The notes under the pieces: model-generated | What the model was told of the DNA's origin: nothing | The model's input: only the letters and a program-made list of their open reading frames with translations | Database searches by the model: none | Part shown: piece by piece, positions 1 through 64,000 of the stretch | Layout of the letters: every line of letters starts with the position of its first letter | Position numbering within the stretch: position 1 is the stretch's first letter | Made by a program: the position numbers and the translations under genes | Virus genome (UHGV): UHGV-0305822 | Source of the DNA: a virus | DNA length: 64,000 nucleotides | Reading direction: 5' to 3' (one strand)

Positions 1-745
1 GCTCGTTAAAACTGAAATCCGTCCGGTTCCCGAAGCACAATTACTCGATCAACTTTATCGCATATTCCTGGATAAAGGTGTACATTTCCGTGTAGAACAA
101 GTCAATGATGAAAGCATCGTGTTCTACTGGACTCACAGCAACGATTATCTTTGTGACACTATTGCGAAAGAAATCGGTGAGTTACTCAACCCAGCAGAAG
201 GTACCACGAACGCCTGGGTAGAAACGACCGAGACTGAACAACCGAAAGCCGAGGCCGAAAAACAGCAGAAAGACGAACCGCACGTCCTCTGGTACGAAGG
301 TAAGAAGATTAAGGAAATTAAAGAAGCGTTAGAGACCCTCTATCACGACGATTTAGGCATTTACTGGGATAACAGCAAGCTCGTCGTTCGATTGAAGAAA
401 GACGATCGTAACCTCATGGAAGATATTCGTTCTATCGTTAAGCTGATCGATAACGACGCTGTTCGACTTATTTCGATTCATGGTATCGGAAAAGATACCG
501 CTGATGAACTCATGCGTGTGGCTGTTCACGAACACAAGGAGAAAATTCATCAATCCGTTTACAAAGGTGAAACGCTCACCGTTTTGATCGACAACGATGT
601 TGAGGTTTTCAAATCATTAACGAACTTTATGCGAATAGTTTCAACGGATTCTTATATCGAAAAAGCACGTGCCATGGTTCTCGAAAAGATTTTTGATATT
701 TACAACAAAGATTGCGATTGTCCTAATTGTCAAAAACGTCGTTAA
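1..745 (+). CDS. hypothetical protein, 5'-truncated at window edge
   Basis: Frame of ORF 119..745 stays open back to position 2 with no stop; C-terminal DCDCPNC Cys motif; followed by palindrome/hairpin. Confidence 0.55.
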   Translation, partial: LVKTEIRPVPEAQLLDQLYRIFLDKGVHFRVEQVNDESIVFYWTHSNDYLCDTIAKEIGELLNPAEGTTNAWVETTETEQPKAEAEKQQKDEPHVLWYEGKKIKEIKEALETLYHDDLGIYWDNSKLVVRLKKDDRNLMEDIRSIVKLIDNDAVRLISIHGIGKDTADELMRVAVHEHKEKIHQSVYKGETLTVLIDNDVEVFKSLTNFMRIVSTDSYIEKARAMVLEKIFDIYNKDCDCPNCQKRR

Positions 746-769
746 TTAACGACGTTCTAAATTCATCTA

Positions 770-803
770 AGGGGTGGTAATCCGCCCCTCTGTTATTGTA
801 TTT
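770..803 (+). terminator. rho-independent terminator candidate
   Basis: Stem AGGGGTGG/CCGCCCCT with TAAT loop followed by T-rich tract; also perfect palindrome CGTCGTTAATTAACGACG spanning the stop codon (737-754). Confidence 0.5.
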
Positions 804-821
804 ACCTAAAGGAGCATTAAA

Positions 822-1253
822 ATGTTTTTCGTACTAAAAGATGATATCCGTAACTACATTCGTAACAACCCTATTGCTCTGGGCGTTTTAGCAGGTTTCT
901 GTCGTCCAAATACTGATTTCGATTTAGTTAAGTTAGAAGAATATCAGGAAATTGTGAATACTAACTACTTGCACATCTGTAGCTGGGGTAAACGTCCTCG
1001 AGAAGAGTACCCTGTAGGTGAGTTAGGTGACACTATGCATCGTGACCAGAATCTGATGCACGAATTCGTTGAATACACACTGGAAAATCTTAACTATCCG
1101 CTTCTGGTCGACACTGTACCAGAAATGGTTGACGAGTGGTTAAGTCGTGTTTACAATGACCCTACTGCCAGCGCTCTACTGAGTCAGATGTCACAAACTT
1201 CTCGTGATATCGACACCCGTACCCTGATGTACTTAGCACACAACGTTCGCTAA
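822..1253 (+). CDS. hypothetical protein (143 aa)
   Basis: ATG preceded by conserved TTTACCTAAAGGAGCATTAAA ribosome-binding context; no recognisable motif. Confidence 0.6.
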   Translation: MFFVLKDDIRNYIRNNPIALGVLAGFCRPNTDFDLVKLEEYQEIVNTNYLHICSWGKRPREEYPVGELGDTMHRDQNLMHEFVEYTLENLNYPLLVDTVPEMVDEWLSRVYNDPTASALLSQMSQTSRDIDTRTLMYLAHNVR

Positions 1254-1419
1254 CCTCTCTCCGCTATAGGCTTCGGTCTATAGCGGAATTAATTTTCTTT
1301 CCCTTTTCTTTTTTGTTATTTCGACACCGCTTTACTTACTCTCTACTCGACTATTCCTATGCTGGCTGAGGGATGTAAAACGACCTCTTAAACCTTTTTA
1401 CTTATTGTGAGTTAACGCG

Positions 1420-2268
1420 ATGTCTCTTACGTCAAAACAGAAACTGCTAAAACTCATCAACACTGAAAACAATATTGTTCCGCCATTGACCTTCAGTGAT
1501 GTTGATATCGGCGAACCTACTGGTACTGGGGTTGATACCCAGGTGGTTCTGACTTCTAAACTCAAAGGCGATGAGTCTACTACTTTAACTGTGACTTACC
1601 ATCGTCGTAATTTGCCCGAATACCTAACAGGTGAATTGGTATTCGGTAACGACGGTGTTGTAACCGCTACAGATTTGCTTAATGCAATCAACGCAAAATA
1701 CGATTTAAATATCCTGCCGTCGGATATCGTTGATGCGAAAGTTGAAGGTGAAACCCATCAGCTTACCGCTAACGAGAAATCCTACGAATGGTGTGGCGAG
1801 GTGACGCTTACGCTACGCGATCCTATTGATCTGGCTAAATTGTTACCTGTTACTCAATTAGAAAACCTGGTAGAGTATCCGTCCACTAAGAAAGGTAACG
1901 CAGCGGTTTATTCTTATCCAATTGACTTCACCGCAGAAAAAGATTACCTCGATCCGATTACCATTAACGACACTGTCGACCTGGCTGAGTTAGCCACTAA
2001 ACTGGTCAACGTCGTTGATGAGAAATGGGTAAGCGTACCTAAAAACGCTGCTAATAACCTCTACGGTGCTAAGGTTATCTACGATGGCCCTACCGCAGGT
2101 TACGAAGGTGCAAACACAAAGTACACACGTGTGTTGGTACTCGCACTCAGTGGACTGTGTGCTAACCTGACCGGTAATCTGTTAATCCACTTTAACGGTA
2201 CCGATCGTCCGAAGTCGAAGATTGAATTAGCTAAAACTAATTCGGTCTTACCGGGATTCTTAGATTAA
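1420..2268 (+). CDS. hypothetical protein, member 1 of 4-member paralog family (282 aa)
   Basis: N-terminal ~70 aa alignable by eye with ORFs 2282, 5423, 6034 (shared DV.FG.P ... NT.V.LT ... Y.R pattern). Confidence 0.6.
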   Translation: MSLTSKQKLLKLINTENNIVPPLTFSDVDIGEPTGTGVDTQVVLTSKLKGDESTTLTVTYHRRNLPEYLTGELVFGNDGVVTATDLLNAINAKYDLNILPSDIVDAKVEGETHQLTANEKSYEWCGEVTLTLRDPIDLAKLLPVTQLENLVEYPSTKKGNAAVYSYPIDFTAEKDYLDPITINDTVDLAELATKLVNVVDEKWVSVPKNAANNLYGAKVIYDGPTAGYEGANTKYTRVLVLALSGLCANLTGNLLIHFNGTDRPKSKIELAKTNSVLPGFLD

Positions 2269-2281
2269 GAGGATTACAGTA

Positions 2282-2758
2282 ATGACCAGTCAAGAAACTA
2301 TCTTCGACCTTATTAAAAAGGCTAACCCAGACGCTGAGCTTGACACCGCCAAAGTTACATTGGGTGTGCCCGTCGTAAGTACCGGTGCGTACAACACCGA
2401 AGTTACGGTTGCGTCAATTAAGAATCTCGGTTATGCTAATAAGCAAACGTTCCAGTATAACCGCATTGATGCAGGTTTGTATTTCCTCAACGTATTGCCG
2501 AAACTGTTAGTTGAATCAGCCACCACGACTGCGGACCTGCTGCCTGTAATTAACGAGCAGTATGGCTTAACCCTTACTGAAGACGACGTATGGGTAGAGC
2601 AGGTTGGTGAGTTACCGCTGGACGGCAGTGCAATCGAGCACGGCATTTTCTTCCGTCCTGAGTGCCTAACCTGGGTCGGTGGTTTTACAGTGCGCGTTGC
2701 GCGTAAACCGACTGTTGAAACACCGCCAGCTAATCCATCGCGCGCTAAGAAGAAATAA
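2282..2758 (+). CDS. hypothetical protein, paralog family member 2 (158 aa)
   Basis: RBS AAGAGGA; N-terminal similarity to 1420/5423/6034 products. Confidence 0.6.
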   Translation: MTSQETIFDLIKKANPDAELDTAKVTLGVPVVSTGAYNTEVTVASIKNLGYANKQTFQYNRIDAGLYFLNVLPKLLVESATTTADLLPVINEQYGLTLTEDDVWVEQVGELPLDGSAIEHGIFFRPECLTWVGGFTVRVARKPTVETPPANPSRAKKK

Positions 2759-2763
2759 CGACA

Positions 2764-2797
2764 GGGTGGGGTAATCCCACCCTCTTTTCTTTTTTTG
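2764..2797 (+). terminator. rho-independent terminator candidate
   Basis: GGGTGGG...CCCACCC stem followed by TCTTTTCTTTTTTTG. Confidence 0.55.
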
Positions 2798-2819
2798 TGT
2801 AAAAGAGGAGTTAAACGAA

Positions 2820-3410
2820 ATGGCCGAACGTTGGACTAAAGAAGGTATTATTGCTTCGAAAACAGATTTAGAAGGTGGGTACGTGAACGACCCCGACGAT
2901 AAAGGTGGGGAAACCTGTCACGGCGTAACACTAACAACTGCACGCGAATACGGGTATAAAGGGAGAATGAAGGATCTGACCCGTGCGCAGGCGTTTGATA
3001 TTTACGATCGCGGTTGGTGGAAGAAACTTAAACTCGATGAGATTTTAGCTATTTCACCCTTACTCGCAGACCGGATGTTTGATTTTGCTATTAACTCTGG
3101 CCGCGTTAACTGTGTGAAATCGTTACAACGTATTCTGAACGTTTTAAATAACGAAGGGAAACTTTACGCAGATATTGACACCGACGGCGGTATGGGACCT
3201 AAAACGCTAGGTGCCCTGAATGCTTATCTGAATTACCGTAAAGACGAGGGGTTAGGCATCTTAATCTTTGCCTTAATCTCACACCAGGTAACTTACTACA
3301 CAGAAATCTCCGAAAAGCGTAAGAAGAATGAAAAATTCGCTTACGGTTGGTATGCACGTGTGTTCAGGGAAATGCCGGATTATGTAGTGAAGGCGGGGTT
3401 AGTAAAATGA
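2820..3410 (+). CDS. GH108-type lysozyme with putative peptidoglycan-binding domain (endolysin-like)
   Basis: Motif EGGYVNDPDDKGGETCHGVT matches the GH108 signature (EGGY.NDP.D.GG.T..G); C-terminal region resembles PG_binding_3-type domain; RBS AAAGAGGAG. Confidence 0.7.
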   Translation: MAERWTKEGIIASKTDLEGGYVNDPDDKGGETCHGVTLTTAREYGYKGRMKDLTRAQAFDIYDRGWWKKLKLDEILAISPLLADRMFDFAINSGRVNCVKSLQRILNVLNNEGKLYADIDTDGGMGPKTLGALNAYLNYRKDEGLGILIFALISHQVTYYTEISEKRKKNEKFAYGWYARVFREMPDYVVKAGLVK

Positions 3411-3511
3411 ACTGGTTTGCTAAACTCTTAGCGTTATTGTGGAAAGCGTTAACGTCTGGGCGGAAACGTAAAGACGAAAAGCGTGGATACGAATTTTTCT
3501 GGTTTCTATAA
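3407..3511 (+). CDS. small ORF (34 aa, amphipathic/basic), start overlaps lysozyme stop (ATGA)
   Basis: MNWFAKLLALLWKALTSGRKRKDEKRGYEFFWFL; not in ORF track (short); ATGA overlap suggests translational coupling; function unknown. Confidence 0.25.
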   Translation: MNWFAKLLALLWKALTSGRKRKDEKRGYEFFWFL

Positions 3512-3526
3512 GGGAAGGTGTGGGTA

Positions 3527-4192
3527 ATGGAGAAGCTTCAATATAAACGTTTAGACAATAAGTGGTTTGTATTAACGGAGGATTACCATTATCCGTTTAC
3601 GTTACGTGAGATATATCACGACCACGTACACTTAGACCGTGCGGTTTATTTAACGGGTGTATTGCCTGACACACAATTGTGGTTAACGGCACCGAAAGGG
3701 TTCGTTACCGATTTAGCGTCAATTCCTGAACACCTCCAGGGAATTTTCCATCCTGACGGGCCGTGGGCACCTGCGGCCTGCATTCACGACCTACTCTATC
3801 AAAAATGCAGTACGGAACGGAGCTATCCCATGACACCGGGTGGTAACGTTTCGCGTTTTATCGATAAAGAGTTTTCTGACTTAACGTTCCTGCGTATTAT
3901 GCAGTCGTTGGAAATCTCGCCTTATATCTGCCAAACATTTTATAAGGCCGTCGTTGAATTCGGCTGGGATGCCTACGTAGATCCTAATGCAAAGCCATCC
4001 TACAACACTAACGCGTTTCGTACGTTAGATTATAATCGAAACTATTTATTCGTTCGCGAGTTTAAGGAACCTGCAATACCTGACCACGAACGTATTGATA
4101 TCACCACAGATCAGCCCGTTAATGTCAAATACCTGAACATTAAACGTGCTTTTCTGTCTGGGAGGGAAGATGTTTCATCCAAATCCGAGTAA
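3527..4192 (+). CDS. DUF1353-like protein
   Basis: Motif GFVTDLASIP ... AACIHDLLYQ resembles DUF1353 (G..TDGASIP ... HD.LY); ATG at 3527 after GGGAAGGTG (ORF track start 3518 is GTG). Confidence 0.5.
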   Translation: MEKLQYKRLDNKWFVLTEDYHYPFTLREIYHDHVHLDRAVYLTGVLPDTQLWLTAPKGFVTDLASIPEHLQGIFHPDGPWAPAACIHDLLYQKCSTERSYPMTPGGNVSRFIDKEFSDLTFLRIMQSLEISPYICQTFYKAVVEFGWDAYVDPNAKPSYNTNAFRTLDYNRNYLFVREFKEPAIPDHERIDITTDQPVNVKYLNIKRAFLSGREDVSSKSE

Positions 4193-4685
4193 CTTTAAAC
4201 TCAAAGAGTTAGTACCACAGTCTTATATTGCCAAATACGGCGATTCTGCAATTCGGTTTATGAATCCGTTGTTAATGATTTCGCTACAACAGATTCGTAA
4301 CCGTTTCGGTAGAATGGTCATTAACTCAACTACCGCACAACAACGTGGCCTAAGAACCTTAGACTTCTTTATCAATCAAGAAAAGCCTAAAGGCGGTAAC
4401 TATAAACAACGTGCTTTACAACTCTACTCTGATTCAGGAAGTCAACACAAATTCGGTAATGCGATTGACGCAACGTTGTTGGACAGTACCGTAAAGCAGG
4501 TTCACGACTACATCGCCGCTAACCCTGATGAGTTTCCGTTCATTCACTTTATTGAATGCGACATCAGTTGGTTACACATCGACGTTCGTAACCAACCTAA
4601 CATTACTTTCTGGTCACCAAATCGAGGTACTGTGAAAGTGGTTAAGCAAAAACCAATCGATTGGAGCGCCTTAGTCGAGATTTAA
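4170..4685 (+). CDS. peptidase M15-like (zinc D,D- or L-Ala-D-Glu peptidase fold) candidate
   Basis: SQHKFGNAIDA (S.H..G.A.D) and WLHIDV (W.H.D) resemble M15 metal-binding motifs; ATG at 4170 after GGGAGGGAAG; overlaps upstream gene by 23 nt. Confidence 0.45.
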   Translation: MFHPNPSNFKLKELVPQSYIAKYGDSAIRFMNPLLMISLQQIRNRFGRMVINSTTAQQRGLRTLDFFINQEKPKGGNYKQRALQLYSDSGSQHKFGNAIDATLLDSTVKQVHDYIAANPDEFPFIHFIECDISWLHIDVRNQPNITFWSPNRGTVKVVKQKPIDWSALVEI

Positions 4686-4770
4686 CTATTTCTAAGGTGT
4701 TTATACCTTATTTTGTATAAAGACGCTTAGAATGCGTTCTACGCACGATTTGGCGGTTAAAATGAATATA

Positions 4771-4805
4771 CCCTACTCCTTAACGGGAGTAGGGTAGTTT
4801 TTATT
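4771..4805. terminator. bidirectional terminator hairpin between convergent genes
   Basis: Stem CCCTACTCC / GGAGTAGGG, loop TTAACG, followed by TAGTTTTTATT; same stem recurs at 45813 and 46429. Confidence 0.6.
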
Positions 4806-5283
4806 ATTCCGCAGGATGGAGCATTGTTCCGGTGTCAGGAGCTACACCTTCTTTACAGTGGAAGAAAGTAATGCCTTTACCATCACCCGTTTTATATTCT
4901 AAAGTAGAATACGCAAACGTTGGCGTTTTTGAAAGTAACCCATTTACACGGTAGTAACGTTGCCCCGTGATAGGATCGATATTTCCATTAACTTTACCTA
5001 ATAAATCTTTATAAAGTTGGGGTGACTCAATCTTACCATTTGGCCAAGTGGCTACCCAGTTAGCGCCAGTATCGATTACAGTTACTGAACCTAACATTAG
5101 GTTAGTCGAGCTGACGACAGGTTTGTAATTTACAAAATCCTGCTCTACGCCCATACAGGTGTAAATAACCATGTCGTGTGGCTCTACGGGTACAGTTGAG
5201 AATTGGCCATTACTATTCGGTTGTAAAGCACATCCTGCTAATGAAAAAACACCAACCATAGCGATAAGAAAACGTTTTAGCAT
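4804..5283 (-). CDS. predicted lipoprotein (159 aa)
   Basis: N-terminal signal peptide with lipobox LAGC (MLKRFLIAMVGVFSLAGCALQ); convergent to the hydrolase cassette. Confidence 0.6.
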   Translation of the reverse strand: MLKRFLIAMVGVFSLAGCALQPNSNGQFSTVPVEPHDMVIYTCMGVEQDFVNYKPVVSSTNLMLGSVTVIDTGANWVATWPNGKIESPQLYKDLLGKVNGNIDPITGQRYYRVNGLLSKTPTFAYSTLEYKTGDGKGITFFHCKEGVAPDTGTMLHPAE

Positions 5284-5422
5284 GTTTTCACCTTTTATAA
5301 AAAAAGTTAAAAATAATAATTTTACAGACGACCCTTACTGCCATCTGTCATAACTATTAAAACCACTTCTATAATCCGAACAATACTATGCAATCCACCC
5401 TGCCACACACGAGGTAAAAACG

Positions 5423-5968
5423 ATGGCTAAAGCTTTCAATCTGCAGCTCATTGAAGCTGTTAAAGCTAAAAACCCTGAAACTGCTTCTAAACTGACCGTA
5501 AATGATGTCGATTTCGGGGCCGTAGAAGCTTACACCCCGACCGGTAAAAGCGACGCCCGTAACACTAAAGTTGTCCTGACAGCGAAAGAAAGCAGCGCTA
5601 ACTTCACCGGTAATAAAGAATTTCATTATATCCGTCTGGCTTCCGCTAACCTGATTGGTGCCAAAGCTTACCAACAGGAAGGTAGCCTCGACCTGGAAAA
5701 TGACGCTATCGTAACCAAACTCAATCAAGAAATGGTTACTAAAGGTTATGTCGATGACGCGTTCGCTGCAGGTGAACTCACTATTGAGAAAACTAATGGC
5801 GAGAGCGGTGCTAAGGTTTACACTATCAAAGTAAATGCTGGGCACATTAAATTCCTACCAGGTACCATTGCCACCTTCACCTATACCAACCCGGTTCCTC
5901 CGAAGGTAGCTCTGAGCGGCCTGGAAGGTGAACTGGACGGTTTCACCGCACCGTCTCCTAAAGAGTAA
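5423..5968 (+). CDS. hypothetical protein, paralog family member 3 (181 aa)
   Basis: N-terminal similarity to 1420/2282/6034 products; C-terminal GELDGFT motif shared with 6034 product; candidate TATAAT at ~5381. Confidence 0.6.
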   Translation: MAKAFNLQLIEAVKAKNPETASKLTVNDVDFGAVEAYTPTGKSDARNTKVVLTAKESSANFTGNKEFHYIRLASANLIGAKAYQQEGSLDLENDAIVTKLNQEMVTKGYVDDAFAAGELTIEKTNGESGAKVYTIKVNAGHIKFLPGTIATFTYTNPVPPKVALSGLEGELDGFTAPSPKE

Positions 5969-5972
5969 TTAA

Positions 5973-6008
5973 ATCGGGGAGGGGGTAACCTCCCCGATAT
6001 TTCTTTAA
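5973..6008 (+). terminator. rho-independent terminator candidate
   Basis: Stem ATCGGGGAGG / CCTCCCCGAT followed by ATTTCTTT. Confidence 0.55.
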
Positions 6009-6033
6009 CTCGTACTATTAAGGATTTAAGATA

Positions 6034-6564
6034 ATGGCAGCTACTAACCAGATGATGTTGGTCGCGCTTTATAATGCTGCTAACACTGAGCTACCACATC
6101 AGATTACTGATAAAGAAGTGTCCTTTGGTTTGCCTACTGCGCTGGAAGGCGAAGGTAAGAATACCAAAGTTACCATGACTGCACTGCCGGGTTCTGAGAA
6201 TTTCAAAGGCGCAATCGAACTGCATTACGATCGTCTGGAGCCGGGTGTTGTAGGTCGTATTGAACTAACTGACGATCTGTCTCGTTGGGAAGATCAAAAC
6301 GAATTGCGCGCATGGTTACAATATTACATCAATAAAGTTAAACCGGACGATGCTATTCATCCAGCGGACGTTTCTTATTCTACCGAAGACCAGAAAGACG
6401 AACATGAAAACGTCACTCTGCGTACCGTGACGTGCACCGTTACCGAAAAGAACCTCCGTTATAAACCAGGTGTAATGGCAACTTTCGTAATTACGCCGAA
6501 AGTTGTCGATAATCGTATTGACCTGGCCACCACCAACGGTGAGCTGGACGGCTTTACGTCCTAA
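6034..6564 (+). CDS. hypothetical protein, paralog family member 4 (176 aa)
   Basis: N-terminal similarity to 5423 product; C-terminal GELDGFTS. Confidence 0.6.
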   Translation: MAATNQMMLVALYNAANTELPHQITDKEVSFGLPTALEGEGKNTKVTMTALPGSENFKGAIELHYDRLEPGVVGRIELTDDLSRWEDQNELRAWLQYYINKVKPDDAIHPADVSYSTEDQKDEHENVTLRTVTCTVTEKNLRYKPGVMATFVITPKVVDNRIDLATTNGELDGFTS

Positions 6565-6565
6565 G

Positions 6566-6624
6566 AAAAAATAAAAAAAAATACCTACCTCCTATTACGG
6601 GAGGTAGGTATACTATTTTTTTTT
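6566..6624. terminator. bidirectional terminator (A-run, hairpin, T-run)
   Basis: AAAAAATAAAAAAAAA + stem TACCTACCTCC/GGAGGTAGGTA + TTTTTTTTT between convergent genes ending 6564 (+) and 6634 (-). Confidence 0.65.
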
Positions 6625-6633
6625 CGCTGTCGA

Positions 6634-7305
6634 TTACAGCCCTTGCTCTAACGCAAACGCTTTAATTGAATCGTAATCACGTGCTTCAGCCCAAGCCCTG
6701 ACTTCTCTTTTCTGCTCAGACATTGCGTGGTGTAGTCTTTGATCGCGCTCAACGATTGCTGCCAGCAACGTCTTGCACTGTTCTAACGTAAACGGTTCGA
6801 TACGGGTGTTGTTAGCCGTTAACCAATACGCTGGCGCAGTTTCTGACTGAATATAACGACTCAGTGCTACCTGTGACTTCTCATCTGCCTGGAAAGTGAA
6901 ATCACCTACCTGAATCTCAGCATAGCGTGCATCTTGATAACGGAATTCCAAAGCGCTTAGAATTTTCTGAACATCGGTAAAGATGTACCGCACCGTGGAA
7001 CGTAAACCTGTACGAATTTCTTCCAGGTCAATCCCCAACGTGTCGTTAACAAAGTCTTTCGCTTTCTGTAGCGTAAACCGTGCTTCGATTTCAGACATGT
7101 CGTAGTTACGCATTTGTTCCAATGCTTCGCGATCAGACATCCCATCAATCAACTTATAATGCAGTAACGCACAAAACCCTGTACGGCCGTGATCTTCGCT
7201 ACCGATTTTCTCCATGTAGTTACCATGACGGTCAATCGGTAAATCGTGCGCAAAATAACGGCGACGGATTTCTTCTTTCGTTAAGCCTTCACCAGTAGCA
7301 GACAT
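6634..7305 (-). CDS. hypothetical protein (223 aa), last gene of radical-SAM operon
   Basis: Long ORF, start overlaps upstream gene by 25 nt (translational coupling); no confident motif. Confidence 0.5.
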   Translation of the reverse strand: MSATGEGLTKEEIRRRYFAHDLPIDRHGNYMEKIGSEDHGRTGFCALLHYKLIDGMSDREALEQMRNYDMSEIEARFTLQKAKDFVNDTLGIDLEEIRTGLRSTVRYIFTDVQKILSALEFRYQDARYAEIQVGDFTFQADEKSQVALSRYIQSETAPAYWLTANNTRIEPFTLEQCKTLLAAIVERDQRLHHAMSEQKREVRAWAEARDYDSIKAFALEQGL

Positions 7306-7853
7306 TCATCGTCTCCTTTAATCAACCCTAATTCGATTAACAGTTCAAAATCGATATGACGGAATCTTGTGTCGAAGTCCGATTCCCAATCGATACGGAT
7401 ACCCTGGCATTCTTCTGGCGTTAGCTCAGGAAAAATCACGCTATTAAATTTCTCCCGCTCATCGTAAAACCCATCAATCGGTGAGTTCGGGTTACGTGTT
7501 GCGAAGATAGTAATGCCGGGGAAGGACAATGCCAACACAGTGATAGATTCTGCGCTGGGTTCGCTTAAAGAGCGGCGTAGAAACGCAATTTTGTGACGTG
7601 GGAAATCCAATACCCGTTCTTCAAACCCTGGGTTACGTTTTTCAATTTCCGCAACCGACAGGTCAGTAAGTTCGGTGCAGTACATTGGGATGATTACAGT
7701 CACGCCGTGACGAATCAGTAAGCGTTTTACGTCATCGGTGAAATCTTCACCGTTAATCACCACATAACAACCGAATAGCTTACTGTTTTCCAGAAACTTA
7801 TCCAGAAGTCGAATTCTACGCTTCGTAATATTGTTGATCAGAATTGGTTTCAT
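7281..7853 (-). CDS. hypothetical protein (190 aa)
   Basis: Long ORF overlapping both neighbours (7281-7305 and 7816-7853) on same strand. Confidence 0.5.
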   Translation of the reverse strand: MKPILINNITKRRIRLLDKFLENSKLFGCYVVINGEDFTDDVKRLLIRHGVTVIIPMYCTELTDLSVAEIEKRNPGFEERVLDFPRHKIAFLRRSLSEPSAESITVLALSFPGITIFATRNPNSPIDGFYDEREKFNSVIFPELTPEECQGIRIDWESDFDTRFRHIDFELLIELGLIKGDDECLLLVKA

Positions 7854-9138
7854 CTTTGGCTTCTCTTAATAATTTTTCCTTTTGGGCACGTTCACGAACA
7901 CAGCGTGGGCAATAACACATGCTCGTGTCGTGGAACGCTTTTGCTGACGTCGTACCCATCTTCTGTTTCCAGTATTCCGCCACCATCAGTTTCGCTGTCG
8001 TCCAGCCACACTGACGTCGTTCAGCGTGATACGCCTTACGGTCTTCTAACGTCCCTTCCCCGTTCTCGTAAGAAGCCGCTGCGCAGCTACCACAAGCGTG
8101 TTTCATCGGACAACCTAAACAGGTCTCTGGGTAGTTGGTATATTGCGTTTGAATCTCTTCTAACAATTTACCGTTGTCCAGACTGACGAATTCCCGACCT
8201 ACCAACTCAAACACCGCAGAACGCGACGTTACCGTTGACATAAAGCGGTTACAGCCAAAGATCTTACGGTCAAATCCTAAGCACGTCATGTGCGTTAACG
8301 TCCCACAAAACGGACGTAAACGTTCTGGGTTCAGCCGTACGGTGTCATTATACAGTAACTGGTCACGCCAGTTCGGTTCCCAAATCGTATCGAAATCCAA
8401 CCCTTCTGGAATGATGTGCGATAAGATATTACGTGGGTTGGTGTGTAATCCTTTCTCAACCCAGTAATCTATCACATCCATCATCTGTAACGCGATTGAC
8501 GTCGCCATGCTACGTGGCATAACGTCTTCGAAAGTTACGTTTCCAGAAATTGTCCCACCGCCAGTAATGTCAATTAATGACTTCATCCCCGCAGCATAGA
8601 ACGGCAGCGTTTCTAACGTAAAGGTTGCTTTTACGCCGAGCTCTGCAATGCCAACCTCTTTTAAGTAGTTATAGCCACGTACTGCGGCTTCGTAAGAACC
8701 CTGGCGTGTTGTTGTGAAGATACGATAACGGTCATGGGATTCAGGTAAGCCATCAATCGAAACCCCAACCGAAAGTTTATCTTTCCAACGTTCTACAATC
8801 TCACGGTTCAACGGACGATCTAACAGCGTTCCGTTCGTGGAGATACTAAACATAAACGGTCGGTTGTGTTCTTTACACAACTGCTCAGCGGTTTCAAACG
8901 CAGCCAGCAGCAGTTTAGGCTGCATGAACGGCTCACCACCGATAATGTCGATAATAACTTCAACATTCGGTTCGTTTTTATCACGTTCAAAACAGGCGTG
9001 TAAGAAATCAACAATATCCGCCGCTTTGTTGTTACGCGGGTACTTACGTTCGTAACAATATTCGCAGTCCAAGTTACACGAAAGGTTGGTTACGATCTGA
9101 TACGTTAACTGCTTAGGGAATTCATTTACTTGACTCAT
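7816..9138 (-). CDS. radical SAM enzyme with SPASM-type C-terminal Cys cluster (peptide/protein-modifying maturase candidate)
   Basis: N-terminal CNLDCEYC (Cx3Cx2C radical SAM 4Fe-4S motif); GGEPF SAM-binding-like motif; C-terminal FCG...C...C and CLGCPMKHACGSC clusters typical of SPASM auxiliary Fe-S domains. Confidence 0.8.
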   Translation of the reverse strand: MSQVNEFPKQLTYQIVTNLSCNLDCEYCYERKYPRNNKAADIVDFLHACFERDKNEPNVEVIIDIIGGEPFMQPKLLLAAFETAEQLCKEHNRPFMFSISTNGTLLDRPLNREIVERWKDKLSVGVSIDGLPESHDRYRIFTTTRQGSYEAAVRGYNYLKEVGIAELGVKATFTLETLPFYAAGMKSLIDITGGGTISGNVTFEDVMPRSMATSIALQMMDVIDYWVEKGLHTNPRNILSHIIPEGLDFDTIWEPNWRDQLLYNDTVRLNPERLRPFCGTLTHMTCLGFDRKIFGCNRFMSTVTSRSAVFELVGREFVSLDNGKLLEEIQTQYTNYPETCLGCPMKHACGSCAAASYENGEGTLEDRKAYHAERRQCGWTTAKLMVAEYWKQKMGTTSAKAFHDTSMCYCPRCVRERAQKEKLLREAKDETNSDQQYYEA

Positions 9139-10045
9139 TTGCCGCCCCTCTATTACGCCCTGCCATCACTACGCGACGAATATATTCGTACGCCTCTACA
9201 CCGATAGAGAAGGCCAGTTGGTTACATCCCGATTCCAGAACGTTAGGTGCATTCTGGAGTTGGTGCTCACCACCGTCTGCATTAATCCAAAGACTTTCGC
9301 TGCAAACGTTACACCCTTCTTCAAACACTTTACTTACTGTAAAGCCGCATTCACGACCATTTACTACATTCAGTCGTTCAATGTTATCCTGAACCTGATA
9401 GTAGCCGTAAATAAAGTTCATGACGTGGTCAGGCGATAAAGGTTTTGGCATTTTCGCATCTAAGAGTAACGTCATTGCACGGAAACCGTAATGGTAAATC
9501 GCGCTGTGCAGCTGAATAATATCTTCGTGCCAGCGTTTGTCCCCTAAACGGTCCCGTGTCAGGACACCCCAAGTCTGGACATTATCCAGCTCGTAGATCG
9601 TTTCCAGTGCTTCGTAACAGCCTTCGTCAATAAAGCGCATAAACGGGCGCTCAGACGACTTAAACCCATCGATGCTAACGTAGACATTGTCAAACTGTTT
9701 TAGCAACGGGAGATGCGATTTACGCATCTTTAAGCCATTGGTATACAACTGGTGTTTGAGTTCTGGACGAATCACTTTTAATTCGTCAACAAACGCCTCA
9801 ATTTTACGGGTTGCCAGTAATGGCTCACCACCCGTCCACTGAATTTCGGTAATGGTTGGATTAGCTTCCAGCGCTTCCAAAATTCGCTCACGTTGAAACT
9901 CTCGCGGAGAATCTTCACGATTCATGTAATAGGCTCCACCGCAGAAGCTACAATCCAGGTTGCACTTGGACGTAGCGACTACGGACAATACGGTGGGTTT
10001 ATCGTATAAACGATTCGATAACCTTGGTTCTGCATTGGTTGTCAT
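9122..10045 (-). CDS. radical SAM enzyme (second, shorter; partial auxiliary Cys cluster)
   Basis: CNLDCSFCGG (Cx3Cx2C); GGEPLL motif; C-terminal ECGF...CNVCSE Cys cluster; overlaps downstream rSAM start by 17 nt. Confidence 0.75.
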   Translation of the reverse strand: MTTNAEPRLSNRLYDKPTVLSVVATSKCNLDCSFCGGAYYMNREDSPREFQRERILEALEANPTITEIQWTGGEPLLATRKIEAFVDELKVIRPELKHQLYTNGLKMRKSHLPLLKQFDNVYVSIDGFKSSERPFMRFIDEGCYEALETIYELDNVQTWGVLTRDRLGDKRWHEDIIQLHSAIYHYGFRAMTLLLDAKMPKPLSPDHVMNFIYGYYQVQDNIERLNVVNGRECGFTVSKVFEEGCNVCSESLWINADGGEHQLQNAPNVLESGCNQLAFSIGVEAYEYIRRVVMAGRNRGAANESSK

Positions 10046-10066
10046 TGCAGGTGACTCCGGTCGTTT

Positions 10067-10966
10067 TTAAATATAATCAATGGCGAACAAAGGATCGTCG
10101 TCTACGTTAGCACCAGGGGTTAACAAGAATGGAGAGTTATACGCTTCCAAAATACGGTTAAGGTCTTTATAACGGACATTTAAACGTTCTAAATCCGCTA
10201 ACGTTACGTTACGGTCCAACACCGCCGACACTGCTGCTTTCTCTTCGTCAGTTAACGTGACTTTCGTCATTAAGAAACTAACGAGTTTTGCCAGATCCGC
10301 TTCTGTTGACGGATGCTCGCCAATACGCGTTTGAATCAAATGCTGCATCCAAGGCTTACGGATGCGTTTTGTGATTTCGTGTTCATCTGTCAGGGCAACC
10401 CACACGGAACGTTCACGATCCCACACGAACTTATAGCTATACGCCATTAAATCCGCTAAGCAATTAATCCCTAACGCTTCGTACCCTTCAATTTCGATAT
10501 ACGATTCCGTATCGAAATAGTTCTTCGTTTCTGGTGTTACCAGGGTAAAGAAATACGGGAACGAGCCTAAGTAATCCGGTGACCACCAACGACGGGCAAC
10601 CGGTTTTGCGCCCATTTCTTCAAATGGGGTAAAGAACAATTCCATATCTACGGAGTTATTCAAAATCCCGTCACTAAAGAAATATTTACCCGCAACCAGT
10701 TTACCACGCAACTCGGAGTCACCGGTAAAGACCACTACACTTTCTGCCGTCAGATCACGAATCTTAAACGTATTTTCTACACGATAGTTTTTACGATCGG
10801 TGAAGAAACGTCCGCGCACTTTAGGCCATTCGCCCGGCAACTGAGTCAACAGACGAACTTCATCTGCTAAGTGTGCACGTACGGAATCAGGGGAAGAAAT
10901 GTGAAGTGGGTGATTGAAAATTGTTTTGTACGCTAAATGTAAATCATTCTTCATTGATTGCTCCAA
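10067..10966 (-). CDS. hypothetical protein (299 aa), between Cys-rich genes and radical SAM genes
   Basis: Long ORF on operon strand; no recognisable motif. Confidence 0.5.
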   Translation of the reverse strand: MEQSMKNDLHLAYKTIFNHPLHISSPDSVRAHLADEVRLLTQLPGEWPKVRGRFFTDRKNYRVENTFKIRDLTAESVVVFTGDSELRGKLVAGKYFFSDGILNNSVDMELFFTPFEEMGAKPVARRWWSPDYLGSFPYFFTLVTPETKNYFDTESYIEIEGYEALGINCLADLMAYSYKFVWDRERSVWVALTDEHEITKRIRKPWMQHLIQTRIGEHPSTEADLAKLVSFLMTKVTLTDEEKAAVSAVLDRNVTLADLERLNVRYKDLNRILEAYNSPFLLTPGANVDDDPLFAIDYI

Positions 10967-11103
10967 TTATTTCACGGTCAAACAGACATTCAGGGTATAG
11001 AAACCACCGCACCATTGCCTACCGGTGACTTGAAACTCAGTAGTAAACCCGTACGATTAACTCGGTTATTGCGTAATAGACATACTACCACTGGAGGGCT
11101 TAG

Positions 11104-11310
11104 TTACCTTCCCCCCGCACCTTTACTACAGCTACCACTGCACGACCAGCTACATCCGCCGTTACAGTTATAATGGCTTAAAGGTAAACCGGCAAGGTTA
11201 TTGGTTGAAGACACAGTGCCCTGGTTTGCAATATAGTTGTTTGCGTTAGCGGTCGTAATATACCCTTCCGCTGTTACTAACCGATCACGAAGGTTCTTAA
11301 GGCTAATCAC
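11104..11310 (-). CDS. Cys-rich leader+core protein C (short core, ~68 aa)
   Basis: ORF track start 11340 is TTG and overlaps gene B; GTG at 11310 preceded by GGGAGG gives MISLKNLRDRL...HYNCNGGCSWSCSGSCSKGAGGR; N-terminus similar to protein A. Confidence 0.5.
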   Translation of the reverse strand: MISLKNLRDRLVTAEGYITTANANNYIANQGTVSSTNNLAGLPLSHYNCNGGCSWSCSGSCSKGAGGR

Positions 11311-11312
11311 AA

Positions 11313-11711
11313 TTACCTCCCAGAACACCCACCAGAACAACTACCTGAGCAGCCTGCAGAACAGTTTCCTACACACGAGTTAGAACAACTCCCCGTACAG
11401 CTTCCTGAACAGCCACCAGAACAGGTATTCGAACATCCACTACAGCCTGCACTACAACCTGATACACAGTTTGCAGAACACGAAGAACCACAGCCGCCTG
11501 ATGCGTTCCCTGTACAACCACCAGAACAGCTCGAACAGGTCCAGCTACAGCTCCCACCACAGTCATAGTGGTTGCGAGCTTGCCCACCGAATAAGTCTGC
11601 GTTGTTCGTCGCTTTCCCACGAATATAGTTTTGTACTGCACCCGTATTCTTCAATGCAGTGTTGTCAATGTTATTTAGCCGCGCTTGTAGCGCAGGTAAT
11701 CCAATTGCCAT
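11313..11711 (-). CDS. Cys-rich leader+core protein B (132 aa)
   Basis: ~50-aa Cys-free N-terminal segment then HYDCGGSCSWTCS followed by ~80 aa of CSG/CTG repeats (about 25 Cys). Confidence 0.6.
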   Translation of the reverse strand: MAIGLPALQARLNNIDNTALKNTGAVQNYIRGKATNNADLFGGQARNHYDCGGSCSWTCSSCSGGCTGNASGGCGSSCSANCVSGCSAGCSGCSNTCSGGCSGSCTGSCSNSCVGNCSAGCSGSCSGGCSGR

Positions 11712-11721
11712 TTTTCACCTC

Positions 11722-12120
11722 TTAGGTTGGGCCAGAACAGCCACCAGAGCAAGCACCAGAACAACCCGTAGAACAACGGCCCGAGCAAGCACCCCCACAG
11801 GTCCCACTGCAACCTGAGCAGCCACCGGAACACGTTGAACTACATCCAGTACACTGGTTACCGCACGCAGAGGAGCAGCTACCTACACACACTGACGTAC
11901 AGGTGCCCGAACAACTCGTACAGCCATGCGTACAACCGTTTGAGCACGTCCAGCTGCAACTCCCCCCGCAGTCTAACCGACTTGGCGTCCAACCCGAAAA
12001 AGTGTCGGCGGCATTATGTGCTTTCGACGCAACTTGCGGATCAACACGTGGGCCAGTTGCCATTTGGTTCTCTACGTTGGTGATTCGGTCACGTACATTT
12101 TTAACACTGATCGCCATCAC
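11722..12120 (-). CDS. Cys-rich leader+core protein A (132 aa)
   Basis: N-terminal MAISVKNVRDRITNVENQ..., junction RLDCGGSCSWTCS, then Cys/Gly/Ser/Thr repeats; GTG-ATG start with AAGGA RBS. Confidence 0.6.
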   Translation of the reverse strand: MMAISVKNVRDRITNVENQMATGPRVDPQVASKAHNAADTFSGWTPSRLDCGGSCSWTCSNGCTHGCTSCSGTCTSVCVGSCSSACGNQCTGCSSTCSGGCSGCSGTCGGACSGRCSTGCSGACSGGCSGPT

Positions 12121-12128
12121 GTATCCTT

Positions 12129-12174
12129 AAAATAAAAAAGAATGGAGGACTACGCCCATAAGCATAGTTCCTCC
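12129..12174 (-). terminator. terminator hairpin downstream of 401-aa fibre gene, immediately upstream of Cys-rich gene A
   Basis: Minus-strand GGAGGAACTATGCTTATGGGCGTAGTCCTCC hairpin followed by ATTCTTTTTTATTTT. Confidence 0.55.
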
Positions 12175-12184
12175 TGTAATAAAG

Positions 12185-13390
12185 TTATTTCGTACCCGCT
12201 TCTGCCTGAACGTCATCACGGGACGTCAAGTTAGCGTTAACGTGTACTGGAGCCTGAACCACACCACCGTATTTCTTGTGGAGATAGCCTGTGTGTGGGT
12301 TATCCGCCGCAATATGGTTTTGCAGGTTCTGATTCGCCTGACTGATCGCGTTCGTGTTATTCGCAACCTGTTGTTTAAGCGCATCCAGGTTTTGTTGCAG
12401 ATTATCAATTTTCTGATCGGACTCATTACCCCGTTGTTCTAACGCAGCAATGCGCTGAATCGCTTGGTTGAGTTTGGTGCTCAGATCGTTGATATTTTTC
12501 TGTAACTGTAACACTAGCGAATTTAGGTTCGCCAATGCCAATGCCATTTTCTGGTAGTTTTGTGCAACGATGTTAAGTTGGTCGTTCCACGCTTCCAAAG
12601 ATTTGACAACAGCATCAATACGTTTTCCTAACGCTTCATCCGCTTTCTTCAACGCATTAATATCAGTAATGGTTGCATCGATGGCAGACTGTACATCACG
12701 GATAAGTGCACGGATCTCCGTTTCTGTTAACCCGTTAACCTGGTGAATATCCAGATGGTGGACGTTACCCGTGGCGTTAATGTGCGCGTTCAGCGCGTCC
12801 AGGAAATCGTTTTTCAGGCTTTCGAGAATCGCTTTGATGTTCTCAAGCTGTACAGCATCGCCCGCCGTTATCGCATCTTTAATGCCAGCGAGCACTGTAA
12901 TGATATATTCGAAGCCGTAAATATCGCCGACGTCTTTATACGTCGGTGCCGACGGAAATGTATCTGGAACATTTCGCAAGTCTTTAAAGCCAACAGTTCG
13001 ATTATCGAGATTCAACTCAGCAATCGCCTGTTCTATCGCAGTCACGTTTGCCGACTGCGGACCCCCGACCACTTGCGCCGAAACCGTGATATCGGTCGGA
13101 ATCGCGGTGTTCGTTACAACAACCGCCATTACCACTTCCCGGTTCTTCGTCAATTTCTCGTAAGCCGGGTGTGCAAAAATCAACTCATAGTCCGTTCCGC
13201 GCTCATACGTCGCATCGGGGCGGTTAGCAACCCGCAAGCGGAACGTATCAGCATAAAACGGACCGTCAGGAAAAGCAAACGCACGGTTAACTTTACCTGT
13301 ACCTAACGTAACCTGACGCTCCACGGCGTTAGAGGTTAGGGTTCCCGTTAAATCTAAAGGGTATTGGTATACAATGGAGGCCATGGCCAC
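12185..13390 (-). CDS. tail fibre-like protein (401 aa) with C-terminal coiled coil
   Basis: N-terminal FPDGPFY ... GTDYEL motif shared with the three giant ORFs; long heptad-like Q/N/L-rich region. Confidence 0.6.
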   Translation of the reverse strand: MAMASIVYQYPLDLTGTLTSNAVERQVTLGTGKVNRAFAFPDGPFYADTFRLRVANRPDATYERGTDYELIFAHPAYEKLTKNREVVMAVVVTNTAIPTDITVSAQVVGGPQSANVTAIEQAIAELNLDNRTVGFKDLRNVPDTFPSAPTYKDVGDIYGFEYIITVLAGIKDAITAGDAVQLENIKAILESLKNDFLDALNAHINATGNVHHLDIHQVNGLTETEIRALIRDVQSAIDATITDINALKKADEALGKRIDAVVKSLEAWNDQLNIVAQNYQKMALALANLNSLVLQLQKNINDLSTKLNQAIQRIAALEQRGNESDQKIDNLQQNLDALKQQVANNTNAISQANQNLQNHIAADNPHTGYLHKKYGGVVQAPVHVNANLTSRDDVQAEAGTK

Positions 13391-13424
13391 TCTCCTTAAT
13401 CCGAGACGTCCTTGTCTCGTGGCG

Positions 13425-16400
13425 TTAAGATGTAAACATAAGATTGAACTGGAGCTTATCGATATCGCGCGTTTGTGCTGGGTTAACCGCGTCGTACGTG
13501 GTTGCCACGTAGACCGTTAATGTCCCGTCAGCAAACGAGGTTTTCACCGGTGGCGTAGTCCCTGTCTGTCCATCAGTTACAATGACGACAGGTTGAGACG
13601 GGAGTTGATGGAACTGACCCTTAACCGCTTTATACACCAAACCAGATTGCGCTGCTAACTCCGTGTCGGTATACACGATAAACGGTGTGTCGATATCTGT
13701 CTGTTTAATGACAGTGTTCGACTCAACGTCAATCAGCTGAACAGCACCGAACTTCGTACGGTAGCTATCGTATTCATTTTTTGGAATGACAAACGTAGCA
13801 TGTACACGGACTTCTTCGGCGGGCTTAAATCCGGCGTGTTCTTTTTCCAGATAGCTGTTAGCAGTTAACGTTACTGTCTGTTCAGTCATCGTACCACCAG
13901 ACTGGTTTAACCCGTAACGAACTTGGGTTATACCTGTCGGAGCCGCAAGCCTGATTTTTAGTCTACGGTTAGCGGTACCAGGATCGCCTGGCACTCTAAC
14001 ACGCAGGCTCAAAGCCAGATATGCATTCGCACCGGTAGTCGGTTTCGTATACGCACCCAACCACTTCATATTCGCGGTTGCCGCTTGACTGTTCTCAGAA
14101 GCAGTAGCCGCTGCAACGTTCGCAGCAACCGCTTTCTGCCAGAACTGGTCAGCGCAGTTTTCATACGCTACTCTACCGATACTTTTATAACCTGCGTAGG
14201 TTTCCTGTATCGGCAACTTGGGACGTGTTGTGATCCCGCTCAACGCATTCCATCTCTGACCATCGACATACCCTGCACCATTGCTCGCAGATGCCGTGGG
14301 GGCTTTCAGCGGTTGGTTAACCAAGGTTTGAAGTGGACCCGTTTTTCGATCGTACGCCGCCGCAACGTCGTGCTGATCTCTAACGGCAGCGTGTTCTTCT
14401 AATTCACGAACCCTGCCTAGCCGTTTCACTTTATCGATGTTAATAGCAACAATGCGCTTTTTATCGGTTGTAACTGTACCAACAAATAATCGCGAAGTCG
14501 TATCCGGCAGCTTTTCCAGCCCGATCTGATATTGAGCTTTCGAACCTACAAGAGCAGCATGAACATAGAACGTCTGGTTAGCATGGTTTTCTGGGAATTC
14601 ATTGCTTAAATCCACCGACCACGTCGGTAATGTATAGCTATTACTACCGAAATCTAACCTGACCTCTTCCGTCAAATATAGAATCCAGCCTTCCGCAGTC
14701 TCCACACCGGCGATAATAACCGCCTCCCCCCCAGTTGAGAACCTGGTGTCATTAACGAACTCTTCGGCTGTATATGCGTTACCTGAACAGAAGACACGAT
14801 CTGCTTTAGAGAAAATTAGTGCCATCTTGTCCCAATTACCCGCTCCCATGTAGCAGCCTGATTCGGGATTATGTGCAGGGGCCATCTGACGCAACTGTGA
14901 CTTACCGGGAACGCGAGTCCAGCCCGACCCAGGGTCGAAGGTGTACTTCGCAGCGTAACCCAAAGCATTTAGGTCCCCGATATTCCGTATTGTCAGCGTA
15001 TAAGGCAGCCATAGACCGAAGTTTACACCGTCGGCAGAAGCAAAAATGGGCTGGCCTACACGTCGCGTTTTATTACCCGCTTCTTCCCTCAGAGACTGAT
15101 AACTTAAGCCGTAATCAAGGTCTAAGAACCAATCAACGAGTTTGAAAGTAGCCGAGTTAAAACGTAGATAACCGTTTTCTTTGGTCGGGCTCACCATGAA
15201 GTAATAGATGTCGAGGACTCGACGTCCGTTACTCAGGATTTTCATACATGAGACTTGTAATAGGTCGAACTCACAAACAGTGTTAATGCCTAGCAACCAG
15301 AGCGCAAACAACGCGTTGCCGCTTTGGTGTGCTGCACTGATGCGCTCGTTCGCGTAACCATTTGCCTGACCAGATGGTGCGCCATCGACAATCATCCTAA
15401 TCATCTTCTGGCGATCCGCTTCCTCTAACGTCAGTCGTTCTGATGACAAGGCAAAGTTACCGTAGATGTTCCGATATGGGAAGGTTTCCGCTTTCGTCAA
15501 ATACCAACCGTTTAATTGCCCGTGACGCTCCTCAGGAGTCATGCAAGCAGCCATACAGCTTAACTGTTCGTAAAGGGTTGCATCAACTTCTCGACGGTTG
15601 TTGTTCGGGCCATAACCGCTATATCCGGGAACGTCATAAGGTTTACTTGGGTCAACTTCTACTTCGATCGTATAGCGGTTACGCGGATTGGATAACCATA
15701 CTTTGTTTGAGCCACCGATACCGACAGGATGAGAAAGACCAATGGTATAGATAGAACCACGACCTTTATCCCAAGTAAATGTCGCTTCGCCTGAGGTATT
15801 GTTTGGGTTATCGTAACGCAGATAATCAAAAAACTCTTTGCCTTGCGTACTTTTAATAGTAACATTCGGCATCTGGTCCGCATCGTTAATCTGCCAGCAG
15901 GAAAGCATCATTCCTGAGACATTAGGTTTAGCATACGTCGCAAAACAACGATTGTTTGCTTGGCCGCCACCCCACTTACGACTGGTTTCTACAGTTGAGC
16001 CATCCGCGAACGATAGTCTGGTAGTATCAACCTTAATGGGGAAACGTTCGGCACCCTCTAACGTAACTCTGCCCGTTAACGTATCGATTGTGAAACTTGT
16101 TGACCATTGACGGAAATTAATCGTCGTACCGTCGGCAGCCGCAAACCACACGCTGGGGACATGATTCACACGAATAACGCTGTCGCGTACCGCACAAGCA
16201 TGGTTACATTCTGGACCGTGAACAAAGTTGTGACCGATTGTCCATTTAGCCCGTGCCTCTGGCGGGTAATACGTAAAGAACTGACCAGTCTGCGACTCTT
16301 CGGTCTTCTGGCCAATTCTTAGGCAGAGGTTATCTCCGAATTGCCCCATTTCTCCGGTTAGGGTTACACGTTCAAATTCTAACTCAGTATTGGTAGTCAA

Positions 16401-18608
16401 ATCGGCTTTACGTAAACGCCATGCCGCCACGGCATAAGCAGAGTTATTTACCGTGGAACGAAGAAGATAAACGTGATCGTCAACTAACACAACATCGTCA
16501 GCTTCTGGCCAAGGATTCCAGGTTTGTTCCACAGTACCGCTGGGGTTGCCATTACGGTATTTAGGCATTGTAACACGACATACCACCGTGTGTTTACTGT
16601 GGTCCATTGAACCATTGAACAACACCAAATAACGGTTATTATCAGAACCCAGACAAATAATCGCTTCCTGACCACCAACCAATATCGCTTTTAAGGTCAC
16701 TCCAGGATATTTACTCATCCCAACGGGATGGTATTTCACCGAAGTTTGCTGAGGGTTCACAAACACATTCGACGTATTGATATCAGCATAGCCGTAGTAA
16801 ATAGCCTCTGTACCAGGTACACCATTAGAAGCATTACGTAACGAATAAACTTTACCTTGTTGGAATCCTACAACGCCTTTCTGATAGGACTGGTTCTTTG
16901 TAAAACCTGAATAATTACCGAGTGCCGGAATGGGTAAGAAGTTTTTGTTACCGAACTTCGCCCCACCGACAGTCCACGCAGGTAAGATGGTATTCAGTTT
17001 ATCAGAGACTTTCTTAATCTCTTTTGCGAACAACCAGCCTTGACGAGACGTGACGGCTTTATCGCTCGTGGTATCAATCGCATCCCACAACTGTAAGATA
17101 CCATCCACAGTCGCGCTGCCAATCGGGACATTATCCAAATCGGCGGTAGTGTGCGTGTGCTCCTTCACACTTTTATTTTTCAGCACGTTCGCTAACGCTT
17201 TTGTTACCGGTTTAGCGATCGGCATGGTGTTATCCATCTTATCGATACCGAAATCGGTTTTCGTTAAGGTTAACACCATTTTATCGCCCGTCTTAACAAA
17301 CCCTTTACCGTTAACCGTGTAGTCATCGTCAACGTACAAGTCTAACCGGTCTTTTAACTCGGTCACCGCCTTTTGGGAAATAGCAGTGCCTAGTGCTACG
17401 GAGGTTGCGATATTCGTAATCGAAAACACCCCATAAACCGACTCGGTTGCTGTGGGAATATTCGCGTTCAACGTTAGCGGGTTAGACTGCTTCGCTGTAC
17501 CGTATGGTTTTACGGTGTCTGATGGTTTGAAATAGGCATTTGCTTCAAGTAACGTTACAGACGTCAGGTACATGTTCACCATTTCTGGTGTAACCAAATA
17601 CACAGAGTTGTAAACCGGCGCTAATACATCCTGTTCTGTCCCAGAGTGCACCCAAAGCGTATTCAGTCCCGCACTAAATTCAACCGCCAAACCCGATTCG
17701 TTGTTGTCCTGGTCCGCTTTAATCACTAGCGGTTGCGGTGAGGTAATTAACCACTTATCACCACGGATACTGATGATGTGTCCGCCTGCGGTTTTAAACG
17801 TCAGTTCGTTACCGTTCGTGCTACCCCATCGACCGTAAACAGTGCCGAGGGCTTCACCCATTAACTGATCAACGTCTGATTGCTCAATACCCGCCGAACC
17901 CATCAGCGTAGCCAACTCGTCAATCGTCAGTCCAAACGCTTTTGTCGCGTCAACAGCACGTCCCAAAACCGGAAGGGCACCAACATCAGTGGTCGTATAC
18001 TGGTGTGCGTTAGGATTAAGGTGGTGTTGGTATAACTCCTCGTCGAAAACTTTTTTACCGTTCTCGTAAATCAGGTTAGTGACTTCGGTAAACGCTGCAT
18101 CTAACTCTGTTGAACGTTGAACGATTTTCTTACGGATGTCGTTTAACGCTTTAACAACCTCATCCCTCAGAATAGCTTCTTCTAAGTTAGCAGGGGGATC
18201 GATAGGTTGTATAACCGGTGCATACGCCATTAACTCTGACCAGTCCACGTTACGTGGGTCTTTCAGGTCAGTACGAACTAAGAACTTTCCGATTTCAGAT
18301 TGTGGTACACGATACTGGCGTGCTACCCCTAAAATCTCATATTCGATTTCTGTTGCGGTCAGCAACATAAACCCGCCATAAATCTGATCTTGCTCAGCTT
18401 CTGCGAGTTCTTTAAAGTAATAGCCTAAATAGTAGTCCAACCCCTCAATCAGAGTACGACGTCCGTTAGGCGCGGTATCGTCGGCTACTGTGAGTTTTAA
18501 TCCGATACGATAAAAAGGTCCTTCAGGCGGAATGACCACATTAAATCGGTTAGGGTACGTCGCTGTGCTTAACGTACCGTTAAACTGCGCCGCGTCTTCT
18601 CTCGGCAT
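13425..18608 (-). CDS. large tail fibre protein (1727 aa)
   Basis: N-terminal PPEGPFY ... EGLDYYL anchor-like motif; internal fibre-repeat-like segments (ATESVYGV...KAVTELK). Confidence 0.65.
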   Translation of the reverse strand: MPREDAAQFNGTLSTATYPNRFNVVIPPEGPFYRIGLKLTVADDTAPNGRRTLIEGLDYYLGYYFKELAEAEQDQIYGGFMLLTATEIEYEILGVARQYRVPQSEIGKFLVRTDLKDPRNVDWSELMAYAPVIQPIDPPANLEEAILRDEVVKALNDIRKKIVQRSTELDAAFTEVTNLIYENGKKVFDEELYQHHLNPNAHQYTTTDVGALPVLGRAVDATKAFGLTIDELATLMGSAGIEQSDVDQLMGEALGTVYGRWGSTNGNELTFKTAGGHIISIRGDKWLITSPQPLVIKADQDNNESGLAVEFSAGLNTLWVHSGTEQDVLAPVYNSVYLVTPEMVNMYLTSVTLLEANAYFKPSDTVKPYGTAKQSNPLTLNANIPTATESVYGVFSITNIATSVALGTAISQKAVTELKDRLDLYVDDDYTVNGKGFVKTGDKMVLTLTKTDFGIDKMDNTMPIAKPVTKALANVLKNKSVKEHTHTTADLDNVPIGSATVDGILQLWDAIDTTSDKAVTSRQGWLFAKEIKKVSDKLNTILPAWTVGGAKFGNKNFLPIPALGNYSGFTKNQSYQKGVVGFQQGKVYSLRNASNGVPGTEAIYYGYADINTSNVFVNPQQTSVKYHPVGMSKYPGVTLKAILVGGQEAIICLGSDNNRYLVLFNGSMDHSKHTVVCRVTMPKYRNGNPSGTVEQTWNPWPEADDVVLVDDHVYLLRSTVNNSAYAVAAWRLRKADLTTNTELEFERVTLTGEMGQFGDNLCLRIGQKTEESQTGQFFTYYPPEARAKWTIGHNFVHGPECNHACAVRDSVIRVNHVPSVWFAAADGTTINFRQWSTSFTIDTLTGRVTLEGAERFPIKVDTTRLSFADGSTVETSRKWGGGQANNRCFATYAKPNVSGMMLSCWQINDADQMPNVTIKSTQGKEFFDYLRYDNPNNTSGEATFTWDKGRGSIYTIGLSHPVGIGGSNKVWLSNPRNRYTIEVEVDPSKPYDVPGYSGYGPNNNRREVDATLYEQLSCMAACMTPEERHGQLNGWYLTKAETFPYRNIYGNFALSSERLTLEEADRQKMIRMIVDGAPSGQANGYANERISAAHQSGNALFALWLLGINTVCEFDLLQVSCMKILSNGRRVLDIYYFMVSPTKENGYLRFNSATFKLVDWFLDLDYGLSYQSLREEAGNKTRRVGQPIFASADGVNFGLWLPYTLTIRNIGDLNALGYAAKYTFDPGSGWTRVPGKSQLRQMAPAHNPESGCYMGAGNWDKMALIFSKADRVFCSGNAYTAEEFVNDTRFSTGGEAVIIAGVETAEGWILYLTEEVRLDFGSNSYTLPTWSVDLSNEFPENHANQTFYVHAALVGSKAQYQIGLEKLPDTTSRLFVGTVTTDKKRIVAINIDKVKRLGRVRELEEHAAVRDQHDVAAAYDRKTGPLQTLVNQPLKAPTASASNGAGYVDGQRWNALSGITTRPKLPIQETYAGYKSIGRVAYENCADQFWQKAVAANVAAATASENSQAATANMKWLGAYTKPTTGANAYLALSLRVRVPGDPGTANRRLKIRLAAPTGITQVRYGLNQSGGTMTEQTVTLTANSYLEKEHAGFKPAEEVRVHATFVIPKNEYDSYRTKFGAVQLIDVESNTVIKQTDIDTPFIVYTDTELAAQSGLVYKAVKGQFHQLPSQPVVIVTDGQTGTTPPVKTSFADGTLTVYVATTYDAVNPAQTRDIDKLQFNLMFTS

Positions 18609-18621
18609 CGTAAAGACTCCT

Positions 18622-18664
18622 ACTTTTAAATAAAATGGATACCCCTCCCCATTACAGGGAGGGG
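18622..18664 (-). terminator. terminator hairpin between 1401-aa and 1727-aa fibre genes
   Basis: Stem CCCCTCCC/GGGAGGGG followed on minus strand by ATCCATTTTATTTAAAAG. Confidence 0.5.
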
Positions 18665-18702
18665 TTACCTACGGACACACAACTGCCCGCAGGCAGCCTG
18701 TC

Positions 18703-21700
18703 CTAAGTACGATCCCCTAACTGCTTCCCGTTAAGTTCTCGTTTCAGTACAGCCAAAATCCACTTCCACGCTTTACTCGTGATGTGGTACGGATTGCGTT
18801 TCTCCATTAAGAATTGACTTTCGCCGCTACGGAGTTCGAAGCTCTGCGCATTGAGTTGGTCTTGGCGAACACCGTTCTCGTCAGTGACATCTAACGAACA
18901 GGTAAAGTTAAGCTCGTAGCCCTCTGGATTATTGCCTGGTGGTTCTAAGACAATATAAATGTCCTGTCCTACACGTAGGTCCTTTGGCGTAAGGGTAACT
19001 GCTTTACCTGTGTCCGCGCTGGTCGAAAGCGCAAACGGCACGCTATCGATAGCTGATACATACGCGTCCTTCCCAGCATCGCCGATAATCACCTTACCCG
19101 GCCAGTTACACTTCACCGTTCCTGTCACTTTTGCAACACGGTACTGCTGTTTATCAGCACCTTGTGCAAAGCGTAAAATGAGTTTATGCCGATACCGGTT
19201 TGCGGCAGCTTTGGATGTACTCCACTCATTGTTCCAGGAGGCATGAAGTTCACCTTTCTTGGCCATCAAAGCACCACGAGACAGCTTACGTGGGAAGAAT
19301 TGTGCCGGAAGTTGCCCTTCGTGGGAAATCGCTACACTCCCTTGTCCGGTTGGAAGTGCTATTGTTTCAGTAGGGCAATAATTTAACTCGTACACGTGTG
19401 TTGTAGGATCGATCAATTTCTGATAGTAATCGCCGTCCTTACTGTCCGCTAACCAACCAACGGAAGAGTCCGTATACGATTCAAACAGTGAACGTAAATA
19501 GTGATACTTATCGATATCGATGTTACCCGTTTTTGGATCGATCAGTGCATGGTTAATAGTGAGGAAACACTTCTCACTCAAACCATTAAACGCCAAGCCC
19601 ACGCCGTCACCGGTAAAATAGTCTACCAGGTCAAATGGAAGCGTCATTTCTATTTGTCGCAAGTTGATAGTCGTTGAACCAAACTGCGAAAAAGATAGCG
19701 CTAAACGAAGTACACGAGTATTAACATTATAACGATAACGAATCATCCCACGCGGCGCATGGTTCGCGGAGATCTTATCACCGTTTGGACCCCACCCAAT
19801 TAAATCGAGTATTTCGGCGTTTGCTACTTCACCATTAAACAAAACGTCTTTAGTCGTGATTTCAACTGACGTTTCCCTTCCGCCATCCATTAACATCGAA
19901 CCGTTATTCAACTCGAAGCTCTTGTGCCAAACTTCAGAAGTCGAGCCAGCACCTACACCCACCTTACAAGTTTTACTAGTAAGGTTAATACGCACATAAC
20001 GGCGTCCCACTGTACCGCCCTGCGAGCTTGCACACAAAATAAGATCAGGTGCCGCAGACAGTGCCTTGGTCCCTGCAATGTCATCAACATCGAAAACGAA
20101 TGAGCCTTCGAACGTTGGTGCGTTATTTTCCTTCGGGTTAAATGGCGTGAACCAACAATAAGGCGTCGCGCCCTCGGTTGAGAAAATCAACTCTAAGTCA
20201 GATTTAACATTTAATCCGTGGGAATAAGAAAAAAGACCGCGACTTAAGGTACAAAGCGTTCCACCGCTTCCGCTACCTAAGGTTTTTCGATATATTAAAG
20301 CGCGGGGTTCTGGGATAGCACGGTTTAATAACGGCAACCGTGGGTTATCCGTTAACGTCCAGTCTACAGAACTGAGTCCGTGTGCTTTACGAGCGTCGAT
20401 GTGCTCACTAACCTCGGTACTTTTCCCGAAATCAAACGTGGTTTCAAAACTCACGGTTTTATTCGAGTAAGATTCACCGGCAACAATATCAACGTAGCCG
20501 ATATAACCGCGCTCAGGGTCAACTGCAATACTCTGAATTGGCTCAGTACGCGAATACAGAGAACCTGTGAGCATGTTAACGTACAGATAATGACGAATGC
20601 CTACGTGTGTTGTAACGAACTCTTGGAGAAACTCTACGTGCGTTTCAGGGCCACTGAAATAAACGGGGTAGTCACCGTCGTAAACTTCGAATTGCACTGC
20701 TGCGGATTTAGCCGTGTCGCTACACTCAGCTTTAACCGCTACGGTGTAGTTTTCAACGTCTGCTGATGTTTCATACACTGCAACAAGCGGAGACTGGCCT
20801 GTGGCTGCCTGGATACCGTTAATGTAAACTGTAACCGGGCCACCCCCTGCGGCATAAACCCAAAGCTTCGGCTGGCGTGCCCTTACCCGCGTTTTGGCCA
20901 ACACAGTAACAACTGACTGGTCACCCATCTGTGAGGCAGTTTTACCTACCGGAACAGATTGGAAACCCATTAGTGGTGGTTCTTCAATACCTGTCCAGTT
21001 AATGCCCTTACCAGCGCTCACTTTCCCCGTAGGCCAGGTCGTCTCAATTTGGTTGTTCGGTGAGAACCAGTTAAACATCGGCGTAGTTTGCAGGTCAATC
21101 GAACCTGTAACGGCGCTATCAGCTTTCGCACCGTTCAGCAAATAGAAATATTTCAAATCTTGAACGGAGATTGCCGTACCCTGACTATTAAAACGCCAGT
21201 CTGCACCTTTTACCGCAGCAAAATCCGTTACCGACCCTTCTTTCGCGTTCGCAATCGCCGCAGCAACCACATCTAAACGCGCCGAAAGTTCTTTTAAGAT
21301 GTTCGGTACCACTGCACGGTTTTCAACCAAACCGTTCTGGTTAGTTGCGTACCGACCGATACCGTAAACGGTTTGCGAGGCTTTATAAATGCCTAGTTCC
21401 GACCAATCGTGGTGGTGACCTGCATCCGCTAAACCACTAAGCGCCGTATTTAACTCGGTAGACAACGGCTTGTCAACGTCTGCGGTGTTATCCGCTTGCC
21501 CTAACCCCAGATCAGCTTTCGTGATTGTCCTGGAGCCGTCATTCATCGGCTTACCGTTAATCATGGTCGTTTTAGCCACATACCCCGATAAGTCGGTCGA
21601 GTATGGTGCTAACGAAGCCGGTGTTGCAGCAACCCCAGTCGTTTCTGTACCTTTACCTGTTTTAAGTTTAGCGACGCCTTTTTCGGCGGTTGTCGCTTTT

Positions 21701-22908
21701 GTTGGGTCGATAGTCCCCACGATAGGGTCGGCGCGAGAACCTTTACCGGTAAAGCTAATCCCATTACGACCTTCAATGTACACCTTCGAATCGTCAGGGT
21801 CGCCACCGCCACCAGAACCCGCATCTGGATCTTGTTGGTATTCCATCAACGCCGTGGTGGTCAGTAACGGGTTACCGTTCAGGGTGAGTTTGTTCATCCC
21901 TAAAGCATCGCCTGTTGACTCGATGCGTAATGTGTTTTTACCGGCACGCCAGTTGATATAACGTCCTGCACCTGTGCCTTCCAGATGTCCTACCGCTAAT
22001 ACCACAGAACCGTTGGATTTTAACGTAAAACCATCGTTGGCAAAAATGATTTCTGACTCACCGTTTTTCGAACGGAACTGTGCGCGGTTTCCTGACACCG
22101 TACAGTTAAACACGCCCCGTACTTCCGAAGAAATCCAGTGAGAGATATACGTGTCGATAACTGACTGGGGTAAACGAAACGCTTTCAGCTCATCCGTCAG
22201 TGCTTTCAACTTTAACCCGTACGCCATAAAGGTGTCGGGCGTTTTCAAGTTAACAGGATGCGCGTTAATCTGCGCGGATGTGGTTTCGTGCGGGTTCTTC
22301 GCTGCGATATGTGCTGGGTAGTTAAATGCTTCGATTTCTTTACCCAACGCAGTCACTAACGCTTTAACTTCAGCTAATTTGTCTTTAATTAGCTGGTTAG
22401 CGTCGTCGGTTTTCAATTCAATATCGTGAACTGCCGACGCTAAATATTTTTTGTTCAGCAAATCCGCCCAGGACGTTGCTGCTGGCGTCGCTGGATATAA
22501 CGATGGTCTACCGTCTAATAACAACCAGTCAGCACTGACTGGGTTATTCAAATATTTCACCAGTTCATCGAGAATGTCAACAAACGGGTCGTAGAACGTA
22601 CCGCCGAGCATTTGTCCTTCAAAGGTTACGATACCCTTGATGGATGGGTTGATAAGGTGTACCCCACAATACACGTTGGCTGCTACCGAGTCATCCAGTT
22701 CCGTCAGCTGATATTGCAGTTCGTAGTCCACCCCACGACTCAGTGGGGTGGTTGAACCTGGTTGTCTGACGACCAAATCTTCAAAGAACGGGCGGTGGTC
22801 TAAAATCACCACCCGATCGTTGTTGTTCTCTGACCCGATGATACGCTCCTCTAAGAAGTGATTCTCGGCTTTCGTCCCCCGAGGATCGTAAGGATACGCT
22901 TTCATCAA
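18703..22908 (-). CDS. large tail fibre protein (1401 aa)
   Basis: N-terminal HRPFF ... GVDYEL motif; ATTAEKGVAKLKTG...AATPASL resembles the phage fibre repeat A[ST]xxxxG..[KR]LAT...AVTP..L. Confidence 0.65.
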   Translation of the reverse strand: MMKAYPYDPRGTKAENHFLEERIIGSENNNDRVVILDHRPFFEDLVVRQPGSTTPLSRGVDYELQYQLTELDDSVAANVYCGVHLINPSIKGIVTFEGQMLGGTFYDPFVDILDELVKYLNNPVSADWLLLDGRPSLYPATPAATSWADLLNKKYLASAVHDIELKTDDANQLIKDKLAEVKALVTALGKEIEAFNYPAHIAAKNPHETTSAQINAHPVNLKTPDTFMAYGLKLKALTDELKAFRLPQSVIDTYISHWISSEVRGVFNCTVSGNRAQFRSKNGESEIIFANDGFTLKSNGSVVLAVGHLEGTGAGRYINWRAGKNTLRIESTGDALGMNKLTLNGNPLLTTTALMEYQQDPDAGSGGGGDPDDSKVYIEGRNGISFTGKGSRADPIVGTIDPTKATTAEKGVAKLKTGKGTETTGVAATPASLAPYSTDLSGYVAKTTMINGKPMNDGSRTITKADLGLGQADNTADVDKPLSTELNTALSGLADAGHHHDWSELGIYKASQTVYGIGRYATNQNGLVENRAVVPNILKELSARLDVVAAAIANAKEGSVTDFAAVKGADWRFNSQGTAISVQDLKYFYLLNGAKADSAVTGSIDLQTTPMFNWFSPNNQIETTWPTGKVSAGKGINWTGIEEPPLMGFQSVPVGKTASQMGDQSVVTVLAKTRVRARQPKLWVYAAGGGPVTVYINGIQAATGQSPLVAVYETSADVENYTVAVKAECSDTAKSAAVQFEVYDGDYPVYFSGPETHVEFLQEFVTTHVGIRHYLYVNMLTGSLYSRTEPIQSIAVDPERGYIGYVDIVAGESYSNKTVSFETTFDFGKSTEVSEHIDARKAHGLSSVDWTLTDNPRLPLLNRAIPEPRALIYRKTLGSGSGGTLCTLSRGLFSYSHGLNVKSDLELIFSTEGATPYCWFTPFNPKENNAPTFEGSFVFDVDDIAGTKALSAAPDLILCASSQGGTVGRRYVRINLTSKTCKVGVGAGSTSEVWHKSFELNNGSMLMDGGRETSVEITTKDVLFNGEVANAEILDLIGWGPNGDKISANHAPRGMIRYRYNVNTRVLRLALSFSQFGSTTINLRQIEMTLPFDLVDYFTGDGVGLAFNGLSEKCFLTINHALIDPKTGNIDIDKYHYLRSLFESYTDSSVGWLADSKDGDYYQKLIDPTTHVYELNYCPTETIALPTGQGSVAISHEGQLPAQFFPRKLSRGALMAKKGELHASWNNEWSTSKAAANRYRHKLILRFAQGADKQQYRVAKVTGTVKCNWPGKVIIGDAGKDAYVSAIDSVPFALSTSADTGKAVTLTPKDLRVGQDIYIVLEPPGNNPEGYELNFTCSLDVTDENGVRQDQLNAQSFELRSGESQFLMEKRNPYHITSKAWKWILAVLKRELNGKQLGDRT

Positions 22909-22918
22909 AAAATTCTCC

Positions 22919-25900
22919 TTAATCGCGAATGATTACCGCCTGCACTTTATTGTTGGTGTCGATAAACGACATTACGCGCTCCTTGTTAAGATAAGGAGGT
23001 ATCGGTAACGCAGCGTAATCCGCCAGGTTGTTATTAAATTCAGTTGCCACTAACGCATTAAGCGTTTCAGGGTCTGAACTGACACCGGTCAATTCCATAA
23101 CGCGCACACGATTTAATGAGGAATAGTTGCTAATATAGTCTAACAACGTACCATAGACTTTATTCGCGGTTGTGCTATCTGCCGTAGAACGGATGTTGGC
23201 ACGAACTTCATCCTCATAAAGTCCCCCTAAACCGTAGTAAATAGGGGTATACGGATCGTTAACGATAGGTGCGATATTGAACCCTGTTAGACGGTCAGTT
23301 AGAGGGATTTTCTGCGTAGCTCCCCCTGCTGCCGTGCAACTTACGTATTTATCAGTCGCAGATAAAAACACCACGATGGTATACGTAGTGCCCGCTAAGG
23401 TCAATGTTGCGTTAAACGTTATTGCGTTATTTGCAGCACGGGTGTGGGTAAACGTTACGTCAGGTTGTAACGTATTCCACGGCGCAGGCGTAACACGCTT
23501 CGTTGGTGTGAAACCTAACACTACCGATTTCCCGCTACCGAAGTTCAAACCGAACCCTGCGTAACAATATTCACCGTTGCTGTCAGTTAAACGATAACCA
23601 CGAGTGATAAGTAACGACAACCGCATAAACTCGCCGTCGGTGTTTTTCCAACAACCTAAAACAGTTTCTAGCACCGTGCCGGTTTTTGCGTTGCTTTCTG
23701 TTTCCCAACTTACCCGCATTCCTGCGTTCTTAAAAGCTGGGAACATGTTGTGGATAAACCCGTGTAGGTTATCGCTTACCCCTTTCGCGTCAAAAATCCA
23801 CTTGGATGCGAGCTGGTCGTATTTCACCCCGTCTAAAGCTTTATACTGCCCACCGGCAACATAACGCCAATCTGCTTCACCGCGTACTACTGCCTGGAGT
23901 CCAGAAGCCCAGCAAGGTGCGCCTACCGTTAAGTTAGCTAACCCAAGCGTTGCACGTGACGCGGAGCGCTGAATGTGTGCGTTGTCATCGGCTTTATGAT
24001 CTTTCAGTTCACGGAAATCACCCAACCGTGTGACATTACGCATCTCCGTAACGAACACCTCAGAAATGTCGTTAACACCAATCAACCCTACACGCGTCAT
24101 GGTATCCGTTTCAGCCTGACTGTAGCTGTCGTGGACAATATACTTCGCTTTGTTATCAACGATATCAACAAAAATCCCTGCGTAGATTTCTGTATTCAAT
24201 TTCGGAAAACGTTCACTGACGTTAATCGTCATCAACGGAACGTCGTATGTTTCACCACCGATAAAATACGTTGAAGCTGGAAGCGTGACCAGAATTTTGT
24301 CTTTGACCGTAAGGTCTATTAAGTCGTTACCAGACTCACCAAAACGTATAATGTCAAGACGTGCCTCCGAGTCAACGCCGCTGACAGCGCGCTCCAATTT
24401 TTCAATCTGGGAAGTCTGCGCCATTACCACACTCCCATCGAGTGCTAAAGTCGCATCATCCACATCCAGACCAAATTTAATCAGACCACGTTGCGCTGTG
24501 GTTGCGTTCCCAGTACCAAAAGCGGTAAACGGGTGTTGGTGAACTTTAGGCGAGTATTTATCTAACTCCGCACGTTGTGCTGTAGAAATCGGTAAATCGA
24601 CATCGGGCGTATTCGCAACGTTACCTAAACCAAAGGTAATCTTATCGATAGTAACCGAGCTGGTAAGTTGCATGTCGTTAATGTACGATTTAACTGCAAC
24701 TAATTTACCGGTGAACTCCGCATCGAGTTTTTCAATCAGTGCTGGCGTTGCTGCAAGGTTTTCAGCGGTACCGAACTCATCGGTCAACTGCCAAGCTGCC
24801 AGAGCTGTTGTATCGGTCGCGGTAGGGAGAATAAAGGTCGCTACGAACGGCGAGGCTTTTATCCCGCTACCGGTGATCGTAACCGTTGTTGTCGAGTTTG
24901 CGTAGAATAAACCTGTACCACCTGCGGTATTGCCTGGTAGATACGGGGCCACGGTGGTGGGGTCTAAAAGTTTTTTACCACGCCACTGTAACCCTCGATC
25001 ATCAGGATACAACATAAGCTGGTTAGTACCTGCTTGGAACGTTACGGGGTTGTTACCCACGTTAACATCAGTAGAACCTTGACCGATGAACTTAATGGAT
25101 TTCGGATCAACGACAAACTGAGCGCCTAAACGTGTTTCGTCAACAACATCCGGTGCTTTCTTAATGGTAACCGTGTTACCTTTGTTTTGCGAACTAATGG
25201 TAACGGCGTCGGCAACATTATTGATCAGCGATTTAAAGTGGTGCTGATTCTCTAATGCTTCTAACGCGGCGTCCATGTTATTGAAGTTAATCCGACCGCT
25301 ATACGTTTTACTGTTTACGGTAATAACGACGTCAAACACATTCCCTGTACGCTTCAGTTGAAAACGTAGCGTAAAATCCCCATCCGGTATTGCCGGATTA
25401 GGAGCTTGTGAAATATACCGAACTGCCGGTACCGGACTCCCGTAACCGTGCAACGCCAGTTCGATAGTAAGAGTACCGGACCAGACTTCACCGCTAATCT
25501 CTACGTACTTACCGGAGTTACTACCAGGATTTTCGTAGAAACGTAAACCAACCCTACCGACCGCTTCATTACCAGACGCTGTTTTACGACCAGTAACAAT
25601 AAAGTCTATATCTTGCAGGTTGGCAGGCACCGCATTAAAGTTAGCACTGAAACCGCTTTTCGCTCCTGTGTAACGAAGCGCGCCGTGATATCTGTGACCT
25701 CTACTAACATAGCTTTCGCTAAAATAAGGACTCACGTATTTCGACATCGAAACCGGATCAACTTCCGTCGTGAACGAAGTAAAACCCGGAAGTGTGGTAA
25801 TCGTGCCGTTAACGTTCTTGCTCGCCGATTCACGAAGCAGTTTTTTCTGTGCGGTTAACGTTGCTTGTGTTGGGTACTTAGCATTAACGTAATCCGTTAA

Positions 25901-27241
25901 CTGCTGTTTCGTTTTCCCGTAAGCTAACGCGGCATCCGACGCAATACCATTCAGCTCTAACGCACGGATCGGACCCCACGTATCGGTGTGCGGGTTGTCC
26001 TTACGTGTAACGTGTTCGTGTGCAGGCGCGTTACGATACAGCTGCTCAACTAACTGATGGTATTTGACTATTAACTGGTAGACATCGTTATCGACGTCAG
26101 GTTCTGGTGCGCCGGGTAAAGAACGAATTTGAATATAATCGTTTTCGGCCGCATACCAGTTTAAATTAATGTTCGTTTTAAACTTCAACCATTTAGCAAC
26201 ATCCGTTTTCGAATACCCTGCCGAGAACTCATCAGGCGGTGTATCGACATTGAATGTGTAATCCATGGTCTGTTTATTTGTTTTTACTACGATGACGTAA
26301 ACACCGTTTCCGGGTTGACGGGTTACACTAAAATCGATATCGTTTTTTAACTCATCGTCAGTTAAACCGTTGATTAACGTATAATCGTAGTTTGTTGAAC
26401 CGCTACCAATAGCGACCGTTAAGACCAGTGAGATTTTGCGCTGTTTTAGCTGCAACCGTAGAATACTTGCACCGCCGTTAGCATAACAGAGCATCCAATC
26501 GATCTGTTCGTTTGGATTCAATTTCGTCATGTCTGGCAGAATAGCAGGAATTCTGTGTTTCACTGACAGGGCGTAGTCGTTAAAGGTTGCAGTTTTATAA
26601 CTCAAGCTATAACGATGACGGGTAGTGTTGTAGGTGAAGCCACCTTTATTGTCGTATACGGCATACTGCTCGGAAGTGATAACCTTGCTATTAGCACGGT
26701 ATTCTAAATCCAGGGTATTGCGTGCGATGGGGTTAAGTCGACTCACGACTTCCCCTAACGAATCGCCTAATCCAGCAATAGCCTGCATTAATTCCAGTTC
26801 ACCTTTCCAATTCTCCCAATCGAACTGGATATCGACCGGCGGAAAGTAAACGTCCCCGATGACGGTGTCCCACTGACACGCAGACGGGTATTTATCTTTA
26901 TTGAGTTCGCGTTCTGCGGTAATCTGTTGTTGGGTAGCCTGACCACAACCAACGGCGTGGTAATCTACCGTAAAATTCGATTTGTATTTGTCATTAACAA
27001 TCCAAATCATCCCGTGAATGAGATAGGCTGTGCGCAACATACCGGTCTCGTACGGGTGTGTAATAACGTAATCGTCGCCTAAGGTCAGTGTTTTGCCGCC
27101 GCTCTTGACCACCAGGGATGTGGTGAAAAAAGGGGCGTGGGCAGGTACCAACATTCGGTATTTCGTACCAATGACGGCGACCGCTTCACCGGTTATTTTA
27201 TTCCCCGGTTTTTTGAAGTGTGGGTCTAGGACGACAGCCAT
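22919..27241 (-). CDS. large tail fibre protein (1440 aa)
   Basis: N-terminal HAPFF ... GDDYVI motif; TTAQRGLIKFG fibre-repeat-like segment; only 10 nt from next gene (co-transcribed). Confidence 0.65.
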   Translation of the reverse strand: MAVVLDPHFKKPGNKITGEAVAVIGTKYRMLVPAHAPFFTTSLVVKSGGKTLTLGDDYVITHPYETGMLRTAYLIHGMIWIVNDKYKSNFTVDYHAVGCGQATQQQITAERELNKDKYPSACQWDTVIGDVYFPPVDIQFDWENWKGELELMQAIAGLGDSLGEVVSRLNPIARNTLDLEYRANSKVITSEQYAVYDNKGGFTYNTTRHRYSLSYKTATFNDYALSVKHRIPAILPDMTKLNPNEQIDWMLCYANGGASILRLQLKQRKISLVLTVAIGSGSTNYDYTLINGLTDDELKNDIDFSVTRQPGNGVYVIVVKTNKQTMDYTFNVDTPPDEFSAGYSKTDVAKWLKFKTNINLNWYAAENDYIQIRSLPGAPEPDVDNDVYQLIVKYHQLVEQLYRNAPAHEHVTRKDNPHTDTWGPIRALELNGIASDAALAYGKTKQQLTDYVNAKYPTQATLTAQKKLLRESASKNVNGTITTLPGFTSFTTEVDPVSMSKYVSPYFSESYVSRGHRYHGALRYTGAKSGFSANFNAVPANLQDIDFIVTGRKTASGNEAVGRVGLRFYENPGSNSGKYVEISGEVWSGTLTIELALHGYGSPVPAVRYISQAPNPAIPDGDFTLRFQLKRTGNVFDVVITVNSKTYSGRINFNNMDAALEALENQHHFKSLINNVADAVTISSQNKGNTVTIKKAPDVVDETRLGAQFVVDPKSIKFIGQGSTDVNVGNNPVTFQAGTNQLMLYPDDRGLQWRGKKLLDPTTVAPYLPGNTAGGTGLFYANSTTTVTITGSGIKASPFVATFILPTATDTTALAAWQLTDEFGTAENLAATPALIEKLDAEFTGKLVAVKSYINDMQLTSSVTIDKITFGLGNVANTPDVDLPISTAQRAELDKYSPKVHQHPFTAFGTGNATTAQRGLIKFGLDVDDATLALDGSVVMAQTSQIEKLERAVSGVDSEARLDIIRFGESGNDLIDLTVKDKILVTLPASTYFIGGETYDVPLMTINVSERFPKLNTEIYAGIFVDIVDNKAKYIVHDSYSQAETDTMTRVGLIGVNDISEVFVTEMRNVTRLGDFRELKDHKADDNAHIQRSASRATLGLANLTVGAPCWASGLQAVVRGEADWRYVAGGQYKALDGVKYDQLASKWIFDAKGVSDNLHGFIHNMFPAFKNAGMRVSWETESNAKTGTVLETVLGCWKNTDGEFMRLSLLITRGYRLTDSNGEYCYAGFGLNFGSGKSVVLGFTPTKRVTPAPWNTLQPDVTFTHTRAANNAITFNATLTLAGTTYTIVVFLSATDKYVSCTAAGGATQKIPLTDRLTGFNIAPIVNDPYTPIYYGLGGLYEDEVRANIRSTADSTTANKVYGTLLDYISNYSSLNRVRVMELTGVSSDPETLNALVATEFNNNLADYAALPIPPYLNKERVMSFIDTNNKVQAVIIRD

Positions 27242-27309
27242 TATCTACTCCTATAGTCCGTGGGCGTCGAAGTTCATACTATGACTTGAATCTATAGAGG
27301 AAAAGAGCT

Positions 27310-28572
27310 GTGACTACTGCTTATCAAGTGCGGCCCGACAGCGCTTTTGGCTTCTCTCGAGAGTCCCGTACCTGGGGAGCCATCGATGTCACGCAACCCT
27401 TAAATACGTTGTGTTCAGACTACCACACCTTTGAGATCGGTTTAAGTGCACTTGGTAAAGACTATACGTTAGTCAGCCAATACCATCTTGCCGAACTACA
27501 AAACCGAACAGACACTTTACAAGATTGGTTAAATGAAAAAGCCGGAAACGTCATCCCTACTCTAAAAGCCGGATTGCCGAAACTCGAATTCAGTTGGGCA
27601 CATTACCAATCGATTAATGCCGACGTACCCGTTGAAACGTACCTGTGTCCGCCTGGGTACCACCACAGTCAAGATTTCAGCTTAGACGATGCTGATGACG
27701 TTGTCATCGTTTGTGAGGACAAGTGGAAGGACAAATACCGTAATAGTGTACTGTACAACATTAACGGTCAATGGGTACCGCACCAGACAGATACCGTAGG
27801 TGTCCGATTACCCGGGGCCGGTAAAATCGTACGGAGAGCCTGTACGCCAGATATCGGCTGTATGGTTTTTGGTCAGTTAGGGAATGTTAAAACTTACCCC
27901 ATTGCCAACCTTACCCTAAACAAGCTCGACACTACACGTGACTATTACTCCACGCTAATGATTTCGCTGCCCGAATCTATTACGGGAAAAACGGTGGGTT
28001 TCGTCATCGGTGGACTGTTACGTTGGTTGCCTCCGGGCGGTTATTTCTCCGACCGTGCGATCATGATTTCTTTGCCGAATTTTGATCTTGCTCGGACCGT
28101 TCTGGAAACCCGTCGCTATTACGACTGGGACGCCATCGGTGTGGGTGATTTATCAACGCCTACTAATGTCCAACGTATTCGCAACCCCGAAACATTAAAG
28201 GCGCTTTTACTCCACGAGTCTTCGTTTATCTTTACGGTAGATAATCCGTATTTAGAAGAAGAGGTTGTGGGTGTATCGCATAACGCAGTTTGGGGACGTT
28301 GTTATCTCAAGGACCCTAGCGATCCTGATTCTGAAAAACCATTAGGGTACTTAAATAATCGCTTCGGAAAGACCGTGGGCTATTGGCCTACATGGGAGGA
28401 GGGTGAGTGGGTATTTAACACCACCGAATTCGACAGTCAAAACTACGTCTTTCGTGAAGCCCGGTGGTATAATCAGAAGAAGATTAACGACGCGCAAGCA
28501 ATCGTCGGTCCATTCGGTCCCTGGGAAAAAGTGTATTTAGAAATGCATCGCTTTAGAGCACGAAAAAAATAA
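27310..28572 (+). CDS. hypothetical protein (420 aa), divergent from fibre operon
   Basis: GTG start with GAGGAAAAGAG RBS; 68-nt divergent intergenic region; no motif recognised. Confidence 0.5.
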   Translation: MTTAYQVRPDSAFGFSRESRTWGAIDVTQPLNTLCSDYHTFEIGLSALGKDYTLVSQYHLAELQNRTDTLQDWLNEKAGNVIPTLKAGLPKLEFSWAHYQSINADVPVETYLCPPGYHHSQDFSLDDADDVVIVCEDKWKDKYRNSVLYNINGQWVPHQTDTVGVRLPGAGKIVRRACTPDIGCMVFGQLGNVKTYPIANLTLNKLDTTRDYYSTLMISLPESITGKTVGFVIGGLLRWLPPGGYFSDRAIMISLPNFDLARTVLETRRYYDWDAIGVGDLSTPTNVQRIRNPETLKALLLHESSFIFTVDNPYLEEEVVGVSHNAVWGRCYLKDPSDPDSEKPLGYLNNRFGKTVGYWPTWEEGEWVFNTTEFDSQNYVFREARWYNQKKINDAQAIVGPFGPWEKVYLEMHRFRARKK

Positions 28573-28578
28573 AGTAAC

Positions 28579-28621
28579 CTCCTACCCTCTAAGAGGGTAG
28601 GAGTAGCACGTTTTTTTTTTC
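28579..28621. terminator. bidirectional terminator
   Basis: A-run, stem CCTACCC / GGGTAGG, then TTTTTTTTTT; between genes ending 28572 (+) and 28624 (-). Confidence 0.65.
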
Positions 28622-28623
28622 GC

Positions 28624-28830
28624 TTAGTCTTTTTTGTAGACAATTGCGTTACCGTGCAGTTTGTTGTTGCCGGAAATACCGATAACTTTGAATGCGTCGC
28701 CGCCAATTTTTTCAGCTTCAGCAGCCAGCTTACCCGTTACATGATCAACGGTGTCGCCGAAAGCGCTAACGTTACCGATTTTCTTAAACTCTTCTGGAAT
28801 ATGCTCAGCAGAAGAGAACTCTTTAATAGA
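28624..28830 (-). CDS. DUF1471 (BhsA/YdgH/McbA-like) domain protein without signal peptide
   Basis: C-terminal GGDAFKVIGISGNNKLHGNAIVYKK resembles the DUF1471 consensus (GA..Y.I.S.SG.N...GTA..YK); ATG at 28830 after GGAGAG RBS (ORF track start 28851). Confidence 0.45.
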   Translation of the reverse strand, partial: SIKEFSSAEHIPEEFKKIGNVSAFGDTVDHVTGKLAAEAEKIGGDAFKVIGISGNNKLHGNAIVYKKD

Positions 28831-29039
28831 CATAACAGCTCTCCATTTCAAAAGGAAGGTGGTCTAAGACCGACGTGTGTTACAACCGAAGCATAAGATA
28901 GCTCCTCCCCGTAGGGAGGAGTAGAGTGCGCGAAAAAAGTGGCCTGCTTAACTAAACGATGGGTTTAAGAAAAGTGTTGATAAAAAGCTTTACCAACGTC
29001 AGGTCACAATATATAAACACAACGTAAGAAAAAGGGGAA

Positions 29040-30005
29040 TTATTGCGGAGGTGATGTCGGACCATGTTTACCTTGGTGAATGTGAACGCTAAAGGTAATA
29101 CCGGAAATAATGGCATCTTTAACCGTAAAGACACCCACGCCTTCACCCGTACCACCGTATTTGAAGTTCTTAGCGACTTCCAAATTACCGGTGAACATCG
29201 CTTCATTCCCTTCCTGTTTAAAGTTCGGCGTTTTGAACGTTGTCGAACTGCCCGCTTCTGTTAACCAGGTTTGTGTTTTAAACGTAACGGAATTCGCTGC
29301 TTCCGTATTGCGGACTTCGCATTTTTCATTAATCGTTTTCGTTTCCAGGTTAATAGAGCGCTTTGAATAAATGAACGCATCTTCTTTGTTGATGTTCACT
29401 TTTGAAAGCATCGCATTCTCAAACCCGAGATCATCTTCAACCGAGTTAATGTAATACTTGTTTCCTTTATGGTCAACGCACTGCCACGTACCGTTTGCAT
29501 TATCAAACTGAAACAACCACGCCGCTTTCTCGCCATTCACCATACTTGTTCTTAGCGTGATATGTTTGTCAATCGTCGAAACGTTCAACACATACGCATT
29601 GGACAAGTCATCCGCCATTTGGTTTTCGGGGTCAGCCGACCACGCATAAACCGCATCTTCTAATCGCTTAACGTTAGCGAAGTTCAGATCAATCCAAAAA
29701 TAAATATCGGTTTTCCCCAAACGTAACAAGATAACGTAGTCTTCTCGTTTAACGTCAGGGGAATTAATTCGGTTGGAGTTAAACTTCCACCACTTTGCTG
29801 TTATCGTGTTACCCGTCTTAATGGTTAGGTTATCTGTTGCACCAGATGTTTCATGCGTCTTTTCAGTTGCTGAAGAAACAGATTGCACCACGGTAGGGTT
29901 AGCAAAGTTGGTTTCAATTGGTATCACTTTTACCCGATCTGTACCACGGGGTTTGTCTTCCGCGACGATACCAATTGAGAAAAAATCAACACTGGATTTC
30001 TCCAT
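29040..30005 (-). CDS. putative virion (tail/baseplate-associated) protein (321 aa)
   Basis: First gene of minus-strand structural block; beta-rich composition; placement only, no motif match. Confidence 0.4.
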   Translation of the reverse strand: MEKSSVDFFSIGIVAEDKPRGTDRVKVIPIETNFANPTVVQSVSSATEKTHETSGATDNLTIKTGNTITAKWWKFNSNRINSPDVKREDYVILLRLGKTDIYFWIDLNFANVKRLEDAVYAWSADPENQMADDLSNAYVLNVSTIDKHITLRTSMVNGEKAAWLFQFDNANGTWQCVDHKGNKYYINSVEDDLGFENAMLSKVNINKEDAFIYSKRSINLETKTINEKCEVRNTEAANSVTFKTQTWLTEAGSSTTFKTPNFKQEGNEAMFTGNLEVAKNFKYGGTGEGVGVFTVKDAIISGITFSVHIHQGKHGPTSPPQ

Positions 30006-30325
30006 CGGGACGTTCCTTAGATCGGAATTGATTTCAGATATATTTTACTTAAGTGAATAGGGACTGAACTGGTACTTCAGTCCCTACGGACACGTTACCC
30101 TTTTAGTACCTTTCGTTAAAGGTTACTAAAAATTACATTATGTCCCTTTATTCTGCTACTCGGGATACCGGTAGGGGGTAGGGGGCATTATGTATACGGA
30201 TATAAATAGCGGAGGTATACGGAGTATACCGACATACTCTTCCCAGAGGAACGTAGTGACTTCCTTATACCTCTTTTACAATCCATAATAATAGCCTTCC
30301 CTTCATTGGGATTAGCGAGTAAATC

Positions 30326-31063
30326 ATGAGAGAATTATTAGACGATATCTTTACCAACACCAGTTTAGAACTTTCTTCTACGGTGGTTAACGAACTAATA
30401 AAACAATCGCAACCTGCCAAGTTAATCGATGCTGGAACAATTAAACCTGAAGATTATCCAGACAGTGACGTTATCGACTGCTTGATTGACGAATACGTGA
30501 TAGGTAGTTACGCCAACCGCGTCTTCTTTGTTTTTAATACCGAAACCAGTGTCATGTTAATCTATAAGTTGATCAGTGGTGCCGAACTTGAAGTAATGGC
30601 TGACCACATTCGTCTCCTTGCGAACACGCCTACTAGTATCGCTGATGTGCTTATTGGGAACGGTTGGCCTTTACCACCACTATTCTCTTACTTCCCTCTG
30701 TTTAGAAATGGGATAGGGTTACTCCGAAATGCGGAAAACCTTCCCGATAACGTCGAGTTATCACTGCTTGGGCCCGGCATCGATCTTTGTCCATTAGAAG
30801 ACGAGGGCACGCTGTATGGTTTACGCATTTATGTTTCTGTGTTAGAGGGATACCGTATCATCGAGTTAATTGCATCAGACTTAGCAAAACAGATCCCTGA
30901 TGTAGAAACGATTTCTAAAGCTACCCACCTGGTTGAGATTAACCCGGACGATCCCTTATTGAAATATCACGAGAAAATTGATCTTCGTAAAATCGCCACG
31001 ATGAGAGGGTGGGGTTGTGCTGAGATTACGAAGGACTATCTGCTGTTAATTAAAACCGCGTAA
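30326..31063 (+). CDS. hypothetical protein, family with conserved C-terminal GW...LL module (member 1)
   Basis: N-terminus MRELLDDIFT similar to 32897 product (MKVHLDDIFKT); C-terminal MRGWGCAEITKDYLLLIKTA. Confidence 0.55.
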   Translation: MRELLDDIFTNTSLELSSTVVNELIKQSQPAKLIDAGTIKPEDYPDSDVIDCLIDEYVIGSYANRVFFVFNTETSVMLIYKLISGAELEVMADHIRLLANTPTSIADVLIGNGWPLPPLFSYFPLFRNGIGLLRNAENLPDNVELSLLGPGIDLCPLEDEGTLYGLRIYVSVLEGYRIIELIASDLAKQIPDVETISKATHLVEINPDDPLLKYHEKIDLRKIATMRGWGCAEITKDYLLLIKTA

Positions 31064-31093
31064 TTAAGAAAACCGAAAAAAGGAGAATATACC

Positions 31094-31648
31094 ATGTTTC
31101 AAACTGAACTGAAAAATGAAATTATCCAAACCCTTGAAAAAGGCGTAGGCGAACATTTCTTTGTCCGTCCTTATACCGTACTGACCAATACCATTATTCA
31201 GCCAGGTGCGATGATAGTAGGGGTAAGTGTACAAGCTGTAGAGGAAACCCCACTGCGTCGCAACATCACACGTAAAACCCATATCCCGTTTAGAACAGGT
31301 TTTACAGATTACTTTCAGAGCTTACTGAAAGATAGCGGTTGGAAAACAGGCAGCTTCTTCCACGAAGGGAAGACTTCCACGCTCGTTTATAAAGAGAACA
31401 CCAAGTATCTGGTCGATTTTCTCTTAGCGCGTCAGTATACTTTCTTTCCAACCCCTACTGACTGCACCCCAGACAACCCAGGTAAGTTATTAAACCAAAG
31501 CGAAGCCGAAGCACTCTTTACAAGACTTCGGAATGAGCAGTGCGATGTTGACGACTGGGAAACGTTGATCGCGGTCGCTAAAGCCCACGGTTGGTATACC
31601 GTACGTAAACTCGGCCAGCAGTTGTTGTTCTTAGCTTACCCTGCTTAA
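31094..31648 (+). CDS. hypothetical protein, GW...QLLF family (member 2)
   Basis: C-terminus AHGWYTVRKLGQQLLFLAYPA. Confidence 0.55.
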   Translation: MFQTELKNEIIQTLEKGVGEHFFVRPYTVLTNTIIQPGAMIVGVSVQAVEETPLRRNITRKTHIPFRTGFTDYFQSLLKDSGWKTGSFFHEGKTSTLVYKENTKYLVDFLLARQYTFFPTPTDCTPDNPGKLLNQSEAEALFTRLRNEQCDVDDWETLIAVAKAHGWYTVRKLGQQLLFLAYPA

Positions 31649-31677
31649 GTAACGAAAAAACCTAAAGGAGAGTAAAA

Positions 31678-32829
31678 ATGCGAAATATTATTTCTAAACC
31701 AGGTCATGCCAAAATCCTAAAAGAACTGATGGACAGATGCTATAATCGGACTTGGTCGCTACCAAGCTTAACCATCGAATCTTCATTACAACGTGAGTTG
31801 TTTGGTTATGTCATGGGCTGCTGTGTACTTACTGAATACAATGAGATTATCGCGCCTGTCGATGTCTGTACTTCCGATGAAGAAATTGAAGGTTACCAGT
31901 TCACAGCTTACACAAATTGTGGACTAAATTACCGTAAACTCGTTGTTAGGGAAATGAGTAGCAACCGGAAGATTATGTTTAAGGTATTCCCAAGTGGTAA
32001 AGTCAGTAATTTATGTCTTCAGCTTGAGAAAGTGCCCTTTCACGGTGCGGACATTTTAACTAAACCGGAGCTCGCGTTATTAAGCGGGTTAATTGGTTTT
32101 GAAGCAAAAACCATCAAAGTTGAGCAGGAACTTACACGAAACGATTTCGGCTCAACTTGGTACGAAAGTTTCTTCCGCTACGAAATGTTAAGTGATAAAG
32201 CTATCAAACTCACTTACCGTTCTACCGACGACATCGTTTACCACATTTTAATTAGCGGCGAACCCCACCAGATTATTGAAGTCGAAGGAGAAAAATCCGT
32301 GCGTACCTTAAAAGATGAATTAACTGATTTTGTTAACAAAATTGATAGCGTGGGTATCAGTGAATTATTATTCCCGATTCAACATCCAGAGTTGCTTGAC
32401 GAGAAATGTGAAAACATGGTTATGGCGGTGCATTTACTTCCTGACCATCTTGCTATCTACCGTACACTTTCTAAGAACCAACTTAAAGTGTGGTGTCTGT
32501 TAAAAGACCTTTTAACAGAGGCGGGGTGGTCGTGTAGTGTAGATGTTAACTGTGAAGGAGTTGCGTTCTTCATCACAATAGGCAATCGTAGTTTTTCTGT
32601 CGATTTACCTACTCGCAGCTATTACGATTTCTTCCCGACCGCAGAAGGACGTACTGAAAAAGAACCCGCATTACTGCTCAGTGCTAAGTCGTCCAATGCG
32701 CTAATGGCGCAACTAAAGGCAAAAGACGAGAAACTGGATGCTTTACATCTACCTATAATCGGAAAAGATTACGGTTGGGCTGACGTGCAAAAATACGGCA
32801 GCCAACTGTTGTTTGTTGCTGACCTTTAA
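31678..32829 (+). CDS. hypothetical protein, GW...QLLF family (member 3)
   Basis: C-terminus DYGWADVQKYGSQLLFVADL. Confidence 0.55.
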   Translation: MRNIISKPGHAKILKELMDRCYNRTWSLPSLTIESSLQRELFGYVMGCCVLTEYNEIIAPVDVCTSDEEIEGYQFTAYTNCGLNYRKLVVREMSSNRKIMFKVFPSGKVSNLCLQLEKVPFHGADILTKPELALLSGLIGFEAKTIKVEQELTRNDFGSTWYESFFRYEMLSDKAIKLTYRSTDDIVYHILISGEPHQIIEVEGEKSVRTLKDELTDFVNKIDSVGISELLFPIQHPELLDEKCENMVMAVHLLPDHLAIYRTLSKNQLKVWCLLKDLLTEAGWSCSVDVNCEGVAFFITIGNRSFSVDLPTRSYYDFFPTAEGRTEKEPALLLSAKSSNALMAQLKAKDEKLDALHLPIIGKDYGWADVQKYGSQLLFVADL

Positions 32830-32896
32830 TAAGTGAAAATACACTTTCTCTAACTGCCGCGCTTTAGTCGCGGCTTTTGTTAAGAAGGAAATAGAA

Positions 32897-33670
32897 ATGA
32901 AAGTCCATTTAGACGATATCTTTAAAACCGAACCGTATATGATCGAAGGTCCGCTAACATCACTACTACTCGCCGATAGATTAGATCGTACGCTGCAATT
33001 ACAATCGATCGAATCTGCACCCGTTGACGATGTAGAGCGTTACGAGCGCATCAACTATACGCGTGGTGAGTATCGTCGCTATAAGCCAAATTCACTAAGC
33101 GTTAAACTTTGGAAAGTAAGCACAGGTAAGGTATTAACTTATCGCACTGTCGGTAGTTATTACATTCAACAAGCCAAAGAATGGCTAGAGAAAGTTAAAG
33201 AACTGAACTTCGATCTACTGAGCAAAAAACTGCGCGATCATAACGCTAGTTTGCCGATACGTAATTATTTCTCCACGATTGAAAATAGCCGTTGTTTCGT
33301 TTCTCGCGAATCCATGATATTACCTGGGGATGATGTTCAGACAACACTAAAAGATGTGGTTGTGAAGAAAATCTTTCATGAATCTGAACACGTTGGGTTT
33401 CGTATCTATCTGACGCACAAGAGACCATTTACCGTGATTCACGTTGTTACCGCACCCGAAGGCTCAGCGGTTATTCGAGAACTTCCTGATGCTCGAGACC
33501 GTTGCCCTAATGAGCCGCTTTATTTAATGTCAGGAACAAAATCAACCGCGTTGATGTCCCGTTACAGCATGTTAGATGTTGTTGACGCTGCTATGAAACT
33601 AGGTTGGAAAGAAGTGCAGCAACATGGTAAACAATTGCTGTTTATTGCCGATGTAAAACTTAATCAATAG
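32897..33670 (+). CDS. hypothetical protein, GW...QLLF family (member 4)
   Basis: C-terminus KLGWKEVQQHGKQLLFIADVKLNQ. Confidence 0.55.
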   Translation: MKVHLDDIFKTEPYMIEGPLTSLLLADRLDRTLQLQSIESAPVDDVERYERINYTRGEYRRYKPNSLSVKLWKVSTGKVLTYRTVGSYYIQQAKEWLEKVKELNFDLLSKKLRDHNASLPIRNYFSTIENSRCFVSRESMILPGDDVQTTLKDVVVKKIFHESEHVGFRIYLTHKRPFTVIHVVTAPEGSAVIRELPDARDRCPNEPLYLMSGTKSTALMSRYSMLDVVDAAMKLGWKEVQQHGKQLLFIADVKLNQ

Positions 33671-33682
33671 TGAGGTGGTACC

Positions 33683-34261
33683 GTGTACCGATTAATAGAA
33701 ATGCGAAAAGACGTTTGGTTGGAAAACCTCGTCGATGGGGAGCTTGAGGGAATAGAGCTTTCCTTACCAGAAAGAGCGGACACGGTATTGGTCTTTCTGA
33801 TAAAACAGGCAGCGAAGGAACCGGTAGGAATCTTCAGCGTGGACTATAAAGACCCACGAGGGATTCATTTACGGAACATTTGCAGTGGTTTAGAAAGCTT
33901 ACCGGCTAATCCGTTCTTAAACTACGCAAAACGTAAACTCCAGCCAGGGCAACATCTCTGGGTAGTTCTAGCGCCTGATACACGCATTATACGTGACGAC
34001 CTGACTGCGTTTGTCCAAGCAACGAAAGTCAGTTTGTACAATCCTAATGCGGATCGTACCGATATGCCGTTTACAATCACCTTAGAAGACGATGGAACGC
34101 AAGAGGGTATTGAGGCAATTACGGAATTAGTAAACTCTTATCCGGTAGCGTCTATTGAGTTAGAAAACCCAAACCGATTACCGTTGGGTGATTTACTCGA
34201 ATGGATTGAGCTGAATACCGAGTTCCTCATTAACTCCCGGCAGTACCGGTTCGATGTATAA
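33683..34261 (+). CDS. hypothetical protein (192 aa)
   Basis: GTG start after GAGGTGG; followed by strong terminator. Confidence 0.5.
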   Translation: MYRLIEMRKDVWLENLVDGELEGIELSLPERADTVLVFLIKQAAKEPVGIFSVDYKDPRGIHLRNICSGLESLPANPFLNYAKRKLQPGQHLWVVLAPDTRIIRDDLTAFVQATKVSLYNPNADRTDMPFTITLEDDGTQEGIEAITELVNSYPVASIELENPNRLPLGDLLEWIELNTEFLINSRQYRFDV

Positions 34262-34265
34262 CATC

Positions 34266-34298
34266 GGTGGGGGTAAACCCCCCACCTTTTATTTTTTT
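34266..34298 (+). terminator. rho-independent terminator
   Basis: Stem GGTGGGGG / CCCCCACC, loop TAAA, then TTTTATTTTTTTG. Confidence 0.65.
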
Positions 34299-34391
34299 GT
34301 TCGTTAATATTAAAAATAATTTCAGATATATATTACCTAGGTGAGAGTACAAAAGCTCTCACTTAATAAAACCATTTTAGGAGTATTAAAG

Positions 34392-34763
34392 ATGAAAAAC
34401 GAATTATTTAAAGACCCGTTTGTTGTATTAATGATCGTTACTCGCGCTGCCACTAACCCAGAAAACCTGAAACGTTTACTTACTAACGAAGCATACCTTA
34501 TCGAACAGCGTGACGCGCAGTTAGCCAAACCGCACGCTGAAGGCCAGGCGAAAGACCTTATCTCTATTTTCCGTAACGAAGAATGGCGTAAAAACAACGA
34601 GCTGTCCGACAACTTGACGGTTGCAATTGCAAAACTCTTGACACTGTTCAATCTTGACAAAGACATTAACCAAAGCCTTTCTACAGAAGAGCGTCTGGAA
34701 ATGATAAGAGGTATCGGAGATAGTTATACACAGATTAAAGCATTACCCAACACAGTTATTTAA
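34392..34763 (+). CDS. hypothetical protein (123 aa)
   Basis: ATG at 34392 preceded by TTTTAGGAGTATTAAAG (ORF track start 34341 is upstream non-ATG). Confidence 0.5.
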   Translation: MKNELFKDPFVVLMIVTRAATNPENLKRLLTNEAYLIEQRDAQLAKPHAEGQAKDLISIFRNEEWRKNNELSDNLTVAIAKLLTLFNLDKDINQSLSTEERLEMIRGIGDSYTQIKALPNTVI

Positions 34764-34809
34764 TTTCATAATTTGTGGGAATTTCCCCATAACCCGAAGG
34801 AGCATTTCA

Positions 34810-35271
34810 ATGAAAACCTTTATCACATTCTTAATAACCATTTTAACTTTCGGCCTCAATAGCGCACACGCCGCTATCAACAGCTGGGAACAAATACAAA
34901 ACCCTGGCCAGGCAGTTTACGAAATTGAAGACACCGCCGGAAACGGACTGTCTATCAACTGTGACACAGAAACTGCGAATCGCAAATTTTACGGTCGCAT
35001 GGTTTGGTATTACGGTGAACCCGTAGGTGCAACTAACGCTGAAGATAACACGATGGATATTGTCGTAAACGGCAAAACCTATAACATCCCTACCGTGGAC
35101 GGTAGTGACAAAGCAGAACACGCTTGGGTTGCTTTCGTTAATGCTATCGGTAATGCCAAAACTTTCAGTGTGAGTATCAATGGTAACGATGCCGCTAACT
35201 TTACCGTAGAAGGCGAACGTCTGTCTGAAACTTTCTTCCAAAACTGTGGACACACCCGTCCTAACAAATAA
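34810..35271 (+). CDS. secreted protein (signal peptide), 153 aa
   Basis: N-terminal MKTFITFLITILTFGLNSAHA signal-like sequence; RBS GAAGGAG. Confidence 0.55.
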   Translation: MKTFITFLITILTFGLNSAHAAINSWEQIQNPGQAVYEIEDTAGNGLSINCDTETANRKFYGRMVWYYGEPVGATNAEDNTMDIVVNGKTYNIPTVDGSDKAEHAWVAFVNAIGNAKTFSVSINGNDAANFTVEGERLSETFFQNCGHTRPNK

Positions 35272-35293
35272 TTATTAGTCTTTTTTAGAGTGC

Positions 35294-35686
35294 GTGAAAA
35301 TGAATATCAGAACTATACTTTATACCATCATTATTTTCTGTGCGGTCGGAATTACTGGCACTTATGCTTTCGGTGATTCGGATGTCCGCTATTACGAACC
35401 GGCTCCTGACTCACCGATTATCAACCCGGATGAGACGCCTACGTTAATGCGCAGTTTCGGTAAACTACAAGTTTATCGTTTAGTGCGTGGTGAAACGTGT
35501 ACGGGATTACTCATTGCTGACACCCGTGCACAAGTCTACCAACGTCTGACGGATATCGCCTGCGAACAACCAAAGGTAATGTCGGTTAGCATCCATCCGC
35601 TATCAGTTGGTAACTATACCGCTGTGGACTTCTTTCACAACGCCGAATTAATCGGACGCGTTACCTTAAATCGTCCTGCCGAATAA
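35294..35686 (+). CDS. secreted/membrane-anchored protein, 130 aa
   Basis: Hydrophobic N-terminus ILYTIIIFCAVGITGTYA; start may be ATG at 35300. Confidence 0.5.
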   Translation: MKMNIRTILYTIIIFCAVGITGTYAFGDSDVRYYEPAPDSPIINPDETPTLMRSFGKLQVYRLVRGETCTGLLIADTRAQVYQRLTDIACEQPKVMSVSIHPLSVGNYTAVDFFHNAELIGRVTLNRPAE

Positions 35687-35704
35687 TCTAAAGGAGTAGT
35701 TACA

Positions 35705-36190
35705 ATGAAACGTTTACACACTCTGATGTTCTTTCTGGTTTTCTTGTTTATCGGTGTCACACCAAGTGTAGATGCGGCCTCCGTAGACGAATTGCTTACC
35801 TGTGATGGAAACGCTTGGGAAGGTCAGCCAAATGCGTGCCCAAACATCAACGACTTGTACGATACCGATAAGTCGTTTAAAGCCGTTGTTGATAAAACAT
35901 TAGACCCTGTGGGACTGGATGGTATGTTCGGCTCTAAAGGTTACATGGATGGCCCTGGCGGTAACATGTATCCGGTAAACATCAACAACAAAATCTGGAT
36001 TGAAAGTGGCGGTTGTAAAGCTAACGCTTGTGGTTGGGAATACATCGTAACGCTATACAACCCACACACCAAGAAACTCGTCGGTTATTACTACAACATC
36101 GACCCCGGTTATCTGATCTGGTTCGGTGATATCGGTGTTGCCGAATTCGCTTACCTGGTTAAGAAATACGTAGAACAATCTAAATACTAA
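35705..36190 (+). CDS. secreted Ivy-like protein (inhibitor-of-vertebrate-lysozyme fold candidate)
   Basis: Signal peptide MKRLHTLMFFLVFLFIGVTPSVDA; segment ESGGCKANACGWEYIVTLY...YYNIDPG parallels the Ivy CKPHDC loop region (SACKPHDCGSQRIAVMW...FSTIDEK) recalled from E. coli Ivy, but with N in place of the key His. Confidence 0.4.
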   Translation: MKRLHTLMFFLVFLFIGVTPSVDAASVDELLTCDGNAWEGQPNACPNINDLYDTDKSFKAVVDKTLDPVGLDGMFGSKGYMDGPGGNMYPVNINNKIWIESGGCKANACGWEYIVTLYNPHTKKLVGYYYNIDPGYLIWFGDIGVAEFAYLVKKYVEQSKY

Positions 36191-36201
36191 GGACTTTTAT
36201 C

Positions 36202-36612
36202 ATGAAAACTATCATCAATACTCTTCTCATTGCAATGGCTGTTCTGTTCTCTGTCAACGCTACAGCAAAAACAATACAGTTGCCAGACAATATTAAGTAC
36301 GTCAATAGCACCGATGATTTCTATTGTACGGAAATTGACGGCTTGTACTGCCAGGCGAAGAGTCTGTTTAAATACAAAGGTAGCAGATACGTATTCATCG
36401 TTGAGCAGGGTGGTGCCTGGTGTTACGACAGCCCAATGTCCGTACTCAACCTCGAAACGTGGAAGGCCCAACGTCTCGAATACAACGACAAACGTCTGTG
36501 CTCTGGTAATAACAAACCATTCTTCGAAGTCGTAGATGGTGTGCCAATGGTAGGGATATTAGACACTTCGGAAAAACCTATCGTTGTAGCTATGGATAAA
36601 CTTAAAATTTAA
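36202..36612 (+). CDS. secreted protein (signal peptide), 136 aa, 4 Cys
   Basis: MKTIINTLLIAMAVLFSVNATA signal-like N-terminus. Confidence 0.55.
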   Translation: MKTIINTLLIAMAVLFSVNATAKTIQLPDNIKYVNSTDDFYCTEIDGLYCQAKSLFKYKGSRYVFIVEQGGAWCYDSPMSVLNLETWKAQRLEYNDKRLCSGNNKPFFEVVDGVPMVGILDTSEKPIVVAMDKLKI

Positions 36613-36622
36613 GGAGTAACTC

Positions 36623-37012
36623 ATGCGTCTCGTCTGCGTTTTAGCATTCTTCTTCTCCCTGAGTGTAGCAGCATCTACTCAAGTTAACGATTTACTGCTA
36701 ACCCCAAACAACAATACCGATTACCAGTACAATCCTCCGGGGTTTGAAGTTTGTGAAGTCGGTGAAACAATCTGCCAAGAAGTCGGCGCAGACGGGCGCT
36801 ATATTCTGGTAAAAGCTGATGGTGGCACAATGTGTCCCGCAGGTTATTACTTTCTGCTCGATTCCGTCGCAAGAGAGGTTCTTCCTATCACCACGAAAAC
36901 GTGCGACCCTACCGTTGTCTTAACTCTCGCTAAAAGCAAATCTCGCGACCGTTACCTGATCGTTATCGAAGAACGGGGCAAGATGGCTGGTGCTATCGAA
37001 TTAGATCATTGA
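36623..37012 (+). CDS. secreted protein (signal peptide), 129 aa, 4 Cys
   Basis: MRLVCVLAFFFSLSVAAS signal-like N-terminus; RBS AAGGAG. Confidence 0.55.
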   Translation: MRLVCVLAFFFSLSVAASTQVNDLLLTPNNNTDYQYNPPGFEVCEVGETICQEVGADGRYILVKADGGTMCPAGYYFLLDSVAREVLPITTKTCDPTVVLTLAKSKSRDRYLIVIEERGKMAGAIELDH

Positions 37013-37021
37013 GTGTAGTCT

Positions 37022-37050
37022 TGGCCCCGATACGTTCGGGGTCCTTTTTA
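37022..37050 (+). terminator. rho-independent terminator
   Basis: Stem GGCCCCGA / TCGGGGTCC followed by TTTTT. Confidence 0.6.
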
Positions 37051-37078
37051 CGACATGTTTACCTAAAGGAGTATTAAA

Positions 37079-37555
37079 ATGCAATTATCTAACGTTTACC
37101 AAGCTGCGCAATTTCATCATGACCTGTCGGCTAAACCTGAACAAATTCGCCACAACTTAACGGTGGCCTGGAAACTGCTGCGTATCGCCGAAGCCTCGCG
37201 CCTTAACGATCAGTCGACGATTATCGAAACGGTGCGCACACTACATCCAGTCGACCTGGAAACAATCTGGACCTTTGATTTAACCCGAATTTATCACCGT
37301 CGTTTTAATGCGGCAGTTGATGCGATCCGTCCTTACTTTCACCACCTGCGAACAACACGCGAAAATGACACCGCACTTGAGTGGGTATTGGTACAAAGCG
37401 TATGGAGCGACTACATTTATCTCCTTTCTTTAGAGACGGGTGAATGTATCGTTGCTAACGAAGTTTTTTCAAGTAACGCAGAAATGTATCGTTCCTTCGC
37501 GACGATTAAAGGTGAAACACAACCTATTTTATCACTCACGCACTTAGGGCTGTAA
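37079..37555 (+). CDS. hypothetical protein (158 aa)
   Basis: Conserved upstream TTTACCTAAAGGAGTATTAAAATG context, nearly identical to that of ORF 822. Confidence 0.55.
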   Translation: MQLSNVYQAAQFHHDLSAKPEQIRHNLTVAWKLLRIAEASRLNDQSTIIETVRTLHPVDLETIWTFDLTRIYHRRFNAAVDAIRPYFHHLRTTRENDTALEWVLVQSVWSDYIYLLSLETGECIVANEVFSSNAEMYRSFATIKGETQPILSLTHLGL

Positions 37556-37559
37556 TTAG

Positions 37560-37592
37560 CCCGGCCCCGTTTACTCGGGGCTTCTTTTTTTG
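37560..37592 (+). terminator. rho-independent terminator
   Basis: Stem GCCCCG / CGGGGC followed by TTCTTTTTTT. Confidence 0.6.
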
Positions 37593-37611
37593 ATCTAAAA
37601 GGAAAGACCAG

Positions 37612-38220
37612 ATGAACGAAATTACATTAGTTCGTTTTCTTGAAGCGATGCAAAATGCAGAGCGCTTTTCGCATACGCCTTTATTCATTGACTTAATGGA
37701 AGAAGAAGTAGAGGGCTTCCTGGCATACCCACGCTTACGGGAATATTTTAAACGCAAAACACCGACTGCTTACGAAAAGTTGGTTTACGCGCTTGAAAAC
37801 AGTACAACACTGTTAACGTCGCCTTTTAAGGCGTTGGAGGCTTTAGACCCGGCTGGTACCACAAGTATCCCACAACGTGTTGTGTTCTACTATATCGACC
37901 ACGATCGAATTAAAGCCGATGTTGTTAACTGGATCTCTGAAAACGCAGTTCCTGAAACACGCACTTTTAATCTCTGTCCCGTAGAAGAAGGGTGGAAGGT
38001 CGGTAGCCACTATTCTTACCCGTACCAATCCATTAAATCGCCGTTTTTATACCCGGTTTATCTGGATGATGTTACACCTGGAAATTGTATCCCGGTAACA
38101 AATCTGATCTGTACATTGACAATGGAAGTCTTAGCCACAAAGGCGGGACAGGTTTGGGTAGAAAACACGAAGAACGTCGATTATTGGACTTCAATGGGTT
38201 ATCACCTGTACACCAAATAA
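37612..38220 (+). CDS. hypothetical protein (202 aa)
   Basis: Long ORF with AAAGGAAAG RBS; no metallophosphatase (Mre11/SbcD) motifs. Confidence 0.5.
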   Translation: MNEITLVRFLEAMQNAERFSHTPLFIDLMEEEVEGFLAYPRLREYFKRKTPTAYEKLVYALENSTTLLTSPFKALEALDPAGTTSIPQRVVFYYIDHDRIKADVVNWISENAVPETRTFNLCPVEEGWKVGSHYSYPYQSIKSPFLYPVYLDDVTPGNCIPVTNLICTLTMEVLATKAGQVWVENTKNVDYWTSMGYHLYTK

Positions 38221-38225
38221 CGTTT

Positions 38226-38268
38226 GGGAGAACCTTCGGGTTCTCCCTTTCTTTATTTTTTTCTTTTT
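38226..38268 (+). terminator. rho-independent terminator
   Basis: Stem GGGAGAACC / GGTTCTCCC, loop TTCG, then long T-rich tract. Confidence 0.65.
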
Positions 38269-38298
38269 ACACCACACTCCGTCTTTATGGAGGTGGGT

Positions 38299-40803
38299 AT
38301 GCTAAAAGTTGAACGCATTATACTCAAAGGTTTTACGGGGATGGGGTTACATGAAATTGAAACCTTCGATTTCACTATCCAGTCTCCAACAACAATTATC
38401 CTGGGTGGGAACGGCTGCGGGAAAACCAGTCTACTGTCTGTGTTCTTACCCTTAGCACCGGCTAAAACCGAATTTAGGGACGGCGGTTCTTACACAAACT
38501 ACTGTTTAGTTGGCGATCAACGCTATCGATTCAAAGTTGCCCGTAAAGGCAACTCTTTGGTTTGTGATATTGAGAACTTGACCACGGGGACAAAGATCGT
38601 CGAGCAAGGTAATGCGAAAGTCTACAACTCCCGTGTTGAAGAAATCACGGGTATTACGAAAGAGATTAAAGAACTATTAAATGGTGAGGTGTTGTTAACC
38701 GATGCGGGAACCGAATTACGCCGCAAATGGTTTTACCGTTTAAGTACCTCTGACCTCACTTACGCGTTAGGGTTTTATCAGCGTTTACGTAAAAACCTTA
38801 CTGCCTTAAATGGGGGTATTGAAATCACCAGCCGCAAGATCGCCGAATTACGGACGCGTGTTATTGAGAACGAGGAAGAACGGCAGCAGTTAGCGACGAG
38901 ATTAAAAGGTTTGGAATCGGATTTACGTGAACTGAACCGAGAAATCGAACAGTTGCCAGGATTAAATCGTGCCGTCACCATCGAAACAATCCAAGCGTTA
39001 TTAAACAGCTTGGGCCCAACCATCGACGCAATATTACAACATCGTGGTGGCCTGCCTACTGATGAACAGATACTGACCGCGCGACAAAACGAAGCTACGG
39101 CCCGCGAAGCTGTCGTGTCTACTGAAACAGAGGTATCGATGTTGAATAAAGACTTGTCGTTATTAATGGATGAGTCGACACGACAAGACTACCTGATGCG
39201 GAATCACGAAGGTCTCAAGAATACGCTGGCACGTTTACGTGAGTTACTTACCAAATGGGACACCGAACATCTCTTTCCGGGTCTATTTAACGACAACATC
39301 AATTTAGACCAACTTCGTGCGGCTACAGATGCGCGTGTTTGGGGGCAACGGTTGGGAACAACACTAGACGCAATTCATTCAACCGAAAAACTTAACGTTT
39401 TGGAAGAACGACTTCTGGTGATGGATCAAAAAACCGCAGGGATGCGGGATAGACTCCAGCGAGTGGAGAACGTTTTACAGAATTTAAATCACGAACGTAA
39501 TCACTACTTAGAAACAGCGGAAGTGGATTGCCCGCAGTGTCGGTTTAAGTTTCGGCCCGGTGTTACGCGTTCTTTACCTGAACTTGAGTCTTCGATTCGC
39601 GGACAACAACAGCAGCGCACGGAACTGCAAACACAGTTAGAGGCCCTATTACGCGATCGTGTTGAATTAGAATCTGATGTAACTTATATGCGGCAGGTTC
39701 GTGAGATTGTACTGACGTATTCAAAGGACCCGGTATTGAGCATGTTCTTTAAGCGTTTGCAAGAACGTAACGTTTTCACAGAATCACGCGAACAGTTCGG
39801 GAGTCTATGCGCAGCGTTTGACAGTGAGTTGTACTCTGCTATTGAGTACCATGAAACCCGACAACGGTTAGTGAAGGCGGAAAAAGAATGGCAGGATGCC
39901 GTAGCGGCCGTTGGTAACGTCGATGGTGCTTTACAACAGAAAATCGCCTTCCAACAGTCACGATTAGGTAAAGCCACAGAAATGCTCTCAATGCGTCGTA
40001 GAGAGCACGAACTGGCTAACACGACACTTACCTATCTGGTGAATGTTAAACGTGCTGTAGATGATTTCAGTGCGTTATTCGAACGGTTAGAGAGTGATGT
40101 TAAGGTTACGTTGACAAATACGGTCGTCGAGGAACTCTTACGTGCACGAGAAGGGAAGCTGGATGCTTTTACAACCGCACGCGAACGTTATCGTCAGATG
40201 GAAAATGAATTGAATCAGCTCAACAGTTTGGAACGCGAACTTGCTGACTTACAAGCCCAGCAGTTCAATAACAAACTGATGATTCAAGCCTTCTCGCCAG
40301 AAAAGGGTGTACTTAGAAAGTATTTTTACAACGCTATCGTTAGAATCACAGAGTTAATGACGCGTTATATCGAACAAGTCTGGACGTACCCCATGCGCGT
40401 TATGCCTTGTGACCTCACTGACGGCGATTTGGATTATACTTTTCCTGTCCAGCTAAAAACGCATCCTGAGCCTGTTCCTGACGTGCGTAAAGGGTCTAAG
40501 GCGCAGCGTGCGATATTTAATCTGATGTTCAGGCTGACCGCGTACAAAGCGCTGAAGTTGCATCAGTTTCCGTTGCTTTTGGATGAGCCTTCGGAAGGCA
40601 TGGATGAGGAGCACCGTAACAACCTGGTCGGCTTTATTAAAACGTTAGCAAACTCGGGAGAATTTTCTCAACTGTTGGTAGTCTCCCACGAAGCCGAGGT
40701 TCATTCTAAACTTAATGAAGCATCGTACTGTGTCATCGAACCGGAAGGGGTGACATTGCCTGCGGTGTATAACGAAGGAGTAAAAATTGTTTATGCAAAC
40801 TGA
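38299..40803 (+). CDS. Rad50/SbcC-like ABC-type ATPase with zinc hook
   Basis: Walker A GGNGCGKTS near N-terminus; long coiled-coil-like middle with central CPQC (zinc-hook-like); C-terminal LLLDEPSEGMD Walker B/D-loop; ATG at 38299 after GGAGGTGGG (ORF track start 38224). Confidence 0.7.
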   Translation: MLKVERIILKGFTGMGLHEIETFDFTIQSPTTIILGGNGCGKTSLLSVFLPLAPAKTEFRDGGSYTNYCLVGDQRYRFKVARKGNSLVCDIENLTTGTKIVEQGNAKVYNSRVEEITGITKEIKELLNGEVLLTDAGTELRRKWFYRLSTSDLTYALGFYQRLRKNLTALNGGIEITSRKIAELRTRVIENEEERQQLATRLKGLESDLRELNREIEQLPGLNRAVTIETIQALLNSLGPTIDAILQHRGGLPTDEQILTARQNEATAREAVVSTETEVSMLNKDLSLLMDESTRQDYLMRNHEGLKNTLARLRELLTKWDTEHLFPGLFNDNINLDQLRAATDARVWGQRLGTTLDAIHSTEKLNVLEERLLVMDQKTAGMRDRLQRVENVLQNLNHERNHYLETAEVDCPQCRFKFRPGVTRSLPELESSIRGQQQQRTELQTQLEALLRDRVELESDVTYMRQVREIVLTYSKDPVLSMFFKRLQERNVFTESREQFGSLCAAFDSELYSAIEYHETRQRLVKAEKEWQDAVAAVGNVDGALQQKIAFQQSRLGKATEMLSMRRREHELANTTLTYLVNVKRAVDDFSALFERLESDVKVTLTNTVVEELLRAREGKLDAFTTARERYRQMENELNQLNSLERELADLQAQQFNNKLMIQAFSPEKGVLRKYFYNAIVRITELMTRYIEQVWTYPMRVMPCDLTDGDLDYTFPVQLKTHPEPVPDVRKGSKAQRAIFNLMFRLTAYKALKLHQFPLLLDEPSEGMDEEHRNNLVGFIKTLANSGEFSQLLVVSHEAEVHSKLNEASYCVIEPEGVTLPAVYNEGVKIVYAN

Positions 40804-40972
40804 TTGGTTCCGTCGTATTGTGGATGCGGCAGGGTTTGGCTTCATGTCCATTCTAGCGGTTCTTTATGTCATGTTTTGTGTGGTGATGATTTTATGGGTA
40901 GTTTCATCTTATCTGATTAAACTATCGTGGGGTTCAATTTGGCGTCAACGCGAATGCGAATGGCGGAATTAG
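40793..40972 (+). CDS. small membrane protein (59 aa)
   Basis: Hydrophobic stretch FGFMSILAVLYVMFCVVMILWVVSSYLI; ATG at 40793 overlapping upstream stop. Confidence 0.4.
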   Translation: MQTDWFRRIVDAAGFGFMSILAVLYVMFCVVMILWVVSSYLIKLSWGSIWRQRECEWRN

Positions 40973-40982
40973 GAGAGGGAAT

Positions 40983-41081
40983 ATGGTTGTAGGGGTTCTG
41001 TTAACACTTGGCTCGTTGTGGTTAATTGGTAAAGGTTTAAACTGGCTGATTAAACGTCACCGTTGGGCGTTCGAAGATTAA
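40983..41081 (+). CDS. small hydrophobic peptide (32 aa)
   Basis: MVVGVLLTLGSLWLIGKGLNWLIKRHRWAFED, AGGAGAGGGA RBS; not in ORF track (short). Confidence 0.3.
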   Translation: MVVGVLLTLGSLWLIGKGLNWLIKRHRWAFED

Positions 41082-41138
41082 CCACCCAAATAATCCAGAA
41101 GATACCCTCCGGTGTGAGGGTATTGACAGGAGCAGAAA

Positions 41139-41267
41139 ATGACCACGATAAACGCTACGAATGTAGCGATATCCGCACTATACGACGCGGAACTTTCATG
41201 GGGTGGATTAATGATCACCACAGCCATATTAGCCGCTGCGGCTTTCGTCATCGCGCGTTGGTTTTAA
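41139..41267 (+). CDS. small hydrophobic peptide (42 aa)
   Basis: MTTINATNVAISALYDAELSWGGLMITTAILAAAAFVIARWF, AGGAG RBS 6 nt upstream; not in ORF track (short). Confidence 0.3.
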   Translation: MTTINATNVAISALYDAELSWGGLMITTAILAAAAFVIARWF

Positions 41268-41298
41268 TTTTACTTTTTTGCGTCTCTAAGGTTTGCAA

Positions 41299-41742
41299 AT
41301 GGAAATTTATTTGTTGAACGCATCTTCTAAAGTCGGTGAACGACAAGCTGCCGATTTACTCAAACTACACTACCGTTACTTGGACCACCAGGCTACATTA
41401 CTGAAAATCAAAACGTCGGTGCCGAAGTTAAATGCGCGACAGCTGATCGAAGGTAACTGCATAGTTCTGGTGTATCAGGATGATGTCGCGGTAGGATACT
41501 GTAGTTATCGGAATCGTAACGGTTCACTTAAGATACGTTCGGTATACGTGCTCCCAGACTATCGTCAACGGGGTGTAATGAAAGAGATTTTCAAAGCAAT
41601 TGCAGCTGATGAAGTTTTCGGCGAGATTGTTACTGGCATGTATGCGAAATGTAAAGAAGCAAAAGAGTATTTCATCCGACGCGGCTATCAAGCGGTTTAC
41701 TCACACGATCGTGAGTGGGTCGATTTTAGCAAAACATTCTAA
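41299..41742 (+). CDS. GNAT-family N-acetyltransferase candidate
   Basis: VYVLPDYRQRGVMKEIF resembles the GNAT acetyl-CoA-binding motif A region; ATG at 41299 (ORF track start 41293 is TTG). Confidence 0.4.
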   Translation: MEIYLLNASSKVGERQAADLLKLHYRYLDHQATLLKIKTSVPKLNARQLIEGNCIVLVYQDDVAVGYCSYRNRNGSLKIRSVYVLPDYRQRGVMKEIFKAIAADEVFGEIVTGMYAKCKEAKEYFIRRGYQAVYSHDREWVDFSKTF

Positions 41743-41808
41743 AAACAATAAAGCTCTCTTGGCGTACCTCACTATGAGTGTGAGAAATTTACGTCAGGAG
41801 AGCTAATT

Positions 41809-42054
41809 ATGTTAAAATCGTACGGAGTGGGTGGTTTGGATACGAGTATTTGTTGGAAAGAATACGAACGTGCGAAAGCGTTCTTACAGCATCCCAATGT
41901 GGGGACGATAGGTAAGGTCTGTTTCGGCAAACCTTCACTGACGGCTTGTATCCAAGGGGCTTTAGGGACGTTGCCACCCGAATCACATTTCGAGCCTGAG
42001 GAGAATATGAATGTTCACAGAGAACCCATCAATTTACGGCATACCGTTGAATGA
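41809..42054 (+). CDS. hypothetical protein (81 aa)
   Basis: ORF with GGAGAG RBS. Confidence 0.4.
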   Translation: MLKSYGVGGLDTSICWKEYERAKAFLQHPNVGTIGKVCFGKPSLTACIQGALGTLPPESHFEPEENMNVHREPINLRHTVE

Positions 42055-42379
42055 AATTGATATTCTGCAAATTTGTTATCAATGTGGTGACTTCGGTAAG
42101 ACGCAGGTAACGCCGTTAGTTAAGCTTTTAGGTTACTTGCCTGAAATCGAGTTGCCTTTTGTTAAACCCAGTTTAGTTCGTCGCGCATCGTGTCGTGAAG
42201 CTTATTTGCTCTGGAAACACAATATTTCAGTAGAGAATGTCTGGGACCGTATGAACGATCATCAGTTCCGTGAGCAGGTCGTCCACACGCTTAACTTGTC
42301 ACTGACTATGCAGCGCCTGGGCTTACAACACGAAGGTTTAGAAGCGGCGGTCAAGCAATGGATTACGAAAAATCGATAA
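42011..42379 (+). CDS. hypothetical protein (122 aa)
   Basis: ORF overlapping upstream gene end; GAGGAGAA RBS. Confidence 0.45.
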   Translation: MFTENPSIYGIPLNEIDILQICYQCGDFGKTQVTPLVKLLGYLPEIELPFVKPSLVRRASCREAYLLWKHNISVENVWDRMNDHQFREQVVHTLNLSLTMQRLGLQHEGLEAAVKQWITKNR

Positions 42380-42466
42380 TGGGTAAAACATATATCGCTA
42401 TACTTGTCGAGCTATCAATCGGCGGTACACGTTTTAATACTACACATCAACTCCGGGCGTTTCGTT

Positions 42467-42964
42467 ATGTTAACGGTACGTAAAGAATCTGAAATTGGTA
42501 ACGATCTTTTTAATGCGCCCGAAGACTATAAAGTCGTTACCATTAACTGCGTAGGAGCGATGGGTCGCGGTATTGCACTCGCGTGTCGTGAACGCTACCC
42601 CAACCTTTATCAGGATTATCGTAAGCGGTGTCGTGAAGACGAAATTAAGATTGGAAGCGTTTACGTTTACTCTGACGAAAAGTGTATCTTGCTCCCCACG
42701 AAAACACATTGGCGTTTAAAATCCCAGGTTTCTTATGTTACTGCGGGCATTACCGCATTAGCAGACTGTGTTGAGGATCTGGATACCAGCGTTGCTATCC
42801 CTCCGTTGGGAATGGCAAATGGGTGGTTAGATTCCTGGGAAAGACAAGAAATCTTTTTGTGGCTTTACAAAAAACTTGAACCGAGGAGGCAGCGCTACAC
42901 GTTATACTTACCTGATAAGCTGTACCAAGAAGCAGAGTCATTAATTCCAAACTCTTTTAAATAG
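42467..42964 (+). CDS. TARG1/DarG-like macrodomain protein (ADP-ribose hydrolase candidate)
   Basis: NCVGAMGRGIALACRERYP parallels TARG1 DCRMGAGIAVLFKKKFG; later AIPPLGMANGWLDSWERQ parallels SMPRIGCGLDRLQWENV (comparison from memory); ATG at 42467 (ORF track start 42404 is TTG). Confidence 0.6.
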   Translation: MLTVRKESEIGNDLFNAPEDYKVVTINCVGAMGRGIALACRERYPNLYQDYRKRCREDEIKIGSVYVYSDEKCILLPTKTHWRLKSQVSYVTAGITALADCVEDLDTSVAIPPLGMANGWLDSWERQEIFLWLYKKLEPRRQRYTLYLPDKLYQEAESLIPNSFK

Positions 42965-43064
42965 ATATTATCATTAGGGCACACAACAAAGGAGTATTAG
43001 CTGTCCGCGCCGTCATTTCGTCTTACGGAATACGGAAATGTATAAATCCAACTGGAGAAACAAA

Positions 43065-43763
43065 ATGTTTCGTATCTTCTTTCTTTTACTGGTAACACTT
43101 TTCGCGTTTAACGCACAGGCGTCAACGTCAACGCCACATTCTAAGCATCAGCGTGAGTTTGCACAAATCCAACATCGGTTCGAAAAAGTCAGCCCGTTAA
43201 TTGTGGAAATCTCACGAAAGCAGGGCGTTGATCCCAAGCTGATGATTACGCTGATTTATCGTGAATCGCGTTTTGATCCCAAGGCTTACAACAAAAGCTC
43301 ACGAGCGCACAGCCTGGTACAAATGCTTCCAAGTACCAAGCGTAATCTGCTAAAGCTTTATGGAAAAGAATTAGGTCTTAGTCAGAACGCCGATTTGTAT
43401 AATCCGCGTAACGCTGTTTTGCTGGCTACCGCGTATGTTAAACATCTTGAGAAGGGGTTAACCAAACGACTCAAACGCAAGCCCACCATGGCTGAAATTG
43501 CGTTAGCTTACCACTGGGGTGAAAGTGGCGCTCACACGCGAATCAAAAGCAAATCTCGAGCAGCACAACGAGAAATGGCAGGCTTTATGAAAGACGCCGC
43601 GTTCTATAGCGCGAAAATCGATGTGCCTGTTGTTGTGGGCTCGGCCCCACGTCAGCTTGCGTTTGCGAAGAAAACACCACGTCAGATTCAACTGGCGGAA
43701 GTTAGTAGAATTTGGGATACGATAAACATGAGTTTTCCAATCAATAGAGGAGTTACCCTTTGA
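43065..43763 (+). CDS. secreted lytic transglycosylase (SLT domain) candidate
   Basis: Signal peptide MFRIFFLLLVTLFAFNAQA; YRESRFDPKAYNKSSRAHSLVQMLPST resembles the SLT catalytic ES ... G(L)MQ(L/I)(M)P motif; ATG at 43065 after GGAGAA. Confidence 0.55.
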   Translation: MFRIFFLLLVTLFAFNAQASTSTPHSKHQREFAQIQHRFEKVSPLIVEISRKQGVDPKLMITLIYRESRFDPKAYNKSSRAHSLVQMLPSTKRNLLKLYGKELGLSQNADLYNPRNAVLLATAYVKHLEKGLTKRLKRKPTMAEIALAYHWGESGAHTRIKSKSRAAQREMAGFMKDAAFYSAKIDVPVVVGSAPRQLAFAKKTPRQIQLAEVSRIWDTINMSFPINRGVTL

Positions 43764-44269
43764 GCATCGTAGTAACCGATTGGTATAAAGGCATTACAAA
43801 AGCCGCACAATTGACCGCGAAAGACGTTTACAGTATCGTCCGAAGCAGTATCGAAGACGAGATTAAGTCGGATGAAGAATTCGCAGAGAAACACGAATTT
43901 TACGATGCTTTACCCACAGCATTCGGTGACGACGAAGAAGAAGGTTTAGAGTTTGACTGGAACGTCAACCTTGCCTTGTTGTGGATTTGTGGTTTACGAC
44001 CAACGGTAAAAGAAACCGAAGAAGGGAAAGTCTTGCTTTGGAATTTTACCGGGCAGTATAACCGTAATTTAGTCTTTAAACAGGCGTATATGGACGCTAC
44101 TGTAGAACTTCAAAATCTACTGCTTGGCGAAAACACATACTGCCAACGCAGTTTCTTAACGATTCTGGAAAAACTTGTGTCGACACACAAAGTCTGGCGT
44201 AAAGAAGACGCCCCGGAACATATGTTCATTTTAGAGTACGCTGTCATTCCAAATCAGCCGTTCTTCTAA
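43760..44269 (+). CDS. hypothetical protein (169 aa)
   Basis: TTG start overlapping upstream stop, GAGGAG RBS. Confidence 0.45.
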   Translation: MSIVVTDWYKGITKAAQLTAKDVYSIVRSSIEDEIKSDEEFAEKHEFYDALPTAFGDDEEEGLEFDWNVNLALLWICGLRPTVKETEEGKVLLWNFTGQYNRNLVFKQAYMDATVELQNLLLGENTYCQRSFLTILEKLVSTHKVWRKEDAPEHMFILEYAVIPNQPFF

Positions 44270-44275
44270 CCTCTA

Positions 44276-44313
44276 CCCCTTACCCTATACGGAGTAAGGG
44301 GTACTTTTATTTT
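44276..44313 (+). terminator. terminator candidate
   Basis: CCCCTTA ... TAAGGGG stem with long loop followed by TACTTTTATTTT. Confidence 0.4.
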
Positions 44314-44335
44314 CATTCCCTAAAGGAGCAGAGTT

Positions 44336-44815
44336 ATGATAAAATTCATTTGGCGTTATCCAACGCGTTTTTGGTTTGTGGTACTTGAACTGTGTATGGT
44401 TCTTGTAGCGGTTACTTTTGTCGAAGCACCCGCCTCGCAGTTGGCCATTTTCTGCCTTTTCGTGACTGTCCCTGTATGGGTGATTGCGAAGGTTATTAAG
44501 TTCGTCATGGTGTGTTGGGCGAATTATACCTGTCCGTATAAGCCTAAACAAATCATGAAATGGCTGATGTATATTGAAGAACGTTTACCGGCGCAACATA
44601 AATTACTGGGCTGGTCGTCAATGTTGGATATTGCGCTAGAAACCAATGCAAAGTTCCCCGGTGCGAAAAACCCGTATTTGTTGATGGCGGTAATTGTTGC
44701 ACAACAAAAACTGGCAGGTGACCGTTGGTTGCCAGAAGAAGCGAAAGCGTATATCCGTAAACATCCAAAAGCTTTTTACTCGGTAGGACAATGGCGTAAC
44801 TTGCCTTTATTTTAA
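44336..44815 (+). CDS. membrane protein (159 aa)
   Basis: Two hydrophobic segments (FWFVVLELCMVLVAVTFV; LAIFCLFVTVPVWVIAKVI); RBS AAAGGAG. Confidence 0.55.
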   Translation: MIKFIWRYPTRFWFVVLELCMVLVAVTFVEAPASQLAIFCLFVTVPVWVIAKVIKFVMVCWANYTCPYKPKQIMKWLMYIEERLPAQHKLLGWSSMLDIALETNAKFPGAKNPYLLMAVIVAQQKLAGDRWLPEEAKAYIRKHPKAFYSVGQWRNLPLF

Positions 44816-44868
44816 CTTTTTACATAACCCTTAGTTGATTTGAACAAACCTAAAAGAGGACTATTAAA

Positions 44869-45804
44869 ATGACTTTTCCATCTGAAGTAATTTACGAACT
44901 GGCTAACACTCTACGTCGTCACTATAGCAGCAAAATGATGCAAACCCACGTGGGTGCGACTGCTGACTTTTTGCGCGGCCATTTCCTGGGCAATAACCCA
45001 CCGTCGATTACACAGGAAACGGTTTTCTCTATCGATCGTGCCTCCTTAATTCTTCCAATCGACCACGCCATTGCGGTTCAAGAAGGGAATACGTTCAACT
45101 TCTCTATGGGAATGCGACATTCGTCTAATGTCGTTAACTCAAGCATGGGAAATGACCCGTCTTTCGCACACAACACGCACTCTGTAGAACATGGTAACTG
45201 GTTCGTTGCTGTAGAACAAGGCGTGAATCAGTATGACGTTGTTGCAGCTCGCGATGAGTCTTTCTTTGAGCTGGGACAGATTTCTCGCCGTCGTGAAATT
45301 GCGCTTGACCTACGTCAAGGTAATATCGGATTAAGTGGGACCAGTGTTTATTTCATCCTGAGCAGTTGGGCACATGTAAGTTACGTGCTGAAAAATGCCA
45401 GCCCGACGTTCCACGCAACGATGGTAGAATTTCGTAGCCTTGATGTAGGAAATCATGACGAAGAAGAAACGGTACCTAGCACAGAAGTCGCCGTCTGTGA
45501 AGACTACGATGATCTGAAATCTGTACTCGTTAAGCGTGATGTTTTCGAATCGTTAAACCTGGATTTCCCCGGTGACGAAAATGAAATATCCGTAGCTGAT
45601 CTGGTAGAAGCGTTGTGTCAGAAAGACCAAGCTAATGAGATCAGTGACGAAGAAGCAGAACTCTTCCAAGTTCAACAACTCGTCAGCAAGGTTATCGGTG
45701 GACAGGGAATCGTTGACACTCTTATGGCTCTACCGCCGAAGAAACGTACTCAGAAGTACATTCGTGAACTGGTTCTTGAAAACCTTGGTCAAACCAAAAA
45801 GTAA
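44869..45804 (+). CDS. hypothetical protein (311 aa)
   Basis: Long ORF, AAAGAGGA RBS. Confidence 0.55.
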   Translation: MTFPSEVIYELANTLRRHYSSKMMQTHVGATADFLRGHFLGNNPPSITQETVFSIDRASLILPIDHAIAVQEGNTFNFSMGMRHSSNVVNSSMGNDPSFAHNTHSVEHGNWFVAVEQGVNQYDVVAARDESFFELGQISRRREIALDLRQGNIGLSGTSVYFILSSWAHVSYVLKNASPTFHATMVEFRSLDVGNHDEEETVPSTEVAVCEDYDDLKSVLVKRDVFESLNLDFPGDENEISVADLVEALCQKDQANEISDEEAELFQVQQLVSKVIGGQGIVDTLMALPPKKRTQKYIRELVLENLGQTKK

Positions 45805-45812
45805 TTTAAATC

Positions 45813-45846
45813 CCCTACTCCTCCGGGAGTAGGGTTAATTCTTTTT
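45813..45846 (+). terminator. rho-independent terminator
   Basis: Stem CCCTACTCC / GGAGTAGGG, loop TCCG, then TTAATTCTTTTT. Confidence 0.65.
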
Positions 45847-45865
45847 CCACCTTAGGAGTATTAAA

Positions 45866-46417
45866 ATGTTTCCATCGTCTGAATATTTAACTCATCTGGC
45901 TTACGGTATTCGCCGTGGTTCTGTTTTCCGCACACGTTTAAAGGATATAAATTTCCTGGCTAATTTCTTATTTGATCGTTTGTGGGATGGCGATAGTGTT
46001 TACAAAAAGATCACCGTAACACAACTTTATTCCCTTATAGCAGCATCTGAAATTGTGCCTACTGATATTCGTCGATTTAAACGACAGCATAACGGGGAGG
46101 TTACAATCAGCTTTCTTGATCGTTCTCCTATTACCGTTGAAATCGACGATCGTATTGACGCTAATAGTGAAATGTCTGGTTGGAAGATTCTGTTTGATTG
46201 TGGCAATCGTTATGCGGTACTTGGTTCCTCTGATGAGCGCGACTTCCCTTTCGACAAACCTTACTACTACCTCAGTGAAGATGATTTCCCGGATAAAGAA
46301 TCTAACATCTTTTTAAACGGAGACACAGTTTACTTCATTTTTCGTACCTGGAACGATGTTGCTGCTATGATTGCTCAAGGCGTCATCGATTACCGTAAAC
46401 TAGAAGTCGACATTTAA
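45866..46417 (+). CDS. hypothetical protein (183 aa)
   Basis: ATG after TTAGGAGTATTAAA. Confidence 0.55.
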   Translation: MFPSSEYLTHLAYGIRRGSVFRTRLKDINFLANFLFDRLWDGDSVYKKITVTQLYSLIAASEIVPTDIRRFKRQHNGEVTISFLDRSPITVEIDDRIDANSEMSGWKILFDCGNRYAVLGSSDERDFPFDKPYYYLSEDDFPDKESNIFLNGDTVYFIFRTWNDVAAMIAQGVIDYRKLEVDI

Positions 46418-46428
46418 AATAAAAGCTA

Positions 46429-46460
46429 CCCTACTCCTTCGGGAGTAGGGTAATCTTTTT
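46429..46460. terminator. bidirectional terminator
   Basis: Stem CCCTACTCC / GGAGTAGGG, loop TTCG, flanked by A-rich and T-rich tracts; between convergent genes. Confidence 0.65.
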
Positions 46461-47082
46461 AGTTAACTAACCCGTTAGCTTTAAGAATCTCTAACATTTG
46501 GTTGTTTAACTCTTTTAATTTTTTGTTCTCTTCTGTCAACGCAGCAACTTTCTCACCTAATGGAATAGATTCACGAATTTTATTTTTTCGTGCCGCTTCC
46601 ATCTGCAAGTGTTGTTCCTCCGTTACCTTCCCTTCATACTCGAGCGTTGTAATTTCAACTTTCGGCTCAATCCCTAGTGTATGCGTGAGAATATCTGAAA
46701 CGTCTTTTGTTATAGACGACACTTTCACGTAATCCGGTACCAGTGCCAAATCTACCACTAACACATTTCGTTGATACGTGATCCCGGATAAACCTGGGTA
46801 TGATTCCAGATAGGTGTCAGGTATGTATACAACTTGACCGTCCCGAGATTTAAATGTCAGAATAGACGCACTAACATTCGCATCTGCTAAATATTCTTCA
46901 CGTCCTAGCCCTACTGGCTGGTAATACGAGTTATAAACGTCAATATTCTGACGTACTAAATCTGGGAAGGTACGTGACGCTTCTACCGTATAAATGACCG
47001 TCTCGGCTAAAGTAAATGGTGTTTTTACTTTAAACAGTCCCGTGGTGTTGACCGGTACCTGGAGTGGTAAACGCGTAGCCAT
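46459..47082 (-). CDS. hypothetical protein (207 aa)
   Basis: Long minus-strand ORF, C-terminal coiled-coil-like EENKKLKELNNQMLEILK. Confidence 0.5.
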   Translation of the reverse strand: MATRLPLQVPVNTTGLFKVKTPFTLAETVIYTVEASRTFPDLVRQNIDVYNSYYQPVGLGREEYLADANVSASILTFKSRDGQVVYIPDTYLESYPGLSGITYQRNVLVVDLALVPDYVKVSSITKDVSDILTHTLGIEPKVEITTLEYEGKVTEEQHLQMEAARKNKIRESIPLGEKVAALTEENKKLKELNNQMLEILKANGLVN

Positions 47083-47085
47083 TCA

Positions 47086-48459
47086 TTACTCCTCGTCTAA
47101 CTCGGTGTACCATTTCGCTTTCCGAGACAGGATACGATATTCTACGTTGTCGTATTCAAACACCCAGAAGTAGTTATCAGGGTCGGCCTCATCGACCAGT
47201 TTTACAACATCTAAGCTGGTTTGATACGGGTGGTATTCTTCCGCAGCAATAAGTGCCTGGAAGAATAACGCCAACCATTCGGTCGTTGTTTTCGACATAC
47301 GCGCAATATCAGGGTTAGTCGTCGCAATTAACGCATAATCCGGGATAGTTTCGTGTAAGGTCGCTTTCCGTGTATCGTTTTCCGGCCCACTGATTACAAC
47401 ACAGTTTAATGATTTATAAACTGTTGGTAAGTCAGTTACGTCTGTTGTAGGTTTACTGATCGTTTTAGTATTTCTTTCTGCTACCGTCTGGTCTGCCCAT
47501 TCTCCAAACCGACTGATAGCTTTGACCCAGAAATCATATGGAAGGATGGGGGAATAAAGCGCCGCCACATCTTCCTCATTGGGTATCCCACGAATTTTCC
47601 ATCCAGGGACAATTGTAAATTTCGTGGTAGTGAAAATTTCGGGAAATACTTTTACCCCGATAGGGACAGTAAAGCTAGAATTAGCGAGAATATGTTCTCG
47701 CAACGCTTGCTTTATTTTCGTTGGGTTTTTTCCCGCACGTCCGTAGATAATAACCGACATTGGGACAACTAGGGTAGACTCGTAGTTTTCTTGATCGTGC
47801 CAAGTATAGTAGTTGGTTTGGATGGCGGTATAAGGAAACCCTGCCATTAACTCATTGATTTTCTTATGGTGTTCGGTAAGGTTAAACCCTTCCATCGCCT
47901 TTTCAACGACTGACTTGGTCGACAAAAATGTGTCGATTGGTGAAATCGGCATCTGTACTTCGATTTCGAACCCTGTGTAATCTTGATCGAAGTCTTCATC
48001 CGAGAACCAAACAATGATCTGATTATCTACATCAGTGTCATCTTGTACTTGATCTGCCGTTACTTCATATTTCCAGCTCACCCAACGTGGGAACCAGTTA
48101 CTGTTCGTCTGTATCATCGCACCAGACTGAACACCAGAAATGGTTGATTGGAATTGGCCTAATAACAGGCGCTGGAATTCGAGTTCGTCATTTCTCAGAT
48201 TCCCCAAGATGGCTTGCTGGTAAATCCATTGAGAAACGGTTAGAATATGATCAGAAAATTCGGCTGGTACAACAACCGTCTGTTTTTCTCGTTTAGACGT
48301 AAAAGTCACCAATTGAACTTGCAAATTGGTTTTAGTAAACGTCTGTTTACTCTTCGCGTACGAGAGTGTCAAATCCGACAGCTCGCCCACCGGAGCGGTG
48401 ACGCCGTCCTGATTGTCAAACAGTGCCGGTATCTGAATAAAACCTTGTAAGTCTAACAT
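47086..48459 (-). CDS. hypothetical protein (457 aa)
   Basis: Long minus-strand ORF, 3 nt from downstream gene; no motif recognised. Confidence 0.55.
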   Translation of the reverse strand: MLDLQGFIQIPALFDNQDGVTAPVGELSDLTLSYAKSKQTFTKTNLQVQLVTFTSKREKQTVVVPAEFSDHILTVSQWIYQQAILGNLRNDELEFQRLLLGQFQSTISGVQSGAMIQTNSNWFPRWVSWKYEVTADQVQDDTDVDNQIIVWFSDEDFDQDYTGFEIEVQMPISPIDTFLSTKSVVEKAMEGFNLTEHHKKINELMAGFPYTAIQTNYYTWHDQENYESTLVVPMSVIIYGRAGKNPTKIKQALREHILANSSFTVPIGVKVFPEIFTTTKFTIVPGWKIRGIPNEEDVAALYSPILPYDFWVKAISRFGEWADQTVAERNTKTISKPTTDVTDLPTVYKSLNCVVISGPENDTRKATLHETIPDYALIATTNPDIARMSKTTTEWLALFFQALIAAEEYHPYQTSLDVVKLVDEADPDNYFWVFEYDNVEYRILSRKAKWYTELDEE

Positions 48460-48484
48460 AATTAAAAATACTCCGAGGTGAGCA

Positions 48485-48988
48485 ATGGGTTCATTTTTTA
48501 AAGTGCTTCCGTTCTTCCTTCAGATGTTAATGGAAGCATTTAAACCAGGAGAAGGAGAAAACGTATCAAGAGCAAGCAAGATAATGACTTTAATCATCAC
48601 GATCTTGTTGTCGTATTCTGGCTTCGTCTCCTACGCCTATGTACAACAGTTTCACGCGCTCGTTGCAGTGCAGTCTCATGACACTTATATGTCGCAGTCT
48701 TACCAAGAGATGAAACAAGATCGAGATAAACTAAAAGAAGATAATGGGAAGTTATACGACAGGCTCTTCGTTTGCCTCGGCCAGAAACCGCCATATGAAA
48801 GCACGTTTAATTCATCGAAAGCGAGCGGTACGGCGAAGGATCTGTCTTCGACAAAACCAGAAACTCCTGTTAATCCAGCTTCAACACCAGAACAACGTAA
48901 AGAGGCTTCGGCGAGACCTGTTGGCAATTTAAATGCGAACAGCTTTCGACAGGAGATCATAAAGACGCTAACGTCTTCTAAGGAGTGA
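48485..48988 (+). CDS. membrane-anchored protein (167 aa)
   Basis: Internal hydrophobic segment IMTLIITILLSYSGFVSYAYV; charged/low-complexity C-terminus. Confidence 0.5.
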   Translation: MGSFFKVLPFFLQMLMEAFKPGEGENVSRASKIMTLIITILLSYSGFVSYAYVQQFHALVAVQSHDTYMSQSYQEMKQDRDKLKEDNGKLYDRLFVCLGQKPPYESTFNSSKASGTAKDLSSTKPETPVNPASTPEQRKEASARPVGNLNANSFRQEIIKTLTSSKE

Positions 48989-48991
48989 TTG

Positions 48992-49447
48992 ATGAAAATG
49001 CTGTTATTCATCATGATGGTGTTCGTGGGGTTGGTGAGTAATAGCTACGGCGACGAAGTTAAACGTCCAGCTTATAGGCCACTGGAACTTCCTCCTACAC
49101 CGCCAATAATGGTGAATTGGAAAATTGACAATAACGCAATGCGTGAGTATGTTGCGGACGTCAACACCTATGCTTACTACGTTTATGTCTACACCCGAAA
49201 TTTAAACCAACAAGCCGTTAAACGTGGCTGGAGCCCACCAATGCTGGCTCCACTTTGTGAGCGTTATGAGTTACCGAAGTTACATGTTGTACCCGAACGC
49301 TTATCTCTTGACGAAAGCTCTTTAACGCCCCAGGAGATTAGCCGTGACCTATCGCGTAAACTCAATAATTTGTTGTGGAATTACCGTTCCGACCGTCAGA
49401 CACTACTCGATTCGTACAACCAATACTTGACATCGTGTTTGTACTGA
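48992..49447 (+). CDS. secreted protein (signal peptide), 151 aa
   Basis: MKMLLFIMMVFVGLVSNSYG signal-like N-terminus without lipobox Cys; ATG at 48992. Confidence 0.5.
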   Translation: MKMLLFIMMVFVGLVSNSYGDEVKRPAYRPLELPPTPPIMVNWKIDNNAMREYVADVNTYAYYVYVYTRNLNQQAVKRGWSPPMLAPLCERYELPKLHVVPERLSLDESSLTPQEISRDLSRKLNNLLWNYRSDRQTLLDSYNQYLTSCLY

Positions 49448-49451
49448 CACC

Positions 49452-49493
49452 CCCTCCTGTACCCATTCGTGGTACAGGAGGGTCTTTCTTTTT
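49452..49493 (+). terminator. rho-independent terminator
   Basis: Stem CCCTCCTGTACC / GGTACAGGAGGG followed by TCTTTCTTTTT. Confidence 0.65.
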
Positions 49494-49537
49494 AACGTTT
49501 GTAACTATTTTAATGTAGACTAACAGGAGAATTCAAC

Positions 49538-50272
49538 ATGACCTACCCAAAAATTGTCACCCCGTACACCCCGACGCTGGTTATTGGCGCTGATGCTGAA
49601 ACCAAATCATTACGTCCCGATGCTTATCTGTTAAGTGCGGGTTTAGTGGCTTTTGACGTCCCTACATTGAAAATGGTAGGTTCCTCATACATCAGGATCG
49701 ATCCTAACGATCCTAAAGCAAAAGCCATTTTCCACGAAGACCCACAAACCGTTGGTTGGTGGGAAGGTAAAGGCGAACCCGAATACGCACCGTCTCGTGA
49801 AGCCTATGCGGAAGCGTGGGGTGGGACGACAGCATTGCCAGACGCGCTCTGGGCGATGCAAAAATGGCTCGGGGAGATCACCGCAAAACATGAGTTTGTG
49901 ATTACCATGCGTGGCCCTGACTTCGATGCGCCGATTTTCATGAACGCATTCGCACAATGTGATATTCCGCCAGGGAAGTTCCGTAAATTCAGTGCACTGG
50001 ATAGCGATCGTACCGCAGAACGTTTAGCCTTTGCATTTGGGTTCGAGCCTGACCTAACCGTAGAGCAAATTTACTGGACACGCGGTAAGCCCGCTTTTGA
50101 GCACCACGCAATGTGGGATGCAGCAAAAGAAGCCTACACCACGGCACGTATTTACCACCTCGCTTTGGTCACTCGCCAATACGGGTTTGAACGCGCCAAA
50201 GCCTGTCACGAAGAACTGAAAACGGGCGAGTATGTTGCGCCGCAGATTCGTGATCAATTAACCAGGGATTAA
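49538..50272 (+). CDS. DEDDh-type 3'-5' exonuclease (DnaQ-like) candidate
   Basis: VIGADAETKSL (DxE Exo I motif) and HHAMWDA (H-x4-D Exo III motif). Confidence 0.55.
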   Translation: MTYPKIVTPYTPTLVIGADAETKSLRPDAYLLSAGLVAFDVPTLKMVGSSYIRIDPNDPKAKAIFHEDPQTVGWWEGKGEPEYAPSREAYAEAWGGTTALPDALWAMQKWLGEITAKHEFVITMRGPDFDAPIFMNAFAQCDIPPGKFRKFSALDSDRTAERLAFAFGFEPDLTVEQIYWTRGKPAFEHHAMWDAAKEAYTTARIYHLALVTRQYGFERAKACHEELKTGEYVAPQIRDQLTRD

Positions 50273-50274
50273 GA

Positions 50275-51795
50275 ATGAAGAACGTTGATGTTGCAGTAAT
50301 TTACACGGATGGTAGCCATTTGACCTCCCCGCTCGGTACAGGAGCGGGGATTCATGGATACTTATTTAATCGTGAAGCGATTGAGGATGGTCGGGTTTAC
50401 CGCCATCCCTCTATTCCCGAGGGGATTACGACGTCAGGATACCGCCAGATAAACAAGGATGAAAAACTTCCACCTTTACCAGAAACCGTGGAGTTTATTG
50501 ACGGCGTTGTGCCTGTACCAAAAATGTCACACTCCGACGTTGCAGAACTCGTGGCTTTCCTGACCGTCTTCGAACACGCACCTTTCGTTGCCAAAAACTA
50601 TGTTATCTATATCGATGCCTCTTACGTTGTCAACACGTATAACGATTGGATTGATGGTTGGGCTGCACGCGGCTGGCGTCGTGCAGACGGTACGCCTATT
50701 GCGAACTTGGAATTAATCCAACGGATGTGGGAAGTTAAACAGCGGTTAAAGAAAGAAGGGAAAGGTATCCGTGTCCTTAAAATTAAAGGGCATTCAGGAC
50801 GCTATGGAAACGAGCGTGCCGACGAGTTAGCACGGAAAGGTTCAAGTATTTCGGCTCGAGGTGATGGGTTAGACTATACACCGTATTGGTCAAAAGACGA
50901 GATGCCTGAGGAAGAACAGCAACCAGAAGTTGTTGGTGAAGGTGTCAATTTGTCTGCTTTTCCCGATATCTGTGTTACGAAGTTCTGTTACCCGATGGTG
51001 AACGAACCGCATCCCACTGTTACAGTTAACGGTAATAAACTTTATTACATGTTCGGTGGGAACCATGCAAAACAGAAGGACGATATCGTCTTCGTTGGTA
51101 AGTACATTCCAGATGCACAATTCTGCGTAATGTTTACCAAAGAACCATGGAACAACGTATACGAGTTGGTAAATACCCACTCTGCGAAAGCGTGGGAAGG
51201 GGTGCCCCGTTTACGTCAGTTTGATCCCATCGCCGTTGTTTTTAACTTATTCGTAAAACGTAAGAAGTTCGCAGAAGCCGCAGGTAACGGTATTCCTGTC
51301 GATCGGATGCATTTTAGCGAAGACAAAAACCTGTGGATGTTTGAAGATCTTTCGATTACACGAATTCTTCGTCCCGCGTTATTGTCTTATCGCTGCATTA
51401 CGATTCGTGATGAGCTTGCAGGTTGGTTACGCGATGCCATGGAGGGGAAAAACTCAGTCGTAATGAACGACATTACTGACCTGCTTTACGATGAGAAAGG
51501 TAAGCCGAAGAAAGACTTTTATCGTAACGTAGATAAAGGTTTTGACGTAACCATCCATATCCCTGGTAGCAAAAACAAGGTTAAAACCATCCTTACTCGA
51601 GGTATCGACATACCGACGCGTACGGAAATCAACCGTATGAAAGAACCAGAAGGACGATTCTACGTGGCGGTAAGGCGTCCAGAACGGCAGTATATCGAAT
51701 ATGCGTTGGTTTATATTGGGGAAAAATATCATGGGTTGTGGTGTGGCTATTATTCAAACAAACGAATATTGACGGATAAGGAGCTTGAATGCTGA
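50275..51795 (+). CDS. RNase HI domain fused to ~310-aa C-terminal domain of unknown function
   Basis: VAVIYTDGS; DVAELVAFL; IDASYVVNTYNDWIDGWAARGWRRADGTPIAN; KGHSGRYGNERADELARKG all parallel E. coli RNase HI motifs (TDGS; NN.MEL.A; TDSQYV..GI..W...W..RGW.TA; KGH.G...NE..DELA). Confidence 0.75.
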   Translation: MKNVDVAVIYTDGSHLTSPLGTGAGIHGYLFNREAIEDGRVYRHPSIPEGITTSGYRQINKDEKLPPLPETVEFIDGVVPVPKMSHSDVAELVAFLTVFEHAPFVAKNYVIYIDASYVVNTYNDWIDGWAARGWRRADGTPIANLELIQRMWEVKQRLKKEGKGIRVLKIKGHSGRYGNERADELARKGSSISARGDGLDYTPYWSKDEMPEEEQQPEVVGEGVNLSAFPDICVTKFCYPMVNEPHPTVTVNGNKLYYMFGGNHAKQKDDIVFVGKYIPDAQFCVMFTKEPWNNVYELVNTHSAKAWEGVPRLRQFDPIAVVFNLFVKRKKFAEAAGNGIPVDRMHFSEDKNLWMFEDLSITRILRPALLSYRCITIRDELAGWLRDAMEGKNSVVMNDITDLLYDEKGKPKKDFYRNVDKGFDVTIHIPGSKNKVKTILTRGIDIPTRTEINRMKEPEGRFYVAVRRPERQYIEYALVYIGEKYHGLWCGYYSNKRILTDKELEC

Positions 51796-52457
51796 TCGTT
51801 TATAGTGAGGTCTTGTCAAAAGCCCCTCGGTTTTTACAAACTCACTTTATGTATAACGCACGGCAGTATTGGGGCTTTAAAGCCCCTTACTCCGAAGATT
51901 GGGAAGTTGTGGAAAAGTTAGCATTTGTGTTTTCTCTTTCGTTGTTGTGGGAGATCATTGCACTATACAACGCAGGTTGTGATATCCCGGAGAACGGCTT
52001 TTTCCAACAACACCTATTCCAAAAATTCACAGCATCGGTAGAAAATCATGAAGTGCGCAAGGAGTGTATCGGCTACGCCGAGCATTCTGAAGAATTGAGA
52101 AAGATTTCCAAATTAGTTATCACGCGGACATGGGCTGAATTCGAAACTTACCCCGAAAAAATAATTTGGTTTAATCGTGAACAGTTTATTAAAGAGGCAG
52201 TCAGTCAACATCCCGTTCGATTAATCGTGTTAAAGCCGTCCGATCTCGCCTTACGCCACACCTATTCGTCTCCAGAGGAAATCGTTTTTTCCTCTGGAAC
52301 AACAGATTATGGTATTTTTAAACAAGGAGATTCTTGGATTCTTCCACACGATTTAGACGGGTATTTGCTCAGTAGCGATCAAATACATTCGGGTTATGAC
52401 TCACAGGTGAAGGAGTTTACAGTCGATCCTTTTTTCGCTAAAAATATTCTTAGATAG
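51789..52457 (+). CDS. hypothetical protein (222 aa)
   Basis: ATG overlapping upstream stop. Confidence 0.5.
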   Translation: MLIVYSEVLSKAPRFLQTHFMYNARQYWGFKAPYSEDWEVVEKLAFVFSLSLLWEIIALYNAGCDIPENGFFQQHLFQKFTASVENHEVRKECIGYAEHSEELRKISKLVITRTWAEFETYPEKIIWFNREQFIKEAVSQHPVRLIVLKPSDLALRHTYSSPEEIVFSSGTTDYGIFKQGDSWILPHDLDGYLLSSDQIHSGYDSQVKEFTVDPFFAKNILR

Positions 52458-52493
52458 ATATTATCCAGGTGTAACACCATTGGAGTTATTAAA

Positions 52494-53231
52494 ATGCTAA
52501 AAGTTTATGTCCCTCAATTACAACGTATCAATCCCTCGTTGTTCGAGGGAATCTTTTATAAAATTTGGCCGCAATACTTCAATGAACATTTGAAGGACCC
52601 AAAGTGGTCAACCGTACAAGGAGAATTCTTTTATACCGCACAGACTGCCTGCACAAACGTCTTTACTCGTCTCATCGCTGAAGTTATTGAGGGCGTCAAT
52701 ACCAACCGAAACTTTGACCTTCGCGACGTCATAATAGATCTCTCAGGGGTCTTCGATAACTACGATTGTGATGACGCCGTATTCGAGCATTTCTCTTCTG
52801 AGGATGTCTGGGAAGCCGTTTATCAATGGCTAGAATACTACGTGAACTTTCTACTCTCTCCAGAGATGTTAGAAAGTTTCAATAAAGCACTCTACCCCAT
52901 TTATAACGACTTAATGAACGTTAAACGGACAAAGAACCTCGTCGGTTTCTGGTTTTCGATTTACGACGCCGAAAGCAGATTGTGGGAAAAAGAAATGATT
53001 GCTTTTGGTATCGAGCGCGGTGATTACGACGAATTGTATCGCGGTTATTGGCCCTTCGATCATCGTGAAAACAGTTGTCAAGGCAATCCGTACTTGTGGT
53101 CTTTTTATTTCTGTAATCAGACTGGTGTTATTTATCTTGAAGACGCTGGCGTACAAATCCCTAACGGTGCTGACGTAACATACTGCCAGTTACGTAAAGA
53201 CCGTGACGACATCATTTATCAGGGCTATTAA
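52494..53231 (+). CDS. hypothetical protein (245 aa)
   Basis: ATG after GGAGTTATTAAA. Confidence 0.5.
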   Translation: MLKVYVPQLQRINPSLFEGIFYKIWPQYFNEHLKDPKWSTVQGEFFYTAQTACTNVFTRLIAEVIEGVNTNRNFDLRDVIIDLSGVFDNYDCDDAVFEHFSSEDVWEAVYQWLEYYVNFLLSPEMLESFNKALYPIYNDLMNVKRTKNLVGFWFSIYDAESRLWEKEMIAFGIERGDYDELYRGYWPFDHRENSCQGNPYLWSFYFCNQTGVIYLEDAGVQIPNGADVTYCQLRKDRDDIIYQGY

Positions 53232-53232
53232 C

Positions 53233-53775
53233 ATGAAAATACTTATCGATTTCTCACTCAGTGAGTCACGGGGCAAATTAAACAAACTGTTAAGTGGGAT
53301 GCGTAGCCGCGTTGCGTTTGAACTGCACGACGCGATAGCAGTACATGAGAACAAGATTTCTGAAGAACACAGTGGGGTCGAAATTACTATCCTGGATTCA
53401 GAAGCGATGGTGAATAATCTCATTGAACAGTTAGAGCGAAAAATCCATTCGGCCATGACATACCCACATTTGGTGCGGGTAACTGATCCCGATACGGATA
53501 TTCACCTGATTCTTGAGAAAGCCTTTCTACATGCCGCGCATTACTTACAGAATAATGCTCCAGATACCCTCGATGAAGTGTATGTCGCCATATTGCAGCG
53601 ACAATCTTCAACGACGGATATAATAGACACAACGTGTTGGAGCGATATTCTTACCAACGAAACAATGTCCCGTATCCGGGATATTTTCCTTGAGACACTC
53701 GGGTTAGTTGAGAAAATCTGCCATGCCGAGCTCATCTACCTGTCATCAAAATACGGTCAACCTAAAGGAGTATAA
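53233..53775 (+). CDS. hypothetical protein (~180 aa)
   Basis: In-frame ATG right after upstream stop (ORF track start 53203 overlaps previous gene). Confidence 0.5.
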   Translation: MKILIDFSLSESRGKLNKLLSGMRSRVAFELHDAIAVHENKISEEHSGVEITILDSEAMVNNLIEQLERKIHSAMTYPHLVRVTDPDTDIHLILEKAFLHAAHYLQNNAPDTLDEVYVAILQRQSSTTDIIDTTCWSDILTNETMSRIRDIFLETLGLVEKICHAELIYLSSKYGQPKGV

Positions 53776-53777
53776 TC

Positions 53778-54302
53778 GTGGATATTTTAATTCAGCTTCG
53801 TAAGAAAACAACCATTGCCACACCGATAGCGCTAGAGGAGAAAATCTCTGGCGCAGTTGCACGCAAGCTCTGTGGTGCTCATGGCTTTAGCGACCATCAG
53901 GAGCGGGTCGTTACTGTCGCCACATTACACAACTTACGTCACACAGTGCATTACTGTTTAGTTGACAACGTCACCATCACTCTTGATGATAACGTAAATG
54001 TCGACCAACTGCGACGCGAAATTGTCCACAAGATCGAGGCTTACAATAGACGTTTCGATCGGGCGTGTACGCGTTTAACTAATGACGAGGCACTACGAAA
54101 ACGTTTGAAACTTGAAATCGAATATGCAGCGCAACGATACGGGATTGGCGGTACCGAACCGTGTCTGACTGAACAAGAAATCACGTTAGCAATTGAGGTT
54201 TATACCACTCTCTGTTGCGCCATCCTAAAAGAGACCAACCACGAAATTACAAAAGCGTTGTTAAACACCGCAGACAAACTCTCCCCAATTTTAGGACAAT
54301 AA
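53778..54302 (+). CDS. hypothetical protein (174 aa)
   Basis: GTG start after AAAGGAG. Confidence 0.5.
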   Translation: MDILIQLRKKTTIATPIALEEKISGAVARKLCGAHGFSDHQERVVTVATLHNLRHTVHYCLVDNVTITLDDNVNVDQLRREIVHKIEAYNRRFDRACTRLTNDEALRKRLKLEIEYAAQRYGIGGTEPCLTEQEITLAIEVYTTLCCAILKETNHEITKALLNTADKLSPILGQ

Positions 54303-54303
54303 A

Positions 54304-54792
54304 ATGAACGTAAATGATATTATCAATCTTAGTAAAAGTGATATTGTGCACGAATTTCTCAATCACGGTGCGCGTGTAAGAAAAGAAATTGAAGAAAAGT
54401 TGACCCCAATGGTTGCTTCCACTCCTTGGATGGCAGGATACGCCGCTGCCTACTTCAGTTGCCAGAGCGGAAAAGCATACATAGCTAACCTGTTTGATTT
54501 CTTCAATCCATCAAACGACCACATAACAGAAACAGACGTTCGACAACGCCTTCGCGATTGCCGGTATCAGTTCTTAAGAAATGTTACTGATGCGTACAAT
54601 TTAGAGCAATTTCCTACACCGATTGTTCCCTATACAGAACCGGAATGGGAAAATTTTTATAGACGAATTTGGATTGGTGGGTCTTACGTGGCAGATATAA
54701 TGGAAATCATCGAACGTAGTGAAAACCAACTTGCTCTGCAACTATGGGAGTGGTTAAAAGCTAATTATCCTGATTACGTCAAAATCGACTAA
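54304..54792 (+). CDS. hypothetical protein (162 aa)
   Basis: ATG 2 nt after upstream stop. Confidence 0.5.
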   Translation: MNVNDIINLSKSDIVHEFLNHGARVRKEIEEKLTPMVASTPWMAGYAAAYFSCQSGKAYIANLFDFFNPSNDHITETDVRQRLRDCRYQFLRNVTDAYNLEQFPTPIVPYTEPEWENFYRRIWIGGSYVADIMEIIERSENQLALQLWEWLKANYPDYVKID

Positions 54793-54798
54793 TACACA

Positions 54799-54829
54799 CC
54801 CTAGCTTCGGCTAGGGTTACTTTATTTTT
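54799..54829 (+). terminator. rho-independent terminator
   Basis: Stem CCCTAGC / GCTAGGG, loop TTCG, then TTACTTTATTTTT. Confidence 0.6.
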
Positions 54830-54851
54830 AACCATTTTAGGAGAATAAACC

Positions 54852-55778
54852 ATGTATTTGTACAAAAGTAAAAAAGTAAAAGGTATTAAAGACTGCCTTA
54901 GACAAATGGGGTCTCAGCATCTTGAAAATGTCATGGAAGAAAACCGAATAAAGGAAAATCCTGTCTCGAAATGGATAAAAAAGAATCGTAACCATTTAAC
55001 CAATGCCTTTATACCTTACGACGCTGAGTTAGGTCTCAAAGATCCCCGTTCCCTTCACGCACAAACATTGGCAATTGGATGGCTATACGGTGGTGCTTCC
55101 TTAATATCCAACCAAGCACTTAGAGAACTTGTTTTCGAGACTGAGATGCCCAGTAAATTCCCTGAAGAATGGTTGGACTTTATACCTACTTGGACTGTGG
55201 CAATCGACGTAGGTAAAGAGGATGAGACTTTCTTTCTCGGCTATCGAAAAAACGGGAAGAGAAGGTTTATCATAATTGCCACAAATACTGATTACGGGTT
55301 AACAGAAGGCGTTACCACAATTGCCACTTGTTCGTTAGAGCTTCGTAGTGCAGGGAACGGGCTTGTGGAAATCGACTATGCCGACGGTGTGGAAAACGAA
55401 CAAGAAAAGATGTTGTGGTTATCTCTGGCCAAAGCCGCCACTTCGATGATATTTCTGTGCACGCTAATCCCGCCTAACTACAGGGAGACTTTTAATGATA
55501 TTAAGTTCAAGGAAATCAAAAAGAACGGTAGTATTAGTTACGACGTTAAACCTCGTGAACGCGATGTTAAGATAGATATCACGCCAGGACAAGTGAATTA
55601 TCTAAAAGGGTTTAACACTGACTTGAAAACCATGCAGGGTATCAAACATGCTAAGGCTGCCCACATCCGTCGCGCACACTGGCGCAGATATTGGGTCGGC
55701 CCTAGAAATGGTGAAAGAAAGAGAAAACTTTGTTGGATTCCACCTACCTTTGTCCGTGGCTACGTACCCCACAATTAA
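54852..55778 (+). CDS. hypothetical protein, HIRRAHW family member 1 (308 aa)
   Basis: C-terminus AAHIRRAHWRRYWVG...WIPPTFVRGY paralogous to next gene. Confidence 0.55.
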   Translation: MYLYKSKKVKGIKDCLRQMGSQHLENVMEENRIKENPVSKWIKKNRNHLTNAFIPYDAELGLKDPRSLHAQTLAIGWLYGGASLISNQALRELVFETEMPSKFPEEWLDFIPTWTVAIDVGKEDETFFLGYRKNGKRRFIIIATNTDYGLTEGVTTIATCSLELRSAGNGLVEIDYADGVENEQEKMLWLSLAKAATSMIFLCTLIPPNYRETFNDIKFKEIKKNGSISYDVKPRERDVKIDITPGQVNYLKGFNTDLKTMQGIKHAKAAHIRRAHWRRYWVGPRNGERKRKLCWIPPTFVRGYVPHN

Positions 55779-55802
55779 GCTAAAGTGTTTAGGAGTATTA
55801 AA

Positions 55803-56702
55803 ATGACAACGAATAATAGACTTTACGGGAAAGCGCTAAGACGCATGAGTGAACAAATAGAAAAGGCACACCAAACAATTCACGGATTAGATCAGTGTCG
55901 CTTTATTCGGTTCATTAACGAGCATAAACGTCAAATACCCGTAACGTTTATGCCAGTTAAAGATCCGACCTATCGTGAGTATGGCGTTACCGAACAGATT
56001 CCCAGACTGATTAAGCAGTCTCTGGGACTAGGATGGCAATACGCTGCTGTTGAAATCATCTCGGATGAAGAACTGATGGCGCTCTTAGCAAAAACTGAGA
56101 GACTAAAAAATATCCCGTACTTCTGGATAGAAACCATCCCTTCATTTACTTTCTCGGTTACTGTAAATCTCGACGAATGTCCAATCACGTTATTTATCGG
56201 AAGACGTCTTTACGAAGGTGAAGAAGTTCTCTTTGTGATGTCATGCGAAGAACATGACGAGTCGGTATACATGGAGTTTGAGATTTACACGATCGATAAA
56301 AGTAATGATGATTTCGTGGAGTTAAAGCCGCTCCTTACTTCGGTTAAGGAGAATCAACGACTACTCGACGCCGTCTATATCGGGCTATATCTTTCATCAC
56401 GAATTAAGCGAACCGAACGCGAGAAGAAAGAATTTCGCGGAAGGTCCATTCGTTATGTTCCTGATACAGAAATTCGCCCACGTAGTGAAGCAGTCGTTTT
56501 AGATGTAAGTCCGGTACAATGGGAAGATATAGAGCAGCAACGCAAGGAAGGACACGAGGTTTGTTTGGCGATTTATTGTGCCGCACATATCCGTCGTGCG
56601 CATTGGAAGCGTGTATGGTGTGGTAAAATGTCAGAAATGCGCTGGCGCGAATGGCGATGGATAGCGCCGAGTTACATTTCTGGATTTTATCGTGGGAAAT
56701 AA
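55803..56702 (+). CDS. hypothetical protein, HIRRAHW family member 2 (~300 aa)
   Basis: C-terminus AAHIRRAHWKRVWCG...WIAPSYISGF; ATG at 55803 after TTAGGAGTATTAAA. Confidence 0.55.
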   Translation: MTTNNRLYGKALRRMSEQIEKAHQTIHGLDQCRFIRFINEHKRQIPVTFMPVKDPTYREYGVTEQIPRLIKQSLGLGWQYAAVEIISDEELMALLAKTERLKNIPYFWIETIPSFTFSVTVNLDECPITLFIGRRLYEGEEVLFVMSCEEHDESVYMEFEIYTIDKSNDDFVELKPLLTSVKENQRLLDAVYIGLYLSSRIKRTEREKKEFRGRSIRYVPDTEIRPRSEAVVLDVSPVQWEDIEQQRKEGHEVCLAIYCAAHIRRAHWKRVWCGKMSEMRWREWRWIAPSYISGFYRGK

Positions 56703-56710
56703 ATAGTTTA

Positions 56711-56759
56711 CCCCTAGACCGTGTGGTCTAGGGGTAACTTTACTTTTTTTTATTTTTTG
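56711..56759. terminator. bidirectional terminator
   Basis: Stem CCCCTAGACC / GGTCTAGGGG, loop GTGT, then TTTACTTTTTTTTTATTTTTT; between convergent genes. Confidence 0.65.
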
Positions 56760-57505
56760 TTTGCCTTAAGCGCTTTTAAGCGTTCGGCAGTAACGTTCAG
56801 GCATTCGATTAACTCGTTAACCTGTTTCATGAACAGACCAAACAGCTCCACCCAATCGGACGCAAAATCTAACATCATCGTCAGTTCTTTTGCTACATTC
56901 GGATGAATGTTTTGTTCAGACAAGATTTCCGACGTAGTGCGAATGGACTCGATTGACTTGTCGATGTTCGTCCGTAAACGTTTCGTAATTTCAACGTTCA
57001 GGGCTTTAGCACGATTGAACGCAACGTCAATCTCAGACGCGCTGTGGTACGTCTTCTCAATTGGTCGCTGGTCAATAACGTTATTAGTGTACGATTTCGC
57101 TAATAAGTTAACCAGGTCTTTCGGGTTAACATTACGTAACGGCAAATTAACGTTTTTATAACGGAAACCAATCGGTAATGACAGTACCCCCACATCATGT
57201 GTAAGGGCCGAAAGTTGTTTATCGACCGGCAGCAGAATACCCGTATAGATGTTTTGTAGTGAACTCCATACGGATTCTAAGCGGTTCAAGTGATCCATCA
57301 CGTAGGTATTAAACCCAGGTGGGACGATAACCAACATTCCCGCAAAGTGTAGGAATTTTTCTTGTTGCATCCACTTGGAAACGTCCGACATCTCGTCATA
57401 AGTGGTTAATGCAATCTCTTGTTGAGGGCCGCTAAACCCTTTCGGTAAGATTGCAGACGCTTTAGCGGCGAAGCTAGATAACGCTGCAAGTGGATTTACA
57501 TTCAT
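56750..57505 (-). CDS. hypothetical protein (251 aa)
   Basis: Isolated minus-strand ORF between plus-strand blocks. Confidence 0.5.
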   Translation of the reverse strand: MNVNPLAALSSFAAKASAILPKGFSGPQQEIALTTYDEMSDVSKWMQQEKFLHFAGMLVIVPPGFNTYVMDHLNRLESVWSSLQNIYTGILLPVDKQLSALTHDVGVLSLPIGFRYKNVNLPLRNVNPKDLVNLLAKSYTNNVIDQRPIEKTYHSASEIDVAFNRAKALNVEITKRLRTNIDKSIESIRTTSEILSEQNIHPNVAKELTMMLDFASDWVELFGLFMKQVNELIECLNVTAERLKALKANKK

Positions 57506-57603
57506 TCTAAAACCTCGGATTATAAGTCAGGGTTACATAGTAAAGTCTTTTTACAGTTCACCCAAACCTTATGACCGAGACTCTTCCATAAAGGTAAAGC
57601 TCG

Positions 57604-57903
57604 ATGAAAATCAAATTACTGACTCGAAACACCACACCGCGTTTAGAACCGGAAATTTATCTGACGCCTGTTAAAAAAGGTCAGAACGGTAAACCTATTC
57701 AAGTTGGAAAAGTCTTGAGCGTAACGTCGTGCCCGAGCGGTAAACGTGTTATGGAACTGGAAATTGACGAGCGTAACAAACGCCGTTTCGAGTCTATTGA
57801 AAACCCTTATCCTGAAAATGCGGAAGAAGTTACTGAGTGGGTAGAGACCTACTTTGAATTCTGGCACAACCGCCGTCTTCTTCTTCCGACCAAGAATCGT
57901 TAA
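57604..57903 (+). CDS. hypothetical protein (99 aa)
   Basis: ATG-initiated ORF upstream of recombinase-like gene. Confidence 0.45.
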   Translation: MKIKLLTRNTTPRLEPEIYLTPVKKGQNGKPIQVGKVLSVTSCPSGKRVMELEIDERNKRRFESIENPYPENAEEVTEWVETYFEFWHNRRLLLPTKNR

Positions 57904-57918
57904 TTATCGGAGCGCTAA

Positions 57919-59415
57919 ATGGCAGGCCCAACTAAGCAAGTTATCGGTGAAGTAATTCGTCCACGTTTTAACGTTTACACCATCATGGATCATGCCTTAG
58001 GTAACTACGAAAAAGGTGAAGATGGTTTGTACTACCTTAACGGTGGTTTTGCCCACATCATGGGTTTCGCAGGTCGCGGTAACACCTTTAAATCCACCTT
58101 GTTAGATTTCTGTATTTTCCAAATCCTGCAACGTTATAAAGCAGAGTGGGGTTCTAAGTACGATACAGAAGTGTCCGCTGCCCTCGATCGTTTAGAAACT
58201 GGGTACATCTCTGCCATGAACGCCAACGGTATCGACGACGGAACATCCGTACTGGAGCTTATCCACGAAGGTCGTTATAACCTGGTCGGTTCTGACGTAA
58301 TGCCCGGGGAACAGTATTACAGTGATTATATTCGTGATGAAGTTGAAAAACGCTTCAAACAGTATATGTCTGGTAAGACCCGCGTAACACCGTTCCCCGA
58401 TCCGGTTCGTCGTAAGTTAAAAGAAATCCTGGACCCCTGGCTTTATTCTATCGACTCCCTGTCAGAGTGGCATTCCAGTTCGCTGGAAGACAAGCACGCA
58501 AAAACGGATATCGGGGATTCTGATCAGAACATCCTGAACGCCCACGATGCGCTGCAAAAATCGAATATGATGAGCCGCTGGCCGTCTGCGTTTGCACGCG
58601 GTGGTTTTTACATGGGCTTCGTGGCACAGATGGCCGATGACTCTGGGAAAGCGATGGCGGGTGGCCGACAGGCACAAAAAGCAAATGCGAAAATTCTCGA
58701 CGACGCCAACGACGATCTAAAATTCGCAGGTATTCCTCGCCGTCAGCTTAGCTTCTTAACAAACTCTTTTATCGTCGCGACGAAATCAGGGGAACTGAAG
58801 AAAGACCAGAGCTATAACGCACAGACCGGTGTTAACGAAGAACTTTATCCGACGTCACGTTCTAAAGCGATGAATGCGTCGGTAAACGACTTGAAGATTA
58901 TCACCTTTACCCAGTATCGTGCGAAGGGTGGTCACACCGGTGTGAAATTCCAGATGATCTTCTCTCAGGAAATGGGTCTGTTGTATCACCTGAGCCTGTG
59001 GCATTATTTAAGTGACACGCTGAAGAAGTCAGACTTTGGTTTCACATCAAGCGGTAGTGGAGGTTCCATCAAAGAACTTGACATTCTACCTGGTGTGAAA
59101 TTCCAACGCACGACAATCCGTGATATGATTTCTGATAACGCACGCTTACGTCGCGCTTTAGAAATCACTGCGGCAATTGCGTATATGCAAAACAACTACC
59201 ATCGTCTTGAAATGAAGTATCATCTCAGCATGGGTGAGATTTACAAACTGATTGACGAGAAGTGGGACTGGAATGAAATTCTGGATAACACGGTAGAATA
59301 CTGGATGTTTAAAGACCAGGAAACCAAAGGCGGTAAACGTACACTGACTGCACGTACCATTCTGGGTATGGCTGTTGATGGACTAGAACCGAAGTTCCTG
59401 ACGAAAAAGAAATAA
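57919..59415 (+). CDS. RecA-superfamily recombinase candidate (UvsX-like)
   Basis: GGFAHIMGFAGRGNTFKSTLL parallels the unusual T4 UvsX P-loop region (GG..SGL.ILAGPSKSFKSN) recalled from memory; not a canonical GxxxxGK[ST]. Confidence 0.35.
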   Translation: MAGPTKQVIGEVIRPRFNVYTIMDHALGNYEKGEDGLYYLNGGFAHIMGFAGRGNTFKSTLLDFCIFQILQRYKAEWGSKYDTEVSAALDRLETGYISAMNANGIDDGTSVLELIHEGRYNLVGSDVMPGEQYYSDYIRDEVEKRFKQYMSGKTRVTPFPDPVRRKLKEILDPWLYSIDSLSEWHSSSLEDKHAKTDIGDSDQNILNAHDALQKSNMMSRWPSAFARGGFYMGFVAQMADDSGKAMAGGRQAQKANAKILDDANDDLKFAGIPRRQLSFLTNSFIVATKSGELKKDQSYNAQTGVNEELYPTSRSKAMNASVNDLKIITFTQYRAKGGHTGVKFQMIFSQEMGLLYHLSLWHYLSDTLKKSDFGFTSSGSGGSIKELDILPGVKFQRTTIRDMISDNARLRRALEITAAIAYMQNNYHRLEMKYHLSMGEIYKLIDEKWDWNEILDNTVEYWMFKDQETKGGKRTLTARTILGMAVDGLEPKFLTKKK

Positions 59416-59459
59416 ATAGGCTCGGGTAGGGTAAACCCTACCCGACCTAAGGAGTCATC

Positions 59460-59759
59460 ATGCGTTATCAAACGGAGATTGTGGAACGCTTAAGTGAAGG
59501 ATTGGCAAGTGTTAATTTAGAAACAGCGGCCGAATTTCGTGAAGCCTTCACTCACCCGTTTCCCGATCTGGAATCCTTTTGTTTAAAGGTCGCTGAGTAT
59601 TACTCGAATCTATTAGTACGTTACGGGTATGCGCCAGTACGTTCCGAACTTCCTGAAAACACGGAAGCTATCAGCTACTGGATTGACCTGCTTGAAGCAG
59701 AAACGTTATCCAATTTACGTAAGGCGGTAGACAATGAAACTCGAACCAGCGCGGCGTAA
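59460..59759 (+). CDS. hypothetical protein (99 aa)
   Basis: ATG after TAAGGAG. Confidence 0.45.
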   Translation: MRYQTEIVERLSEGLASVNLETAAEFREAFTHPFPDLESFCLKVAEYYSNLLVRYGYAPVRSELPENTEAISYWIDLLEAETLSNLRKAVDNETRTSAA

Positions 59760-60402
59760 AAAGGCGGAAGCCTACGCCTTACAAATCTTAAAGTTGGTAG
59801 ACCCTTCTGGCATTAATGCCGAAGCCGCGAAGAAAGCCTTCGCACGAATGACCGACGAACAGTTTAACCGACTTCGTAACGGTTTGCCTATTTACAACCC
59901 GGTGGGAAGTAAAGTCGAAATTGACCACCTGCGCAATATCGAGGTGTGCAAAATTCTCGGGGTAAACCTGGAGCAACGACTCTGGTTAACAGAACCAAAA
60001 ACGGGTGTTTATCACCGTACTCGTTACCCTCACTTAGTCTTACGCTTGCCTGTCCGTCGTCAGACACAGATGCAAGAAAAGAAAATGGCGGTTGCGAAAA
60101 ACGACAAAGTTCGCGATAAGCTCTCCGGTCAAGTCGTCGGACCTTCCAAAGCATCCGGGGTGTCCTTCCCAGAGGCATACATCATGTACTCCGATGGTCA
60201 CGACTGGACACTGAAAGAGTTCTTGTGGGCGCGTGGTGGTAACGACGCACTACAACGTGCTTTCTATCAATCGCTGCGCCAAACCGGTAAAGGGCGTATT
60301 GATTTGCCTGGAGCGGAGCGAACAAGTTCTAAAGCAACGCGTACGTGGTCGGCGTACCTAAAAGCGATGCATATCGGTAACAACATAGGCCATCCGTCAT
60401 GA
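59734..60402 (+). CDS. hypothetical protein (222 aa)
   Basis: ORF overlapping upstream gene end. Confidence 0.45.
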   Translation: MKLEPARRKKAEAYALQILKLVDPSGINAEAAKKAFARMTDEQFNRLRNGLPIYNPVGSKVEIDHLRNIEVCKILGVNLEQRLWLTEPKTGVYHRTRYPHLVLRLPVRRQTQMQEKKMAVAKNDKVRDKLSGQVVGPSKASGVSFPEAYIMYSDGHDWTLKEFLWARGGNDALQRAFYQSLRQTGKGRIDLPGAERTSSKATRTWSAYLKAMHIGNNIGHPS

Positions 60403-61121
60403 GATTATCTCGGCGTTTCTTAATCGATATTGATACGTTATTTGATACGCGTTTAGGTTGGGTAAAAGCCGTTAAGCCTGAAAGCTTAGCATTGCTAGAC
60501 TACGATGTTTATCGTCGTCGCTATACAGAAGCTTGGGCTGGCGTACTTGGATTTGAAAAATGGGATGAAGAGTGGCGGAAGCGGGATAAGCGCGCGTTGA
60601 TTAATGCGCAACCTACTGAATTATTGGCAACAATGAAAAACGAATTCGAGTGTATGTTGCTTGAAATCGAAATGCATTCGCCAATTGAAAAACCCACCCT
60701 GACCATCAATACGTGGCCTTATACGGATTTAACAGGCGAAGAACTTCAAGCCTTTTTGAATCTGTTTCGGATGTACTACAATAACGTACAAGTTGAATTG
60801 GTGTCTTGGTCGTTAGAAGATCTCACACCGGGGAGATTGTCGTTGGCGTGGGATTGCTGGATAATGTACGATTGGTTCGAGTGGATTAAGCTTAACGCTA
60901 CGCACTTGAAAAAACCAATTCCGAGCTTTACCATCACACACCCTGCCATGCTCACACCAGAACTGACCGGAGTGTTGGTTGAACAAATCAAACAAGACGG
61001 CGTTAACCCGTTTAAGGAACATATCCGGTTTATGGCAGAGTGGGTCGGTGTCGACCCACGAGATGCCGCTTTATTTAGTCTTGCTCGCCCTGCTCAGGAC
61101 GTGCAAACGCCGCCGTCATAA
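60399..61121 (+). CDS. hypothetical protein (240 aa)
   Basis: ATGA overlap with upstream stop. Confidence 0.5.
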   Translation: MRLSRRFLIDIDTLFDTRLGWVKAVKPESLALLDYDVYRRRYTEAWAGVLGFEKWDEEWRKRDKRALINAQPTELLATMKNEFECMLLEIEMHSPIEKPTLTINTWPYTDLTGEELQAFLNLFRMYYNNVQVELVSWSLEDLTPGRLSLAWDCWIMYDWFEWIKLNATHLKKPIPSFTITHPAMLTPELTGVLVEQIKQDGVNPFKEHIRFMAEWVGVDPRDAALFSLARPAQDVQTPPS

Positions 61122-61539
61122 TGGACTTAACATCGATTTGTTCACCTACTGGTGCCAGCTCCCCTTCTGTTACTTCAACATCAGGAATAACAGGAACGGG
61201 GGGCTGGTAGCCCTGGGTTTCTTCGATTTCCTCATCGTGACGACGTATTTTGATATTACCACGTTGCATGAGGATGCTATTAAGTGCATTCGCCAAATCT
61301 TGGTTAGCTTCGCTGTTTTTCTGTGCAGCAGCGACGCGACGTTTGGAAATGATTTGTTTATCGACGTCGTTAAGCAAAGACCCCAGCCGGTCTACCGTTT
61401 TCAAGTCTTTGTGTGCTTGAGGATCGTCTAAGATGAGATTCACAATCCGTACACGGGCTTGTTGCGTTTGGCGGAGAAGCGATTCTTCGTCGTCCACATC
61501 TCCATCAAACGCCTGATATTTCACTTCTTCGTCAGCCAT
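61075..61539 (-). CDS. acidic hypothetical protein (154 aa)
   Basis: Minus-strand ORF with GAGGT RBS 8 nt upstream of ATG; 47-nt convergent overlap with 60399..61121. Confidence 0.4.
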   Translation of the reverse strand: MADEEVKYQAFDGDVDDEESLLRQTQQARVRIVNLILDDPQAHKDLKTVDRLGSLLNDVDKQIISKRRVAAAQKNSEANQDLANALNSILMQRGNIKIRRHDEEIEETQGYQPPVPVIPDVEVTEGELAPVGEQIDVKSIMTAAFARPEQGEQD

Positions 61540-61610
61540 TCTTACTACCTCAATTTCAAAAAGAAGTCAGACAGATATTATCTACGTGAGACATTCTTTA
61601 GGAGTGAATT

Positions 61611-62159
61611 ATGTTAACAGGAATAATAACTCGTTTTAAACAACGGTTAGAGAATAATCGTTTAAAAGCCCTCAGAGAGTCTCTGAAGCAGGAGTTCCAT
61701 AAGAACACCCACAACCCCTATGTCAGAGTCTTTACCGGCTTACAATTGCTTACGTTGCCTTTAAACATAAATGAAGAACCTTTTCGTCCCAGCCTTCGCG
61801 GTTTCCTCGAATTGCGTATTAATAACATTGACCTCGTTTATCAACGTTTGGCATTTCTCATTAATGAATACCAACGAGCAATTAACAGGAGTTCAATAGA
61901 ATGGCTACCATTACCTGATGCTTTAAATAAACGAAACGACTTGGCGGAATACCGATGGCTAGACACTTATTTTGGGACGTCCAGTCCTGAGGTTGCCGCT
62001 TATAAGCTGGGTAAATTACTCGCGCTAATTCAACCCTATGAATCGGCGTTCCTTAAACCGGAGTCCGACGAAGACAAAGCGCTGGTAAATCAAACAGCGC
62101 ATTTATTCCGGGAGTTGGAAACGTTGATTGAACACTACCTTTTAGAACGTCCTATTTAA
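61611..62159 (+). CDS. hypothetical protein (182 aa)
   Basis: ATG after TTAGGAGTGAATT. Confidence 0.5.
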   Translation: MLTGIITRFKQRLENNRLKALRESLKQEFHKNTHNPYVRVFTGLQLLTLPLNINEEPFRPSLRGFLELRINNIDLVYQRLAFLINEYQRAINRSSIEWLPLPDALNKRNDLAEYRWLDTYFGTSSPEVAAYKLGKLLALIQPYESAFLKPESDEDKALVNQTAHLFRELETLIEHYLLERPI

Positions 62160-62192
62160 TAAACCAGTAACCCCTTGTAACAAGGTGATGTG

Positions 62193-63035
62193 ATGGATAG
62201 CAAAAAAGTAAGTGTGGTCGTGGACGCTGAAGACGAACGTGCAGGCGGACCACTTCAAACACTATATTGGAATTATAAAGAATTGATCGGGTGGAAGCCT
62301 TCGGATTATAAACTCGCCGTCGCCAAACATATTCTGTCTCCAGAATTTAAAACACGTTCAAAAGCAACGATGGACGATCGAATACAACGTATCTCCACGA
62401 AGCTGAGTTCAGGTAACATCCCTGCACTACCTGTCGATCTTACCTGGCGAGGTTTTACAGAAGGGTTGGTGATTACCGGAGTGGAAACACTGCGGATTTG
62501 TGTAACCACTTACCGAGGACACTTCAAAACAAAAACCGTATCTGAAATTACCACACGCGTGCGTGAAGATCTCGCTCGGGATTTGTTCGAAGATAACGAC
62601 GAACGACCTAAAGAGTCTGCAACTGCGCAATTGAACCGTTATTTCCAGAACTGTGGTGAGACCGCAAAGATGATGGTACATCCGTTATCTCGGCTAACTT
62701 GGACTATCTTCGCAAACATGAAAATGAATGCGGACTGGTGGTACCGTCTTTCCACAAACTTCGTTAACGATCCTGCTAACTGTGAGCAGACGCCGTCGAA
62801 ACGAAATGATTTGCGGCACAACATGCAGCACAATCTAAGGTTAAAAAAGAAGTTTTCCTGGAAATGGTTTATGAGGGTACTCAAGGCAATTGATGTTCGT
62901 AGTTTCGAAATCCTTCTGACCTTAAGGCGTCAGAAAGACAATAAAATCTACGAAGTTCAGGTCACGGTAAACCTTGACGAATACCAAATTGGAGACCAGA
63001 ATGAAAATCGACCAAATAACCAGTCAGATAAATAA
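62193..63035 (+). CDS. hypothetical protein (~280 aa)
   Basis: GTG-ATG tandem start. Confidence 0.5.
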   Translation: MDSKKVSVVVDAEDERAGGPLQTLYWNYKELIGWKPSDYKLAVAKHILSPEFKTRSKATMDDRIQRISTKLSSGNIPALPVDLTWRGFTEGLVITGVETLRICVTTYRGHFKTKTVSEITTRVREDLARDLFEDNDERPKESATAQLNRYFQNCGETAKMMVHPLSRLTWTIFANMKMNADWWYRLSTNFVNDPANCEQTPSKRNDLRHNMQHNLRLKKKFSWKWFMRVLKAIDVRSFEILLTLRRQKDNKIYEVQVTVNLDEYQIGDQNENRPNNQSDK

Positions 63036-64000
63036 AGGTCAGTCAGCAATCGATAATTCCGTTAATACGGCAAAGAACGCCGCAAACCGCGTACAATCGA
63101 CGGTGGAGAATGCGGAGCGTGGTATTAAAAGCACGGTCGATAGCGTCAACCGATTATCAGAACGTGCTGGTGAAACATTCAACAAACTGATTGGCGGTGG
63201 TAACGAACTGACCAGCAAAATTGGTAACCTTTTTGGCGGTAGCGATACCGCCAGTGTTGGGGGGAGTAAGACTGCGGGGAGTTCGGCTTCCGGTGTATCT
63301 CCAGGACAAAAGGTTCCCGGTTTTGCATCTAATACCAAAGAAACACTTCCTGTCCTCGATCCACAAAAGCGTGACGTTTCTGAACCTTTTAAGAAAAAGG
63401 ATGAAGATGGTCTAAAAGCGCTAGACTACCTAAGTCCGGGTGGGATGGGGAAACTGTTAAATAAAGGGTGGGACAGCATCGGCAGCTTAACCGACTCTGT
63501 TTTATCAGGTATCGGCACCGACTTTAACTCAGTGAAAAAACGTCTCGAAGGGACGATGAACATTGCTGGGCAACTGGCTAAACTCCCCTCGGAAGTTAGT
63601 CAAGAAGTCAACGGCTTTATGTCCGAAGTTAACAGTATGCGTTATCAAATCACCTCGATCGTTGATGACGTACAGCATACTTTCGACAGCTACAAAGACT
63701 TAGACGACTTCTTAGCCATCGATAACCTGATTAACAGCTTTAAAGGCAGCAACAGTTTCTCCACGTTAGACATTAATACCTCTTCAGCATTGATTTATGG
63801 CCTGTCTACCAAACTGAACAGTTATGGCTTACCGGCTAAAATCGAACCGATGCTTCAAGCGATTACTGATGCACAAGCGAAAGAGGTACTGTACGGCGAG
63901 CTGATGATTCAGGCGGCAGCGACAGGTAATCTGGATTCAACGGAATACTATCTAGATAAACTCCAACCGGGGCAAGGGACTCAGATCGCAACCACCGTTA
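63001..64000 (+). CDS. hypothetical protein, 3'-truncated at window edge (Gly/Ser-rich N-terminus; possible structural protein)
   Basis: ATG at 63001; frame open with no stop to position 64000; not in ORF track because incomplete. Confidence 0.5.
   Translation, partial: MKIDQITSQINKGQSAIDNSVNTAKNAANRVQSTVENAERGIKSTVDSVNRLSERAGETFNKLIGGGNELTSKIGNLFGGSDTASVGGSKTAGSSASGVSPGQKVPGFASNTKETLPVLDPQKRDVSEPFKKKDEDGLKALDYLSPGGMGKLLNKGWDSIGSLTDSVLSGIGTDFNSVKKRLEGTMNIAGQLAKLPSEVSQEVNGFMSEVNSMRYQITSIVDDVQHTFDSYKDLDDFLAIDNLINSFKGSNSFSTLDINTSSALIYGLSTKLNSYGLPAKIEPMLQAITDAQAKEVLYGELMIQAAATGNLDSTEYYLDKLQPGQGTQIATTV

Follow-up and report, generated by a model that had tools for sequence, protein, structure and literature searches.

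The locus studied here raises the question of what three small Cys-rich proteins, encoded in tandem beside two radical-SAM (rSAM) enzymes, do for a jumbo myovirus of Enterobacteria, and whether they act as peptide products or as parts of the phage particle. We analysed a stretch of 64,000 nt from UHGV virus genome UHGV-0305822, referred to below as the window.

Three conserved Cys-ladder genes

A first-pass annotation had reported three tandem Cys-Ser-Gly genes at this locus, and all three could be confirmed as minus-strand ORFs. They are consecutive paralogues, termed A, B and C, with the following parts:

11722–12117, minus: gene A, ATG start, CXXX-repeat protein of 131 aa with 21 Cys
11971–12117, minus: leader-like N-terminus of A, residues 1–49
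11725–11970, minus: Cys-ladder core of A, residues 50–131 (82 aa, 21 Cys)
11313–11711, minus: gene B, CXXX-repeat protein of 132 aa with 20 Cys
11562–11711, minus: leader of B, residues 1–50
11316–11561, minus: core of B, residues 51–132 (82 aa, 20 Cys)
11104–11310, minus: gene C, GTG start, short paralogue of 68 aa with 4 Cys; leader residues 1–48, core of 20 aa (CNGGCSWSCSGSCSKGAGGR, 4 Cys)

Shine-Dalgarno sequences are found upstream of all three genes. The mechanical ORF of gene A starts one codon earlier (GTG 12120); for gene C, a 78-aa TTG-started ORF was discarded in favour of the GTG start, since it overlaps B and is unconserved. Core lengths of about 80, 80 and 20 aa had been given earlier, in good agreement with the 82, 82 and 20 aa found, while the Cys content of A and B, put at about 25 each, was too high, the counts being 21 and 20. 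The Cys residues of A, B and C are spaced by four residues, occasionally by three and once by eight. In A and B, the core residues in between are Gly, Ser, Thr or Ala, and none of the three cores contains Asp or Glu. Runs of at least four Cys at 3–4-residue spacing occur only in A, B and C when the whole 64-kb window is read in six frames, so that the pattern goes beyond chance. A C-x-G-x-C-S-W entry motif is common to the three proteins; the longer form previously proposed as shared, CGGSCSW(T/S)CS, holds for A and B (CGGSCSWTCS), but C differs (CNGGCSWSCS). The N-terminal motif common to A and C is real (ISVKNVRDRI / ISLKNLRDRL), with B carrying a diverged copy. Less remained of the proposed codon-repeat DNA, which is weak, Tandem Repeats Finder returning only two 12-nt arrays of 2–2.8 copies; the periodicity exists, but at the protein level.

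The N-termini of about 48 aa are described as helical and amphipathic, and the leader/core junction is conserved among orthologues as D/N-x-F/L-x-G ... Y-x-C-x-G-x-C-S-W. A low-confidence AF2 model of protein B predicts N-terminal helices (residues 5–34) and a disordered core, a picture that suits a RiPP core as well as a segment that becomes ordered once modified or assembled. Candidate N-terminal tryptic peptides of A, B and C are VQIVEANMATGPR, IDAQVASK, LNTIDANALK and LVTAEGYITTAQANNYIANQGTVSTTNNLAGLPLSHYNCNGGCSWSCSGSCSR.

The three ORFs are real genes for small proteins. They are in frame in 18 of 18 SPN3US-like phages examined, spanning five genera; divergent ‘SPFM’ Salmonella phage records, in which gene order and similarity look scrambled, were left out. 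The Cys columns are invariant across these alignments and dN/dS is about 0.1, with dN at about 0.1–0.3 and dS saturated. Protein A always contains 21 Cys, B 20–23 and C four or two; C orthologues with only two Cys still keep C-x-G-x-C-S-W, and in some relatives C is extended by a further domain of 80–140 aa. Indels amount to 1 aa, or to 8–9 aa in the B proteins of Wellington and Derbicusvirus. With the Cys number of A thus fixed in 18/18 phages, the ongoing repeat-number variation suggested earlier is unsupported. All three proteins match phrog_6085 (A 1.6e-40, B 4.7e-38, C 2.3e-24).

The alternative that these are not genes, only open frames produced by a GC-rich codon-like DNA repeat, could draw on several alternative-frame and opposite-strand ORFs that are open here too (the spurious ones pointed out by the first-pass annotation do appear in the ORF list) and on annotators having picked different frames in different phages. 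End-to-end conservation of the Cys frame only, across 18 phages of five genera, and purifying dN/dS at saturated synonymous sites with invariant Cys columns refute this explanation, to which we assign next to no weight; the Shine-Dalgarno sites, the PHROG membership and the NCBIfam repeat match speak against it as well. Frame-disrupting variation in homologues, named earlier as evidence against real genes, was looked for and none was found, favouring real genes. Public records often annotate spurious ORFs in place of A, B and C, the frame chosen differing between phages, and in most public genomes of the group A and B are either absent or miscalled, with a wrong frame or strand annotated. In SPN3US, gp166 is a wrong-frame ORF at this locus, and the true genes are located as follows:

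NC_027402, about 143828–144220, minus: SPN3US gene A
NC_027402, about 143413–143817, minus: SPN3US gene B
NC_027402, about 143191–143397, minus: SPN3US gene C

The surrounding operon and its radical-SAM enzymes

The operon around A, B and C contains the following further features:

13425–18608, minus: 1727-aa tail/baseplate-fibre protein, homologue of SPN3US gp168
12185–13390, minus: 401-aa coiled-coil virion protein, homologue of SPN3US gp167 (phrog_2163 at 8.6e-104), directly upstream of A
12144–12174, minus: conserved stem-loop, then a U-rich run at about 12128–12143, between the 401-aa gene and gene A
10067–10954, minus: 295-aa accessory protein, phrog_8030, orphan fold
9122–10045, minus: small radical-SAM enzyme, 307 aa
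7816–9138, minus: large radical-SAM/SPASM enzyme, 440 aa
7281–7853, minus: 190-aa accessory protein, phrog_7988, its start overlapping the end of the large rSAM gene
6634–7305, minus: 223-aa DUF4376-type protein, phrog_8169, last gene of the operon
6581–6611: bidirectional terminator downstream of the 223-aa gene

SPN3US gp168 resembles phiKZ gp131 and is a tail protein of the baseplate periphery (PMC5105663), and it was found in SPN3US virions; gp167 was detected in purified SPN3US virions too. The stem-loop upstream of A (–21.4 kcal/mol, z = –4.2, with 0 of 200 shuffles as stable) was missed by a simple terminator scan and seen by RNA folding. It looks like a terminator or attenuator, and is matched in SPN3US by a hairpin that is equivalent but differs in sequence (z = –3.5). 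In the spacer of about 150 nt after gene C, folding revealed no unusual RNA structure; that this spacer is a remnant of the long-C extension was considered and rejected, BLAST support being confined to the last few codons. The predicted model of the 295-aa protein gave no fold match. Whether the 223-aa protein, annotated as DUF4376 in relatives and showing weak tail-fibre PHROG matches, belongs to the module is uncertain. No operon gene matched a peptidase or transporter family in Pfam, NCBIfam or PHROG searches, and it is possible that a host protease acts on A, B and C.

Classical CXXX systems are defined in silico by the family models TIGR04114 (CXXX-repeat rSAM target repeat, Pfam PF27846; cut-off 20 bits), TIGR04115 (maturase; cut-off 350 bits) and the related TIGR04117/TIGR04118. 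Protein B passes TIGR04114 marginally at 20.4 bits and A scores 14.4 bits, with orthologues reaching 31.5 (CR5 A), 33.7 (CR5 B), 24.4 (Wellington B) and 23.2 bits (A′ of phage lineage L012); profile matching places A, B and C in the CXXX repeat family. The large rSAM aligns with TIGR04115 over model positions 3–345 of 359 (114.7 bits, E = 6.5e-33) and with PapB at 1.2e-33. These are its two best NCBIfam matches and both lie far below the curated cut-offs, so that its chemistry may differ. The enzyme is a divergent, PapB/CteB-like relative of the TIGR04115 maturase. Its radical-SAM motif CX3CX2C occupies residues 21/25/28 and is accompanied by eight SPASM-type Cys at 278, 286, 296, 340, 343, 349, 352 and 377, where two auxiliary clusters call for 7–8, and by an extra C-terminal CxCxxC. 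The Cys of the motif and the eight SPASM-type Cys are invariant in 15/15 orthologues. The nearest solved relative is CteB (5wgg), whose chain residue 105 aligns with query residue 19. With the motif beginning at residue 21, an RRE-sized N-terminal extension is absent, and no module protein matched an RRE domain in Pfam or NCBIfam. The small rSAM carries CX3CX2C at 28/32/35 and three further invariant C-terminal Cys (245, 248, 274), conserved in 15 orthologues; it matches Pfam Radical_SAM at 6e-14, and its nearest solved relative is SkfB (3e-6).

Related cassettes and known systems

Target genes co-occur with the rSAM cassette: they adjoin in the window, in the 18 relatives and in three other phage lineages (L012, L020, L115), in which the module of targets, 295-aa orphan-fold protein (phrog_8030), small rSAM and large rSAM recurs. 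The 190-aa protein belongs to the module in two lineages, with a homologue in the same position in L012 (E = 1e-12), and a single 669-aa fusion protein combines both rSAMs in L115. The leader-plus-core reading of the first-pass annotation and its link to the rSAM enzymes gain support from the TIGR04114 matches, the end-to-end TIGR04115/PapB alignment and this co-occurrence in four lineages. Beyond these phages, an alignment-based scan of bacterial genomes yielded at least 485 loci of TIGR04115-like type (a scan with a single rSAM sequence gave no relatives), and metagenomes contributed at least 464 CXXX proteins. In 63 of 80 bacterial loci, the TIGR04115-like rSAM has a CXXX protein as its neighbour, and at least 30 of the 80 are situated in prophage tail modules; in Clostridia the gene order runs tape measure, baseplate, tail fibre, CXXX protein, two small genes, rSAM, endolysin. 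The RTX-type proteins P0073 and P0078 from the HMM search were rejected as spurious repeat matches.

Compared with TIGR04114/TIGR04115 systems, the window shares a four-residue Cys spacing with small intervening residues (B and A/B orthologues passing the cut-off), an adjoining rSAM/SPASM enzyme with TIGR04115 and PapB as best full-length family matches, and the phage tail-module setting, as in the Clostridial prophages and in a gut-phage fibre module (L013) where a TIGR04115 enzyme at 378.6 bits stands beside a CXXX protein. It differs in the score of its large rSAM, 114.7 bits against the cut-off of 350, in having a second, small rSAM and three paralogous targets with the C-x-G-x-C-S-W entry motif, and in being carried by a jumbo myovirus of Enterobacteria, not by a Firmicute prophage. 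Its 295-aa and 190-aa accessory proteins bear no relation to those of ~185 aa and ~113 aa that the classical cassette encodes between target and maturase, and BLASTP of the 295-, 190- and 223-aa proteins against the accessory proteins of L013, L036 and L056 gave no similarity. Likewise, the conserved non-repeat domain of about 100 aa in classical targets (signature LK..VKAE..RR...GS.A.Y ... EH..K) is not related to the N-terminal segment of the window proteins, hhalign giving a probability of 0.3% between this domain and the jumbo-phage leaders, and PDB sequence searches with both profiles returned nothing. By eye only, P0003, P0099 and P0116 look intermediate between the leader types. A literature search returned no experimental paper on the CXXX-repeat radical-SAM target system and nothing relevant on phage RiPPs, rSAM-modified Cys-rich tail fibres or radical SAM in SPN3US.

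The nearest characterised relatives are PapB–freyrasin, CteB–SCIFF/thermocellin and SkfB, auxiliary-Fe-S rSAMs acting on Cys-rich ribosomal peptides, and judged by sequence relationship, ranthipeptide/sactipeptide-type maturation is probably how the window system works. Unlike these systems, the window maturase has no RRE-sized N-terminal domain, its targets are longer, with 20–21 Cys, no protease or exporter was found, and the genes lie inside a virion structural operon; unlike PapB substrates, the cores offer no Asp/Glu acceptors. In the QhpC/QhpD system, an rSAM/SPASM enzyme installs Cys thioethers in the small gamma subunit of quinohemoprotein amine dehydrogenase. This provides a precedent for an rSAM-stapled small Cys protein being kept as a permanent subunit of a larger complex, although the QhpC sequence is unrelated, it bears few cross-links instead of a long ladder, and its setting is enzymatic rather than viral. 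The QhpD model TIGR03906 matches the large rSAM of the window at 6.4e-17 and the gut-phage enzyme at 9.9e-33.

Tail association and proposed role

The context of A, B and C is a tail module. The window cassette lies between the gp167/gp168 virion protein genes and tail-related genes, and tail or fibre modules likewise surround the cassettes of the relatives, of L013–15, L019 (beside a tail-fibre/spike gene), L020 (with a receptor-binding-like gene upstream) and L115 (between an adaptor gene and large structural genes), and of prophages L036 and L056. The exception is L012, where no called tail-fibre gene was seen within 10 kb on either side. Eight rSAM genes have been remarked on in the tail-fibre cluster of another chimallivirus (PMC12390700). 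Several homologues (P0069, P0074, P0077, P0005, P0106) carry 95–150-aa N-terminal domains ahead of the leader-like segment and core; that of P0069 matches phrog_5073 ‘tail fiber’ modestly (1.4e-5) and P0074 matches phrog_19976 ‘tail assembly’ weakly (5e-4). The earlier claim that the N-termini resemble heptads in the 401-aa protein was not supported at sequence level, since the N-terminus of A showed no similarity to the 401-aa and 1727-aa fibre proteins by BLASTP (E = 1.3 and 10). Nor was homology of A, B or C to fibre domains found in Pfam, PHROG, BLASTP and PDB sequence searches, and tblastn against phage records gained nothing annotated in this respect. Of the fibre docking suggested in the first-pass annotation, what stands is indirect, namely the fibre-like domains in homologues and the tail/virion placement. 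SPN3US virion mass spectrometry lists gp167–173 and not gp161–166; with gp166 being a wrong-frame ORF and the correct A/B/C sequences missing from the search database, these data are silent on A, B and C.

We propose, with a probability of about 0.5 for the whole reading, that A, B and C are cross-linked by the rSAM enzymes and work with the baseplate-fibre apparatus. Each protein would be made with a short amphipathic helical N-terminus and the entry motif, followed in A and B by the Cys ladder. After translation, the Cys-rich part would be covalently cross-linked in the reducing cytoplasm by the downstream machinery of small rSAM, large rSAM/SPASM, 295-aa and 190-aa proteins. By analogy with PapB, CteB and SkfB, the cross-links would most likely be Cys-S-to-carbon thioether bridges. 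The matured proteins may then form stapled, rod-like elements with a structural or accessory role in the baseplate-fibre apparatus that the same operon encodes (401-aa and 1727-aa proteins), instead of being secreted as peptides, and the trio may assemble via the N-terminal helices. The enzyme–substrate relation, the thioether chemistry, the action on or incorporation into the fibre and the hetero-oligomerisation are all steps that we infer.

A predicted leader with a disordered core would fit a classical RiPP equally well. In such a system, the ~48-aa leaders would guide the rSAMs and be cut off, for example after F/L-x-G, and thioether-rich cores with antimicrobial, signalling or host-manipulating activity would be freed at lysis, with no structural role. 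The conserved junction and the helical leader agree with this, as do enzymes nearest to the RiPP maturases PapB, CteB and SkfB, the naming of related small Cys-rich families as rSAM-modified RiPPs in NCBIfam (e.g. TIGR04118), the L012 cassette without a called fibre gene nearby, and the absence of the enzymes and the 295-aa protein from SPN3US virions. We nevertheless regard it as rather unlikely, since a protease or exporter is not recognisable in the module and the maturase lacks the RRE-sized extension, while the leader-like segment is internal in homologues, behind domains of which one has a tail-fibre PHROG match, and C runs on into an 80–140-aa domain in some relatives. Classical CXXX proteins can be as long as 669 aa, with 145 Cys, and can have their non-repeat domain at the C-terminus, placement in tail/virion modules is consistent across unrelated phages, and the Cys number is strictly fixed, in contrast to hypervariable RiPP cores.

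The slot after the fibre genes is the usual place for phage fibre assembly proteins, and tail assembly chaperone genes lie nearby in relatives. Cross-linked A, B and C could accordingly help the large baseplate fibres to fold or trimerise, as a scaffold or chaperone that acts transiently and is not retained in the particle, and the weak ‘tail assembly protein’ match of the P0074 N-terminus would suit this role. Yet they resemble no known fibre chaperone family in Pfam, NCBIfam or PHROG, it is difficult to see why a transient helper would need to be covalently modified by two dedicated enzymes, and the N-terminal fibre-like domains fused to some homologues suggest that these proteins are attached to the particle, which renders this explanation improbable. 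More improbable still are metal-binding or disulfide-bonded proteins of metallothionein- or beta-solenoid-like type, with the rSAMs acting on another substrate. The richness in Cys, Gly, Ser and Thr does resemble metallothioneins and disulfide-rich solenoids, but the coupling of target and enzyme is strict in at least four phage lineages and recurs in the 63 of 80 bacterial loci, and the retention of C orthologues with two Cys would be odd for a metal binder. Phage particles assemble in the cytoplasm, where disulfides are not expected.

If rSAM-cross-linked A, B and C indeed work with the baseplate-fibre apparatus, this would constitute a hitherto undescribed modification pathway for virion or tail proteins; to our knowledge, radical-SAM cross-linking has so far been studied only in peptide natural products and a few enzyme subunits. 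Whatever their function, A and B are missing or miscalled in most public genomes, leaving proteomic and comparative studies blind to them. As a wider generalisation, which we hold only tentatively, phages may use RiPP-type rSAM chemistry on their own particle, TIGR04114/TIGR04115 systems being in general prophage tail components and not bacteriocin-like RiPPs, with the jumbo-phage A, B and C possibly forming a fixed hetero-oligomer on the baseplate fibres. The proposed role would assign a function to a large family so far without one, comprising at least 464 metagenomic CXXX proteins and at least 485 bacterial TIGR04115-like loci, and would explain the radical-SAM genes in jumbo-phage tail clusters remarked on in the literature (PMC12390700). 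It would also suggest that fibre stability or host recognition has a so far unrecognised determinant in phages considered for the biocontrol of Salmonella and Erwinia.

Operon organisation and coding status of the Cys-ladder genes

The window comes from a jumbo phage, a relative of Salmonella phage SPN3US (about 72–75% identity to Seoulvirus), and the IMG/VR contig IMGVR_UViG_3300029126_000001 shows 100% identity over a matched 63-aa query. The paralogous CXXX-repeat genes A, B and C lie in a single minus-strand operon, which runs from a 1727-aa fibre gene through a DUF4376 gene and is closed by a bidirectional terminator.

Features of the operon, in operon order
13425–18608, minus: 1727-aa fibre protein, first
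12185–13390, minus: 401-aa coiled-coil virion protein, second
12144–12174, minus: stem-loop with U-run, between the 401-aa gene and A
11722–12117, minus: gene A, 131 aa, 21 Cys, 82-aa core
11313–11711, minus: gene B, 132 aa, 20 Cys, 82-aa core
11104–11310, minus: gene C, 68 aa, 4 Cys, 20-aa core
10067–10954, minus: 295-aa protein
9122–10045, minus: small radical-SAM (rSAM) enzyme, 307 aa
7816–9138, minus: large radical-SAM/SPASM enzyme, 440 aa
7281–7853, minus: 190-aa protein
6634–7305, minus: 223-aa DUF4376 protein
6581–6611, both strands: bidirectional terminator, perfect 12–13-bp hairpin flanked by T-runs on both strands

The core lengths agree with the first-pass annotation (about 80 aa for A and B, about 20 aa for C), while the roughly 25 Cys it gave to each of A and B have to be corrected to 21 and 20. 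Cys residues are spaced by 4, sometimes 3, positions, and no such run was found elsewhere in the window in any frame searched. The 9–12 nt DNA repeat described earlier is present as a weak tandem repetition only; the periodicity resides in the protein. All three genes are preceded by Shine-Dalgarno sites and belong to phrog_6085. The trio is found in the same order and frame in SPN3US, pEa_SNUABM_29, Asesino, phiEaH2, ChrisDB, Huxley, pSal-SNUABM-04, Wellington, CR5, Phobos and EarlPhillipIV, and likewise occurs in six metagenomic relatives. Frame disruption was sought in the homologues; the frame is kept and all Cys columns are invariant in the alignments. Among the relatives examined, A has exactly 21 Cys throughout, B 20–23 and C 4, or 2 in Derbicusvirus and Wellingtonvirus. 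Indels comprise one residue (CXXX to CXX), or 8–9 residues in B of Wellington and Derbicusvirus; dN is 0.1–0.3 with saturated synonymous sites, and dN/dS is about 0.1 where computable. A, B and C are thus true genes: the conserved frame, invariant Cys columns, fixed count in A and low dN/dS refute the alternative that they are not genes and leave the earlier suggestion of ongoing repeat-number variation unsupported.

Gene calls in public records often fall in a wrong frame or on the opposite strand here. Across this phage group, most public genomes leave A and B unannotated or list such 'hypothetical proteins' in their place (SPN3US gp166/ACQ60_gp100, Asesino gp184–186, Huxley gp176–177, Phobos gp167–168, CR5_157; positions 9167–10196 of locus L001, taken from SPN3US NC_027402, and likewise loci L002–L011); the short C alone is usually annotated properly. 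About a dozen SPFM records (e.g. Salmonella phage SPFM14, LR535912, L034) were set aside, as they seem to be faulty assemblies and not true module replacements: they match the region in short fragments only and have an odd gene order and the description 'XXX'. In some relatives C is lengthened by an extra 80–140-aa domain. In the close relative L018 (8001–8633; ENA ERZ2916498, 222-kb contig) it reaches 210 aa, an 11-G run at the usual stop position bringing into frame a 140-aa beta-rich extension without its own start codon; the sister contigs L023 and L024 carry the short 68-aa form. Protein P0163 is another G-run variant and P0061 another C-terminal extension. Extensions of the L018 type could be real variation, homopolymer slippage or assembly error.

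A strong hairpin with U-run (12128–12174, minus strand) separates the 401-aa virion gene from A. Since SPN3US carries a hairpin of different sequence at the equivalent site, the fold itself is conserved; possible roles are attenuation of read-through into the A-B-C and rSAM genes or stabilisation of the upstream mRNA. The spacer of about 150 nt between C and the 295-aa gene (10955–11103) holds no conserved ORF and has an ordinary predicted RNA structure (z = 0.36); it is similar in L023 and only about 20 nt long in SPN3US. The terminator at 6581–6611 parts the operon from plus-strand genes at 5423–6564. The latter encode a pair of similar small proteins (5423–5968 with 6034–6564, annotated as DUF7941 in relatives), and 1420–2268 with 2282–2758 form another such pair; one paired protein appears to match by position SPN3US gp160, a 'paralog family B' protein abundant in the head.

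Relation to the CXXX-repeat target family

B and orthologues of A and B reach the NCBIfam threshold for TIGR04114 (CXXX repeat of radical-SAM target proteins). The two best matches of the large rSAM among 18,950 NCBIfam models are TIGR04115 ('radical SAM peptide maturase, CXXX-repeat target family'), which aligns end to end, and PapB, both near 1e-33 and both scoring far under their equivalog cut-offs. Its radical-SAM motif and eight SPASM Cys are kept in all 15 orthologues. In 14 of these 15 an extra C-terminal CxCxxC (residues 408–413) follows the SPASM cysteines and may be an additional metal site. The closest solved relative is the thioether-forming CteB, and alignment against it revealed no RRE-sized N-terminal extension. 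The small rSAM is closest to SkfB among solved structures, with the radical-SAM motif and three further Cys conserved in orthologues. For the 295-aa protein, a confident AF2 model (pLDDT 86.8) found no fold relative in PDB or BFVD except its own orthologue.

A scan of one genome per species yielded at least 485 TIGR04115-like loci, for the most part from Clostridia, of which 80 were kept (L035–L114). Of these 80, 63 have a neighbouring gene for a CXXX protein, of 150–669 aa and with up to 145 Cys (669 aa in L092). Classical Clostridia CXXX proteins are often large, and two may occur in tandem. Their conserved non-repeat domain of about 100 aa sits at the N- or C-terminal end. In the inspected loci their genes are flanked by prophage tail-fibre genes on one side and lysis genes on the other; the two analysed most closely show the order tape measure, tail and baseplate proteins, tail fibre, CXXX protein, two small genes, rSAM, endolysin, and homologues of their tail proteins occur in at least 30 of the 80.

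The window system resembles ranthipeptide and sactipeptide maturation in its mode of working, and its closest named family is the CXXX-repeat target system described in silico. However, its maturase falls under the family cut-off, and neither the classical accessory genes nor the classical non-repeat domain were found in its module and targets, respectively; a second rSAM, two orphan proteins, three paralogous targets and the C-S-W entry motif are its own. We therefore regard it as a variant of a kind that is itself known but uncharacterised. Our literature search found no paper on this system; the presence of eight rSAM genes in the tail-fibre cluster of a chimallivirus has been called 'highly unusual' (PMC12390700).

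Tail context and the cassette in other phages

In SPN3US, gp167 (the 401-aa homologue) and gp168–173 are virion tail proteins, and gp168, the fibre homologue, resembles the phiKZ baseplate-periphery protein gp131 (PMC5105663). The rSAM enzymes and gp165, the 295-aa counterpart, are absent from the virions. A, B and C were undetectable in these data, because the searched proteome database lacked their true sequences.

The cassette is a conserved unit that recurs in other phage lineages.

Cassette composition in three other phages
L012 (distant large phage contig): A' (15 Cys), B' (16 Cys), C' (only CGGSCSW), 295-aa homologue, small rSAM, large rSAM, 190-aa homologue
L020: CXXX protein, small rSAM, 295-aa homologue, large rSAM
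L115 (phage with SU10-type portal and adaptor): CXXX protein, 295-aa homologue, 669-aa fused rSAM

It adjoins a receptor-binding-like gene in L020, lies near a tail-fibre/spike gene in L019, and sits inside the fibre module of the gut-phage contigs L013–15, whose enzyme is a genuine member of TIGR04115 (378.6 bits). In L115 (Logan SRR29999896, 88-kb contig) a 669-aa protein (10490–12499; 34% identity to the large rSAM of the window, E = 4e-56) joins a small-rSAM-like half to a large-rSAM/SPASM-like half, next to a 260-aa CXXX protein and the 295-aa-family homologue within the virion module. L012 is the exception, with no fibre gene called within 10 kb on either side. There, a small gene with an Acb2/Tad1-hairpin (anti-defence sponge) Pfam match (9600–9821) lies just upstream, GIY-YIG and GroEL-like genes lie downstream, and no tail gene is called nearby. 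Five homologues (P0005, P0069, P0074, P0077, P0106) carry N-terminal domains of 95–150 aa ahead of the same leader-like segment and CXXX core; a phrog_5073 'tail fiber' match in P0069 (1.4e-5) and a weaker 'tail assembly' match in P0074 are modest evidence that these domains are of tail-fibre character.

Proposed maturation and role

Read directly, the N-terminal sequences of A, B and C all show hydrophobic residues in a 3-4-3-4 pattern over about two heptads, compatible with both a short coiled coil and an amphipathic leader helix. We propose that the translated proteins would be recognised via this segment and/or the entry motif, with the 295-aa or 190-aa protein as candidate recognising component, since no RRE was found. 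Both rSAM enzymes would then cross-link the Cys ladder, most likely by thioether bridges in analogy to PapB, CteB and SkfB. The fusion in L115, together with the retention of C-type proteins bearing only C-x-G-x-C-S-W, suggests a division of labour, with the entry motif as the possible target of one enzyme and the CXXX ladder as that of the other.

Release of the products as classical RiPPs, with which a leader helix would be compatible, is in our view a less probable alternative. A role as assembly factor is less likely still, as is a metal- or disulfide-based role; disulfides cannot give rigidity in the reducing cytoplasm, whereas enzymatic cross-links would. We favour stapled tail-associated proteins, which would join the baseplate fibres; A, B and C, always present as a trio, may form a hetero-oligomer.

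Follow-up and report, generated by a model that had tools for sequence, protein, structure and literature searches.

Four paralogous genes of an SPN3US-like chimallivirus as a probable peripheral baseplate fibre set of the phiKZ gp131 type

The four consecutive genes A to D in the 64,000-nucleotide window analyzed here (UHGV virus genome UHGV-0305822) are likely the genes for the peripheral baseplate fibres of an SPN3US-like chimallivirus, within the phiKZ gp131-like paralogue family. Their products carry N-terminal anchors that are homologous to one another and to those of phiKZ gp131, gp133, gp134, and gp135, the genes keep the gp130-adjacent order, and the proteins are modular, with conserved anchors joined to variable distal parts. 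A location at the tail periphery and a hetero-hexameric base that includes a six-helix bundle are taken from the literature on relatives and would apply here by homology. RefSeq and GenBank records for this lineage and related phages carry the four genes as "hypothetical protein" or "virion structural protein". Because both the family of fibre paralogues and its role in anchoring have been published for phiKZ and SPN3US, no new question is opened; the new details are the contrast in anchor identity, a predicted propeller and CBM-like domain in B, and a 205-aa insertion with a hypervariable patch in D.

The phage of the window is a jumbo phage from a lineage of Salmonella and E. coli giant phages. 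All four genes lie on the minus strand between positions 12185 and 27241 (Table 1), where the initial annotation had placed them, and ribosome-binding-site spacing together with homologues corrects two starts slightly: gene A likely begins with the ATG at 13384 (399 aa), and gene C probably with the ATG at 22905 (1400 aa). The match to phrog_2163 covers the whole product of gene A (E = 9e-104), which is 77.6% identical to SPN3US gp167. Full-length matches were also found for B (phrog_7449, with homologues that likewise have 1727 aa) and C (phrog_8078), and the C-terminal half of D matches phrog_7557. The 420-aa product of the neighboring gene matches phrog_3337 (E = 6e-144) and, over nearly its full length, phiKZ gp130 (BLASTP E = 2e-13), and it is presumed to be the docking platform for the fibre bases. 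A divergent gp130-type gene beside a run of paralogues is found in the same way in phiKZ, SPN3US, Asesino, and Goslar. In a promoter and terminator scan, the counts were not above those in shuffled sequence, and the hairpin between C and B alone stood out. Also next to the fibre genes is a cassette that encodes Cys-rich peptides together with radical SAM enzymes, and it may be the more interesting find.

Table 1. Coordinates in the window of the fibre genes, their neighbor, and the features assigned to them
Feature	Position	Strand	Description or basis
Gene A	12185..13390	-	401 aa as ORF; orthologue of SPN3US gp167 and Asesino gp187
Gene B	13425..18608	-	1727 aa; orthologue of SPN3US gp168 and Asesino gp188; syntenic
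Gene C	18703..22908	-	1401 aa as ORF; orthologue of SPN3US gp169 and Asesino gp189; syntenic
Gene D	22919..27241	-	1440 aa; orthologue of SPN3US gp170 and Asesino gp190
gp130-type gene	27310..28572	+	420 aa; divergent from A to D; homologue of phiKZ gp130 and SPN3US gp171
Anchor and bundle helix of A (aa 1-215)	12746..13390	-	gp131-like
Anchor and helix of B	17964..18608	-	gp131-like
Anchor and helix of C	22264..22908	-	gp131-like
Anchor and helix of D	26612..27241	-	gp131-like
Fibre module of B (aa 266-580)	16869..17813	-	AT..G...A.SQ..V and DNT...KPV motifs
Fibre module of C (aa 300-560)	21229..22011	-	Two fibre-motif copies and DNTADVDKPLS
Fibre module of D (aa 690-945)	24407..25174	-	BLASTP and motif
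Predicted beta-propeller of B (~aa 579-919)	15852..16874	-	Structure model
Lineage-specific insertion of D (aa 495-700, ~205 aa)	25142..25759	-	Gap analysis, entropy, alleles
Exchangeable cassette of D (aa 180-370)	26132..26704	-	Identity drop in homologue P0092
Terminator-like hairpin	18641..18665	-	11-bp stem in the C-B intergenic gap; consensus match only

A homologous N-terminal domain of about 210 aa opens all four products and begins at residue 1 to 20 in each of them. A beta domain of about 110 aa comes first, a linker with a W..(I/V)..P..FPP motif follows, and a ~45-aa amphipathic helix leads to an H-x-x-x-N-P-H turn. The similar segment that the initial annotation had noticed at the start of the four proteins was confirmed by profiles and by alignment, in which P-F, G-x-D-Y, and a G are invariant, in agreement with its PF(Y/F) ... 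G.DY motif. The similarity is weak in pairwise BLASTP (E from 1e-6 to 0.07, some pairs being non-significant at 0.01 to 0.07), but all four N-termini match phrog_2163 (E = 9e-104, 3e-42, 3e-30, and 2e-17). An anchor-domain HMM searched against the 263 six-frame ORFs of the window matched exactly A to D and no fifth copy, a scan that is circular because the HMM was built from those four sequences. In phiKZ, the anchor matches gp131, gp133, gp134, and gp135, and phiKZ gp130 has its homologue adjoining the genes here. Twelve SPN3US-type N-termini aligned with those of the four phiKZ proteins over 206 columns (hhalign probability 99.7%, E = 4e-26), and the A product matched phiKZ gp135 (E = 1e-14) and gp131 (E = 6e-5) by BLASTP.

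A search of 1.84 billion proteins with a profile built from the N-termini of A to D retrieved 3316 cluster representatives at E ≤ 1e-3. In the best 150 of these, the anchor begins at residue 1 to 20 without exception (150/150), and the protein lengths range from 159 to 2488 aa. Among 56 diverse members of the anchor family, eight carry Peptidase_S74, five carry PKD domains, and two each carry Phage Tail Collar and Phage_fiber_2 (PF03406). Structure prediction, suggested at the outset, gave for A a confident beta domain (aa 10 to 110, pLDDT > 90 in the AF2 model), followed by helices (aa 161 to 205) and a coiled coil (aa 223 to 361). Columns homologous to these helices align in B, C, and D, and the modelled helix after the anchor may be able to enter a helical bundle as a feature of the family. 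A T7 gp17-type fold for the anchor was considered and rejected, as the Foldseek matches of the A model are sub-significant (E = 0.03 to 0.08, none ≤ 1e-3) and there is no Pfam match. With the anchor profile, the PDB sequence search gave a single match, to entry 9D93 ("tail collar fibers gp4"), which was limited to a short linker motif, W..P..FPP..H.H.

The fibre paralogues gp131 to gp135 of phiKZ and gp130 have been described by Sycheva et al. 2012 and in the phiKZ structural atlas (PMC13250141), and immunogold labelling and cryo-EM locate them in the virion at the baseplate periphery or fibres. The phiKZ virion has twelve peripheral fibres, with gp131-like domains on the outer baseplate (PMC13250141; atlas Nat Commun 2026), and cryo-EM showed that each attachment site under gp130 contains six gp131-like N-domains and a six-helix bundle (PMC13250141). 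The paralogues were modelled as one hetero-hexameric fibre base per site and not as separate fibres, by docking AlphaFold models into 4.4 to 4.6 Å maps, for which the authors use the word "candidate" (PMC13250141). By homology, co-assembly at each site is more probable for the paralogues of the window than separate fibres. N-domains and helices from several of the paralogues would pack at the attachment sites of the outer baseplate, under the gp130 homologue, and from the packed anchors different distal domains would extend toward the cell surface, where these may bring about adsorption and keep the baseplate positioned above the cell ahead of tail contraction. A would contribute a trimer-type coiled coil, and B, C, and D would each contribute a fibre module followed by differing large distal regions. 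Of the earlier proposal that multiple fibres attach to a common site, the shared anchor with several distal ends is retained, by homology to phiKZ; the separate fibres are not, the phiKZ set having been modelled as a co-assembly. The multi-receptor part of that proposal is conjectural.

Several different fibres per baseplate, as that proposal envisaged, would result from four independent homo-oligomeric fibres, in which each paralogue forms a homotrimer that docks separately and the N-domain is a common plug for sockets that are equivalent or adjacent. Most characterized phage fibres and spikes are homotrimers, the long coiled coil in A is typical of trimers, many members of the anchor family end in Peptidase_S74, the chaperone domain of homotrimeric fibres, and the phiKZ hetero-hexamer is a docking model of medium resolution. 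However, plugs for one socket should stay alike, whereas the anchors share 70 to 87% identity between orthologues from three phage genera and 15 to 22% between paralogues. By this contrast, the anchors represent four ancient paralogues, each conserved in its own right, which fits non-equivalent positions in one complex. SPN3US and Asesino also keep the same four genes in unchanged order, and the phiKZ density holds six N-domains per site. As far as rough spectral counts allow, the SC/M values of SPN3US gp168, gp169, and gp170 (1.08, 1.41, and 1.00) are similarly low and at about the abundance of the 12-copy portal (0.93), whereas twelve homotrimers should amount to at least 36 copies. We therefore regard independent homotrimers as possible but doubtful.

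For the co-assembly preferred here, the composition is possibly three copies of A with one each of B, C, and D. We tentatively suggest that each peripheral fibre of SPN3US-like phages could be an asymmetric hetero-hexamer, with an A-trimer coiled-coil core and one each of B, C, and D, a proposal that we would not ourselves call probable. SPN3US gp167 has an SC/M of 1.90 (gp171, 0.74), which is only 1.3 to 1.9 times that of gp168 to gp170 and not 3 times. The phiKZ and window paralogue sets differ in their sizes, so the stoichiometry may not transfer, and the assembly state of A to D is extrapolated from phiKZ, to which the anchor identity is only 15 to 25%. If the hetero-hexamer is true, each site would carry three giant arms (~135 to 190 kDa each) with different glycan-binding distal domains; the fibre would be branched with three specificities, the inverse of phiKZ (one large protein three times and three small ones), and the lineage-specific insertions and cassettes of D would tune the host range.

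Beyond the anchor, B, C, and D share a collinear fibre-type module of about 250 aa with a DNT.DVDKP.S motif (BLASTP E = 2e-19 for B and C, 2e-11 for C and D). The fibre-repeat-like segments reported earlier for the large proteins hold up: the motif A[ST]..x.G ... A.[ST]P..L is present inside this module in 1 to 2 copies per large protein, compared with 0.00 to 0.02 expected from shuffles. Local matches to the PHROG tail-fibre families phrog_35419 (E = 3e-6) and phrog_13892 (E = 1e-6) were also found. Phage_fiber_2 (PF03406) gave no Pfam match at E ≤ 0.1 in A to D, although the motif copies exceed the shuffles. The proposed HMM searches for fibre, spike, and C-terminal chaperone or peptidase domains returned no such Pfam domain in A to D and no Peptidase_S74 (PF13884), which is present in other anchor-bearing proteins. 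Nothing meaningful came out of Pfam and NCBIfam scans of A to D and of the gp130 homologue (for A, coiled-coil noise only), and no relative emerged from PDB sequences, whether the queries were the single proteins or profiles made from B, from D, and from the fibre module. In Pfam, NCBIfam, and PDB sequences, B, C, and D have no match that supports a receptor-binding or enzymatic domain.

The distal region of B, the only one that was modelled, is predicted with moderate confidence to form a beta-propeller of the lectin/glycosidase type and a CBM-like sandwich, in a model with a mean pLDDT of only 66 from a 12-sequence alignment. The propeller of phiKZ gp131 (4GBF) did not rank with the best structural matches of this model, and B has no sequence similarity to the gp131 C-terminus. 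The distal half of B is only 44 to 49% identical to its SPN3US and Asesino counterparts. We infer carbohydrate receptors for these fibres.

The anchor of D is nearly invariant among 54 close homologues, with a column entropy of 0.02 to 0.08 over aa 1 to 160, whereas the entropy of distal patches reaches 0.4 to 0.76. SPN3US gp170 and Asesino gp190 lack the insertion at aa 495 to 700, which makes D about 200 aa longer than these proteins and holds the most variable patch (aa 561 to 600). The homologue P0092 is about 17% identical to D over aa 180 to 370, compared with about 95% on both flanks, and this cassette also differs from SPN3US gp170 and Asesino gp190. The distal region of D is partly common to B. 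A diversity-generating retroelement was considered as the cause of the hypervariable patch, whose variation looks like discrete mosaic alleles, and an internal lectin-like duplication in D, suspected by eye, was unsupported by segment-versus-segment BLASTP.

These features bear on whether A to D are mainly structural, as struts or a cage at the baseplate periphery, with host recognition left to DUF7941-type filaments or to fibres encoded elsewhere. The strongly conserved length of B, which is 1727 aa in three lineages, is compatible with such a role, no curated receptor-binding or depolymerase domain was found in A to D, and other candidate recognition fibres exist in chimalliviruses (Goslar preprint). 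However, B, C, and D contain fibre-type sequence modules, the predictions for B include a propeller of the lectin/glycosidase type and a CBM-like fold, Collar, S74, and PKD domains occur in relatives that share the anchor, and the cassette exchange, insertion, and hypervariable patches of D lie beside an invariant anchor, as for a host-contact protein. A mainly structural role is thus unlikely. The suggestion that the N-terminal likeness comes from chance or composition and that the genes encode unrelated virion or head proteins, which could appeal to the non-significant BLASTP pairs and to the filing of these families under "head and packaging" in PHROGs, can be dismissed, because the profile evidence (phrog_2163, hhalign, library profile search) is overwhelming and, by mass spectrometry, SPN3US gp167 to gp171 are virion proteins of which none is assigned to the head and gp168 to gp170 are missing from the tailless mutant (PMC5694885). 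The PHROGs category seems to come generically with the annotation "virion structural protein".

The assignment of A to D as peripheral fibres gives names to these four genes and ties them to the recent phiKZ-based structural model of jumbo-phage adsorption. In phage therapy or engineering with SPN3US-like phages of Salmonella and E. coli, the parts to keep would be the ~210-aa anchor and the gp130-like protein that partners it, and aa 180 to 370 of D, aa 495 to 700 of D, and the distal domains are candidates for exchange to alter host range.

The closest known systems are SPN3US gp167 to gp171 and gp187 to gp191 of Erwinia phage Asesino, which are direct orthologues of A to D and the gp130-type gene in the same order and orientation. 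Protein identity to the SPN3US and Asesino orthologues is 77 to 78% for A, and the length of B is equal in all three phages, whereas nucleotide identity is only ~70 to 76%, over 3 to 6% of the region. SPN3US gp168 to gp170 have been published as the "paralog family C" of tail proteins (Thomas et al. 2016; Ali et al. 2017), and their neighbor gp171 is an essential protein associated with the tail (PMC5105663). By profile evidence, the gp167-type protein is a fourth member of family C, which was published with three.

The phiKZ set resembles that of the window in the homologous N-domain, helix, and H..NPH unit, in the tandem paralogues divergent from the gp130 gene, and in the conserved anchor joined to unrelated C-terminal parts; the beta-propeller predicted in B, the largest member, may be a counterpart of that in the gp131 C-terminal domain (PDB 4GBF). 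However, the phiKZ set is composed of a 771-aa protein, three proteins of ~460 aa, and a 110-aa fragment, compared with three of 1400 to 1727 aa and one of 399 aa in the window. Sequence similarity ends with the N-terminal region, and the ~250-aa fibre module and the D insertion were undetected by BLASTP in phiKZ gp131.

The DUF7941 (PF25613) filaments (Goslar gp22/gp23; phiKZ gp126/127/143) are likewise chimallivirus-specific paralogues with an N-terminal module and variable host-recognition domains, and both they and the anchor family have been proposed to lie at the peripheral baseplate. Membership of A to D in DUF7941 was rejected, as none matched PF25613 at E ≤ 0.1, whereas Goslar gp22, used as a positive control, matched it at E = 2.6e-52. 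The best Foldseek matches of the A model are the N-terminus of T7 gp17 (PDB 7BOZ, 7EY9) and fibres of Klebsiella phages Kp7/Kp9, with a probability of 0.7 to 0.85 and low TM-scores, a non-significant resemblance only. T7-like fibres and spikes and the anchor family nevertheless follow a common logic, in which a small N-terminal anchor is joined to interchangeable distal parts.

The initial annotation held that four tail-fibre-like genes of the window, termed A, B, C, and D, encode products sharing an N-terminal anchor motif, and this similarity proved to be real. Pairwise BLASTP of the N-termini gave weak matches (E of 1e-6 for A-C and 0.01-0.07 for the remaining pairs), so any one comparison is insufficient and it is profiles that settle the homology: all four N-termini matched PHROG 2163 in a profile search (E of 9e-104, 3e-42, 3e-30, and 2e-17), and a domain HMM built from these four sequences found only A-D among the ORFs of the 64-kb window. 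The proposed motif corresponds to the P-F, G-x-D-Y, and G residues that are invariant across the N-terminal alignments. The fibre repeat described in the large proteins is also genuine, since A[ST]...G...A.[ST]P..L is present in B, C, and D, with 0.00-0.02 instances expected from shuffles. The instances lie inside a collinear module of ~250 aa common to B (266-580), C (300-560), and D (690-945), within which a DNT.DVDKP.S motif is also found. BLASTP of the large proteins gave E values of 2e-19 for B-C and 2e-11 for C-D, and one further domain is common to B aa 1320-1459 and D aa 994-1139 (E of 8e-7).

The genes are separated by 34 nt (A/B), 94 nt (B/C), and 10 nt (C/D), and each is preceded by an AAGGAG or AGGAG ribosome binding site. 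Judged by the spacing from this site and by the homologues, translation of A begins at the ATG at 13384, giving a protein of 399 aa, and that of C probably at the ATG at 22905. From its sequence, the strong hairpin in the C/B gap may act as a terminator or attenuator within the fibre gene cluster.

Features of the fibre gene region, of proteins A and D, and of the adjoining cassette (window positions unless a protein or another locus is named)
Feature	Location	Strand	Basis or remark
Four consecutive ORFs A, B, C, D (401, 1727, 1401, 1440 codons)	12185-27241	-	ORF calling
420-codon gene	27310-28572		Divergent from D, 68 nt away
Strong terminator-like hairpin	18641-18665	-	94-nt C/B gap; 11-bp stem, seven G-C pairs, then T-rich run
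Beta domain	A 10-110		AlphaFold2, pLDDT above 90
Helix	A 116-125		AlphaFold2
Low-confidence linker, W..P..FPP region	A 126-160		AlphaFold2
Helices	A 161-205		AlphaFold2
H..N.H turn	A 203-211		AlphaFold2
Continuous coiled coil	A 223-361		AlphaFold2
Lineage-specific 205-aa insertion, D aa 495-700	25142-25759	-	Missing from SPN3US gp170 and Asesino gp190
Exchangeable cassette, D aa 180-370	26132-26704	-	Replaced in one homologue otherwise ~95% identical
Two paralogous 132-aa ORFs	11722-12120, 11313-11711	-	Both phrog_6085; 35% mutual identity
299-aa protein	10067-10966	-	Function unassigned
Two radical SAM enzymes	9122-10045, 7816-9138	-
Three Cys-rich ORFs	L001 (Asesino) 5584-5967, 5174-5629, 4924-5130	-	One unannotated

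A profile of the four N-termini was searched against 1.84 billion cluster representatives and matched 3316 proteins at E <= 1e-3 (2449 at <= 1e-10). In the best 150 of the 3316 matches, the anchor starts at residue 1-20 of proteins of 159-2488 aa. Among 56 diverse members, the downstream domains include Peptidase_S74 (8), PKD (5), Phage Tail Collar (2), and Phage_fiber_2 (2), and these classic fibre parts identify the anchor as an N-terminal adaptor. By tblastn, it is present in 234 phage records, all of 197-316 kb among the matches listed, with hosts including Pseudomonas, Erwinia, Salmonella, Serratia, Klebsiella, and Ralstonia. No Pfam model covers the anchor in A-D, and the N-termini of phiKZ gp131 and gp133 also had no Pfam match; the positive control DUF7941 was matched in the same library. 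A linker motif that follows the anchor, ..dW..i..P..FPP..H.H.. (anchor-profile 111-161, A aa ~115-165), occurs twice in PDB 9D93 chain La, "tail collar fibers gp4" (whole-chain E of 1e-6; individual stretches 0.04 and 0.16), and is apparently a short repeat common to fibres of unrelated phages.

The AlphaFold2 model of A (80-sequence alignment, mean pLDDT of 78) had no significant Foldseek match in the PDB. Its best matches (E of 0.03-0.08) were the adaptor-binding N-terminal segments of T7-type fibres, together with some collar proteins, and the likeness of the predicted fold to T7-type N-termini should be taken as no more than a lead. For B, the model of the distal 1168 aa, built on an alignment of 12 sequences (mean pLDDT of 66, with many blocks at 75-89), is almost wholly beta structure. 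Foldseek returned 20 matches at E <= 1e-3, mainly to GH43, GH62, and GH32 propellers, as well as a CBM61-like sandwich (E of 2.1e-3, probability of 1.00), and the predicted fold would fit a carbohydrate-recognising distal part. In D, aa 1-160 are nearly invariant among 54 close homologues (entropy of 0.02-0.08), and variability is highest at aa 561-600 (0.76), with further peaks at aa 1241-1280 (0.45) and aa 201-240 (0.40). The first of these peaks lies within the lineage-specific insertion and comprises several discrete alleles among close relatives; judged from these sequences, the insertion and the exchangeable cassette of D are candidate host-range determinants.

Directly downstream of A, on the same strand, lies a RiPP-like cassette. 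Its 132-aa ORFs combine a conserved leader of ~50 aa ending in DCGGSCSWTCS with ~80 aa of C-x-x-x-C repeats, and one Cys-rich peptide attains the cutoff of TIGR04114, the CXXX-repeat target model. The best matches of the 440-aa radical SAM enzyme are PapB-type ranthipeptide maturases and TIGR04115, the "CXXX-repeat target" radical SAM maturase family (E of about 1e-33, below the curated cutoffs). Neither gp165 nor gp166 is among the proteins listed in the SPN3US virion proteome (PMC5694885). We found no published description of such a cassette in jumbo phages, and it may be more novel than the fibre genes. Reference records also appear to miss or mis-annotate the Cys-rich peptide genes. In SPN3US, the translated "gp166" (L005, the SPN3US locus, 19751-20086) has a high content of Val, Ala, and Arg and, from its sequence, resembles a call made on the wrong strand or in the wrong frame of this Cys-repeat DNA, and the sole annotation at 5463-5747 of an E. 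coli plasmid record (NZ_CP173450.1) is an opposite-strand ORF.

More than 90 near-identical protein clusters of D come from isolate assemblies of Salmonella enterica, E. coli, and Shigella, in many cases from contigs 220-226 kb long, and two records filed as plasmids match the region at 84%: p98232-contig_4, a circular 221,873-bp record from a urinary E. coli isolate, and a 222,441-bp Enterobacter ludwigii plasmid. Together, these records suggest that clinical isolates either harbour a persisting SPN3US-like jumbo phage, in a carrier or episomal state, or are contaminated by it.

Nucleotide matches of the region were to Erwinia phages Asesino, phiEaH2, and Stratton and Salmonella phages STsAS/SPAsTU, at 70-76% identity over 3-6% of the length, and no record in the phage collection exceeded 76%. 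Protein A shares 77.6% identity with SPN3US gp167 and 76.6% with Asesino gp187, and the order and orientation of SPN3US gp167-168-169-170 / gp171 and Asesino gp187-190 / gp191 are the same as in the window, from which we conclude that the window derives from an SPN3US-like chimallivirus. A baseplate assembly gene lies near the cluster. A-D are new members of an already published family: Thomas et al. described SPN3US gp168 as a tail protein in a paralogue family resembling gp131 and gp171 as essential and tail-associated (PMC5105663), and Ali et al. considered gp168-170 ("paralog family C"), which are missing from a tailless mutant, to be candidates for baseplate or fibre (PMC5694885). The SC/M values of gp168-170 were similar, at 1.08, 1.41, and 1.00, compared with 0.93 for the 12-copy portal (PMC5694885), and gp167 (1.90) and gp171 (0.74) are virion proteins without head assignment (supplementary table of PMC5694885).

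[quoted passage not shown] 2012, cited in PMC5105663 and PMC13250141). The 2026 structural atlas describes twelve peripheral fibres, each docking under gp130 via six gp131-like N-domains and a six-helix bundle, with a base modelled as three gp131 plus gp133, gp134, and gp135 (PMC13250141). An hhalign comparison of a profile of twelve SPN3US-type N-termini with a profile of the N-termini of phiKZ gp131, gp133, gp134, and gp135 gave a probability of 99.7% (E of 4e-26, 206 columns), and A matched gp135 with an E of 1e-14. We suggest that A-D most likely make up the set of peripheral fibres, with N-domains and helices that would assemble on the outer baseplate beneath the gp130 homologue and distal parts that would extend to the cell surface and there serve in adsorption and in positioning ahead of contraction, as has been proposed for phiKZ.

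The main alternative is that A-D form four independent homotrimeric fibres. Across three genera, orthologues share 70-87% identity in the first 165 residues, whereas paralogues within a genome share only 15-22%, so the duplication is an old one after which each anchor retained an identity of its own, as expected for non-equivalent positions in one assembly and less so for interchangeable plugs. By this pattern and the phiKZ analogy, A-D probably co-assemble at each site; the earlier idea of multiple fibres at a common site was right in substance and is better worded as co-assembly. A trimer of A, chosen because A has the coiled coil, with one each of B, C, and D is plausible and would fit the near-portal abundance of gp168-170. 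The abundance of gp167, however, is only 1.3-1.9 times that of these three, and we therefore offer this composition as a hypothesis. The match between the 420-aa divergent protein and phiKZ gp130 extends over almost the whole length (E of 2e-13). A divergent orientation of gp130 relative to gp131-135 is also seen in phiKZ, and the layout of Goslar is as in the window, with gp30 divergent from gp29 and gp25 farther along the same strand.

Follow-up and report, generated by a model that had tools for sequence, protein, structure and literature searches.

An 11-base sequence, GTGTCCGTAGG on the minus strand, occurs exactly twice in the stretch of phage DNA analysed here (64 kb in length, called the window below), at 18668-18678 (copy 1, site 1) and at 30083-30093 (copy 2, site 2). 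We consider it likely that the two copies are an accidental identity between two different structured spacers, with copy 1 forming part of a pair of alternative hairpins beside a terminator and copy 2 lying at the hairpin of an early promoter. Judged from aligned orthologues, the conserved bistable RNA beside the terminator at site 1 is a real element, and it has no match in Rfam. The sequence-only reading that drew attention to the repeat was correct in its sequence facts. Copy 1 ends 60 nt before the ATG (18608) of a 1727-aa gene, copy 2 ends 78 nt before the ATG (30005) of a 321-aa gene whose product matches a baseplate protein, and a GC-rich hairpin touches each copy. The excess over chance that this reading implied did not hold.

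The window belongs to an SPN3US/Erskinevirus-like jumbo phage of the Chimalliviridae. The genera Erskinevirus and Seoulvirus are members of this family of jumbo phages, which form a nucleus and have their own multisubunit RNA polymerases (PMC7598289), and the phage is a nucleus-forming jumbo phage close to both genera. Its nearest sequenced relatives are the Erwinia phages Asesino, phiEaH2 and Stratton (Erskinevirus) and the Salmonella phage SPN3US (Seoulvirus), to which the DNA identity of the window is only about 70-75% and that of the baseplate protein 60-73%. Near-identical genomes of 220-228 kb were found in IMG/VR and in metagenomes. Three long minus-strand genes (1727, 1401 and 1440 aa; 13425-27241) fall into PHROG families of giant virion structural proteins; since they share N-terminal and internal PHROG matches, they are regarded as partly paralogous. 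Copy 1 is located in the 94-nt spacer from the 1401-aa to the 1727-aa gene, which are co-transcribed genes for giant virion proteins. Among the junctions of the giant genes, only 1401/1727 carries a terminator, and the 1440/1401 junction measures 10 nt. Copy 2 is located in a 320-nt divergent spacer. A scan for tRNA and tmRNA found none. Rfam at gathering thresholds gave no match across the whole window, and the best permissive matches, of 18 bits (site 1) and 23 bits (site 2), were far under threshold. A literature search found no transcriptome data for the SPN3US/Erskinevirus-like clade.

The repeat itself does not exceed chance, as 1,756 distinct 11-mers recur in the 64-kb window. Counting of near matches revealed no excess in the window either. 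With one mismatch allowed, there were 2 matches against 0.9 expected, a count equalled in 25 of 100 shuffles; with two mismatches allowed, there were 9 against 14 expected. These counts cover the 64-kb window of a genome of about 225 kb. Among the 43 intergenic spacers of the window, 22 pairs share an 11-mer. Eighteen of these pairs fall into obvious classes, namely ribosome-binding sites, A/T runs, terminator stems and one promoter, which leaves four unexplained pairs, this 11-mer included, against 1.9 ± 1.3 expected from shuffles. In addition, about 34% of the intergenic bases lie in, or at most 3 nt from, a hairpin of at least 7 bp. With about one third of the intergenic bases so placed, the abutment of an 11-mer on a hairpin comes cheaply. 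When the context was counted (both copies intergenic, both in the same orientation to the downstream gene and both touching a hairpin), the probability of coincidence was roughly estimated at 0.1-0.2. At this value chance is not overwhelming by statistics alone; the decisive evidence is comparative. No similarity was found beyond the 11-mer, and the flanks of the two copies diverge immediately.

On the minus strand, the elements of site 1 follow each other in the order stop codon TAG, hairpin B, 11-mer, TAA, terminator T, tail, ribosome-binding site and ATG. The TAG (18705-18703) ends the 1401-aa gene, and hairpin B (18673-18703) begins at its last base; B has an inner helix CTGCC/GGCAG around the loop TGCG and an outer helix GGACA/TGTCC. 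The 5' strand of hairpin A (CCTGCGGGCA, 18684-18693) is composed of the last two bases of the B 5' arm, the B loop and the first four bases of the B 3' arm, whereas its 3' strand is 18668-18677 of the 11-mer. Bases 18673-18677 of the 11-mer (TGTCC) alternatively close hairpin B. The terminator scan placed hairpin T (ACCCCTCCC/GGGAGGGGT, loop TGTAATG) at 18641-18665 on the minus strand, three bases past hairpin A. It is followed by the T-rich tail ATCCATTTTATTT (18628-18640) and then by the ribosome-binding site GTAGGAGTC (GTAGGAG) and ATG of the 1727-aa virion gene (18606-18623). In most relatives, pairing of the start of the tail, TCCGTTTT, with AGGACGGA near the stop codon is possible and would give a helix P1 and thereby a predicted three-way junction. 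P1 was 83% paired against 51-66% in slid controls, showed little covariation and has only 3 bp in the window itself. A firmly conserved closing helix was rejected on this weak comparative support.

Two predicted pairings involve the sequence past the terminator. The TCC of a conserved TATCC is predicted to pair with the Shine-Dalgarno GGA of the 1727-aa gene (18628-18640 with 18615-18623), and the U-run past T would pair with the A-run before this Shine-Dalgarno. The TCC is kept in 16 of 16 orthologues, the preceding T being A in pEa6 and Huxley. In read-through RNA, this weak hairpin would cover part of the ribosome-binding site of the 1727-aa gene.

The orthologues of the site-1 spacer came from phages of Erskinevirus, Seoulvirus, Machinavirus and Wellingtonvirus and from uncultured contigs. 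Site 1 is conserved, with compensatory changes, across these four genera, and its 11-mer is identical in 13 sister genomes (5 from IMG/VR and 8 metagenomic), down to 90% protein identity. The Derbicusvirus phages have abutting genes at this position, without the element, and Vibrio phage pVa-21 has an unrelated terminator there. A gapped-pattern search of IMG/VR for copies of site 1 returned mostly chance matches and added one orthologue; since it missed some known matches, it was left out of the counting.

Both helices are supported by covariation. First, helix A pairs the 11-mer with an upstream YYTRCGRRC, and 98.6% of its cells are paired in the 16 orthologues, compared with at most 40% in slid controls. 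Three of its pairs are changed on both sides, and the variants include GTCCGTAGG/CCTACGGGC, GTCCGCAAG/CTTGCGGGC, GTTCGCAAG/CTTGCGAGC and CCCGCAAG/CTTGCGGG. RNAalifold, run unguided, predicted helix A together with terminator T. Second, the inner stem of helix B is 95.7% paired (slid controls, at most 44%) with four of its five pairs double-changed, as seen in CTGCC/GGCAG, ACGTC/GACGT, CTGTC/GACAG, CACGC/GCGTG and CGCGC/GCGCG. Helix B begins 0-3 nt past the stop codon across the relatives, and its loop is complementary to the downstream 11-mer in every lineage. The G-U pairs present in helices A and B indicate that the folding strand is the sense (minus-strand) RNA. Some bases (alignment columns 15-16 and 21-23) belong to both A and B, which makes the two mutually exclusive. 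Helix B is closed by the GTCC half of the 11-mer and helix A by all of it. Most changes in the 11-mer would thus call for two or three compensating ones, and this accounts for its strong conservation. The bases of the site-1 11-mer covary with the partner strand, indicating that pairing rather than sequence is conserved.

The balance between A and B was predicted by folding in silico. For the segment that runs from the stop codon up to and including the motif, the minimum-energy fold is hairpin B in 12 of 13 phages (-13.8 to -18.4 kcal/mol); in SPN3US, the best fold is a variant of hairpin B that is shifted and longer (-19.0). Nine of these segments were re-folded with shuffle controls and gave z values of -2.6 to -3.8. 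When the 14 nt from the stop codon were blocked in silico, A formed in 13 of 13 phages. With the terminator present and the U-run absent, B plus T is predicted to dominate in Asesino and pEa29, the two conformations are roughly balanced in pEa6 and c3300011862, and the remaining phages folded already favour A. The addition of the first four U increased the predicted share of A in all phages folded (nine) except the window, for which it stays near 0.6; the increase often came via the AGGACGGA/TCCGTTTT closing helix. In Asesino, the predicted probability of A rose from 0.01 to 0.89 upon this addition.

The terminator next to these helices is of a known kind. Passages of PMC10914365 give the terminator motif of phiKZ, mapped by ONT-cappable-seq, as BCCYCCCCHWWDGGGRRGGBYTTAT..., and T with its tail fits the pattern CCYCCCC...GGGRRGG followed by TTAT. 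T has in common with the phiKZ-type terminators the C-rich 5' arm, the G-rich 3' arm, a T-rich tail starting with TAT and a position just past a gene; it differs from them in that a conserved bistable hairpin pair, starting from the stop codon, precedes it at a distance of 3 nt. Its stem is kept by compensatory changes (CCCCTCCC/GGGAGGGG, CCCCACCC/GGGTGGGG, CCGCCC/GGGCGG and GCCGTCCC/GGGACGGC), and most other spacers of the window carry the same type of terminator. We infer from these features that T is active as a phiKZ-type intrinsic terminator. No TATG is present on the coding strand between the stop codon (18703) and the ATG (18608), so the 1727-aa gene is probably expressed by read-through of T.

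The nascent transcript is predicted to be folded as B by the time the polymerase arrives at the terminator. A would take over once the tail is present, or once the 14 bases from the stop are occupied, for example by a terminating ribosome, and in most relatives the weak closing helix, which pairs bases near the stop with the tail, would then join it. A bistable module of this kind may set the read-through into the 1727-aa gene and/or protect the 3' end of the upstream message. A fuller model would make site 1 an undescribed class of cis-regulatory RNA of nucleus-forming jumbo phages, with B in the nascent RNA replaced by A and the closing helix once the RNA is complete or a ribosome is on the stop codon. 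The module would then adjust how often the phage's own non-virion RNA polymerase reads through, how stable the upstream message is, or both, and, hence, the ratio of two giant paralogous virion proteins. We offer this model as a conjecture that is, in its full form, rather unlikely.

Comparison with trp/pyrBI-type attenuators shows similarities and differences. Site 1 resembles them in that mutually exclusive helices, here each supported by covariation, adjoin a terminator, and in that the first helix starts from a stop codon and could be displaced by a ribosome, the in silico block of 14 nt flipping B to A. Unlike in attenuators, the terminator stem is none of the alternatives, no ribosome-binding site is sequestered, and the element follows a structural gene of 1401 codons instead of a leader peptide. 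The T stem and the ribosome-binding site are outside A and B, and T forms in all predicted folds. Since neither A nor B overlaps the T stem, the logic is not that of a classical attenuator. Transcription in the Chimalliviridae takes place in the phage nucleus, away from the ribosomes, which makes a classical coupled attenuator unlikely.

A plainer account is that site 1 is a compound terminator or RNA-stability module that protects the upstream message, contains no switch and has an A/B overlap of no regulatory meaning. We regard this account as possible but doubtful. The independence of T from both helices agrees with it, nearly every spacer of the phage has a terminator hairpin, and intercistronic protective hairpins are common in polycistronic operons. 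However, two exclusive helices are each kept by compensatory changes across four genera, and this is difficult to account for if only one of the conformations is in use. The complementarity between the B loop and the downstream motif in every lineage also speaks against a plain stability module, as does the result of a search with a covariance model (R1, described below), in which no further terminator of the window or of Asesino showed the A/B arrangement.

Several other explanations of site 1 were rejected. For programmed stop-codon read-through or a coded C-terminal extension, the frame would be lengthened by 16 codons in the window, as against 10 in Asesino, and the loop lengths of 5, 6 or 7 nt differ by non-multiples of three. 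An H-type pseudoknot, in which the B loop pairs downstream while B stays intact, is incompatible with a loop of 4 nt and with the consumption of B stem bases by A. Anti-Shine-Dalgarno pairing of the A 5' arm with the ribosome-binding site of the 1727-aa gene showed no consistent covariation; this ribosome-binding site varies (GTAGGAG, TTAGGAG, GCAGGAG and GTGGGAG) independently of the 11-mer. Finally, N4-type hairpin promoters have stems of 5-7 bp and loops of 3 nt, occur in several copies and serve a single-subunit polymerase, whereas the loops here are 4-7 nt long, the element is single-copy and the polymerases are multisubunit.

The second copy lies in a different setting. Read on the plus strand, copy 2 (CCTA/CGGACAC) is made up of the last four bases (CCTA) of the 3' arm of a hairpin, H2, and a 7-nt linker, CGGACAC, that varies among the sister genomes. 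H2 (TAGGGACTGAA/TTCAGTCCCTA; 30058-30086, plus strand) covaries in the sister genomes, where its stem has four variants, all Watson-Crick. Nine nucleotides upstream of it is an early-promoter-like 14-mer, CAGATATATTTTAC (30035-30048, plus strand), which matches CAGATATATWTTAC perfectly and is kept at site 2 in five of five sister genomes. There are two perfect matches to CAGATATATWTTAC in the window and eight in Asesino, all on the plus strand. The second copy in the window (34323-34336, plus strand) is followed by the hairpin GTGAGAG...CTCTCAC and is conserved across SPN3US-like phages. The neighbours of seven Asesino copies were checked: all seven are 60-120 nt before the next plus-strand gene, six being intergenic and one being in the 3' end of a small annotated ORF. 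Each of the eight Asesino copies has a hairpin about 1-10 nt downstream, often starting with TAGGTGAGA, which is the place that H2 occupies at site 2.

AT-rich early-promoter blocks, centred near -10, are described for chimalliviruses in PMC7598289 and in passages of PMC8244752. Site 2 resembles these promoters of the virion RNA polymerase in that a clade-specific block, CAGATATATWTTAC, recurs upstream of plus-strand gene clusters; it is unlike them in that the consensus here comes from sequence recurrence only. Given its covarying stem and its placement like that of the hairpins after other copies of CAGATATATWTTAC, we assign H2 to the plus-strand early transcript. It is most likely the 5'-proximal hairpin of a transcript that runs away from the baseplate gene, belonging to the plus-strand early promoter and not, as originally read, to the minus-strand baseplate gene. 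In bacteria, ompA-type 5'-terminal stem-loops stabilise mRNAs. H2 and its counterparts would likewise lie a few bases from the 5' end of the early transcript, the difference being that the position of this end at H2 is deduced. A role like that of the short-RNA terminator within a phiKZ 5' leader (in passages of PMC10914365) is equally possible for H2. A hairpin right after the early block is not described in the passages of PMC10914365 and PMC8244752, and the consistent succession of block and hairpin is, as a pattern in sequence, an observation of the present analysis.

The spacer of site 2 has several further features. A second hairpin (AGTACCTTT-CGTT-AAAGGTTACT on the plus strand) is located at 30105-30127. 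Between H2 and this hairpin, the sister genomes carry a small hairpin, a ribosome-binding site and a plus-strand micro-ORF of 25 codons, and the window lacks this segment through a deletion that falls between about 30094 and 30104. The conserved micro-ORF reads MSTEKKSGLDEVIELFKRYNPAIPR or MFAEQKDGIEEVVRLFRHYSPYLPR, lies about 130-210 nt upstream of the baseplate ATG on the opposite strand, and is frameshifted within an A-run in c113438. The 7-nt loop of H2 (30069-30075) is inverted among near-identical genomes, reading CTGGTAC in the window and GTACCAG in IMG/VR 3300029126 and c113438; the loop GTGCGAA of one sister and CTCGCAC of two others depart from exact reverse complementarity at a single base. 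Either recurrent flipping between the 11-bp inverted arms or an artefact of assembly is suggested by these inversions. The 245-aa plus-strand gene beside site 2 showed no homology with Asesino gp195. A block of the spacer at 30170-30262 (minus reading) is conserved across genera and consists of AAGGAAGTCACTACGTTCC ... (A/T)TGTCGG, a covarying hairpin, CCTCCGCT, about 20 nt and CCCCCTACCCCC. Its hairpin is GGTATAC/GTATACC in the window, GGTGAC/GTCACC in Erskinevirus, GGTATCC/GGATACC in SPN3US and GGTACTC/GAGTACC in SPAsTU. A second, related AT-rich block, (C/T)AGA(T/C)AGATATTATC, was observed upstream of plus-strand genes at 52451-52465 and 61568-61582 (both plus strand) in the window and at many Asesino sites, such as 16336, 24555, 29794, 73980, 111655 and 242441; it could represent either a form of the CAGATATATWTTAC class or a separate class of promoter.

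Comparison across genomes separates the two copies. In three of five sister genomes, copy 2 is replaced by GTGCCTATAGG or GTGCCCATAGG (GTGCCYATAGG), and the genomes with an altered copy 2 keep site 1 unchanged. The closest sister, c113438, shares with the window the exact 11-mer at site 2. Upstream of the baseplate gene of Stratton, Asesino, SPN3US and SPAsTU, both the motif and the hairpin of site 2 are absent, and the spacer there is 177 nt long in these four phages and others. The further relatives checked also had no counterpart of site 2 upstream of the baseplate gene. The 9-mer core, GTCCGTAGG, occurs once in the complete 246-kb genome of Asesino against about 1.9 expected, and this single occurrence is the site-1 orthologue. 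The covariance model R1, built from 16 site-1 orthologues, scored 89 bits at site 1 of the window and 96.5 bits at the Asesino orthologue. No other score in the window or Asesino exceeded 15.4 bits, and site 2 was unreported even at E ≤ 10. A diverged copy of the site-1 element at site 2 was rejected since R1 misses it. Taken together, the single-copy core, the changed copy 2 and the result with R1 indicate that the 11-mer is neither a genome-wide motif nor shared by the two sites. One conserved motif for two late genes, as first proposed, is not supported. The accompanying idea of a regulatory or RNA element found partial support at site 1, in the form of a conserved structured and probably regulatory RNA with alternative hairpins and a terminator.

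The identity of the copies might instead be historical: micro-gene-conversion or template switching between the two spacers, both rich in hairpins, would have produced copy 2 as a short and recent duplicate of site 1 that has no function. The restriction of the exact site-2 11-mer to the window and c113438 is consistent with such an origin, and the site-2 spacer is recombinationally active, as its hairpin loop is flipped between strains and a segment of about 100 nt is deleted. However, the identity ends sharply at 11 nt between dissimilar flanks. TAGG, which makes up 4 of the 11 bases, is conserved hairpin stem in all sisters, so only about three substitutions separate the variants of copy 2, and chance sharing at this length is expected for about two pairs per window. 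We therefore consider such a conversion very unlikely, and accidental identity the better account of the two copies.

The reading of the 11-mer as a late promoter was also examined. The phiKZ-type late promoter has a TATG overlapping the transcription start, with all four bases required (PMC7598289). The 11-mer resembles it in lying upstream of late structural genes and lacks its two other properties, the TATG and the recurrence of the signal. No TATG was found in or beside either copy on the coding strand; with this absence at both sites, and with the core 9-mer being single-copy in Asesino, the late-promoter reading is not supported. The baseplate genes of other genera carry CGTAAAAAAG..TAGTATGA immediately ahead of the ribosome-binding site. 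The TATG promoter next to the baseplate ATG is missing in the lineage of the window and, given this loss, copy 2 may be contained in a long late 5' leader. Elsewhere in the window, overlapping divergent TATG sites that resemble late promoters (AGTATGAAC on the minus strand and ACTATGAC on the plus strand) are present at 27272-27285, between the 1440-aa and the 420-aa genes.

That the 11-mer is nevertheless a real shared cis-element acting on the minus strand upstream of both structural genes (as late promoter, processing site or target of a phage protein), with the hairpin as part of the signal, is extremely unlikely. In its favour, the copies agree at 11 of 11 positions in the same orientation to the downstream gene, each runs straight into a hairpin and, past it, into a TATYCAYTT stretch of loose similarity, both have a GGACA upstream that can pair with TGTCC, and their identity persists in two sister genomes. 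Against it, copy 2 differs at 3 of 11 positions in three sisters with copy 1 unaltered, other genera have no site 2, the covariance model misses site 2, the core is single-copy in Asesino, neither site has a TATG, and what covaries at site 1 shows conservation of pairing and not of sequence.

The finding of a shared motif thus fails, because exact repeats of an 11-mer, even beside hairpins, are expected by chance among spacers filled with terminators. Under copy 1 lie two competing, covarying helices beside a terminator, which are found in four genera of the Chimalliviridae and are absent from Rfam. The passages of the literature consulted do not deal with how termination and read-through of the non-virion RNA polymerase are controlled, and the element of site 1 is a possible test case for this. 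At site 2, the architecture of an early-promoter-like block plus a hairpin allows the early transcription units of SPN3US-like and Erskinevirus-like phages to be annotated better.

Follow-up and report, generated by a model that had tools for sequence, protein, structure and literature searches.

On its minus strand, the 64,000-nt window (the whole stretch of the virus genome UHGV-0305822 that was analyzed) carries a gene at 28624..28833 for a 69-residue DUF1471-fold protein, an ortholog of gp172 of phage SPN3US (PHROG 8068) that lacks a signal peptide. We are highly confident that this is a real, expressed gp172 ortholog with the DUF1471 fold. Our preferred reading, to which we assign a probability of about 55%, is that the product is a low-copy tail or baseplate protein of the virion, made from a transcription unit of its own and arriving with the particle at the envelope of the cell infected next.

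The reading frame runs from an ATG at 28833..28831 to a TAA at 28626..28624; the first-pass annotation had located the gene correctly but ended it at 28830 and so omitted the start codon. The product has a calculated mass of 7.4 kDa, a pI of 6.3 and zero cysteines. A ribosome-binding site, GGAG (28841..28844, minus strand), reads 7 nt 5' of the ATG, as good a site as had been claimed, and GGAG or GAGG is retained at this position in most relatives. Comparison with closer relatives gave dN/dS values of 0.07-0.23, by which measure the gene is under purifying selection. Against the closest relative, the metagenome scaffold L013 (∼97% identical to the window across the DUF1471 locus), six substitutions were counted, five of them synonymous when read in the frame of the minus strand. 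The open reading frame on the opposite strand (28654..28896, plus), whose expression the earlier annotation had named as counting against its own reading, lies in register with the gene, and 11 of 12 relatives show no stop in it. However, an open antisense frame is unremarkable over 69 codons, since only TTA, CTA and TCA codons need be missing. This frame returns no family match in Pfam and is broken by three stops in Erwinia phage Wellington, substitutions among relatives sit at third positions of the minus-strand frame, and the peptides detected in SPN3US belong to the minus-frame product. The probability that the plus-strand frame is the expressed one is negligible.

Assignment to DUF1471, including the C-terminal hallmark on which it was originally based, was upheld by a profile search of the kind that the first-pass annotation had proposed. 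Residues 17-67 align to positions 2-55 of the 55-position Pfam model PF07338 (YdgH/BhsA/McbA-like, DUF1471) with 38.2 bits and an E value of 1.4e-9, above the gathering threshold of 27, and orthologs reach 43-68 bits. The PHROG 8068 match is full-length (E 4.5e-32, residues 1-69 against profile positions 1-70 of 70). An AF2 model computed from eight phage sequences (pLDDT 89.4) has a β-β-α-β-β layout, and the best PDB matches found with Foldseek were 4evu, 2m2j, 2ma8, 2jna and 2noc (TM 0.73-0.78), DUF1471 structures that comprise the N- and C-terminal domains of YdgH, SrfN and YahO. The predicted model has the mixed α+β fold of SrfN, YahO and YdgH, and the 69-residue sequence is colinear with mature YahO; no solved phage structure was matched in the Foldseek search with this model. 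RcsF, the outer-membrane lipoprotein sensor of envelope stress, is also among the top Foldseek matches (PDB ID: 2y1b, TMq 0.85) and has an α+β fold in common with the window protein, a likeness between the DUF1471 and RcsF folds that has already been published (PMC4092069). Sequence identity to RcsF is, however, 12%, and the window protein lacks both the lipobox and the redox-active cysteines that RcsF requires; the likeness is limited to the fold.

DUF1471 proteins belong to an Enterobacteriaceae family in which one genome encodes many paralogues, and their biochemical function is not established even for the bacterial members, although SrfN binds sulfated polysaccharides (PMC4092069). The window protein shares the domain, by HMM and by predicted fold, with enterobacterial BhsA/YcfR, YahO, SrfN, YbiJ, McbA and YdgH, and it keeps their C-terminal hallmark G-N-N-x-x-H-G-x-A-[IV]-x-Y-K. 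Unlike these proteins, the phage copy has no Sec signal and is encoded by a virulent jumbo phage, and the SPN3US ortholog has been found in virions. GenBank records label the phage copies as ‘DUF1471 domain-containing protein’ (also the RefSeq name of the SPN3US copy) or, in several cases, as ‘multiple stress resistance protein BhsA’. The best NCBIfam match is indeed the BhsA equivalog NF047859, but at 46.8 bits against a cutoff of 90, and confined to profile positions 30-85 of 85, the portion that follows the signal peptide; the 69-residue protein lies under the cutoff of every NCBIfam equivalog. Because the NF047859 cutoff is missed, the ‘BhsA’ label of some phage records is, judged by this model, unjustified, and we propose ‘DUF1471-fold virion-associated protein’ for phage records instead.

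The missing signal peptide had also been noted at first pass, and this observation stands. The protein starts with an acidic, hydrophilic segment (MSIKEFSSAEHIPEE...), no 10-residue stretch among its first 30 residues exceeds a mean Kyte-Doolittle value of 0.4, and the reading frame can be extended upstream by at most six codons. The signal peptide is absent from all phage copies. A profile built from the phage proteins and run against 1.84 billion representative proteins returned 91 significant matches, of which the four best are 68-78 residues long, align from residue 1, have no hydrophobic N-terminus and lie on contigs of ∼20 to 225 kb, the largest having the size of a jumbo-phage genome. 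Among the 87 remaining, non-phage homologues, 73 have a hydrophobic segment within their first 30 residues, and 14 have the look of fragments, frameshifted calls or proteins with an over-extended start. By this survey, no clear signal-less lineage other than the phage copies occurs among the 91 significant matches drawn from those 1.84 billion representatives. Separately, Salmonella enterica assemblies in NCBI include contigs of 224-225 kb with a CR5-type DUF1471 protein, apparently jumbo-phage genomes co-assembled with, or carried in, sequenced Salmonella isolates.

Evidence for a place in the particle comes from SPN3US, whose syntenic ortholog gp172 was detected by mass spectrometry in virions purified on CsCl step gradients and described as the smallest virion protein, at 7 kDa (PMC5694885). 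Four unique peptides and six spectra gave 81% coverage and a mass-adjusted spectral count (SC/M) of 0.86, to be compared with 0.93 for the portal (12 copies), 1.00 for gp170 and 1.0-1.4 for the baseplate/fibre candidates gp168-170 (PMC5694885). The protein does not carry the label ‘Head’, a list that appears to be based on detection in a tailless mutant, and it was missing from 47(am1) mutant particles; its status was not settled by the authors (PMC5694885). A ‘not head’ reading is weak, since a 7-kDa protein could escape detection in the tailless preparation. These data come from a single phage, SPN3US, whose ortholog is 45% identical to the window protein, and on their strength we consider it rather probable that the window protein is virion-associated. 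The suggestion of the first-pass annotation that the domain had been repurposed in the cytoplasm fares less well, as the presence of gp172 in purified virions argues against a purely cytoplasmic role. A second SPN3US paper contains nothing on gp172, and among the papers searched none connects BhsA or DUF1471 with jumbo phages.

Directly upstream on the same strand, the gene at 29040..30005 encodes a product assigned to PHROG 3216, ‘baseplate assembly protein’, whose residues 4-259 match phiKZ gp164 (PDB ID: 6orj/9xph, E 1.2e-21). A second match, to the apex of the puncturing device Mu gp45 (E ∼1e-3), covers residues 268-320, in which an H-x-H motif occurs. By these matches, the gene is that of a composite central spike (cell-puncturing) protein, with a gp164-like body and a Mu gp45-like apex. 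In the 2026 cryo-EM atlas of phiKZ, gp164 is the central spike, with the monomeric tip gp163.1 on top (PMC13250141). The phiKZ spike thus has a separate PAAR tip and no fused apex, whereas the predicted window spike has the apex fused and should for that reason need no PAAR cap. The gene for gp163.1 (88 residues; PAAR match to PF05488 at 28.7 bits) lies directly downstream of the homologous spike gene and on the same strand, as the DUF1471 gene does in the window, and gp163.1 sits on the spike in the virion; the two proteins are nevertheless unrelated in fold and family, and the likeness is one of position only. Identity of the window protein with a PAAR spike tip was rejected, as there was no PAAR match at E ≤ 1 and the model is α+β, unlike the β-rich cone of PAAR proteins. 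On the other side lies a convergent gene (27310..28572, plus strand; 420 residues, PHROG 3337), the counterpart of SPN3US gp171, whose relatives are annotated ‘virion structural protein’. The statement that the DUF1471 gene sits alone on the minus strand does not hold, since that strand also carries the spike gene just upstream and, on the downstream side past the convergent gene, three giant fibre-like genes.

The isolation of the gene, described at first pass as one between terminators, is supported at the level of transcription: a bidirectional terminator and promoter-like elements, whose function we infer, support a separate transcription unit. The bidirectional intrinsic terminator reported at 28579..28621 is present (28565..28621 with its tails), with an 11-bp stem at 28579..28603, a T-run for the plus strand at 28611..28620 and a T-rich tail for the minus strand at 28565..28578. 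Terminator scanning and folding gave −20 to −22 kcal/mol and z ∼ −3.8 on either strand. The element is common to the DUF1471 gene and the convergent gene and can end both, and its layout of A-run, hairpin and T-run recurs in 11 of 12 loci despite differing stem sequences; in the exception, Wellington, the hairpin alone is retained and a paralog gene comes next. The further hairpin described on the other side of the gene also exists, not at about 28893..28912 but at 28902..28921 (minus strand), where an 8-bp GC-rich stem folds with −18 kcal/mol and z −3.8. It is the only consensus RNA structure that RNAalifold finds across seven relatives, with both-side changes at four of six pairs. The T-run that follows it is clear in the relatives; in the window, unlike in the orthologs, the T-run is degenerate and the hairpin abuts a TATG element. 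We read the hairpin as a terminator-like structure that would end either the spike transcript or a short one from the element P1 described below.

Two promoter-like elements precede the gene on the minus strand. P2 (cTAC-N15-TATGC, 28891..28914) overlaps the upstream hairpin and is conserved in relatives, where (T)TTAC-N15/16-TATGC is found in 9 of 12 loci about 40-70 nt ahead of the ATG. Late promoters of phiKZ read TATG with the G as start, and its middle promoters add AAanTTACc near −24 (PMC4666361); P2 resembles these phiKZ middle and late promoters and fits their spacing, but has cTAC in place of TTAC. By this analogy, transcription would begin with the G at 28892 and yield a 59-nt leader. 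P1 (TTAC-N15-TGTGAC, 29003..29027) begins 12 nt past the spike stop codon; its 25-nt architecture is kept with exact spacing in 9 of 13 loci, the relatives reading TTAC-N15-TRTGAC, and it may likewise act as a promoter. The promoter reading of these elements rests on their conservation between phages and on the phiKZ analogy. As a window-wide promoter, TTAC-N14-16-TATG was discarded, with 8 copies against 7.07 expected and hence no enrichment; three of the eight lie in intergenic gaps and face a gene.

Between P1 and the hairpin lies a conserved 14-nt box, GCCACTTTTTTCGC (28930..28943, minus strand), which is nearly invariant in nine relatives and has divergent flanks; the upstream order in the relatives is P1, box, hairpin with T-run and P2. 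The box occurs once in the window and gave no Rfam match and no consensus fold. With its one copy in the window, the box was not accepted as a recurrent motif; an exact-match scan of IMG/VR returned only single scattered matches in unrelated contigs, which say little either way. Together, P1 and the box could be signs of a transcript of only ∼100 nt, or else of an attenuator or a site where a protein binds. A structured small RNA between P1 and the hairpin was considered and dropped (MFE z −1.2, the hairpin alone recovered by RNAalifold, no Rfam match). A small hairpin in the 5' leader (GGTCTTAGACC, 28861..28871) shows compensatory-looking changes across relatives; L013 lacks a 21-nt segment of the leader that includes it (28852..28872, minus strand), and because this closest relative does without the hairpin, it was rejected as a required element.

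The window comes from a jumbo phage that has SPN3US and phiEaH2 among its relatives. With ∼74% nucleotide identity to the nearest deposited genomes, this phage represents a separate lineage. Searches with tblastn found the DUF1471 protein, at 40-80% identity, in 60 jumbo-phage records from at least five genera, the carriers being Seoulvirus, Erskinevirus, Machinavirus, Wellingtonvirus, Derbicusvirus and CR5; the recorded hosts of all carrier phages are enterobacterial (Salmonella, Erwinia, Escherichia, Cronobacter or Proteus). SPN3US gp172 and its orthologs in Erskinevirus, Machinavirus, Wellingtonvirus, Derbicusvirus and CR5 are, like the window protein, signal-less DUF1471 proteins (68-73 residues), to which it is 45% (SPN3US gp172) and up to 80% (SPAsTU) identical. 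In every locus examined, the spike gene (310-320 residues in relatives, annotated ‘baseplate assembly’) is followed on the same strand by the DUF1471 gene and then by the convergent PHROG 3337 virion gene, with the caveat that locus L141 ends at a contig edge and its spike side is not visible. Loci of the Wellington type hold extra small open reading frames and a second DUF1471 paralog within this frame. This tandem paralog (gp189 of Erwinia phage Wellington, 1787..2347 of locus L008; counterpart at 2806..3381 in L139/L140) has 186-191 residues, with the DUF1471 domain at residues 22-66, no signal peptide and, after the domain, a long acidic tail that is probably disordered. The duplication is retained in two metagenomic relatives.

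Outside this clade, the chimalliviruses Deimos-Minion, EL and Aeromonas D3 have the homologous spike gene followed directly by the convergent gene, with no DUF1471 gene between them, and phiKZ has its PAAR gene there. As chimalliviruses outside the clade have no DUF1471 gene at this place, the gene is, by gene order, a clade-specific insertion. A neighbor-joining tree over 55 columns joined 16 phage orthologs in one clade, supported by 13 of 300 bootstraps; the nearest bacterial proteins are 45-51% identical, which is comparable to the identity between phage subgroups (48-50%), and no bacterial donor stands out in the tree. The phylogeny that the first-pass annotation had proposed as a check on host origin accordingly gives a phage clade, at that low bootstrap support and with a donor that cannot be named. 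Host origin is nonetheless plausible, since transfer from host to phage is the economical reading of an Enterobacteriaceae family that recurs in a narrow, syntenic group of phages on enterobacterial hosts. Synteny and the common loss of the signal peptide point to a single, old acquisition, although the tree does not prove a single origin. Of the earlier proposal of a host-derived domain captured by the phage, the host origin thus remains tenable; a recent or lone capture does not, given the synteny and the 60 records, and the window gene is an added member of an already catalogued phage family and no novel capture.

The virion signal of SPN3US could instead be carry-over contamination by a non-structural cytoplasmic protein that puts the fold to another use in the infected cell, such as the binding of a phage or host factor. 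A protein without a signal peptide is cytoplasmic unless packaged, the signal consists of only six spectra and was absent in one mutant preparation, and the gene has its own terminator and putative promoter and would not be co-transcribed with the spike gene. We nevertheless consider this explanation unlikely, because the SC/M of gp172 compares with those of true low-copy virion proteins, among them the portal and gp170, its high coverage was obtained from step-gradient-purified particles, and the gene lies within the baseplate/tail-fibre block in all relatives examined. A role in assembly, in which the protein would serve as a chaperone or scaffold while the spike, baseplate or giant fibres are built and leave traces on finished particles, would suit the low and variable recovery in virions and the position of the gene, which adjoins the spike gene and lies two genes from the three giant fibre-like genes. 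We think it improbable: the protein bears no likeness to known phage assembly chaperones, its nearest folds are those of periplasmic envelope proteins, and related chimalliviruses build a homologous spike without a DUF1471 gene.

The GenBank name ‘multiple stress resistance protein BhsA’ and the BhsA model as best NCBIfam match would speak for a recently captured host gene (moron) that alters the stress or biofilm behaviour of the host as BhsA does. That account is very hard to sustain when the equivalog cutoff is missed by a partial match, when a signal-less protein cannot reach the periplasm, where BhsA-type proteins act, when the carrier relatives are virulent jumbo phages, and when the gene is ancient and syntenic and has a GC content (42.9%) like that of the phage (45% for the window).

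We therefore favor the low-copy virion protein with its own transcription unit, and picture its history and action as follows. An ancestor of the SPN3US, Erskinevirus, Machinavirus, Wellingtonvirus and Derbicusvirus/CR5 phages probably took up the mature part of an enterobacterial periplasmic DUF1471 protein. The Sec signal would have been left out at capture, and the gene then fixed just downstream of the spike gene. There it would be transcribed from the TTAC-N15-TATG element ∼60 nt upstream, of a type used by phage RNA polymerases and with the G as start, with the upstream hairpin setting the unit apart from the spike gene and the bidirectional terminator closing it. The protein, which in the window copy has no cysteine, would be made and folded in the cytoplasm and packed into virions at low copy number, as suggested by SPN3US gp172 with its count near that of the 12-copy portal. 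As an accessory of the tail tip or baseplate, it may be brought along when the particle meets its next host and bind a component of that host's envelope, as is thought for bacterial DUF1471 proteins. A domain that is normally periplasmic would then need no export signal, since under this proposal the particle itself carries it to the envelope. The location on the tail or spike and the action at the envelope are tentative parts of this picture, in which our confidence is low, and a more specific version, with the protein on or near the central spike and released into the periplasm as the outer membrane is punctured, seems doubtful to us.

The discovery itself is minor, as the family is already in PHROGs and RefSeq and the SPN3US member is already a listed virion protein. 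What a signal-less lineage directly after a spike gene offers, together with the virion detection of one ortholog, is a modestly interesting, testable idea, namely that the particle, and not the Sec pathway, brings the protein to the envelope. If it is true, a phage delivers, via its virion, a copy of a host periplasmic domain of the DUF1471/RcsF fold, which could mimic or block envelope proteins of that fold; possible effects are damped envelope-stress signalling or an outer membrane loosened during ejection of DNA and protein. The phage copies may also help to find out what is bound by the DUF1471 fold, which is still poorly understood.

Two further features of the region deserve mention. 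The three giant minus-strand genes are consecutive open reading frames of 1727, 1401 and 1440 residues (13425..27241) and, judged by nothing more than their size and order, seem to match paralog family C of SPN3US (gp168-170), whose members are candidates for baseplate or tail-fibre proteins; if they are counterparts of gp168-170, the DUF1471 gene falls inside a tail-tip module. Upstream of the spike gene, the segment 30279..31540, which holds a 245-residue open reading frame without a match in PHROG or Pfam and also the 5' portion of the following frame, does not align with L013, where ∼460 nt take its place and the surrounding region is 89-94% identical; it is a variable or replaced segment.
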